Below, piece after piece: positions 1-64,000 of a DNA stretch of 64,000 nucleotides; position 1 is the first letter of the stretch; every line of letters starts with the position of its first letter. This stretch comes from Psilocybe cubensis (lineage: Eukaryota). A program made the translations under genes and the position numbers. The stretch is from assembly GCA_017499595.2 (NCBI GenBank), contig CM039004.1, positions 310,001-374,000 on the forward strand. The letters run 5' to 3'. The notes beneath the pieces were generated by a model. It was given only the letters and a program-made list of their open reading frames with translations. It was not told the origin of the DNA and did not search any database.

Positions 1-1228
1 TCCCTCACCGGGCTCCGGGATGTCGGGATGGACTGCTACCCAGGAGCATGCGAATATTGTTGCGAAGCAGCTCCAGATGATATCCCATATCGATCGTTGA
101 TCTTGACATGCGCATGTCACAGAGGCAGATGTTGTATCCCTCAACGTGAGTTCCCTTGCATGAGCTTGAAGAGGGAAAGCTTTTGTAGGGTCTCTTGATA
201 GGTACGATACAAGAAGTATAAAGAATATCATGGGGTCGCTTTACAGTGCTACTCGATGCCGATATGTGTTATAAAGAGATGGACATTCCCCCGAGTGACA
301 TGGCATGTCATCACCCTTAACATAGATTTTCTTCAGACCCTATCTATGTCATGACGTACAAATCAGAACTCATATTTGCAAATTATAAAGCTAGTCGTTG
401 TCGGCGAGCAATCCTCTCTCCTGGAATAACTCGAAAACAATAAAAATATGTGGAATAAGGTAGTCAATATCTTATTGCTGGTCCGATGAGAGGTAAGGTC
501 ACTGGAAGACACAGCGCAAAGGCTCTTGCAGACGGGCGCTTCTCTCCCATTTTCAACTGCGCTTGGAGCATCAAATGAACGTGAGATTCGGCCTGGTGGG
601 AGAAAACCTGTTTATGAATATGAAAAGTGATCACGGGTGTTCAAAGTGATGTAACACTAGATAAGGATTAATGAAAGAAGTACGTGTGGCGAGAACGAGG
701 GGCGGTCACTATTTGCATACTACTTGGGACAGCAACATAAATATCCAGCGCCCCGCCCACGTCTAAAATTTATTGGGACCCCGTCTTCTGGTTCGGTATA
801 CGACAGACAGACCTACGAGCTTCACCATGACGCAACTAGGGCTTGAGTGGGATGCTCTGTGAAATAGACGATCCAATATTCACCTTCAATTCCGCTGATA
901 TGCGCCAAGTACTCATTGAGGCTGTTACATGCCTGGACCTATCATAAAAGGTTTGTCCCGGAAAGAATAGAAAGTTTCATACTAAATCGTCCTTGCAATC
1001 TTTTGAAATAAGGGAAAGGATTTGGCGTTTGACCTAGCCTGCGGGGGAATCTCAACTTGGGCCATTTAGCGGCTTTGAGTCTGATTTCCGTCAGCCTTTG
1101 GATTCTTCCAATATTTATATCAGACCGTCAGAAATCTTCATTCACCTGGATACAATACTTTGGTATTTCTTCGTTCAATTTTCCTACCATACAACAAACT
1201 TCGTTATTCAACACTATTTTCTGACCCG

Positions 1229-3582
1229 ATGCGCTTACTCAGCAGTCTCATCGGACTTTCGTATACCCTTGGCGCCTTTTCTAGTGTCATTCTAGATGGG
1301 AGGGATGGGGCGCGAGACGAAGATGCGGGTGCCATTGGGCCGGATGCCGATCTGTATATCGGAAACAAAGCCATTTCTCCAGACGGGTTTACGAGATCGT
1401 GAGTAACTGTACTCCCCAAATGTTGATGGTTTTGACAATTTCTGAAGTGCCGTGCTGGCGGGATCATCAATGGACTCTCTTTCGTTCCCGGGGCCTGTCA
1501 TCACTGCTACTAAGGTATTCCGAACCATACAACGATAACGAGTTCGTGCCTGATTATTCCTACAGGGAGATACCTTTCATTTGAATGTGATCGATGAGCT
1601 CAAAGACCCGTCGATGATGATGAGTACCAGTGTGGTAAGCATGTGTAAGCCCTTTTGTCACTCAGTAATGAACTCTGCATCCATAGCATTGGCATGGCTT
1701 CTTTCAAAAACGGAGCAGCTGGGCCGATGGCGTATCTGGTGTAACCCAATGTCCGATTGCTCCTGGACACTCCTTCATGTACGAGTTCAGTACGGGAGAC
1801 CAGACGGGTACCTATTGGTACCATTCTCATTTTTGTTCGTCTCAATCACCTTCATCACATTATAAACACCTGAATAGTCGTAAATTATCTAATTCAGCGA
1901 CCCAATACTGCGACGGCCTCCGTGGGGCTATCGTAGTTTATGACCCAGAGGATCCTCATAAAGATCTGTGCGTGGTTATTTGCGGTAGCGTTGGACATTA
2001 AACTGACGAATTTATTAACATTTATCAGCTACGATTTCGATGACGGTAAGCTTGCTGACTTCTATGGGTCGAATTACTTAGCCACACTCTCCTCTCCGTA
2101 GAATCAACGATTATCACGCTGGCGGACTGGTATAAGCAATTTCCCCACTCCTGTTCAAACTGCATGCTGACCATTGGCCTCTTAGGTATCACGCCGTTGC
2201 TCCTATTACCCAACGCTCAGTCATACCCATTTTCAATTCAACGTTAATCAACGGACTGGGACGATATGCCGGAGGCCCTGCATCACCCCTAGCAGTGATC
2301 AAGGTCTTACCAAACAAGCGCTATCGATTCAGATTGGTTTCCGTCTCGTGCAGTCCAAATTATATCTTTTCCATTGACGGACATCCTATGGTCAGTTATA
2401 CTGCCCGCCTTTCCTTACGTTTTAGTAATTACAGTCTTCTAGACAATCGTAGAAGCTGACTCAGTCAACGTCAAGCCATTTGTGGTGGATCAAGTTCAAA
2501 TATTTGCAGGCCAGCGTTATTCGTTCATTTTGGACACAAAGATGCCCGTTGGGAACTATTGGATGAGAGCACTTCCCAACATCGGCGACGTTACTTTTAA
2601 AGGAGGGGTCAACTCGGCAATTCTTCGATATATTGGAGCCCCAGAGGCCGATCCGATCACGCTTCCTTCTAAAGGTGTCCTTTTGAAAGAAACAGACCTT
2701 CATCCATTGGAAAATCCTGCTGCTCCCGGTGCACCTGGTCGTGGTAAGGCAGATGTTAACATCAACTTGGATATCGAGTGGAGCATGAAGACGCAGAAAT
2801 TCTACGTCAACAATGCTTCATATGAGTCGCCTTCGGTCCCCGTTCTTCTCCAAATTATGAGCGGAAAGGAAACTGCGCAAGAGCTTTTGCCTGCAGGCTC
2901 AGTGTACGTTTTGCCCCCTAACAAGGTCATCGAGATATCGATGCCTGGTGGTTCAGGAGGAAGCCCAGTGAGCATTTTGATTTCTCTCTTTCTTTAATCT
3001 TACTGATAACATGTTTGTACATACGTGCTTTCTAGCATCCTATTCACTTGCATGGAGTGAGCGTTACTGCTTTATGTCAAGAGTGACGGCTTGACTAATG
3101 TTTGATTCATTCGTAGCAAAGCTTTTCCGTTATTCGAAGTGCTAACAGCTCTATTTATAACTACGAAAATCCTGTCAGACGCGACGTGGTAAGCATTGGA
3201 GACACCGCAATGGACAATGTCACAATTCGCTTCACGACGGACAATGCTGGTCCCTGGTTTATGCATTGGTAAGTGCAACATGTGCCTTTAAGAGGCTTTC
3301 TTTCATCTCTGAGTATCATTCCATACCCCAGCCACATCGACTGGCATCTCGAGCGGTATGTCAGTTGGTCATTATATCAGATCTGTTTCTGATGCTCCTT
3401 GATAGGGGTCTTTCTGTCGTGTTTGCCAACGATGCACCCGCCATTGAGGATTCTAAGCCTCCTCCTAGTGCGTAACAGTCATTCTGACATCTATGCAGAC
3501 GCTTTCTTATCAATACTCCTTAGAATCGTGGGACGAACTGTGCCCCATTTACAACGCTTTGACTCCCCAGAAGTTCAATTGA
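1229..3582 (+). CDS. Laccase (AA1_1 multicopper oxidase), multi-exon, secreted
   Basis: Signal peptide [18 protein letters not shown], then [20 protein letters not shown]. All four Cu-binding signatures lie across GT-AG exons: [44 protein letters not shown]-terminus [18 protein letters not shown]. Confidence 0.97.
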
Positions 3583-3885
3583 ATGGGTTTTACTAGTAAA
3601 GGCTTAATTCAGTAGTATAGAATGTTCAAAGATTCTAGTCCCTGTCTTTCATAGATCCATTTGTGCTTGTTTTCGAATGCTCGTTCCAATCTTTGTCGGC
3701 TATCGCAAAAGACGTGTCTGGTTCTCCATTCAACGTGATATTTATGAAATTCTCTATAAAAACGCTTTCCAAAAAGCAGTAACCTTAATACAAAGAATTT
3801 ATCAGTCGAGGTATGTGTCTCTTTGCCTGAATTAAAATGTTATATTCATGAATAGTGCTATTCTCCAATCAGACTCCATACGGAA

Positions 3886-4200
3886 ATGCTCACAGGAGCT
3901 GGATATGTTTCATTCCCACCCCAGGGATCCCTAACGGTAGTGTTTGCAATACAGGAGAAGGAATACAACTTCATTGGGAGGTTCACCAAATTACCCTTTT
4001 CTTTTGTTTCCAACAACGCTCGAATTTCCTTTGAAACCATTGAACAAGTGAAAGCCGTCTCTGGGTTCGAATCTACTATCGGGCCTAAAAACTTGTCTAT
4101 TGTGTTTTCCAATGGCGTTACTGTCAATGGACCATTGGATATGCCAGTGTTTCCACCTGGCCAATACACTGGAGTAGCTCAACACATTCCAAATGCTTGA
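3886..4200 (+). CDS. Small beta-rich protein, paralog 1 of 3 (putative Vap-like barrel)
   Basis: 104-aa ORF aligns with the ORFs at 10936 and 14267 (F.G.F, NGV.V.G.LDMP..P). TATA box near 3756 and a 5'-UTR intron at 3811-3872. Confidence 0.8.
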   Translation: MLTGAGYVSFPPQGSLTVVFAIQEKEYNFIGRFTKLPFSFVSNNARISFETIEQVKAVSGFESTIGPKNLSIVFSNGVTVNGPLDMPVFPPGQYTGVAQHIPNA

Positions 4201-4762
4201 TGCTCAAGACATGGCAAAGGAGTAGATGATAATTTTCTAGAATGAGTAATACTTCGTGTCAAATGTAATCGCAATGCAGGCATAGGCCAACGACATAGAG
4301 TGACACTTGATTAATGAATGTTTAACGTTGTCGGGTCGACTTGGCAAGTCTATTACAGGTACTAGGCTCGTACCCAGTCGTTTCGTAAAGTTTGTCGTCC
4401 AAATACGACCACAACAATGTGCAAACAACGGCAAAGTAGTAAATAGCCTGGTGCCACAGGGATGTTGCCGCATTTTAAATCTCCGATGGTGATGGTTCCT
4501 GAAATATTTAGTATCCATGGTTATGTTATTTTCCAGCGCTATTCAGATCCTTGACTGCTCTTAGATTCTCTGACGACCATCCGCCATGGTGTCATAATTC
4601 AGAGCCACTTAATAGACACGTGTATTATTAGATGCAGCGTCTCGTTAAAGTATCCGGTTTGGAGAACGGATTCTCAGCACACGGCGGGGCATCTCTTTTA
4701 CACATTTATTGACGCATATACAGATCTCGTTCCTCCCCAAGTCATTTCAAGTTAGCTATGGC

Positions 4763-5431
4763 TCAGTCCAAGTCGTCCTGGCTAATGAATTGCCACTGAG
4801 GTAACGGACTCTTGTTGTCCCCAAGTCCAATTTGCTGAACCACGAGCTAGGAGAACCAATGTTCGTCTTCAACTCAAAAGTGCCCGAAGATTAATGGCAA
4901 CATACATGTGCATTGCTAACTGTAACAGCGTTGATTGAACCGATTTCATGAGATTGTTGTTCTATGCTGAAGAAAAGGTGTATCGTAACAAATTTTATAG
5001 GGTCATTGACGCATCAAATACTTACATGTAGGTGTTGGCGGATGCGTCAACCTGGGTGAGAACCCAGTCTACGATTGTCCTGCTATAGATGACATCCCTA
5101 CCGGAATTGTCTAATCCGAATCCTCCGATGACTGGGCCAATGTGTATGTTTGGATTAGTTGGTTGGGTGATTTTGTACGTGTTAGGGCTTGAAGAATCAG
5201 CACGAACACCCCACTATAACACATAATTAGCGTTGATGTGCTATATTATGCAGCAGCATTTTCGAGAGAACATGAACCTACAATTTGATTCGAATTGTCA
5301 GTTGTAATCTGCGCCTGTACAGTGATAGGAGCGCTGATATCGCCTCGGGTTGCGTAATTTCCACGAGCAAAAGGCCAGGATATGTTTGTAGGTACAACGC
5401 GAATGAGATAGTTACCGTCGGAGAGGGCCAT
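4763..5431 (-). CDS. Clitocypin/mycocypin-like beta-trefoil protease inhibitor, copy 1 (4 exons)
   Basis: MALSDGNYLIRVVP...ARGNYAT...QI|W and C-terminal PQWQFISQDDLD*. Resembles clitocypin as I recall it (SLEDGTYRLRAV..VGGEYAT..QIW..PAWRF). No signal peptide. Paralog of the 6282-6945 gene. Confidence 0.75.
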
Positions 5432-6281
5432 TTCTGTATTCAAGGAGGTTGTCTCTAAGTTTTTGCCACCCAGTGTACGTGGATACTTAAACTATTTCCT
5501 TCTCCTATCAGGTACCTGAATCCACCATTACAAGGCAGATATCCGACAGATGCTATTCCCTAAAATGCAAATAATCTGACGAATACATCGGAGTGTCAAC
5601 GTTCAGGTCTCAGGCGACGCCCATGGCAATCATTTTAAATTTTTCATGTTATAGAATTTATTTCTATATTTATTTGTTCCTGGTTGGCAGTATAGGCATC
5701 TCTCTGATGATCCGCTGACCAGGACCTGATTCTTTCACTCGCTTCACCGTTTTTGTAAGGTTGAAAATGCAATTTTAACTATCTCTGAGAAGAGATAAAT
5801 CTGTAAACAAATGGGCTTGATACTGTATCCCTACAAATAGTAACAATATGTAGCATAATCCGTACTGATGTTCTTTACCATAATGAAGTCAAGGGTTATT
5901 TTTAGCACAGTCTGACAACAACGTTCCTAGATATTTATCCGTAATTTATTGTCATCATTACTGTTGATTTTGAATTCTGATCTATTTCTCCGTAGTTTAA
6001 AAGAGGGAGCACTGCTGAATGTATTTATGAAAAGGGGACAGATTCATACCTCTGGAACCATCCGAAATTTGTTTGACCAGAACTATTAAGATGTATGACC
6101 AATTCTCCACTTCACTGGCAAGCAGGATCTTCTTCTGAAATGCTGACTCATTTCAGGAACTTAGAGGCACGGCCATATCCAAAAAAGCTCAACATTTAAC
6201 AATTTAAATCATTTTACACAAAAATAACTCTGTAGCTAGAACGCGAAGGGACTCAAACTTGTCAACGGGTTGGAAATGTAA

Positions 6282-6945
6282 TTAATCCAAATTATCCTGG
6301 CTGATGAATTGCCACTGAGGCAAAGGTCCCTTGTTGTCTCCGATTCCAATTTGTTGAACAACGAGCTATTTATTACCGTTTTCAGCACGCAATTACCCTC
6401 GTCAATTAGATATGCTACTTACGTTTGAATTCTCGACAGTCACGGCGTTGATCGAACCAATTTCATGGTCTTGACTTTGTATACTGCACGACAAAGTACT
6501 TCTTAATTTGAATGCTATAACAGAAAGAAAGGCCTCACATGTAGCTGTTCTCTGTTGCGTTCACCAGGGTTAATACCCAATCTAAAATGGTCGTGCTCAG
6601 GATCACATTGTTGGTTGAAGCGTCAATCCCGAATCCTCCAATGACAGGGCCAATGTGAATGTTGGGGTTTATTGGTTGAGTGATCTTGTACGTGTTTGAA
6701 TTAGAAGAGACTGTTTCAACCCTCCACTAAATTTAAGGACATTCAGTATAATATTTCCAAATCAATGGCGGTTACGTATCAAAATGATAACATACCACTT
6801 GAGGAGAATCGTCCGTTGAAATCTTAGGTTGAGCAATAATGGGCGAATTGATCTCGTTGCGGGTGGCATAATTTCCACCCACAAAGGGCCATGAGACGTT
6901 TGCAGGTATAGAGCGAATCAGATAGTTTCCGTTGGAAAGAGACAT
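6282..6945 (-). CDS. Clitocypin/mycocypin-like beta-trefoil protease inhibitor, copy 2 (4 exons)
   Basis: MSLSNGNYLIRSIPANVSWPFVGGNYAT...PQV|WRVE...HIGPVIGGFGID...PQWQFISQDNLD*. Same intron positions as copy 1. Confidence 0.78.
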
Positions 6946-7822
6946 CGCGTTGAAGCGAGGATGGTTCTGAAGGTTTTTGGGACACCTTTCCCTCCTCTTT
7001 ATACGCCTAGTCACGAACCTTGGAGCTATAATTTATTAGGCTACATGCTAGCTGGAACTGCGGCTAAAACTAGCATTACATATCATGATCAATTTGAATC
7101 TGACCAATGAGGCGGGAAAATGTACACAGGCTCCACCTCCGACATAGGATTCTATTCCTAACAGGATTATGGTCTACATTATTCCGAACTGTAGAACGTA
7201 TATGCGTTGGCGCATAAGCTGATCAAAATCAATCGGATATCGCGGTGAAGCGGTGTAAATGCCATTGCCACTGGGATGACGCAGTCTTATGTAGTGCACA
7301 CGTACAATAAACCCAGTGCAAAGGCTACTTTCATCTTACCACAAGGTAGGAAGAGCAGCAGGTAGTAAGATTTCCTCGCTACAAAAGCCGCATATCTTCC
7401 GCCCGTGCTAAGCTGTAAAATACTTGTGGTATCATTATTATTAGACTAGGCACTAAATATATAACGGAGCTCCTAGATGCCTACACAGTGTTTCGTAGAG
7501 TACTATAATCATTAGTGCGTCATCATTGTTAATATGAGTGTCGAATACGTGTTCCCTTTCGCAATGACCTATGGATTTTGATGATGCCTTGGAATTTTAA
7601 GTTGCAAACGCCTGGTCAAATAGCCGACACTGTAAGGAATCTTAAATTCGGCTGAACCTGCGACACATTGTGATCTAAGGCTCCAACGTGTTATGTACAC
7701 AAACTAAGTCACAATTTCTTAAAAATGGTAAGGTCGACTAACTTCTTTTAACCTGCAAATATTCCTTCACATTGTCGATATTTACACATTGTTCTGATCA
7801 TTAGAAATAGGGATAACTACAG

Positions 7823-8264
7823 TCACTCGGCAAACCCGCTGGCGTTACGCCGATTGCTTTTCCGTGTTTGAAGTCGTCATTACTCCATTTTGCACAGGGG
7901 GTAATTTAGTGGCCGCAGTTTCGTCCTTTTTCTTCGTATCATTGAGTATCGGGTTTCTGTGGAGGACGACAGATATGATTGGGGTCAGTACTGAAGCTCA
8001 TCTATGTCTATTTGCGATATTTGGAACATACCTTTTTTCCAGTTCCAATACATTTATTTTATGTTCAATGGACATTATCAGATCCTCTGCACGTCTTACA
8101 AGGTCAGGATTAGTGTGGAAATGATTGGGCGCCACAGGAGTAGGAGGAGGAACCAATGAAACCCTCGACAATGTCATCACATCGGATGTGTGTGGACGAT
8201 TTACCCCCCAATCGTTAAACATGTGAGATGCGGGAGGAGGGTTAGTATGATTGTTCATGGACAT
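7823..8264 (-). CDS. Hypothetical small protein (2 exons, short predicted helix/coiled coil)
   Basis: TATATAA upstream (~8320). MSMNNHTNPPP...LVRRAEDLIMSIEHKINVLELEKR, a GTATGT..CTGAC..CAG intron, then in-frame NPILNDTKKK...GFAE*. Confidence 0.5.
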
Positions 8265-9873
8265 GTTGGGTAGCAAGAACCGTATAGAGAATATCGTTCA
8301 CCCCGTAGCTTGGAGCTTATATACCATGGTAAGAGGCCACCAGAGATTACAATTAAGGCCACTTGGTCCAACAGGCCAAACCTTGGTGCACTGTTCCTCT
8401 GCAAATTAATTGGGAATGATTAATGCAAGGCCGGTGTAGAGGGCCAAACGAGTAAAATCCATGGCCTCATTATGATGCCACAGGATGCGTATAGGCCAGA
8501 CTGGCACCTAGGCCACAGCACCCTATTGTAGGCATAGGGTCAGTCGCTCTCAAGACCCATCGCCGCATGCGTACACAGTCAAGAACATAGCAACCATATC
8601 TGCATCCATAAATCCGCCCAGCATTCGTAAGGGGAGAATGAAAATAACTACCGCAAAGCAAGGGAGAGATAGTCCGCCAGACGGAGCCTGCAGTAAGTAT
8701 AGCATTGGAACAACGACGATAGAGACATGTAGAGGTGCGATTCAGACATCACTCTTCTCGTCGTTATACACTCCCCATGAAGCAGATTTCCTCGGCCCAA
8801 GATGCAGAACAAAGGGTTTTCATGCGTGCATCAGAAGTGACAGATTATATAGCCTTGTGCTCCTGGATTTACTCTACCTCTCTGAGTGGTCCAAGCCTTA
8901 TTCGAGTATCATCCAAACGATGACTGGGAGCGAAAGAACACAGAAAGCCACGATAGCAATTAAGAGAACTTGGCTGAACATAATCATGGAATAGTGAGTA
9001 TTGATGAGGAGAGAAAGGGAGCAGGATGGGAACAGCAACAATATCAAAGGGAACAATTGATGGTAATGAACGAAGAACTATCCTGGGTAAACGAGACTGC
9101 GGGAACTGGAAAAAACGTGATAAATATGCCTGGATGATATGACTCACCCTGTACTTCTGAGAAACAATCACTTATCCTCCATCTACCGCTCAAACTGCTC
9201 AACAGGTTATGCTATGCCTCGTGTTTGTTGAGCCCCGGCCTTGCAACATGAAACGGATATGCACGGCAATCTTTCGAGTCGCACTTGAGGGTGGGTTTGT
9301 AGACGATGTCAGATGCGGAGGTGACTACAGAGTTGATATCCAATGCGTTGATTCCTGCGTGTGGCGGTAGGCGGAAGTCAATAAGTACGCTGTCGTCGTG
9401 GAGACAGAAAAAAAAAAGAGTTCAGCGGAGATTCAAATCCACCAAAAAATCCTGAATTCCCACGTTGGTTGTTCCCTGATATCATCGTAAATCGATTTGC
9501 AGAATTTCACCCGGCCTGGAGATACATCAAGACTGTACAAGTATACTTTCCACATGCTTTCCAAAAACAGTTTTTCAACGATACAGTTGGTTTGAGTTGG
9601 TAGCGATTGACAACTTAAATACTTCGTAAGTCTGCCAGCAATACCGAAACCCCTTCGGTTGTCGTGAGGATGGAACCTTTGCCTGAACATTCATTTACTG
9701 GATAATGTGGAATTTTGGATGCTAAGTTTATTCCAAGACTTAAAATAGACACTAGGAAAGTTTGTTTTGTTTGTCGTCGGGCCTATCTAAGTCCGGTATG
9801 TCAATTTCCCTCGATACAGGATCCGTCCCCTCATCGCAGTTGCATCTTGATTATCAGCTCCAACATAGGCGTA

Positions 9874-10514
9874 ATGTCTACCGCTATGCAGGAAAGTAAA
9901 CAAACCTCGGGTACTATTGTTCTTTCTTTTTCCATATCACTCTCATTACCCATACCAATATCTTACGTTTGTTGACAGAGGCAAATATCATCACGGGGAG
10001 ACGCCAAGGAGGCACCGGAGGCAAACCCTTCGATGACTTTGAGTTCAGTAGATTGCACATTACAAGCATCCACGTACAGTGGGATAGGCGCATCAACGCT
10101 ATCCAGGTGACTTACGAAGGCGGGGACACTGCCAAGCTACACGGAGAGAAAGCAGGCCAGTCGGACACATTCAATCTCGAGCCTGGGGAGAAGATAGTCA
10201 GGATCGAAGGCTTTGCAGATGATTTCATCAATCAGCTTCAATTTACTACTGATGCAGGCAGGTGGCTATCTTTTGATTGTGTATGAATATCCCTGACCGT
10301 GTATCTAGGCCGATCCTCTCCAGTTTACGGTAGCGAGGAAGGCAAGTATTTTATATGGGAGGTCCCTAAGCCTGACGGATATCTCAGGTTTTTTATTGGA
10401 AGAAGGTGTGCTTTGATAGTGACATAAGAATACGAGGGATTGACGTCTTCGATAAACAGCGAATCATGCATCAACGCTCTGGAACCACACTTCCAAGTTG
10501 ATTATTCTGATTAG
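9874..10514 (+). CDS. Jacalin-related lectin (4 exons, no signal peptide)
   Basis: GGTGGKPFDD, INAIQVTY..HG, FNLEPGEKIVRIEG, INQLQFTTDAGRSSPVYG, RFFIGRS..CINAL form the jacalin beta-prism pattern. Intron 2 probably has a GC donor. Confidence 0.9.
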
Positions 10515-10935
10515 CTGTGGAGAGCACGATGCTCTTCATATTGCCGAAATGAAGTGTTGATAGTATAGTATCAATTGTACAACTGAAATGAAATTTCAAA
10601 ACACAACAAGATGCCGGCATAATCAAGTTACAGATTTGAAGGCATGTATGCAATTCTCACAATTCTCGTCAAGAAAGGTAAGATATGGGTATTAATTGAC
10701 TCAGAAAACTTCCATGCAAAGTCAGTTGAATGTAAAATTTCTTGTATCGAGCATGCTTTCCACCCCAAACTGTGAATACAGGATGTCCGTCTCTTAGTGG
10801 GTCTCTTGTTCTCTATAAAACCTTTCGACGAAAACCCTCTGAATCTCAGACATACTTCATCGTCTATTAGCCCAGGTGATGCATACGACTCTAGAAAAAT
10901 ACTCTTACTGACTATTTTTGCATCTAGAAATCACA

Positions 10936-11256
10936 ATGTCCAAGACCGCACAAGGAAGAGTCACAGGAACGTCGGGAACCCGCTTCACCGCTACCTTTGT
11001 CCTTCCCGACACTGGTATGCAGGTCAACTTCCTCGGAAACTTCAGTTCCAGCATCCAAACATTCAACTGCTCCAACGCAACCCTCACGTATACCGACAAT
11101 AACCAAATCACTGCGACTCGCCAATTCGATGGTCAGCTCGGGACCAACAACTTGAAGCTCACTCTCATGAATGGGCCTGTCATTGAAGGAGTTCTTGACA
11201 TGCCTATCTCTCCACCCAGTTCCGTCGCCGGAAGCGGAGTCTGGGCGATCAATTAG
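10936..11256 (+). CDS. Small beta-rich protein, paralog 2 of 3 (putative Vap-like barrel)
   Basis: 106 aa MSKTAQGRV...SVAGSGVWAIN. TATAAAA near 10814, 5'-UTR intron 10876-10927, and a second intron starting right after the stop (11257-11312). Confidence 0.88.
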   Translation: MSKTAQGRVTGTSGTRFTATFVLPDTGMQVNFLGNFSSSIQTFNCSNATLTYTDNNQITATRQFDGQLGTNNLKLTLMNGPVIEGVLDMPISPPSSVAGSGVWAIN

Positions 11257-11569
11257 GTGTGATACTGATAACTTCATGTTAAAGGAAGTGAACGTGCTAA
11301 CATTCTGTCCAGTTGTCGCTCATTCACCTGTCTCTACTGAATGTGACTGGATTATGGTGTAGTTGTTGCATAGCAGATAGAGAATGCTTAGTGGATGTGA
11401 TATGGACAGTGTAGTCACTGTGGTAGTCGTGAAATTACTAATTAGTGAAAGCCTGACCTTGTTTTCATGCTTTAAGTGTTTACAGCTGTGATGACTGTGT
11501 GCGGCCATCACTCGGCAATATATGCCGGACGATTTTTGGTGGCACATTCCTCTGCCGGCATTCCATACT

Positions 11570-13100
11570 TAGCTATCGGCTGGAAGTTCGGCTACTTGTT
11601 CCGTTTGATGGAATGGCAATCTCCGAGACATCACGCCTTGTTCTGCTGCGGCTGTCTTTTGGACCAGTGCTTTCCCACTATTGATGTTCTCTTACCTTCA
11701 TGTCCTGCTCTTACCATCATATACCAGTAACTATAGCCTGTATCTCACCTCTAAGCCTTGGGGAAGCTTCTCATAACAATTGAGTAATTCATTCTCCAAT
11801 TTCGCTGACGAGCTCCTCATCAGCGACAACCACCAAATCCTCTTCATTTGAACCAACGCAATCCTCACTCATTGGTTGCTGTTGTGGCCACACTCATGGG
11901 TAACATCGATCTAGATATCTACGAGTTGCATCCATGCGCCGTGATTTATCAAATTCCGTCGAGATAATGGAGGATTGAAATGTTCAAAATGGCCGCGTTT
12001 CCGAAGTTTATGCCTCTGGGCCACAGTGTGGCAAGAATTGATATTGATGGCACAAGGGTTCCTTTCTGTGCAGATCCCATTTTCTCTCCCCGTGGCGTTT
12101 CTGGTTTAGCCCTGCTGGTTAACACATCACTTCTGGAATCCAAGATCTACAGAGACTACTCTTATTGTGTGCGAGCTAGAATGGAATTGTGGACCTTGTT
12201 CCCTTTGTATGGAGTGGAATCGGCGCTTTTTCAACAATGTGTGGCTTGGAGACTCTATATCTGCTCTAGGACACGTCGAATGGCCCAAAGGACATGTGGC
12301 CCATTCAAGTTTTGGTTAAATTCCCGCCAAATCAAAATGGGATGTTCGCCTTGTGTATTTCTGTCTTTTGGACTTGCCCTTTCCCGCTATTGCTGTTCTT
12401 TGGCATTGATGAATATTTATATCCTCTTCATCTCGGCGGTCTTTATTCACCACACTCATGGGACCCGTCAGTCTAAATATCGGCGAGTTGGATCCCTGTT
12501 TCGTGGTTTATCAAATTCCATCGAGATATGGAGGATTGAACTGTTCAAAATGGCCGCGTCTCTGAGGTCTGTGACTCTGGGCTACGGTGCGGCAAGCATT
12601 GGTCTTGAAGACATTGACTAGGCAAGTGACGTTGCTCAAGGGTGGCCTTCTGAGCCATTGATTTCATCCCTGCTGGTTTGTACTACTCCCACTGTGTACG
12701 ATCTAGAATGGAAATGTGGCACTCGTTCCCTTCGAACTGACTGGAATCGGTGCCTTTTCAACTGAACCAGAACAATACGTGGCTATGTCGATTCTGGGAC
12801 ACGTCGAATGGCCCAATGGATGTGTGGCCCATTAGAGGTTTGGTTAAATTCCTTTTAAATCAAGGTTTGAAAACGTTCGCCTTGTGTGTTTTCATGGATC
12901 TTGCCGATAGTATACTATCTGACAGCGTATGCTCGTCCATATCCCTCCCCACATCTTTTGATATTGTCGCCCTTGATGATGCTGTAGGAGACTCTTGTAG
13001 TACATTGGACGATTCTTTTCTCAGCATCAGTAGCGTTAAGACTGAGACGGTCAGCTAACCACATTAGAGTCTAGGTTCTTACTCACCTCGCTTACCCCAT
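11570..13100 (-). pseudogene. Decayed minus-strand coding sequence with internal duplication
   Basis: Protein-like frame (EEDLVVVADEELVSEIGE*ITQLL*EASPRLRGEIQAIVTGI*W*) broken by TGA/TAA/TAG stops consistent with C>T changes. No family recognised. Confidence 0.4.
11889..12893. repeat. Diverged direct duplication, about 530-560 bp period
   Basis: Collinear blocks: CACACTCATGGG (11889/12451), TTTATCAAATTCC..GAGGATTGAA.TGTTCAAAATGGCCGCG (~11945/~12507), CTAGAATGGAA (~12176/~12703), GACACGTCGAATGGCCCAA..TTTTGGTTAAATTCC..GTTCGCCTTGTGT (~12270/~12798). Confidence 0.9.
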
Positions 13101-13172
13101 CAGGATAATCTCAAATTGACATTAAATGACCCAATTTCTCGATCTAGGGGTCGCATTGACGCAGCGTACCGG

Positions 13173-26397: not shown

Positions 26398-27109
26398 ATG
26401 GCAACGGTGGCGGGTACACGACTCACAGGCCCAAGATAAGATCAAAATATATACCGTAAGTGTTCTGTTCCCTCACAAGTAAACAATCTGACAAGTACCT
26501 TGGCACTTTTCACAGGTGCGAGATGTGCTCCAGCGCGAACCTGCAGCGACTGTAGGGAACGAGGGAGTCATCGAGGGTTGAGCCGGAGGACATAGGTGAT
26601 GCGTCAGCGCTCACCTTTTTCCTTCCGGCTTATACTACCGCGATATCGATGGCCGGGTGCGTGGGAATTCCGCGCACACCGTCCGCGATGGCTCGAGAGC
26701 TCTATAAAAGGCGTCTTCGAAGCAAAATTTAGTCGGATAGGGGTGTTTTGGTAGGATTGAGATCAAATTAGCACGCAATAAATATATTTGATTTATAACT
26801 TCCAATCCCTTTCTTTTTGATGTATATGCAATTTGAAGTCTAGCATTAGACATCCCCGACCTCAAACTAAAACTCATGAAATTTGGGATCTTCACGCGTG
26901 TTCTCCTTCACACATTTGAACCCGAACACCAATACCATGGCCTCCATCCTACCCTATTTGTGAACCAGAATATACATGTACAAACTGTCCTCTCCAATCG
27001 AAGACAGAGTCTGAAGTTGCGTGCCATAGGCACTTACGCTCTGAATTTTCTCATTTTTGCCCTACCCTGTGTTGCTTTCTGTTGGCACAGGAGCACTTCA
27101 GAAACGAAG

Positions 27110-27357
27110 TTCGGCGGTCTCATTGACGGGATTGGTATTTTCACGGCAGACCCCGCACCACTCGTATATAACAACCGGCTCTACGTTTTCCTGGACCATG
27201 ACAATGATGGGGCCACCCATTTTAACATGACCGATTGGCGCCTCTTCTCGACGGTGGATATGGCTAACTGGCAGTGTCATGGGTCTTTCCTAAGCCTTGC
27301 ATACTTATCTTGGGCAGACGAAAATGCCTGGGGTCCCCAGGTAATCCCATGAAACAA
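27110..27357 (+). pseudogene. GH43 5' fragment
   Basis: [55 protein letters not shown]...WGPQVIP* is a copy of 16791-17080 with a short deletion and a CGA>TGA stop, joined to GH43 3'-flank sequence. Confidence 0.95.
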
Positions 27358-28603
27358 AAAGTTCTAGTTCTTCTAGATGGAAAACTACGCACGCACATGT
27401 ACTTTTTGCTGAACACACTTGAAATTGTATTTGAATATACGTTTTTTTCATGAAATTGCCTAAAAGCGAAATATATATACATGATGTTAGCTCAAATAAA
27501 CCTCTAATCCATTCCATCAAGGTACATACTGCCTTTCCCAGTCAGGGAATACCTTAATTCACACATTCGTCTAGTTTAGAGAGTCGAATATATCAAATTT
27601 TTATTGATTTTCGGGACCAGCATTTCAACACTTGCATTTAATTCAAGTAACCTAGAACAGTCACCACGTGCATATCCAAGATTATTCAGAAGACCCCATA
27701 TCTTAGCCTAACATAGACTGAAAGTGGAGGATCCCGCACCGTCCCGACTCGTAACACAACTCACCAAGTACACATACGGCAGGGTGCCCTCCTCCGTCCC
27801 TATCTGGAGTCGATTGGTCTCTCTTAGAGAGTTTTGGTGGTTGTTGAAGAAGTGGATGTAGACAGTACGTACAGCGACGTTTCCACAAAATATAACCTGG
27901 TTTAACTCACTTTCCTCATCCTCACTCCCTTCCCATGCATTCATTTTCTCAGGGGTTCTCCTTCATTGCTTTGCTCATCTCTCGGCACCCTTGCATGTAA
28001 GTCATCTAATCCCTCTTCGTAGTCTCCAGAGCCAGCGTGTCGCGTCCCTGAGATAGACAGACCCAAGACAGTGGTGAACTCACTCACCCATTCATTTACA
28101 CGCCATTTCAACATCATACCACGAGCCCTCTTGCTCTCAACATTAGGCAAGTCAGATTTCTGCGACTCGGCTAACCGCTGTCTTTGTGGTTTCCAACGCA
28201 AGCGCGTCGTCTCCCAGAGTGTTATACACAAAATTCGTTGGCAAGAAATGTTGAGGCCCAATAAACAGAAAACACGGCACTCTGCCACGAGGCTAAAGAA
28301 AAGACTATGTTTCTTGCGATGAGGCATTGTGGTGTCCCAAATCCGAGTGGCGGAAAATAAGAGGAGTTATATTGCCTCATTGTGTGTATGTGTGGGAGAA
28401 AAGGTGATTTTGACAGTTGCAGCGCTGATGAACGACTAAATAGTGAGTCAGAAGATCGAGACTCGGCACTGGTTAATGAGCCTGGGATTTTTTTGTGTGT
28501 GTCGCCACTCAATTCCTATGTTTTGAGGGAAAAATCTGTTCCTTCCCTCCTCACACCGTTCTCTCTCTGCCCTATCGCACCATCCTCCTTTGCGCTTATC
28601 CCA

Positions 28604-30141
28604 ATGGCCCAGTACCAACAAGAATCCTTTGTCATCCCTTCCAACACCATTCTTCCTGGATCCTTTACTTCTTTCTTTGAATCAGACTGTGAGTATCCCA
28701 GTCGGTTTTATGGACAAAAGCTTGATCCTAATCGAATCTTCATGCCATAGTAGGACCGGAAGCACTCTTGGAACAGCATCTGGCACCGGAATCAAACGAT
28801 GATGAATCTCTACATCAACTCCAATGTGGTCCAAGTACGGTAGTAGAATCACCCGATTCGCATATTCCGTTATCCATGCCGTTTTCTGGCTTCGAGGGTC
28901 AAAATCCGGGCACATCTGAGTTTTTCTGTGAGTCTTTTAATTGAATACACTAGAAAGAGATGTCTAACAGCATACCGATTTTAGCCTCATATCCTCCTCC
29001 ATCAACATTGCCGACTAATAATACCTCAGTATTCCATCCTACAACTGAAGAGGAGATACGGTTGTTGGATTCATTGTACTCTTCTTATCCCTACACGGAG
29101 GAAGAGATATTGGGGGAGAATAGTTGGAAAGGTGAGCCGGTTTCACAACAATTTCATTGTTGATTATACACATAACTGATCACACTCGTCAGCGGGCACC
29201 CGTGCGTCCCCCCAGGCACACACTGAATCTGGGTGGGACACTTTTCCCCAAGACTCATTGTGGCCAACGAACCGCGCCCCAGTATTTTGGGGCGACTATC
29301 CGTCTTCCTCTATGGAAGCTTTGACGTTCCCCGCCACAAACGAGTATTTGCGCTCGATGCCAGGCCCCTCAACATTGTAAGCATTTACTGAATATCAACT
29401 TCACACATGCTAAACATATGTAAACATTATAGGCCTGGCACGGATGATCTGTACGCGACTGCTAATGTCGAAACTAGCATCCAAAATCATCGGCCTTTCA
29501 TGCCAGTGTCCCACTTTGGGACCTCTACTAATCAATATGGAAACGACTACCAGACCTGTATGTCCTGATACATCGTAGTTTGGGGATTTTAGACTCACGA
29601 TTCTTTCTATGCTTTTCTTTGATGTAGTCTCAAATACTATTGGAGAAGGTTTAGATAACAATATCAGATCCACAGGCGAACAGCAAACTGTCGATGATCA
29701 ATGCTCCGGGGATCACCCTGTCGAGCACGATTACAGTGAGCGCAACGCACATGGAAGGTATGTGTACCTGCCCCTTCTCCAGGAGTAGACGTTGACCAGA
29801 ATTTCTAACATCAAAAACAGCGCGTTCCAGAGGTATGTGGTCATTGAAATTTTATGTCCTTTAGAATGAAGGGAGATGTTTCCCATAGCGGTCTATATGG
29901 ACTTAACAATGCCTCGGAGTGGCTACCCGGGGCATATGAATCCCTCGAAGAGGAAGTACCGAACACCAATGCAGGTACATGGACGGACGAGTCCATTGTG
30001 CCGGAGCAGCCGGCTCCAAGCACCTCCCAGGTACAAGGCCACATACCCAGTTGTATGGGGGGCCTTGGTGTCAGCGTCACACGCGAACGCAAGAGGAGGA
30101 AGGAAAAGGGGTTCCGGTTCGTCAATCTAGCTGCTAGCTAG
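28604..30141 (+). CDS. Orphan repeat-unit gene, copy 3: intact 8-exon ORF
   Basis: Same exon structure as copy 2. Exons 4-5 are diverged but stop-free, with a shifted in-frame acceptor. Confidence 0.72.
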
Positions 30142-33015
30142 ATGGCGACGGTGGCGGGTACACGACTCACAGGCCCAAGATAAGATCAAAATATATACCG
30201 TAAGTGTTCTGTTCCCTCACAAGTAAACAATCTGACAAGTACCTTGGCACTTTTCACAGGTGCGAGATGTTCTTCAGCGCGAACTATGGATCGAGGGAGT
30301 CATCGAGGGTTGAGCCGGAGGACATAGGTGATGCGTCAGTGCTCACCTTTTTCTTCCGGCTTATACTACCGCGATATCGATGGCCGGGTGCGTGGGAATT
30401 CCGCGCACACCGTCCGCGATGGCTCGAGAGCGCTATAAAAGGCGTCTTCGAAGCAAAATTTAGTCGGATAGGGGTGTGTTTTGGTAGGATTGAGATCAAA
30501 TTAGCACGCAATAAATATATTTGATTTATAACTTCCAATCCCTTTCTTTTTGAGGTATATGCTATTTGAAGTCTAGCATTAGACATCCCCAACCTCAAAC
30601 TAAAACTCATGAAATTTGGGATCTTCACGCTTGTTCTCCTTCACACATTTGAACCCCAACACCAATACCGTGGCCTCCACCCCACCCTATTTGTGAACCA
30701 GAATATACATGTACAAACTGTCCTCTCCAATCGAAGACAGAGTCTGAGGTCGCATGCCATACGCACTTACACTCTGAATTTTCTCATTTCAACACTTGCA
30801 TTTAATTCAAGCAATTTAGACCAGTCACCACGTACATCGAAATATCGAAGATTATTCAGAACGCCCGTATTTTAGCCTAACATAGACTGGAATTCAAGGA
30901 TCACGCACCGTCCCGACTGGAGACACAACTCACCAACTACACATACGGCAGGCTGTCCTCCAACGTACCTATCTGGAGTCGATTGGTCTCTCTTAGATGT
31001 TGGAAGGGTAGATGTGCCGGATAGTATGTACATCGACGTTTCCACAAAATATAAAAAGAGGCCTGGTTTAACTCACTTTACTCATCCTCACTCCCTCCCC
31101 ATGCAGTCATCTTCTCAGGGGTTCTCCTTCATTACTTTACACATCTCTCACTAGCACCCCTGCTTATAAGCCATCTAATCCCTCTCTTCGTAGTCTGCAG
31201 AGCCAGCGTGTCGCGTCCCAGAGGTAAGCAGGCCCCAAGACAGTTGCGAACTCACTCTTAGGAAAGTCGGATGTCCGCGACTCGGCCAACTGCGTTCTTC
31301 GTGGTTTCCAGCGCAAGTGCATCGTGTCCGAGAGGCAAGCAAACCATGGTGGGGTGAATGAAAGGGCCGCCTTAATCGACGTCTACTCGTCTGAAGGTTA
31401 ACACATTCGAAGCGGCACCGAATTCCGATTCGTCAACGCTCCAATAAAAGGTGGGAGGTCCTGCTAGACAGTGAAACACAACGTGTCATGGAAAGTTAAA
31501 CAAGCAATGACACGACCAACTTGCTTCGATCAGTGTCGCTGGTCTGTATGGTGAAGCATGAGCGCGAGTGGTGGGATTCTAGGTGACTATGCAACTCGCG
31601 CTGTCCAACAGCGGTCCAGAAAGCATCCGAATCGGATTAACCCGTGCTGAGAACCAAAAGTGTATTATGTAAGTATAGTCAGAACGGCCTTCGGCTAGAT
31701 ATGCCGGCTCCGACTCGTGCTTGAAAGTATCGTGCCTGCACTTAGGCCGCATTGCACAAGTTCGGACAAGGCTATGGGAGTCTCGCACTTCCTCATGCAA
31801 ATAGAGGCTTCGACCGACGAGACCTCCCTGGGACATCGCGACGCCTAAAATATAGCGGTAGCACGGATCAAACGGAGTCGTGTGTAGTATTAATAATAAT
31901 AGCAGAGGCCAGCTGGATGGCGGTCAAAATGAAAATCGTAGGTTGACTGGCCTTTGTGAATTATTGAACATTATGGATCCATTGGAAGTTTCAGAATACT
32001 TGTATAAAGCAGTGAGTGCCTGGATATCTTGGTACCAATGGTGGTGTGTGTGTGAAGTAGCACTCGTGACTACGTGAAGACGCCCTCGCTCAGAATATTT
32101 GATAGACGCTGATATGTGAATCCAATGACGGCATCGGATCTATGTTTAAACAGAATAAAGAAATTGTGAAGTTGTTGATACGCCTTTTATATGCTGACTG
32201 GCTCGCAAAAAGACGTATCTCTTGAACGAACATCCTGTATGCCGTTCTTACAGGCCCCGTCTGACACCTGATACCCGTATAAACCCGAGAAATGTGATAA
32301 GACGGAGTGATCTAGCCTGGGGAGTAGTATGGTGGTATACCTTACACGCGTGTTCCTTCCGTACACAGAGTAATACAGTGTGCATCGTCCAATAAGATTT
32401 TAGTATCTTTGAGGGGGTAAGAAGGAATTCGGTAGCAGATTCTTGTGATAATGATCCTGTACCGGTCTTTTTTTCACACATGAAATAAGAACAATGGATA
32501 CCATCGCCGAAAAGAAATATTCTTCTTCTCGTTTAGGCATAGTGCCTGCGCACTTGCGATAGTAATCGATGGCACTCAACAGACCTAGGATACACAGTCG
32601 TGATGGATGTAACAACAACTAATCTATGTTATCTGTGATACACAAAATCTGTTGGGAAATGTCGAGGCCCAATAAACAACAGACAGGTCGCTCGGCCACG
32701 AGGTTAAAAGAATGACTGTGCTGCTTCCATGAGGTTCCATTGTAGTGTGGCGGGAAATAAGAGGAGGTATTTTGCCTCATGATCACCTCACTGTGTGTAT
32801 GTGTGGGAGAAAAGTTGATTTTGACAGTAGCAGCGCTGATACACGACTGAATAATGAGTCAGAAGCTTGAGACTCGGCACTGGTTAATGAGCCTGGGATT
32901 TTTTTGTGTATGTCGCCACTCGATTCCTTTGTTTTGAGGGAAAAATTCGGTTCCTTCCCTGCTCACACCGTTCTTTCTCTTTCCTATCGCACCATCGTCC
33001 TTTGCGATTACCCCA

Positions 33016-35002
33016 ATGGCCGAGTATTACCAAGATGTATCCTTTGATATCCCTTCGAGCACTTTTCCTCCTCAATCCTTTGCTCCCCTGTTTGAATCGG
33101 AACGTGAGTATCGCAGACGGCTAAACAACTCTTGATGTTGATCGACTCCTCATACAATCGTAGCACCAAAATCATTCCTTGAACAGTTTCTGGCACAGGA
33201 ATCCAGCGATAATGCATATTTACCTCCATTCCAATGTAGTTCAAGTACGGCTTATCCCAATGGCCCAGTACCAAGACGTATCCTTTGATATCCCTTCGAA
33301 CACCTTTCCTCCTCAATCCTTTGCTTCCCTGTTTGAATTGGAATGTGAGTATTGCAGACGGTTTTATGAGCAAATGCTTAATGTTGATCGACTCCTCATA
33401 CAATCGTAGCACCAAAATCATTCCTTGAACAGTTTCTGGCACAGGAATCCAGCGATAATGCATACCTACCTCAATTCCAATGTGGTTCAAGTACGCTTAT
33501 CCCAATGGCCCAGTACCAAGAAGAATCCTTCAATATTCCTTCGAACACTTTTCATCCAGGATCCTTTTCTTCCTTGTTTGAACCAGAATGTGAGTATTGC
33601 AGACGATTTTAGGGAAAAACGCTTGATGTTGATCGATTCTTCATGCCATAGTAACACCTGAATCACTCTTGGAACAGCTTGCGGCACAGGATTCGGATGA
33701 TTATACATCTGTACATCAATTTCAATGTCGTCCAAGTACGGTGGAAGCATTATCGGACTCGTATATCCCAATATCCACGTCTTTATCCGGTTTGACGGTC
33801 AAAGTGTTGGTGGGGAGCCTGTCTGTAAGTCTTTTGAGTTGAATATACTAGCAAGGGATGTCTAACTGAATACCGATTTTAGCGTTCTATCCCCCTACAT
33901 CAGGATCATCGACTAATGCCCCCACATTCCATCCCGGTGCGACTGAAGGAGAGGTACAGTTATTTGATCCATGGTACCCTCCTTATCCGTACACGGAGGA
34001 AGAGCTACTAGGGCAGAATAGCTGGCAAGGTGAGCTGATTTCACAACAGTTTTATTCTTAATTATACGCATAACTGATCACACCCGTCAGCGAGCACCCG
34101 TGCGTCCCCCCCGGCACACACTGATTCGGGGTGGGATACTTTGCCACAATACTCGTCTTGGCCAACAAACCGCGCACCGGTATTTAGGGGCGACTATCCG
34201 TCTTCCTTTATGGAAGCTTTGGCGTTCCCCGCCACAAACAAGGATGTGGGCTCGATTCCAATCCCCTCAATATCGTAAGCATGGGTTGCATATCAAAGGC
34301 GTCTGTTAATGAGGTCCAAACCAGCATCCACAATAGTCGGCCTTTCACGCCGCAGTCCTCCTTTCAAAACTCAAGTAATCAGTATGCAAACAACTACCAA
34401 ACCTGTATGTCCTGAAATACAGTAATTTTGGCCCTATTGACTCATGATTCCTGCTATTCTTTTCTTTGATGTAGTCCCAGATACTATCGGAGAAGGTTTA
34501 GGTAACACTAACATATCCACAGGCGAACAGCAAACTGTCGAGGATCAATGCTCCGGGGATCATCCTGTCGAGCACGATCACACTGAGCGAAACGCACATG
34601 GAAGGTATGTGTACCAGTTCCTTCTCCAGCAGTAGATGTTGACCAGAATTTTCAACATACAAAGCAGTGTGTTCCAGAGGTATGTGGTCATTGAAATTTT
34701 TTGTCCTTTAGAATGAAGGATTCTGACGAGACGTTTCCCATAGCAGCCTATATAGCCAGAACAATGCCTCGGAGTGGCTACCCGGGGCATATGAATCCAT
34801 CGAAGAGGAAGTACCACATACCTACGCAGGTACATGGACGGACGAGTCCATTGCACCGGAGCAGCCGGCTCCAAGCACCTCCCAGGTACAAGGCCATGTC
34901 CCCAGTTGTATGGGGGGACTTGGTGTAAGCGTTACACGTGAACGCAAGAGGAGGAAGGACAAAGGGTTCCGGTTCGTCAATCTAGCTAGCAGGCTAGATT
35001 GA
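33016..35002 (+). pseudogene. Orphan repeat-unit gene, copy 4 (most diverged; exon 1-2 module triplicated; 1-nt frameshift near 33791)
   Basis: ATGGCC(C/G)AGTA module at 33016, 33260 and 33505. GGTTTGACGGT lacks one base relative to the frame used by the other copies (could be a homopolymer assembly error). Confidence 0.65.
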
Positions 35003-36049
35003 CAATGGTGGTGGGTACACGACTCACAAGCCGAAGATAAGATCAAAAACAATACCGTAAGTGTTCTGTTCCCTCACAAGTAAACAATCTGACAAGTACC
35101 TGGGCACTCTTCACAGGTGCGAGATGTTCTTCAGCGCGAACCTGCAGCGACTGTAGGGAACGAGGGAGTCATCGAGGGTCGAGCCGGTAGACAAAGGTGA
35201 TGCGTCAGCGCTCACCTTTTTTTCTTCCGGCTTATACTACCGTGATATCGATGGTCGGGTGCGTGGGAATTCCGTGCACACCGTCCTCCATGGCTCGAAA
35301 GCGCTATAACAGGGCTCTTCGAGACAAACTTTTGTTGGATAGAGGTGTTTTGGTAGGATTGAGATCAAATTAGTACGCAATAAATAGATTTCTTTTATAA
35401 CCTGCAATCCCTTTCTTTTTGAGATATTTTCTATTTCATTAACATCATTTCACTGGCAAGTTCCAATAAGTCCCATTCGTTCCTCTTAGCAAATAAATTA
35501 CTCATTATATTAGGCACCCCCAATATCAAACTCGAAGTCCCGCTCATTCTCCTTCACATATCTGGGAACCCCAACATTTGACATTGCCTCCATCCTACCC
35601 TATTCATTATTTTTTCAAGTCATATCATCTGCAGAAAAAGAAAAAATTTAGTAGTGCTATGGTTGTATAATAGGCTGGGTAGTCTTGTTGACTGCCCCCC
35701 TATTTTATTGCTCCTGTAGCTTCCTACCAAAAGTCAGTAGATTCTGTAGATTTCTTAGTCATATATGTAGCTTTTGTAGTCTTCTGTAATTTTAATAAAT
35801 AGTATAATATTAATCTATAGGTACTACATTGCTAACTATATATTTTTATGCGCAATTTAATATTGAGTAAAAATCATTAATAGGACAGTTGGTATCATTA
35901 ATATCTTTATTAGCCATTCTACTCCGTCCAATTAGCTGACTTTGGATAGTAAGCCTCCATCCAGTCTAACAACATATTATACCTCTATCTAACTCTCTTC
36001 AACTTGTCTACTATCAGAATCTGTTAAGTAAATAACAACAGAAAAGATA

Positions 36050-36120
36050 TGGTTAGGACTAGAATCGAACCAATGACTCCCAAGTATGTTGCCAATACTT
36101 TACCACTGAGCTATATGACC
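36050..36120 (-). pseudogene. tRNA-like sequence (degenerate) inside the TIR element
   Basis: Reverse complement GGTCATA-TAGCTCAGTGGTAAAGT...GGTTCGATTC...TAACCA, 71 nt, with A-box, B-box and TTTT downstream; stems partly mismatched. Confidence 0.7.
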
Positions 36121-36305
36121 TATAAATAGATTGAGAGTTATATGTCAATATCCACTATTGAATCCATTATTTGGACTCTGTGTTGTGTTTGTTAACATTG
36201 ACATTAGTATTGTTGTTATTCCACTTATTCTATTCCATCTAATTCCATATCATAAAATCCCATAACTCAATTGACATTTACGCTATAGTCCATATTGTTT
36301 TGTAA

Positions 36306-36377
36306 AGTCTTATGGTCTACTGGTTAAGGACAGTCTATTTTTGGCTAAGGTTGACGGTTCAATCCTTGAGCAGGCCA
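36306..36377 (+). pseudogene. tRNA-like sequence (degenerate) inside the TIR element
   Basis: AGTCTTA-TGGTCTACTGGTTAAGGAC...GGTTCAATCC...CAGGCCA, 72 nt, with A-box and B-box, followed by TTTATTT. Confidence 0.65.
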
Positions 36378-37762
36378 TTTATTTCGCTCGCAGACTACAA
36401 AGTCTATAAGTATATTGTAAGTACTACTGTATGTTGCATGGGCCTTGATTATATAGTTTCCATAAATTACTGTATATTGTGAATACAATGTATTAAACCT
36501 ATGTAATGAAAATATATTAGATAATGATGTTATGTAAGGCTACTAAGTGCAAAAAAGGCTACTGGAAAGTGTGGTTACTACGGTGTCTACTGTAATATAG
36601 GTGTGTACTACTGAAAAAAACCTTTTCCGCTGATGATGTAACTTGAGAATCAGAATATACGCTTACAAACTACTCTCTGGAAACACACTCTGAGGTCGCG
36701 TGCCATACTCACTTACTCTCTGTTGCATTTCATTCTGCCTTGCGTTGCTTTCTGTGTCCTCACGGATATTTCAGAGACGAATTTAGATAGCTGCCTGTAT
36801 TATATTGGTTAGCCGGCTGACCCTCTGCGGCCTGAGAGCTCAGGCAATACTCGGACATAGTCACACAAGATTACCAAAACTGTAGGAATCACTGACAGAA
36901 GCAAGACCTGATCTTATGAGGTTGCCCTTCACGCCTCATTGATACCTCGATAATCGCACATCCATTTAAAATTGAGTTTCTTTCATGACAACGTGAGTCG
37001 AAATCGCGAAGTTTGAGTACTCTAGAGCCAAATCATCCATTTTCAGTTTCAGAATGAAGATGATATGTGATTTTACTTACTTCTAGTGAGCTCAACGCTG
37101 CAATTACGGTGAGAAATCAGACTGATACCTATCTTGATGTTCAATTTGTCAATAATATGTTTCTCCTTCACTTAGCGTTCGGGCTTTGGTAATCTCAACG
37201 AGCTCTCATGGATCCTCGGATCCATACCTATGCTTGAATAAAGAGCACGAGATACAATTGAGATAGTTTTGCACAATTCAATCCACTGCATTGTTTCAAG
37301 TTAAAGAAGCAAGTGGACTCAGCCTGAGGAAGAATTCTCTTTCAAATGACCTGGTCATTATGACAGATAAACCGCATCTCCTCCGGGACTCTCCACCCTG
37401 AAAAGTAGGGCCAGGAACGATCCAGTGGAAACACCTGAGGACGGCACAACAGCGGCACCCTCATATCCACAGGAAATGGTCCGATATTTTGCCATTTTCG
37501 GCCTAAAATCAGCTCAAAACCTAACAATCCCTTTGTTTAACTTGGGGTTAATCGAATCCCTTTCACCTCCCTTTCAACATCACCTCCCTTTTGTTTTTTT
37601 GTCCCTAGAATAAAAGCCTGACTCCATGCCACCTATCAAAATTCATTTTCTTCCGCAACTACAACAGGTACGCGTCCTCCCAGGTCAAGATGCATTTTGG
37701 TTATTCATCACTCGCTATAGCACTTACTATAATCAAGGAACTTCAAATCTGTATCGTAAGAT

Positions 37763-38845
37763 ATGCCGCTCAACAACGCCTTTACTCAGTCTACTGCTGA
37801 TGCCACCGTCTATTATGACTTTGGCGACGCTTCAGATGCTACGATCATCCGAGCTTCAGACACCACTATGGGTATGGAGGAAAACGAAGTGGAGGATATC
37901 CTGAACGACCTTGCAACGCCTTCTATCAGCAACGGGAACCCAACTACTATCAACACTATTGGTAATCCTCCATCGCCAACAGACAGTCGCCCCGAAACAC
38001 ATATGTTTCAACAATCCTTACCATCGAGTCCCCTTCGCGCGAGATTCAGTAACCTTGTTCTCCAGGCCGGTACCCCTCCACCCGTATTGCATCTGTTCCC
38101 TGAACTAAAGAGGGATGACCTTATACGTATCATGTCACACCAGCTGGAGGCTAGAGACCTCCACAGACTGCAACCAACCATTCACTCCGATGGTAGCCCC
38201 GACGTCGGCGAGAATATCGAAAACGCGACTTTCGATTCGCTTTACTTGTTACTCTTAAGATACTTTGAGATCGTCTCAATGTACTTTGCCCAAGACTACC
38301 TGATCACCCTAGCCTTCTTTGAATTCCTTGCCCATTTCCAGAGCATCTCGTCCAAGTATGAATGGCCAGCTGTGCGTCAATACACCCTTTCCTTCTTTGA
38401 TTGCCGTCGAGTGGAGATGTACGACTCTAATGACTATTCCGGATGGTTACGCCCTGACGAGGCGCTCTCCGAGAAGTACCTTGTAGGTCATGAAAAGGGC
38501 GGTGCACTGTCGTTGGTATCGTCGACAACTATTTCCATCCCCGATACTGCTCCCCCTCAAGTAGTTCCCCAACCGACGAATGTTAATAACTCAGACGAAG
38601 CATCGCGCAAAGCTACGTTGTTTATTGGGTTTTTATGGTGCGTGAATCACTCATTTTCATATATTTTCTTCTGTCGTTAACATGCGTCTTCGTTCTGTAG
38701 TAGCTTCGTCGGGTTAATATTGGCGGCAATCGTTATGATCCCATTCTCACTGGCTCGACTCCTATTTACTTCCAACAAAGGGGCTGAAAAACGCCTCGAG
38801 GAGACTGTGAAAGAAGAAGAAGAGAGCTTTGACTTTTATGATTGA
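37763..38845 (+). CDS. Protein with DIRS/Ngaro Gag (ORF1)-like helical domain and C-terminal transmembrane anchor
   Basis: Long first exon containing FPEL..IMSHQLEARDLHRL...YFEI...KYEWPAVRQYTLSFF..RRVEM...DYSGW..D..L..KYL. After intron 38638-38700 the frame continues TLFIGFLC|SFVGLILAAIVMIPFSLARLLF...FDFYD*. Confidence 0.7.
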
Positions 38846-39432
38846 ACATTCAGTCTTGAACTATTCATTGTTTGGGACTCGGGTAGTCCTCGACAATCCA
38901 TGCTCTGTTGTTGATTGTATAGTTTCTGTGTGACTTTTAGTTTCCATTAGCCATGTGTAGGATATTTCTCAATTTAATCGGTGTATAAGTCCCCGCGTCG
39001 GTCTCTGGGAACGATTTGAAGCCAGTATTGAGGTTGACTCCAGACAAGGCTCTAGGGTAACTTCCCGGGCTGTTCAAAACATGGCCTGAATCACCATCCA
39101 GGACTCACCGATGAAGCAACGATGAAGGCAGGGGTTTGATGGCAGACAGTACATACTGTTCCCACGATGATAATCACGAGAAAGCCCTCCAGGTGATTGC
39201 CAGCGCGGACTATTTTGCTTACGCTCAACCATCACGACGACGCCCCGGAATGCTTCGAATCGTCTCGATACACTATTACGGACATACTTCGCAACAATAA
39301 TAGACTAGGCGAGCGGTAGACGATGGTCATGTGGCCGCCCCTCACAGTTTTACCGCCGTTCAATGTCAATTCGCCAGCAATATTCAGACATATAAGGCGC
39401 GCAGGATGAGGAGCACTTTGAAGAGGCCCGAT

Positions 39433-41899
39433 ATGTTACCTCTAGCCGTTCTTCTCCTATCGTTCTCACGTCAAGCCTTTGCTATACCATCTGCGACGAG
39501 TTTGCAAGCTGATCTTACGTTTTTATTCCAAAATGACCTCAACTGTGCGTCTTTTCCTTTCTAACGGTCTGCTCTACTAAAGCTGACTTCTAATATCAGG
39601 GACAACCGCTGCTGATCACAAAGGGACAATTCTCATCAACAAGTTCGGGACCAAGGAAGAAGCTACCGCCGCATGCGCGGAACTTAACGAATCGATACTT
39701 CCGACAGATGGCCCATACTTTGATTCAGACATGAAGTCGCTGCTGACATATCTCAACGTCAATTCGCGATACTACAAACAAAAATTCTGGGTTGATTCTA
39801 CACCAGATGCACCATGCTCCGTGGTTTCACTGCCTGGATCCCTGCAATCCGTTCCATGCAACAGTCGATTCCCAACGTTCTGCTCTCAAAGCTCCCCTTA
39901 TCGTAGAAACACGGACGTTGATCCGGATCCCAAGTTTCGGGTGCAGGTCAAGTCGAAAAAGTTAACGATCGTTGGGTATGTTCGCTCCATTCTTCAGCCT
40001 TGATAGTTTCGTGACCAACATTCTTGTAGAACGCGAGATCATCTATCATTTCGGTTCCTCGGAATTCCCTACGCCGACCCGTTCGAACGCTTCAGTTATT
40101 CTAAATTGTATAGTGGAGCTGGCACGATCAACGCCCTGAATTATGGCTCGCCATGTACCCAGTCCAGTGGAGGAAGTGAAGATTGTCTGTTCCTCAATAT
40201 ATATACCCCATATCTCCCTCGAGATCCAGCTCGATCAAAGAGTCTCAAACCTGTCATGTTTTGGATCCATGGCGGTGGCTTCACAGATGGCCAGGCAAGC
40301 GATAGCATCTACGATGGAGGAAATATGGCCAGCCGAAGTGATGTGGTAGTTGTCAGTATCAATTATCGGTGAGTTATCTGCCCCTAGCGACCATTTCCCT
40401 CGCTCATTAGACATCAGATTAGGCGCTCTGGGGTTTCTGGCACTAGAAGATGGGGTAACTAATGGCAATTTTGGTATCGCTGATCAGGTTCGTCTTTCTC
40501 ATTCGTTAATATGTGTCTACCAACCATCAAGAATAGATCACTGCTCTCCAATGGGTGCGTGAGCACATCGCAGAGTTTGGTGGCGACCCGTCCTTGGTCA
40601 CCATCTATGGCCAATCTGCCGGTGCTGGCTCAGTTCGTGCCCTTCTTGCATCACCTCCTGCGTTTGGCTTGTTCCAAGGCGCCATAGCTCAGAGCAATCT
40701 GGGAGGCTTCGGCTATGCGTCTACCTACTCGAAGTATCTTACTATTCAGCAGCAATATGCCTCTTTCGGAGCCCCCCTTGTGTCTTCTGTTGGTTGCGCT
40801 GGCAGTGCCAACATTCTACAATGCCTACGGGCGCTACCTGCATCCAGTATCACTTCCACTCCTAATGGTCCCAGGTACCACCATTTTGAATCTGACCAAT
40901 TTTGAAACTGGTTAAATGTATCGCATAGGTATATTGTAGTCGATGGGAAGTTCATTACTACGGACCAACTTGAGGTAAATGGATCCGGCCAGGCAGCAAG
41001 AGCCCATGTAATGTTTGGATGGACAAGAGACGATGGCTCCGACTTCATCGGTCCATATCCCACCCCTGGATCGACACTCGCAGGCGCTTTACTTGCAGCT
41101 GGGTATGACACATACTCACTAAGCACTCTATATCGTCTAATCATTTCGACAGGCTTAGCAGCGACGTGGTGGATAAAGTTGTTGGTTCTGACCTTTTCCC
41201 CACCCCCCTTGGTCCTAACTCGCTGGAAAACCTGTTCAATCTAACGAGCCGGATTGGCACAGACGGTCAATTCCGGTCAGTCTCAGAAACCAGTGAAAAG
41301 AAATCACACGAACTCAAACATGCTGTAGATGCATAGACCAAGCCACCGTTATCTCAGCTGCGAAACACGACGTCTTTGCTTCGGTGTGGGCATATCAGTT
41401 TGACCGTAGCTATGGAGGCTATGAGCCTGTTCCTGGAACGTGTGATCCTCCCTCAACACCTGCATTCCCCAACGGTGACCCTAATCTGCCATATTATCGG
41501 TGCGTCAGGCGCGAGCCGAAAAGGACATTCATCATGTACTGATATCATATATCTCTCTCCCGAAGATGCCACTCCGGAGAATTATACTACATGTTTGGAA
41601 ATCTAGGGCAGGATTCACTGCCTTTCCGCGACGAACACGATCTGCTCTTGTCTCAGTACGCTGTGGACATGTGGGGCTCGTTCGCACGCACACAAAATCC
41701 CAATCCCTCGCCTTACTTCCTTACTGCTCGTGGATACACCAACACAGCCAACATGCTACGCGAAACAGGGCGTTGGAACAAGGTCACACCGCGTGAGAAG
41801 GCGCCTCTAAGAATTATCGATAACCAGCAACGGAATTCGCAGTGGCTGGAAGAAGAACAATGTGATTTGCTAGGGTATCCTTTTACCTACTTTGGATGA
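39433..41899 (+). CDS. Secreted type-B carboxylesterase (alpha/beta hydrolase)
   Basis: Signal peptide [17 protein letters not shown]. Motifs [55 protein letters not shown] (nucleophile elbow), [11 protein letters not shown] (catalytic His). Confidence 0.95.
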
Positions 41900-43082
41900 G
41901 GCGTGTTCGGCGCTTTCAATACTCTAGTCATACTGAAATGAAAATTTTTTAAGCAACTCAACTGGTTTCCGGATTGTTGTTTGCACAATCTGCATTACTT
42001 ATAATAGTATCATTATGAAGATGGACAGTTTCATCATGCATTGACTCATCTGGAAGGATGTGCTATATCACTTACCCTACGGCTACCGTCCGTTTATTCA
42101 GCAGGAATCTGCATGGCGCTGCGCGATCAATATTCTTTGGCTAGAAGCACCATTGTATCATTTGATTTCTTAATCAAGGCATTGAGACTACAACTTATCT
42201 ATTCTTACTTCAACCATTATTCTTAGCTCTTTGGAACAGTCAATGACAAGGTGTCCAGGTTTCATTAATCCATGATAGGGATGACTTCATCCATGGATTT
42301 ATTGTAAAATTTTCCACGGTGAAACGCAATTTCTCTTTGTTCTTCAAGAACACAGAGAAAAACGTCAGTCAAACTTTGACTGACGTTTGGCGCTGATACC
42401 ACGACGCTCCAGAAATTTTCCTGCGTCGAAAACTTCCTTTGCCATATTTGATATTGTTGGCGCATATCACAGAGCATAGAATGTGATGTCCCTTTCTGAC
42501 AAGTTAGCTAGGTTCGAACAGGATCTAAACTCGTATTCCTGTTGTGTAACATGTCGCCTCACTTGAATCTGTTATTCAAATAGGCGAAAAATGGTCAAAA
42601 TTGCTTTATCGATAATATATGAGTGGTCTGGTAGCTGTGAAATCATCATAAATAAACGCCTGTGATTTTCTGGGGAAGTTGAGTGCTACCGTTACTCTCT
42701 TTACTAGTCTCTTGGATGTTCATGACAGTTGGTGTCAACTTCAGGTTACCTTAGGAAGTTTTAGTCAAATAAATATATCGCATTATCGCGATAGTACCTC
42801 GATCATTAATTTCTTCACTCTCATGTGTCAGAGTCACTTTGTTGAAATAATAGGTTCAAACGCGGCTGAAGCGGCAGTGTGGAGTAACGTCTTAACACTG
42901 TGTGGATAGCCCTGCGAATCCTCTCACCTCACATAGGATATCAAGGTATGCGAACATAATCAATATTTTTGAATGCCTATATAATTCGGGTACCAGGAAC
43001 CTGCATTCCTCACTGCGCCCTCCTACATCTCTCTATCAACCCATCTTGTTCACGATATTCACAATCAATTCACTAACTCACA

Positions 43083-43820
43083 ATGTACACTAACAACCCA
43101 TATGCACAGGCAGGATGGTCTAATCCTCAAAATCCTCACTCAATCAACGAGCGACCATCACTGAACGCTATCCTCGCAGCGTGTCCACCGACATATGGTG
43201 CACTTCCTCCATATCAAGTGGACGTCAAGGAGAATATAAACCTTACATTTCAGTTTCTATGCGCTGATGATGCGCTGAACTGTATCATCATTGGACCGAA
43301 CAGCAAAAAGTTGTTTGAAGTCCGAACTACCCAAAATGTCACGAGAGTCATTGATGAGAGTAACGATGTCTTTGGAAACATACGGTGGTCCAGTCATCCA
43401 ACTTTGGAGGTCAGAGGCATTCTTTCCGAACGACAAACGAGAGATTTTCTTCGTCTCTCCTCCGATAAACGGTAATCTCCTATTAGATTTCTGAAGCTCT
43501 CAAATACTGAATGCATCTAATTCCTACAGGTTTCGGACAATGATAATTCAAGGTAAAAGCTACGTATGGATTCCGGTAAAAAATGGTACCATTGTAAGTA
43601 AATAAAGACACAGCCGATGCGAACTTCTAATTTCAATTCTACCCAGCTACACCGCGAGGACCTGCGATCCCCAGAACCTATGGCTCGCATAGCCTATCAC
43701 ACAACTAAACAGGGTCAACAGATCATTTTAGAGCTGGTCACGGAGGCCGTTCAACAGGGCCTCCTTCAACCATGCATAATGGCAACCATCTTGCTCTCGA
43801 CATCTCGGTTTCTTGATTAG
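43083..43820 (+). CDS. Hypothetical protein (3 exons; possibly DUF6593-like agaricomycete family)
   Basis: TATATAA at ~42978. MYTNNPYAQAGW..LNCIIIGPN..IRWSSHPTLEVRG..FLRLSSDKR|FRTMIIQGKSYVWIP|..CIMATILL. Family call is from memory only. Confidence 0.75.
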
Positions 43821-44081
43821 CTTAAGCATCCGTGTGTCGGAGCTGGCTACTTTTTGAATCGAGTTTGTTATTTAAATTATGGCGCATAAATTATTTTTGT
43901 TATGTTTATTCGATATCTGTATGCAGGACAGACAGTTTAAGAATATATTGTATCTCTGAACCATTAACCTTTTTATAACCTGAGTTGATTCTCTTGTTGT
44001 GGCCAAGTTGTGGCCATATGGTAATGAATGATGGGCGCTAATAATACAGTCCGGATAATTTCTTTAGGCGCTTAATCGTAA

Positions 44082-44155
44082 GGCCGACTAGCTCAGCTGG
44101 TTAGAGCGTCGTGCTAATAACGCGAAGGTCTTGGGTTCGATCCCCACGTTGGCCA
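44082..44155 (+). tRNA. tRNA-Ile (AAT)
   Basis: Full cloverleaf: GGCCGAC/GTTGGCC acceptor stem, TCGTG-CTAATAA-CGCGA anticodon arm, GGTTCGATCC T-loop, T-run downstream. Confidence 0.97.
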
Positions 44156-44740
44156 ATAATAGTTCTTTCTTTTGGGAATTTTTATTTTCGAATTATAAAA
44201 TACTGTTCTTATCAAAATATATAGAGCGCAGTAACACGGCCGCCACTGAAAAAATGAGTTTAAATCAGGCGTGACTGAGAGCACAGCAGGGATTTGTGGA
44301 TGTTGTCGTTATCATATGTAAACTTCGGAGATAGTGTTAAAATCCTTTTCACCCAAGTAACATTAAAGGATTCGAACGTATGCAGAATTCACAATCCCGA
44401 AATTTGTCAGAAACAATTCAATTAAAATTGTTTCGCTGTATAACAGTGTAAACGGTCCTGCATCTACATTATGAACCGCACCCAAGCGGTGCGTAAGCCA
44501 ATACTTTTGGTTACCTCCTGATCGGATGTATTATGCCATACTCGGTTAGGTTGCAGTTTGGGTCGTAATTTTTTGACCACGTTTTGCCCTGAATTAGTCA
44601 ACAACCAACATCACATGAGCAATTCTTTTTAAAGTCCACCGTCCGTTCTTGTTCGACCAGAGTACTTCTTGACCGTTATATTACCTGACTATCTTTAGCC
44701 AACTGGAAACCAACTGTTGGGCATATTATTCTTTCTCTAA

Positions 44741-47700
44741 ATGTCGAATAGTGCAACCTCCATTCCGAATGTCGCAGGAAAGCCACTCGTAAAACGATCA
44801 CAGGGTGCATGCGCTGAATGTAGAAGGAAAAGGAGTGAGTGCCAAGTTCTTGGTAGCCCAATTTCGACTGAGCAATGCGTTTATCTCTAAAGGCAGATGT
44901 AAATGTCCATTATATATGTACTTCTCTCTCCTAATCATTGTAAACAGGCGACAGAGCCTTGCGAAATGGCCAGAAATGCACAAATTGTGAAAATGCCGAT
45001 ATCGACTGTGTTATTGCTGGATCGCAGGTACCGTACACGTTCCCTGTTCATGTTGCTCACGGCCAACAGTATGATTGACGTAGAAATCTCAATTGCAACA
45101 ACAACAAGAGTACGTGCTGATAACCCATTGATCACGACGTTGATTGAACGCCTATCAGATATATTCGTATTTTGGAGAAGAGGGTAAAGAGATTAGAAAA
45201 CTACATCCAAGCAGTAAGGTGGAATATTGATGTCGCTGATCTCTGTGTAACGACTTAGTGTTCGGTGTAGCTTTTCCCTAATGATGACGTCGACGTAGTC
45301 ATCAGTAAACCTCCTACGTACTGCGACAGTCTTGTAAACGCGTATGGATGCTAATCGACTTTACAGATCTCTTCCATCGCTTAGCACCTCGAAGGATAAT
45401 GTTACCGATGGCTTGATTGTTTCCAACTCGAAACAGGGAGATAATTCGGATATCTCTGACGAAGATGACATGGGTTATGTTGAAATAGCAAATCAGCTTC
45501 GTCAATTTTCTTTGACTCCCATCATATCACCTCGATTTATCGGTCAAGGAAGGCAAGTTGTCGATGTTCAATTTAGTTGAAAATTTTATCGAATGTGATT
45601 TCAGCCCAATCATGGCTGCCAAACAGGCTGCTACCATGAGGAGTTTGGTCACTGGTCAGCCTGACACTGGATTAGATCCGAAGCACTATATGAGATCCCA
45701 ATTTTGGTCCATGAATCCAGTACGTCTTTTTGCTATGTTTTCCTCAGGGTACTCCCAGTCACGATTTATGGCTACGTACTAGTGGGAGCACGCCTACATT
45801 ACATCTTCTGAATCGACATACGTTTATCCTGAGCCTGATCTCCTCCTGGAGTTGGTGACGGTGTATTTTGAGAAGACAAATGCCCTTATTCCGATTGTTC
45901 ACGAGCCTTCTTTTATGAAAGGTCTCCTGTCGGGAAAGCATCACGTTGATCCATCGTTTGGACAAATTGTGCTTTTAGTCTGTGCTAATGGAGCTAGATA
46001 TTCTACAGACCCCCGTGCATGCTATGCACCAGAATCTCAGCATTCGAGTATGTCTAACGGTTGGCAATTTTTCCGTCAAGTACCGTTACATCGACGGCAA
46101 ATGTTCTACACAACTACCGTCTATGATTTACAATACTACGCTGTCAGTAACCCCTTGATTAGAGTTGACCTGAAACTTATGATGATCCAGCTTGCTGCAA
46201 TCTTCGTGAATGGTTCAGCGCTGTGCTCTGTTTCTTCCAATATTGTGGGCATTGGACTACGCTACGCCATAGAAATAGGAGCTCATCGCAGAAATGGCCA
46301 AACTCAACCTTCATTTGAGAACGAACATTCGAAACGGGCATTCTGGTGAACACAGAGATCTTTATCATTCCTTGATCCCTAATTTTTCGTTACTCTCAGG
46401 GTACTTTTCTGTTTAGATGCTCTTCTAAATTCGTTCTACGGCAGACCTGCTGGAATCTCGCATGACAGGTATATTCACCCTGATCTTCAACTATAGACCA
46501 GTCTCCATTTGTCTTACTAATGATTAGTTTTGATTTGGAGTATCCAGTTGAATGCGACGACGAATACTGGGACCACGAAGACCCACAGAAACGTTTTAGA
46601 CAACCGCCTGGAAAGCCCTGTTCCATGTCGAACTTTATCCACTTGATCAAGCTGTGCGAAATCCTCAGTTTCTCGTCCAGAACCCTATATTCCACGAAGA
46701 AATCTAAACTCGTTTCAGGGTACTTTGGAGAGGACTGGGAGATGCGAATGGTTGCCGAACTGGATTCTTCACTCAATAAATGGAGAGCAGCGCTACCTTC
46801 TCACCGTATGTGCAACATTATCTTATCTGTCTATCTGGTCCTTATTAGGAAGTATCGCCCTATAGTCCAATGGGATCCTCTGCGAGAAGACGAGAAGTTC
46901 TTCCAACAGTCAGCTAATCTAAATTCCATATTTTTCTACGTACAGATTCAAGCCCATCGCCCATTCTTGATTAAAAAATCGAAGCTATCACTCACATCGG
47001 TCATCATGTGCACGAACGCTGCTAGATCATGTTCTGGGATACAGGAAGCTGCGATGGCGAGGGATTGTCGCGTACTTCCTCATACAACGGTAAGTTTATC
47101 TCTGGCTCGACACAAGATCATTTCTGATGTTTATTTAGTATATAGCATTTACCGCGGGGATAGTATCTGTTCTTTGCCTATGGAGCAGTCGTTGCCCAGG
47201 TTACGTTGGTGATCCACAGAAAGAATCAGAAAATCTTCTTAGATGTGTCAGTGTCCTCAAGAAATGCGAAAAACTGTATGACCTCTTCTTATCTCTCTTC
47301 CAGCATCAAGTTGCTGATGCATTTCAATTTCACGTAGGTGGCATAGTGCTGGCTCGTTTCGGTGATAACAATTGTTCCAAAATATGGTGTTTTGTAATTG
47401 AACTCAGTCTTCTAGTGATGTCCTGTGTGAAGCTGGCGCGCTTGATAGATCTGAAATTGATGGTCCTTCACCCGAAAATTCCAGCGGCACCATTCAGCTA
47501 CCTGACCCGTTCAAAACCATATTCTCTCCGCCGTTACAAGATGATGCAACTTGGTCGAACAATTGGGACTACACTGGACTGTTCCTCGCAGAAATGGGAC
47601 ATCGTGAGCTACAGAGCTCCGAGATAAACCATCCTCAATTGGCACCGTCAGGACTAGGTCTGCCCAATAATTCTGATCCATCAGTGAGCAACACTCCTAT

Positions 47701-47835
47701 AGAATGGAGCAGTAATACTGCGGGATATCCCGGCTATCCTCGGTGAGGGCGCGCTTGCTCTATTGTGATTGTTTTCCGTTATTTATCTTATGATTTAGCT
47801 ATGAAGGCTGGGAGCAATACGCTCGTCACGTTTAA
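44741..47835 (+). CDS. Zn(II)2Cys6 fungal transcription factor with Fungal_trans (MHR) domain
   Basis: GACAECRRKR|SR|CDRALRNGQKCTNCENADIDC assembled across a 6-nt micro-exon; LEKRVKRLE coiled coil; LVTVYF..PIVHEPSF, GLRYAIEIGAHRR, EHSKRAFW, YGRP, DLEYPVECDDEYW. Confidence 0.95.
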
Positions 47836-48077
47836 CGTGGGTAACGATAGGTCGTCCCGCATGCGCGTCCCCGTGGTGTTTCCGTCATCCGTCTACGCAT
47901 TTCCATTATATAAATACAACTAGTATTCACGATATCACAGAGTATATATGTTGTCGTCCTCTGTCGGTACAACAATGTACATACTGTGTATAGACGCGGA
48001 TAGTAACCAGAGATCGTTCAATGTCCTTTAGCCGGGTATCCACTCATCCTCATTCTCAGTCAAATTTTCTGCAGCGC

Positions 48078-48610
48078 CTAAGAGGATGCGGCTGGCTCCG
48101 TGCATCCGAATGAAACACCCGTCTGAGAAGATACATCAATGCCTGCAATCCACATTGATTCGACATGCAACTTACGAAGTCGTTGTTGGTGCAGCAGGCC
48201 TGAATGCCATCGCTATCGGCACTGGAGACTGGTGAGTCGCAAGTAATAAGGAGGGGTTATGAATTAATGTATGTATTACCATGTGTCGTCGAGAGGGGAG
48301 CAGAGGACTATGTTGAAGGTGGATCGTCAGACATGGTAACTATTCCAAAAGTAAGAATCACTTACGTCCAATGTCACCGTCGTCGGAGGGGATGTCAACG
48401 CCAGCAAACTGCGGCAGCGCGCTCAGCTGAGCAATGCTGTCAGGTGTTCGCTGTGAAAAGAACGTGGTTAGTATGTGCACTAACCTAAATCACAGCCTGA
48501 GTAAATACCTCTTGAGTCGAGAAGCAGCAGAGAGCAGTTCCGGAATCGCATGAAATCTGGGCTGCAACGAGGGCGGGAAGAGCAAAAGCGAAAAGAGCGA
48601 AAGCGCGCAT
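48078..48610 (-). CDS. Class I-like hydrophobin (5 exons, 101 aa)
   Basis: Spliced: MRAFALFAFALPALVAAQISCDSGTALCCFSTQE|RTPDSIAQLSALPQFAGVDIPSDDGDIG|LLCSPLDDT|CADSDGIQACCTNNDF|TGVSFGCTEPAASS*. Signal peptide plus C-CC-C-C-CC-C; TATAAAA at ~48716. Confidence 0.9.
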
Positions 48611-50880
48611 GATGTAGGTAGAGTAGAGGGCTAAAGGAGTAGACCTAGGAGATGTTCAATGCTTCAACGAGGTTGAAACAGCGAATCGTGGCGACATCCT
48701 GTCCTCCTGTTTTTATACAAACCGACACTAATTTTGGTAACAGCGTGAGCGTGAAGGTCGAGCCGCCCGGATCAGACGTCTTGTCGAATCTCGCAGCCGA
48801 ATCAATTAATCATTAACGCCGGACAGCTTGTACCTGATCGCACATACATGTCCGGAATGTAGACGGTGATACATAGAAGCATGGTCGGATGCATTGCCTC
48901 TATGGACAGAACACAAGTGTCGATCTGTCAGCACAAATATACAGGAATCCTGAACGCTTTCGGCATACTGGTGAGATTGCAAGTACATAAAATGGGTGAG
49001 AATTAGGGTGCCCCAGTGAAAACAACTGTTGTTTGTAAAATGAACTTTTGAAGGGGAAGAACAATCGATATTTGGCGTGAGTAAGACGAAATGTTTTGAT
49101 ACACAAGACAGCTGTAAGTATCATTGGCGAGACTGCGTGGGTAGAGCGTGAGAGGACTCGTTCTCAGGCGCAGATTATCTGTCACATCCAAATAACTTCC
49201 CCGTTGTCTTTCATGTGCTATTTCTGACTTCCAGATATTTCTGTATCTACGAGACAAGTTCAAAGAAATTATGGGGCTTCCCATCCTTCTCTCGCCTTGA
49301 AGGCGAAGATGCAGCAAGGAGGGACGTTATGTAGGAATATAGATACTATAACATAAAGCTGGGAGGTAAGGATGATCACTGAATGTATTAAGTGAATCAT
49401 TGGTAGAAGAAGGTACTATTCTGTATTCTTTCTGTCGTATATGTCGAACTGCTGGCAGTCAACAATCCATCATTAAGTATATAATTGGTGGATATTTATT
49501 TTGAGAAATATCGAGGCACAAGCTCTGATAGAATTCCAATCCCATGTGTACCAATGATATTCGCTGTCCTGGAGGCAGCGAGGTCTGCCGAGGCTGGGAG
49601 AATCTAATTTTAGATATGTCCTAAAATAGATCTTTGTAAGAGACGTCGATTACGGGGAGGTCTGTGGAGCCAATCCTTCAGTTGAATCATATTTTTTTGA
49701 AGTATATTACAACATGAAGAATAATTTGAAGTCAAAAATTTCTTGCAGCACTGCCGATATTAATCAGCGCTGACATTTAATGGCATGGACTCTTGTCTTT
49801 CGTTATATCAGGCAATCCTGTGTGATGAATCACTTGATAAATAAAGCCCAATTCTTTAATGAAATTACGCCGTATTACTACTTCCAATCATGTTCTCCAG
49901 AGAAATTACGAACATTTGAAGTTTGAACACAGTAAATTCTGAGGGCTCACTGAGGAGACGAAAGGATGTAGTGAAGAGACAGGTTAAGGTCAAACGACGA
50001 GACAGTTAGACATACATTGATTCAGAAAGTGGAGATATAAGCTTGAAATGGGTTATATATTTTGACACCCGGTTGGGAGTTCTTCAGTGGAGTAAACTGC
50101 TTCTTTCGAAATAGTAGTAATGGAATTTTCCACCAGCAACTCTTTTAAAGATGATGGCACCCTTTCCATGAATCATATAAGGCAAGTTTTCCAAAACCCA
50201 CCCATCAGGAATGTTTCCTTTTTGATTCTTTGTAGTGAAAGCAAAGCAGCGAAGAGGTATAGCACCGTGTTTTTGCCGTGTATTTTACCTTTTTTTTTTA
50301 CTAGTCACGTGATTGTGGCAAACGTCTGATTGCGGCAACACCACCGCAGTGTCGCTTTACAATGTTCATCCATGTTTTGCCCAGTGCCTAAACCGCTGTA
50401 CTCGACTCCCTACTATTTTAAATACCATGATATTAAAGAAGGAACGTGGGCGACCACACATGGCTGTGTTGGCTAGATGTACGGAAACTGGAGCCAACTT
50501 GCATCATAGGGTCTGTGGAGCGCACAATGAGCCAACTTTAGGCACCGGTGTCCTTTAGAATCGCTTTGACACTTGGTACAGCACACCATCTCACTGTTGC
50601 GAACAACGTCCATTCTATACAATACTTGCGCAGCCAATTTGAGTTTCCGAAGCTAAAGAAATCAACTACCTCGCGGGAAACGTCGTTGTATGACGTTGCT
50701 AATCCACTTCATCGCTCCTCTGATTGCTTTCATCGTCGCTTGCTACCTCTAGGAGAAAAGTTAACATTCACCTCGTGTCTCTGGTTTAATTAACTATCTC
50801 AGTGCTATAAGTTGCACCCACCTTCTTAGGTTCGTCTCCTTTGCTCTACAAAGTATCTGTGCGTTTGCTCATTTCTCCCA

Positions 50881-64000: not shown

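Follow-up and report, generated by a model that had tools for sequence, protein, structure and literature searches.

The window, as the whole 64-kb stretch of DNA analysed here will be called, contains a tandem array of four units, and unit 4 carries a 1,038-bp insertion at 35605-36642 (sister-unit comparison). None of the three sister units has the insertion and the unit 4 flanks abut directly in all three of them, at 22078, 26958 and 30691. This agrees with the initial annotation, in which an insertion of ~1030 bp missing from the sister units had been described. The inserted stretch is low in GC (0.324 against 0.455 for the window) and the longest stop-to-stop frame within the element is 64 amino acids. 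The element encodes no protein and has no transposase gene of its own. Ten frames from the part of the tandem units close to the insertion, and a 171-amino-acid frame spanning the empty site in unit 2, matched no Pfam family. The features of the element and its borders are listed below.

35605..36642, no strand: whole stretch exclusive to tandem unit 4, 1,038 bp
35615..35625, plus strand: left arm of the palindromic flank, TCAAGTCATAT (also found at the empty-site joint)
35624..35625, no strand: AT, probable left copy of a 2-bp target-site duplication (joint with 2 letters fitting either side)
35626..36635, no strand: mobile unit, ~1,010 bp (other copies' reads and empty-site joint; the cut slides by 2 nt)
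35626..35638, plus strand: left core of the terminal inverted repeat (TIR), CATCTGCAGAAAA (inverted-end alignment, motif search)
35651..35779, plus strand: seven WGTAGY subterminal repeats (GTAG at 35651, 35679, 35716, 35737, 35746, 35767 and 35776)
36050..36120, minus strand: relic 1, the minus cassette, tRNA-derived (Rfam tRNA 20.8 bits; boxes; ARAGORN at 90% thresholds)
36121..36305, no strand: 185-bp spacer between the divergent relics (sequence, reads)
36306..36377, plus strand: relic 2, the plus cassette, tRNA-derived (match to spliced tRNA-Pro(TGG); A and B boxes)
36395..36611, minus strand: seven oppositely oriented subterminal repeats (CTAC at 36395, 36424, 36540, 36559, 36578, 36587 and 36608)
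36623..36635, minus strand: right TIR core, reading CATCAGCGGAAAA on that strand (11 of 13 positions shared with the left core)
36636..36637, no strand: AT, probable right copy of the 2-bp target-site duplication (joint, sequence)
36636..36646, plus strand: right arm of the palindromic flank, ATGTAACTTGA (sister-unit comparison, inverted-end alignment, reads)

The two ends of the insertion, 35615-35638 and 36623-36646, match as inverted repeats at 20 of 24 positions. The local score of this match is 16, to be compared with 7.2 ± 1.3 for shuffled sequences (none of 2,000 reaching 16) and 6.5 ± 1.3 for equally spaced pairs taken from the window (none of 3,000 reaching 16). The GTAG and CTAC motifs are arranged with the polarity noted in the initial annotation: the left 196 nt contain seven GTAG and one CTAC, and the right 258 nt contain no GTAG and seven CTAC, the window averages being 3.06 and 3.38 per kb, respectively. 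Both the terminal inverted repeats and the polarised subterminal repeats are far above chance expectation, and the WGTAGY repeats are presumed to be transposase-binding sites. The 13-nt TIR core occurs in the window only at the two ends of the element and, with one mismatch, at 62500. The third site, in GC-rich and coding-like DNA that has no subterminal repeats, was rejected as a chance match. A search of the window for the ends and the repeats found no autonomous relative with the same ends.

DNA reads from 4 of 16 public runs were compared for copy number and mobility; the ends, the duplication and the family consensus rest on the rows listed from one alignment. Raw reads of run X13 gave an average of ~483 per bin over the element (both directions summed) and ~64 over the right flank, a ratio of ~7.6x, with the four-unit tandem repeat at ~341 as an internal control. 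In run X1, which is from the source organism, unitigs identical to the reference had depths of 49.8 (35751-36061) and 52.7 (36036-36635) and the flank contigs had depths of 10.9 and 11.3, so that the element unitigs stand at ~4.6x the flank. Matching unitigs in run X9 had depths of 126.5 and 121.4, and the right-flank pieces listed for that run ranged from 4.17 to 15.8, the longest (1,225 nt) being at 8.27. Loose read ends of heterogeneous sequence were observed to the left of 35626 (298 reads, agreement 0.42) and to the right of 36635/36636 (158 and 126 reads, agreement 0.50 and 0.58), among the rows listed. An empty site was also present in X13, where 37 reads joined 35623 to 36636, skipping 1,012 nt with 2 letters fitting either side and with 73 letters on the shorter side of the joint. 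The element is a multi-copy, recently mobile family with differing flanks. The depth in X13 and X1, the heterogeneous flanks and the empty-site reads bear out the earlier proposal of a DNA-transposon family, and the multi-copy depth together with the window pairs described above speaks against a single-copy stretch with inverted ends arising by chance. Metagenome scans gave 0 matches, both for a 22-mer taken from the minus cassette and for a gapped pattern running from the A box to the B box of the plus cassette.

The mobile unit ends in the 13-nt inverted repeat CATCWGCRGAAAA and interrupts a 20-bp palindrome exactly at its axis. The 11 nt beyond the core at either end, earlier counted as TIR, are most likely the two arms of this pre-existing palindromic target. 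The left arm is assigned to the target because it is kept in the empty-site joint and is also present in a diverged contig that lacks the element and follows the flank as far as 35625. Thus the inverted ends of the initial annotation stand but their length of ~40 bp does not, as the reads place only the inner 13 nt inside the mobile unit. An element with longer TIRs, occupying 35615-36646 or 35605-36642, with the ‘empty site’ reads being a deletion or excision footprint that kept 9-11 nt per end, would account for the 9/11 inverted matches outside the 13-nt core, for the score of 16 coming from the combined 24-nt match and for the 26 extra nucleotides that are also missing from the sister units. 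This is nevertheless quite unlikely given that reads from other copies leave the reference exactly at 35626 and 36635/36636 with low mutual agreement, and that the same joint is found in two X9 contigs. Furthermore, the element-free X1 contig, with 9 differences in the 108 nt that match the left flank up to 35625 and 34 differences in the right flank, shows far more divergence than is seen among the element copies. For a mobile unit of 35626..36635, the target duplication can be read as AT on both sides or as an insertion between A and T without duplication, and the joint fits both equally. The flank consensuses of other copies start or end with TA (agreement 0.42-0.66), although these are mixed consensuses among the rows listed.

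Between the subterminal repeats lie the two cassettes, at the positions and on the strands given by the initial annotation. A scan against the consensuses TRGYNNARNGG for the A box and GGTTCRANNCC for the B box placed the A box of the minus cassette at a start of 36113 (0 mismatches) and its B box at a start of 36071 (1 mismatch). The boxes of the plus cassette are at 36313-36323 and 36356-36366 with 1 mismatch each, and the spacing between the boxes is a tRNA-like 42-43 nt in both cassettes. The window contains five such pairs, of which two are the cassettes and one is the genuine tRNA-Ile, and 30 shuffled windows gave a mean of 1.63 pairs and a maximum of 4. Both boxes are better preserved than the stems in each cassette. 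A Rfam covariance search gave the minus cassette 20.8 bits (E 0.25, below the cut-off of 29) and found no match for the plus cassette at E<=10. ARAGORN at default thresholds called neither cassette. Minimum-energy folding gave no cloverleaf and energies no better than those of shuffled sequences (z +0.65 and -0.68), and 4 of 7 pairs form in the acceptor stem of the minus cassette. Neither cassette is a working tRNA. None of the outcomes that the initial annotation would have taken as refutation was observed in full, and one was observed by half: the cloverleaf is lost but the box matches are present. The insertion, the repeats and the boxes of the earlier description are upheld, its TIR length is not, and its CCA-like ends and T-rich tails are refined. 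The ‘CCA-like ends’ are better read as the 3' strand of the acceptor stem plus the discriminator, and the genuine tRNA-Ile of the window also ends in GGCCA. As for the T-rich tails, the minus cassette has a T4 run at 36042-36045 on the minus strand, 5-8 nt downstream, similar to the genuine tRNAs of the window, and the plus cassette is followed by TTTATTT without a T4 run.

The plus cassette matches the spliced genuine tRNA-Pro(TGG) of the window at 49 of 67 positions with a score of 34, a value reached by 0 of 1,000 shuffles (10.2 ± 4.0) and to be set beside the score of 18 between the two genuine tRNAs of the window, Pro and Ile. The genuine tRNA-Pro gene lies at 56788-56880 and has a 21-nt intron, which is missing from the relic. 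The minus cassette matches tRNA-Ile at 50 of 66 positions, which 1 of 1,000 shuffles also reached. ARAGORN at 90% thresholds made three calls in the 64 kb, namely the two genuine tRNAs and the minus cassette, the latter called as tRNA-Cys(GCA) solely at this relaxed setting. At 70% thresholds the program returned 208 calls in the window, which were discarded as noise. By these comparisons both cassettes are derived from tRNA genes, of which the Pro and Ile tRNAs of the window are not necessarily the parents; the plus cassette is tRNA-Pro(UGG)-like and the minus cassette tRNA-Cys-like or otherwise unassigned. Of the transitions relative to the genuine tRNAs, 16 of 17 are C>T or G>A, in other words GC to AT, and the cassettes look like tRNA genes that have decayed mainly in this direction. 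They are not inverted copies of each other, as had been noted in the initial annotation: their mutual local score of 17 is within the shuffle range, being reached by 336 of 500 shuffles, and an ancient inverted duplication of one cassette was rejected for this reason. No stable hairpin was found in the 90 or 150 nt that follow each cassette (z +0.28 to +0.98), and a tRNA-leader-plus-hairpin design for a small-RNA precursor was rejected since these folds are no better than those of shuffled sequences. Part of the spacer, up to 36148, recurs together with the 5' half of relic 1 among the reads in another sequence context.

The two cassettes are integral to the transposon family and not private to this copy. 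Other copies must carry them too because the X13 depth is even over both cassettes (bins at ~598 and 483, compared with ~483 for the rest of the element) and because the reference-identical unitigs spanning both stand at ~4.6x the flank depth. Contig pieces that are 84-89% identical also span both cassettes (one record in X1 and two in X9, among the rows listed). These observations weigh heavily against the idea that the tRNA-like pieces are the heads of tRNA-derived SINEs, or tRNA pseudogenes inserted independently into this copy. Decayed tRNA-like sequence with A and B boxes does resemble SINE heads in general, but besides the even depth, the bins not far above the element average and the spanning unitigs, there are no flanking direct repeats at either cassette, no A-rich or simple-repeat tail and no tandem repeat, so that the SINE body and tail are as absent as was first reported. 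This origin is very unlikely and is largely refuted. A piece of mitochondrial DNA (NUMT) bringing two mitochondrial tRNA genes with it would suit the low GC of 0.324, and the organellar mode of ARAGORN does call the region of the plus cassette. However, the calls of that mode at 85% are noise, numbering 23 in 1.5 kb, the plus cassette resembles the nuclear tRNA-Pro(TGG) at 49/67, and the sequence is multi-copy, with flanks that differ, inverted ends that are well defined, and subterminal repeats. A mitochondrial source is extremely improbable.

A closer question is whether the cassettes are kept as working TFIIIC/Pol III sites, either as insulators or as outward Pol III promoters making small RNAs over the subterminal repeats. 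In favour of this, both cassettes have boxes with no more than 1 mismatch at tRNA-like spacing despite broken stems, and their presence in identical copies and in the 84-89% pieces makes them long-standing parts of the family. The T4 run of the minus cassette is placed much as in genuine tRNAs. By eye, X13 and X9 contain a variant minus cassette in which the B-box region is preserved and the 10 nt next to it on the anticodon side differ. Selection for TFIIIC binding would give such retention of the boxes but ascertainment would give it equally, since the boxes are what makes a relic recognisable and are common to nearly all tRNAs. In addition, neither the cassettes nor the 90-150 nt that follow them form better folds than shuffled sequences do, and the GC-to-AT bias fits the neutral decay of a repeat. 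The B box of the reference minus cassette is one step further from the consensus than that of the variant (by eye), a drift which looks like ongoing decay. Retention as working sites is thus unlikely, and it appears rather improbable, judged from sequence, that the centre would be a divergent pair of tDNA-derived Pol III modules kept for TFIIIC/Pol III binding as a portable barrier or as transcription units. Some residual binding of TFIIIC or Pol III at the cassettes is possible because the A and B boxes are still near consensus.

We consider it likely that the element is a low-copy, recently mobile, non-autonomous TIR transposon of a fungus (class II, cut-and-paste) in which two decayed tRNA relics are long-standing passengers. 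An unseen autonomous relative would provide the transposase in trans, and this enzyme would bind the subterminal repeats and the ends, excise the unit and reinsert it, duplicating 2 bp of the target. Two tRNA genes, one Pro(UGG)-like and the other Cys-like or otherwise unassigned, would have been acquired by an ancestor of the family; these would have decayed mainly by GC-to-AT change and now ride as passengers. The supply of transposase in trans, the capture event and the passenger status are what we infer. The earlier interpretation as a transposon family with integral cassettes is retained; its proposal of ‘mimics’ serving as insulators, anti-silencing modules or small-RNA sources gains no support from these data, in which the relics look decayed (16/17 GC-to-AT).

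A well-delimited, recently active element of this kind can help in annotating repeats and can serve as a strain marker. A class II element that amplifies tRNA-gene relics can also seed false tRNA or pseudo-tRNA calls. Relics without tRNA structure but with near-consensus Pol III boxes amount to a natural test of selection: several subfamilies and species carry them, and a survey of the copies could reveal whether the boxes are under selection. If they were, a DNA transposon would have a new means of handling host chromatin.

The closest likeness is to non-autonomous TIR elements of the MITE and Ds types, with which the element shares inverted ends, opposed clusters of a short motif, no coding capacity, near-identical dispersed copies, presence/absence polymorphism and, probably, a short target duplication. 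Classic MITEs are shorter than this ~1 kb element. Where subterminal repeats abound, as in hAT, CACTA and Mutator elements, the duplications are usually 3-11 bp long, whereas the apparent duplication here is only 2 bp (AT). Tc1/mariner-pogo elements have a TA target duplication and a DD(E/D) transposase; here the apparent duplication is AT and not TA, with TA in other copies suggested by mixed consensuses alone. Capture of the Pack-MULE type likewise places host sequence between transposon ends and amplifies it along with them, but the captured pieces are exon fragments, and here they are two whole, divergent units of tRNA-gene size. Dada transposons also link a DNA transposon to tRNA genes: according to the published account, they insert into small RNA genes and are flanked by their halves, with 6-7 bp duplications, no terminal inverted repeats and a DDE transposase (Kojima and Jurka 2013, PMC3706591). 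In the present element the tRNA relics lie inside, Rfam finds no tRNA match in the flanks, inverted ends are present and the apparent duplication is 2 bp, so membership of the Dada superfamily as described there was rejected. Like tRNA-derived SINEs, the cassettes are decayed tRNA-like sequences that have kept A and B boxes and lost the cloverleaf; unlike them, they have no body, tail or cassette duplication and move within a TIR element. In yeast, tDNA/TFIIIC sites act as chromatin barriers, and A/B-box pairs are the sequence requirement for TFIIIC binding. Both cassettes share such pairs, which may be taken as a functional analogy only. In the literature searched, no TIR element was described as having a pair of tRNA relics in its interior, nor as keeping such a pair as Pol III promoter modules. 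What sets this element, otherwise of an ordinary type, apart from known TIR elements is that its centre consists of two relics of tRNA genes, which is an unusual load of passengers.

The insert in the fourth unit of the tandem array is a real TIR DNA transposon, non-autonomous and recently mobile, with two decayed relics of tRNA genes, both belonging to the family, making up its centre. The features concerned are:
~18500-37000: four tandem units of ~4-5 kb each
36050-36120, minus strand: tRNA-like minus cassette
36306-36377, plus strand: tRNA-like plus cassette
56788-56880, minus strand: genuine tRNA-Pro(TGG) gene; a 21-nt intron follows position 37, and a T5 run follows the gene
Mobile unit ends: CATCTGCAGAAAA and CATCAGCGGAAAA, 11/13 matched

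The surrounding DNA is fungal nuclear. An intron-free open frame of 536 amino acids (16713-18323, plus strand) combines GH43 and CBM6 with a fungal cellulose-binding domain (CBM1); this is the architecture of a secreted hemicellulase-type enzyme and identifies the window as fungal. A multicopper-oxidase fragment is also encoded. The open frames tested from the four tandem units matched no Pfam family. Three of these are closely alike; unit 4, the transposon host, is 70-90% identical, loses similarity after ~36784 and so probably forms the array's edge.

The insertion was mapped by BLAST of 35000-37600 against the window. Similarity to the sister units ends at 35604 in the left flank and restarts at 36643 in the right flank. 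As these flanks adjoin in all three sisters (22078, 26958 and 30691), unit 4 contains 1,038 extra bases (35605-36642), in agreement with the insertion of ~1030 bp described in the initial annotation. The insert has a GC content of 0.324 (0.455 for the window) and a longest frame of 64 amino acids, and nothing else in the 64-kb window resembles it at E<1e-3.

The ends of the insert are inverted beyond chance. Aligning 35615-35638 with the reverse complement of 36623-36646 matched 20 of 24 positions with a local score of 16, a value reached by none of 2,000 shuffles (7.2 ± 1.3) and none of 3,000 equally spaced window pairs (6.5 ± 1.3). The GTAG/CTAC subterminal repeats noted earlier are also real: the left 196 nt of the element contain seven GTAG and one CTAC and the right 258 nt none and seven, the window-wide averages being 3.06 and 3.38 per kb, respectively. 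In its wider context the GTAG motif reads WGTAGY. Subterminal repeats that bind a transposase are usually arranged in this way, as polarised motif clusters inside the ends.

Of 16 public sequencing runs listed, 12 contain all or part of the stretch, nine of the 12 with at least half its words, and two may be the source; four of the 16 were aligned to the window at 80% likeness. Among the matches listed, reads of other copies depart from the reference before 35626 (298 reads, agreement 0.42) and behind 36635 (158 reads, 0.50) and 36636 (126 reads, 0.58). An empty-site joint, 35623 to 36636, was present in 37 raw reads of run X13, skipping 1,012 nt with at least 73 letters on the shorter side and with two letters (AT) compatible with either side. 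In run X1, an element-free contig follows the left flank to 35625, with 9 differences over 108 nt, and takes up the right flank at 36679, with 34 differences; two contigs from run X9 carry the same joint. Thus the mobile unit is ~35626-36635, with AT adjoining it on each side.

Without the transposon, unit 4 still has 26 nt missing from its sisters (35605-35623 plus 36636-36642). These form a 20-bp near-palindrome centred exactly at the insertion point, its arms matching at 8/10 positions when read by eye; it may be a site that insertion favours, a leftover from an earlier element or a chance feature. The read ends and the joint bear on the ~40-bp imperfect TIR originally proposed, in that the inverted ends stand but the outer 11 nt counted with them are most likely target sequence. 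A minority alternative, that an element with longer TIRs left a footprint, would keep these 11 nt within the ends. Flank consensuses of other copies start or finish with TA, at low agreement among the matches listed.

Copy number was judged from depth. In X13 (both directions summed) the right flank has a mean of ~64 (10 bins), the four-unit repeat, an internal control, ~341 (6 bins, ~5x), and the element at 35683-36639 an even ~483 (11 bins, ~7.6x), the cassette bins giving ~598 and ~483. X1, which may be the source, has reference-identical unitigs of depth 49.8 (35751-36061) and 52.7 (36036-36635) and junction contigs of depth 10.9 and 11.3, implying ~4.6 identical copies. X9, under a different organism label, has unitigs matching those of X1 at depths 126.5 and 121.4; its right-flank pieces, among the matches listed, have depths of 4.17-15.8 (8.27 for the longest, 1,225 nt). 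The cassettes are also covered by 84-89% identical pieces (X1 record 5; X9 records 14 and 16). Together these results indicate a multi-copy family of at least two subfamilies with the cassettes throughout, as the proposal of a DNA-transposon family carrying a tRNA-like pair had supposed; other copies do not lack them, contrary to the main refuting condition set for that proposal.

A 59-bp block at 36090-36148, comprising the 5' half of the minus cassette and 28 nt upstream, recurs in X13 and X9 with other sequence on either side (113 reads diverging before 36090, agreement 0.95; 146 behind 36148, agreement 0.65). The recurrence may reflect a different subfamily, a different element or the tRNA locus that was the parent.

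Tested as tRNAs, the cassettes fail. ARAGORN at default thresholds called neither; the Rfam tRNA model gave the minus cassette 20.8 bits (E 0.25; gathering score 29) and the plus cassette no match at E<=10. Neither folds as a cloverleaf, and neither fold is better than those of its own shuffles (z +0.65 and -0.68; genuine tRNA-Ile -1.68). At 90% thresholds ARAGORN made three calls in the 64 kb, namely tRNA-Ile, the 56788-56880 locus and the minus cassette, the last as tRNA-Cys(GCA) with 4/7 acceptor pairs; the Infernal register, as we read it, would place CAU as the anticodon, so the isotype is unsure. The plus cassette was called only at 70% thresholds, at which the window gives 208 calls.

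The plus cassette matches spliced tRNA-Pro(TGG), itself missed by default ARAGORN (no introns) and by Rfam at the gathering score, at 49/67 positions with a score of 34, reached by none of 1,000 shuffles (10.2 ± 4.0); genuine tRNA-Pro against genuine tRNA-Ile scores 18. The anticodon-loop TGG is aligned and the cassette lacks the intron. Against tRNA-Ile the minus cassette agrees at 50/66 positions, a level reached by one of 1,000 shuffles. These comparators are window genes and may not be the parents. Of 17 transitions across both alignments, 16 run C>T or G>A towards the cassette, consistent with the low GC of the element. The cassettes are indeed not inverted copies of one another, and their 'CCA-like' ends correspond to the acceptor strand followed by the discriminator, an arrangement shared with tRNA-Ile.

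The A box (TRGYNNARNGG) and B box (GGTTCRANNCC) reported for each cassette were recovered with at most one mismatch per box at a spacing of 30-60 nt. Five such pairs occur in the window (30 shuffles: mean 1.63, maximum 4): the two cassettes, tRNA-Ile and a direct repeat at ~12.3 and ~12.8 kb. The copies of this ~60-nt repeat (12270-12330 and 12798-12858, 528 nt apart) each hold an A-box/B-box-like pair 33 nt apart, too close for a tRNA, and the first lies within a 217-amino-acid open frame with no Pfam match. Of the T-rich tails, that of the minus cassette holds, as a T4 run 5-8 nt downstream, but the plus cassette is followed by TTTATTT; in the genuine tRNAs, T4-T5 runs lie within ~20 nt. No stable hairpin was found downstream of either cassette (z +0.28 to +0.98). 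In a variant minus cassette (X9, and the X13 loose end before 36090) the B-box region is kept while the adjoining 10 nt differ, by eye, and the B box has no mismatch against one in the reference copy, which can mean either that the box is conserved or that the reference copy has decayed further. With the boxes intact, there is a slim chance that the cassettes might act as insulators or small-RNA sources, as was suggested, though we consider this improbable.

SINE features were sought at the cassettes and were absent, as had been stated for bodies and tails. In the literature listings searched, no TIR element carrying a pair of tRNA relics inside it came up. Dada transposons make duplications of 6-7 bp and lack terminal inverted repeats, and the small RNA gene that they target lies in halves on either side of them (PMC3706591). 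These features do not fit the element, and identity with Dada was rejected.

Follow-up and report, generated by a model that had tools for sequence, protein, structure and literature searches.

A Psilocybe gene with a Ngaro-type Gag core and a predicted C-terminal membrane anchor: a plausible domestication of an apparently single-copy retroelement gene

Structure of the gene

The gene studied here lies in a 64-kb stretch of Psilocybe cubensis DNA, which we call the window, and its features are listed in Table 1. The reading frame starts with an ATG at position 37763, directly after an in-frame TAA (37757–37759), and stays open until the TAA at 38678–38680; the next ORF, 38681–38845, is in the same frame. 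Excision of the 63 nt between 38638 and 38700 (GTGCGT...TAG), which carry a TTAAC ∼20 nt 5' of the acceptor, fuses both ORFs into 339 codons. The 339-aa product is letter-for-letter the NCBI entry 'hypothetical protein JR316_0007649 [Psilocybe cubensis]' (P0003), which bears out the original prediction, made from the sequence by a model, of an intact ORF spliced to a second exon. The ORF and the gene structure are real, and the coding intron is supported by the sequence logic together with the database gene model. It is worth noting that a second TAG directly follows the intron (38701–38703), forming a tandem acceptor.

Table 1. Features of the gene and of its predicted product (positions in the window)
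Feature	Position	Strand	Remarks
Candidate 5'-UTR intron	37668..37720	+	53 nt, GTACGC...TAG, from sequence alone
Coding exon 1	37763..38637	+	Codons 1–291 and two bases of codon 292; product matches P0003
Acidic motif EENEVEDIL, residues 39–47	37877..37903	+	Within the low-confidence N-terminal region
Gag-derived helical core domain, residues 101–249	38063..38509	+	HMM envelope 101–249
Ser/Thr/Pro-rich linker, residues 250–283	38510..38611	+	In the place of the S-rich linker and zinc knuckle of relatives (tails compared)
Predicted transmembrane segment, residues 284–314	38612..38767	+	Split by the intron; hydropathy, AlphaFold2
Coding intron	38638..38700	+	63 nt, phase 2, GTGCGT...TAG; encloses an in-frame TAA
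Coding exon 2	38701..38845	+	Rest of the transmembrane helix, acidic tail 38768–38842, TGA stop 38843–38845

None of the sequencing runs listed with this stretch is recorded as RNA. In run X1, for which the RNA label is guesswork, contigs of 202 and 182 nt fall within exon 1 and none covers the flanks or the junctions, while run X5, among the four runs compared, has no contig over the locus; neither expression nor silence follows from either run. Literature found under the locus-tag prefix of the gene consisted of unrelated papers only.

An uncatalogued domain family in Agaricomycetes

The central part of the protein belongs to a family with at least 140 Agaricomycete cluster representatives at E ≤ 1e-3, all aligned over query residues ∼100–250; 22 representatives reach E ≤ 1e-10 and three, counting the query, E ≤ 1e-30. 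The motifs quoted in the original prediction (FPELKRDDLIRIMSH, YFEI and YEWPAVRQYTLSFFDCRRVEMYDSNDYSGWLRPDEALSEKYL) are present in the protein and fall on conserved columns of this family, and such a coincidence over at least 140 representatives is far beyond chance. A Pfam family covers the core domain in none of the 140 representatives, and in current annotations the ORFs of the relatives appear as hypothetical proteins or as parts of fusions with adjacent genes (MIF4G, adh_short). The typical C-terminal end of the relatives is a CCCH/CCHC zinc knuckle, found by regular expression in 51 of 143 stored proteins; by the same expression and a comparison of the tails, neither the window protein nor its two closest relatives, P0004 and P0005, have one. 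Moreover, the window protein departs from near-invariant residues of the family, having L instead of P at residue 163 and N instead of G at residue 223.

Searches of the PDB with the protein sequence and with the family profile gave no match on the core, and the knuckle part gave weak matches to CCCH and nucleocapsid fingers (E 0.032 for the best, ≥ 1.7 for the others). A word-index search with the family alignment returned at least 13 matches among the 7999 candidates scored, and added no member to the clade of the three proteins. The nearest clusters in the ESM Atlas are unnamed ones from Basidiomycota, Oomycota and Cnidaria, which are leads only. The proteins compared here define a Gag domain family that is not yet catalogued, that of Agaricomycete Ngaro-type elements, in which a helical core is followed by the CCCH/CCHC knuckle; its definition would aid the annotation of transposable elements in mushroom genomes.

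The core domain precedes pol sequences of Ngaro-type retroelements

In four independent cases (P0145, P0008, P0066 and the metagenome locus L003), the core domain is found directly upstream of pol sequence. P0145, the one protein returned by a word-index search for longer proteins, has 1293 aa, in which the core (165–324), the knuckle and an RVT_1 domain (576–714, 2.9e-14) follow each other in that order. It also matches Ty3 RT/RH at 582–936 (2.7e-4), Phage_integrase at 1085–1252 (2.5e-4, under Pfam's cutoff) and, marginally, Cre at 997–1250 (E 0.013). P0008 consists of the core, the knuckle and RVT_1 (3.9e-12), and the window core matches it with E 1.2e-18; in P0066, the core is followed by a pre-RT segment. 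Scanning metagenomes with an element-type alignment gave three loci: L003, which is truncated, with the core at 915–1520 and RT-RH-YR at 3927–6302; L001, which is too short downstream; and L002, a solo gag without pol beside host genes. Solo gag copies thus exist elsewhere, and the solo state alone is no sign of co-option.

Homologues had been expected upstream of RT-RH-YR sequences, and P0145 and L003 indeed carry the core N-terminal to or upstream of them. The attribution to DIRS/Ngaro elements held: the Gag of a tyrosine-recombinase (YR) retroelement is borne out by the four cases and by the tree described below, and a DIRS1-type source is not. No methyltransferase was found in P0145 with Pfam, and there is no room for one between the end of the RT/RH match (∼936) and the start of the recombinase match (∼997). 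In the available part of their survey, Muszewska et al. 2013 (PMC3783388) found Ngaro elements, and not DIRS, in Agaricomycotina. From the lack of room for a methyltransferase, which holds for two proteins and the metagenome locus, and the published surveys, the relatives are of Ngaro-type rather than DIRS1-type organisation. A Gag origin of the window core, as a homologue of Ngaro-type ORF1/Gag, is well supported by sequence comparison, since the core stands upstream of pol in its relatives and its clade is nested among those elements.

A Psilocybe clade with shared derived features

In an unrooted tree of 130 domain rows, the window protein, P0004 and P0005 form a clade (SH-aLRT 98) within a clade of 10 rows (SH-aLRT 92) that holds both RT-carrying proteins; the 127 rows outside the three-member clade come from many Agaricomycete orders. 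The three proteins belong to one genus, one of the two relatives being from P. cyanescens, and the relatives are 52% and 38% identical to the window protein, with branches of 0.16–0.49. Seven of the nine residues of the acidic motif (E39, E40, E42, V43, E44, D45 and L47) are invariant in the clade, as are L286, I288 and G289 at the start of the transmembrane segment, and an SSTT..I..D motif in the linker is common to the three members. The EE.EVED[IL]L motif could be read as a sorting signal of the [DE]xxxL[LI] type, and a YYD motif near the N-terminus might be read as FFAT-like. In both relatives, the predicted protein terminates with, or directly beyond, the W codon for which the window reads TG|GT; this fits a splice donor that is presumably conserved in the clade. 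When metagenomes were scanned with the alignment of these three proteins, 190 stretches fitted the pattern, and no relative was among them. The divergence within the clade could reflect relaxed constraint, or the members could be paralogues instead of orthologues.

A predicted tail anchor

Hydropathy analysis gives one strong hydrophobic stretch, in 19-residue windows starting at residues 282–298 (maximum 2.77), whereas the first 60 windows reach 0.17 at most, so that there is no N-terminal hydrophobic segment. AlphaFold2 places helices at 285–304, across the exon junction, and at 307–310, and the last 27 residues (313–339) carry a net charge of −5. The second exon therefore completes a hydrophobic helix with an acidic tail, as had been proposed. 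With a single transmembrane segment, 25–27 residues after it and no N-terminal signal sequence, the protein is predicted to be tail-anchored, with its N-terminus in the cytosol. Tail-anchored proteins are clients of the GET and EMC pathways; the window protein resembles them in its single C-terminal transmembrane segment, its lack of a signal sequence and its predicted cytosolic bulk, and differs from typical members in the length of this segment (∼27–31 residues), which contains P306 and R311.

A second knuckle-less group with hydrophobic tails comprises P0016, P0079, P0032, P0068 and P0106 (SH-aLRT 97), and P0026 has such a tail too. We rejected this group as proof of recurrent anchoring, since its tails, with 18–25 residues, are as short as expected from read-through into non-coding DNA, and we kept it as a lead only.

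Predicted structure and self-association

AlphaFold2 models residues ∼101–249 as all-helical with pLDDT mostly >90, and residues 1–100 with pLDDT 39–57. Among the 30 matches listed by Foldseek against the PDB, all have E ≥ 3.9, and all matches in BFVD have E ≥ 0.13. VIA-align against 48,161 chains gave a best Z of 5.1, with generic helical bundles and no capsid in the best 50. A capsid-like scaffold had been suggested for this protein: the core could be modelled with confidence, but it was not recognised as a capsid (no Foldseek match at E ≤ 1e-3), and the models neither show nor exclude a capsid fold.

The homodimer model of residues 100–250 scored 0.50, against 0.00 for the best of three controls; its interface comprises residues 158–197, the runs share ≥89% of contacts and the partner pLDDT is ≥80. 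Of 30 proteins solved as pairs, 21 attained the mark for a dimer, against none of 23 single chains; among eukaryotic proteins, the figures are 17 of 29 pairs, but only one of the seven that lack an older solved relative, and none of 30 single chains. Modelling thus supports dimerisation of the core, probably by way of its two long conserved helices.

Genomic context and polymorphism

When the P0145 and P0008 polyproteins were compared with the 64-kb window by tblastn, only 38060–38500 matched (E ∼1e-23), all other matches having E ≥ 2.5; no second core copy, knuckle remnant or pol was found in the window in this way. Between 36500 and 40000 there are no repeats of ≥25 nt, be they direct or inverted, and no split direct terminal repeats surround the gene. 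The original prediction that RT, RNase H, recombinase and terminal repeats are missing nearby is upheld, for the three enzymes over the window and for repeats over 36500–40000. The repeats at 25000–36500, a 12-kb tract, are tandem segmental copies that the gene adjoins without being bracketed by them, and the downstream neighbours are ordinary genes (COesterase, at 40007–41899, and Fungal_trans). A word-index search of 5.8 billion clusters found no other close copy, the species being represented by one cluster with one member from one contig; by these searches, the gene is apparently single copy. Contigs of three other runs with the same species label contain the locus, with a few per cent of differences.

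Among strains, the 1020 nt of coding sequence contain 15 SNPs, 8 nonsynonymous and 7 synonymous. The within-species pN/pS is 0.34 (binomial P = 0.037, or P = 0.079 for the 14 SNPs left when one seen in X1 only is removed). The coding intron has 5 SNPs in 63 nt, about five times the polymorphism of the exons, and exon 2 has none, its one difference being an in-frame deletion of 3 nt at 38811 in two other strains. However, the non-coding flanks are less variable than the coding sequence, with three SNPs and one indel in 363 nt upstream and no difference in 255 nt downstream. The signal of the 15 coding SNPs is weak, and may reflect purifying selection on the gene.

Origin and possible function

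The explanation that we favour, with moderate confidence, is that a captured Ngaro-type gag gave rise to an apparently single-copy Psilocybe gene whose product lost the knuckle, became tail-anchored and may act as a brake on retrotransposition. Domestication as such is plausible on indirect evidence, namely the apparent single copy, the long-diverged and intact clade with its derived features, the presumed conservation of the donor and the pN/pS of 0.34. The gag (ORF1) of an Agaricomycete Ngaro-type element would have been captured and its helical core of ∼150 residues kept, while the C-terminal CCCH/CCHC knuckle, presumably the nucleic-acid-binding part of the relatives, would have been lost. 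An acidic disordered N-terminal extension with EE.EVED[IL]L would have been gained, as would the C-terminal transmembrane helix and its short acidic tail, across a new intron. The product would sit in an endomembrane, most probably that of the ER or the endosomal system, and expose its dimerising Gag core to the cytosol. There, the tethered knuckle-less core could co-assemble with the Gag of related Ngaro elements and hold or mis-sort it at the membrane, and the outcome would be a dominant-negative brake on retrotransposition, following the same logic as Fv1 or Ty1 p22. This restriction mechanism is inferred by analogy.

A more specific version, which we regard as quite doubtful, is that the protein, tethered to a membrane and devoid of the knuckle, is a decoy: it would form dimers with the Gag of incoming Ngaro elements and send this Gag to an endomembrane or into the vacuolar route, possibly through EVED[IL]L. 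It would then be the first host restriction factor, and the first co-opted gene, derived from the gag of a YR element, and the exchange of a knuckle for a hydrophobic tail may have been repeated in Agaricomycetes.

Alternatively, the locus could hold a stranded gag relic of a decayed or rearranged Ngaro element, open by chance or recency and without host function, in which the two-exon 'gene' is the product of an automatic predictor and the transmembrane segment comes from fusion to adjacent sequence. The clade does evolve fast and departs from some near-invariant residues, a solo gag beside host genes is known elsewhere (L002), polymorphism in the non-coding flanks does not exceed that in the coding sequence, and the 12-kb tandem segmental tract next to the gene makes for an unstable neighbourhood. 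However, three frames have stayed open at 38–52% identity and have four features outside the Gag core in common (acidic motif, SSTT linker, beginning of the transmembrane segment and presumed donor), whereas by a rough estimate several stops or frameshifts would be expected in ∼300 codons so diverged under neutrality. The pN/pS of 0.34, the roughly fivefold higher polymorphism of the intron and the sole coding indel being in frame also argue against a relic, as does the lack of any detected knuckle or pol remnant nearby. Taken together, we consider a relic unlikely.

The gene could also be still mobile, as part of a non-autonomous or unusual Ngaro lineage with a membrane-anchored Gag that is moved in trans by a pol encoded elsewhere. 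Its nearest relatives are indeed element-borne Gags, and other knuckle-less members (P0016, P0079, P0032, P0068, P0106 and P0026) end in hydrophobic tails. However, the 18–25-residue tails of that other clade fit read-through into T-rich non-coding DNA, where the mean open run is ∼21 codons, and introns may have been disregarded in the gene calls of the assemblies that supplied all five proteins of that clade. Mobility is further made very improbable by the lack of terminal or split repeats around the gene and of pol within 64 kb, by the one protein copy found, a cluster with a single member from one contig, and by the presence of the same locus, with differences of a few per cent, in three other runs of this species label. 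Finally, the reverse direction, in which an old host membrane-protein family gave the ORF1 domain to Ngaro elements, is compatible with the unrooted tree, where a root on the Psilocybe stem would leave all other rows as one clade, but is scarcely credible. The Psilocybe clade has three members from one genus and is embedded in a 10-row subclade, itself supported, whose rows bear knuckle and pol; the remaining 127 rows of the tree span many Agaricomycete orders.

Comparison with known systems

The closest known counterpart is Ngaro ORF1, which is called a 'putative GAG' in the available part of PMC3783388. Knuckle-RT-RNase H-YR polyproteins, which lack a methyltransferase, have as their N-terminal domain a homologue of the window core (E 1e-18 to 1e-23). 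Unlike Ngaro ORF1, the window gene comes without knuckle, pol, recombinase or repeats, has an acidic N-terminus, an intron and a predicted C-terminal transmembrane segment, and is apparently single copy.

Co-opted gag genes have been described by Wang and Han 2021 (PMC8321522), who, in the part of the article available, name Arc, RTL/PEG10, PNMA and SCAN in animals and Crtg12–14 in fungi. According to the same part, the fungal Crtg genes are single copy, and Crtg14 gained an intron and was fused to the membrane-associated host protein PEX14. All co-opted gag genes named there derive from LTR retrotransposons (Ty3/Gypsy, Ty1/Copia or Bel-Pao), the fungal cases are three only, and DIRS and Ngaro are mentioned zero times in that text. 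The window gene is like these genes in being a retroelement gag that stands alone; it differs from them in its source, a YR retroelement, and in its range, apparently one genus. DIRS and Ngaro are likewise unmentioned in the available part of a screen that covered 1237 fungal genomes by way of Pfam domains (PMC10799480). As the core has no Pfam model (0 of 140 representatives), such a screen is blind to genes of this kind. If the window gene is functional, gag co-option extends to tyrosine-recombinase retroelements.

In mouse Fv1, sheep enJS56A1 and yeast Ty1 p22, a truncated or altered Gag binds the Gag of the element and poisons its assembly or trafficking, and the function of these factors is proven. 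To our knowledge, gag-derived restriction factors all come from LTR retrotransposons, and we know of none among these three that acts via a C-terminal membrane anchor. By analogy, the window protein would be like them an altered Gag that associates with element Gag; unlike them, it has a predicted C-terminal membrane anchor, and its function is proposed from the sequence. If it is functional, a Gag core that dimerises while tethered to a membrane would offer a simple architecture with which to test host interference with such elements.

Relatives of the core domain in tyrosine-recombinase retroelements

The 339-aa window protein has no match in Pfam, even at E <= 10. Query included, an exhaustive search with HMMER over 1.84 billion representatives yielded 140 matches with E <= 1e-3, of which 22 had E <= 1e-10 and 3 had E <= 1e-30, and every match aligns to residues ~100-250 of the query; none of the 140 relatives carries a Pfam family on this core. 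The named members are all Agaricomycetes (Coprinellus, Ephemerocybe, Tephrocybe, Termitomyces, Mycena, Marasmius, Sphagnurus, Dichomitus and Jaapia). The usual relative consists of a variable N-terminus (often coiled-coil), the ~160-residue core, a serine-rich linker and a C-terminal zinc knuckle (C-x2-[FW]-N-x-G-x-C ... C ... R-x-H-x-C-x2-C-x4-H), which a simple regular expression found in 51 of the 143 stored proteins. In a PDB profile search, the knuckle part alone weakly resembled fingers of the CCCH and nucleocapsid types (best E 0.032, others at least 1.7). Fusions of the core to MIF4G (P0015), a short-chain dehydrogenase (P0062) and a weak KDZ transposase match (P0018) are probably gene-prediction chimeras at TE insertions.

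The core had originally been predicted to be ORF1/Gag of tyrosine-recombinase (YR) retroelements, and the homologue search bears this out: it lies upstream of pol sequence in four independent cases (the proteins P0145, P0008 and P0066 and the metagenome locus L003), with reverse transcriptase (RT), RNase H (RH) and YR following in P0145 and L003. A solo gene was seen once, at L002, with no pol in the 8 kb that follow it; for L001, the sequence is too short for pol to be judged. The homology of the core to retroelement Gag is solid. P0145 also has a weak RNase H match, and its residues 582-936 and 997-1250 match the Ty3 Gag-Pol chain (E 2.7e-4) and, marginally, Cre (E 0.013) in the PDB. LRSGE, HSFRRG and GRW...Y, read by eye at its C-terminus, are presumably the motifs expected of tyrosine recombinases. 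RT, RH and YR follow one another in this order, RH and YR being ~60 residues apart; this leaves no room for a methyltransferase, so that the relatives' organisation, as read from sequence, is Ngaro-type rather than DIRS1-type (for the DIRS1 layout, see PMC3266345). Where a published survey treats Agaricomycotina, Ngaro is reported and DIRS is not (PMC3783388). In L003, the only genomic element recovered, the ~1.9 kb between the pre-RT segment and RT do not match the polyproteins; an insertion, an intron or decay could account for them.

Features of the window gene, its surroundings and its relatives
Feature	Position	Strand	Remarks
Candidate 5' leader intron	37668-37720	+	53 nt, GT..AG; plausible from sequence reading
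Start codon ATG	37763	+	in-frame stop precedes
First open frame	37763 to TAA 38678-80	+	sequence reading
Coding intron	38638-38700	+	63 nt; GTGCGT donor, TAG acceptor, TTAAC ~20 nt before acceptor
Next open stretch	38681-38845	+	same frame as first
Segmental tract, 12 kb	25000-36500		upstream of gene; three tandem copies of ~3.7-4.9 kb, 71-98% identity to reference pieces
Carboxylesterase gene	40007-41899	+	multi-exon; PF00135, E 2.5e-26, 1.7e-24, 4.7e-9 on three exons
Fungal_trans transcription-factor gene	45783-47212	+	45783-46349 and beyond; PF04082, 4e-8
P0145 core	165-324		Ephemerocybe angulata, 1293 aa; knuckle follows
P0145 RVT_1	576-714		E 2.9e-14
P0145 Phage_integrase	1085-1252		E 2.5e-4, under Pfam's cutoff
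P0008 core, knuckle, RVT_1			Coprinellus aureogranulatus, 1202 aa; RVT_1 3.9e-12
P0066 core			runs on into pre-RT segment
L003 core	915-1520		metagenome contig
L003 unmatched stretch	2000-3927		between pre-RT segment and RT
L003 RT-RH-YR	3927-6302
L002 core-plus-knuckle gene	142-1231	+	spliced, solo
L002 membrane-protein genes	1537-4584; 5187-6917	-; +	large, multi-pass, mutually similar; adjoin solo gene

Gene model, predicted membrane anchor and predicted self-association

Excision of the coding intron joins both open stretches into 1020 nt (339 codons). The product is identical to the NCBI entry 'hypothetical protein JR316_0007649 [Psilocybe cubensis]', and the predicted gene model and coordinates are therefore right. 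A second TAG (38701-38703) abuts the coding-intron acceptor in a tandem TAGTAG (38698-38703); its use would drop one serine (S293) from the transmembrane segment and keep the frame.

An AlphaFold2 model built on a 74-row alignment has a confident all-helical core (pLDDT mostly >90 over about residues 108-245) with disordered flanks, and a helix at 285-304 that crosses the exon junction. Hydropathy detects one strong segment only (windows starting 282-298, maximum 2.77) and none at the N-terminus, and the C-terminal 27 residues (from 313) carry a net charge of -5, in agreement with the hydrophobic helix and acidic tail of the original prediction. This layout suggests a tail-anchored protein with its bulk in the cytosol.

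A capsid-like fold, which had also been considered for the core, was not recognised in structure searches, nor was any other specific fold; the name 'Gag' thus refers here to position and knuckle. Residues 100-250, modelled as a homodimer, passed the test applied to such models, scoring 0.50 versus 0.00 for the best of three controls, with at least 89% of contacts in common among runs and a partner pLDDT of at least 80. Of 30 proteins solved as pairs, 21 attained this mark, and of 23 solved as single chains none did; among eukaryotes it was attained by 17 of 29 pairs and 0 of 30 single chains, with only one of seven pairs lacking an older solved relative attaining it. The modelled interface is symmetrical and formed by two long helices (residues 158-197) that hold many hydrophobic positions conserved in the family, which supports a predicted role of the core as a self-association module, as expected of Gag. 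In the ESM Atlas, the nearest look-alike clusters of residues 100-250 include ones commonest in Oomycota and others commonest in Cnidaria, and 43% of the members of the cnidarian ones have a SAP domain; as a lead only, Ngaro-like ORF1s beyond fungi may share this fold.

A gene without pol nearby and its two closest relatives

The original prediction had noted no RT, RNase H, recombinase or terminal repeats nearby, and wider searches agree. With P0145 and P0008 as queries, tblastn over the 64-kb window matched 38060-38500 alone (E about 1e-23; others no better than E = 2.5), and no repeats of at least 25 nt were found in 36500-40000. The gene is probably no longer part of an element, and ordinary host genes, for a carboxylesterase and a transcription factor, lie downstream. 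ORFs sampled from the upstream segmental tract matched no Pfam family; a ~245-nt tandem repeat is nested within it (about 33028-33800).

A maximum-likelihood tree was built on 130 domain rows from 143 hits, leaving out 10 hits matching <100 profile positions and 3 more of <125 residues. In it, P0004 pairs with the window protein (SH-aLRT 99) and P0005 of Psilocybe cyanescens joins them (SH-aLRT 98), within a 10-row clade (SH-aLRT 92) that takes in both proteins with RT and four with a knuckle. Besides the window protein, present as one member on one contig, only P0004 came back from a word-index search of 5.8 billion clusters. Three features set the trio of window protein, P0004 and P0005 apart from element Gags: the region YYD...DTT...EE.EVED[IL]L near the N-terminus, a linker SSTT..I..D that replaces the knuckle, and an L.IG.. 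opening of the hydrophobic segment. At the W codon where the window gene has its TG/GT site, P0005 ends straight after and P0004 reads W-V-D..., as expected from unspliced reading of a GT[AG]nGT donor; these protein ends suggest that the donor, hence a downstream exon, is conserved in all three. The members of a second knuckle-less clade (P0016, P0079, P0032, P0068 and P0106; SH-aLRT 97), and P0026 besides, end in 18-25 hydrophobic residues, which may be genuine anchors or come from reading through into T-rich introns.

Among other sequencing runs labelled as this species, X2 and X3 have contigs that cover the locus, and X4 has 0.63 of the sampled words. Among 15 coding differences, 8 are nonsynonymous and 7 synonymous (783.3 and 233.7 sites; pN/pS 0.34; binomial P = 0.037, or 0.079 with 14 SNPs). 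The coding intron has 5 differences in 63 nt, and exon 2 has no SNPs and one in-frame 3-nt deletion within a glutamate run. Since polymorphism is lower in the non-coding flanks than in the coding sequence, this signal of constraint is modest. One strain variant, H134Y (38162), brings back the family's consensus tyrosine (DLYKLD), where the reference strain reads DLHRLQ. The stronger argument is comparative and inferential: at 38-52% identity, the trio retains three open frames and common non-core features. Its long branches could reflect relaxed constraint, positive selection or paralogy.

A possible co-opted Gag

The best-supported reading is that of a Gag core that would keep its ability to pair, would have lost the nucleic-acid-binding knuckle and would be tethered to the cytosolic face of a membrane. 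EVED[IL]L, which we take to resemble an acidic dileucine sorting signal, would, if one, fit a cytosolic N-terminus. For such a pairing, membrane-tied core, the most economical predicted function is interference, in which co-assembly with a related Ngaro Gag would lead to its mis-localisation; a new membrane scaffold is an alternative that would fit the same observations.

Domestication of the window gene is plausible but unproven. Full-text searches found no report of a co-opted YR-retroelement gag, which is not proof of absence. A kingdom-wide screen of TE co-option mentions neither DIRS nor Ngaro in the passages searched (PMC10799480), nor does a study describing three co-opted gag genes in fungi, all from LTR elements, one of which is a PEX14 fusion that acquired an intron (PMC8321522). 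Co-opted gag genes are a known kind, from which the window gene, if co-opted, would differ in its source, a YR retroelement.
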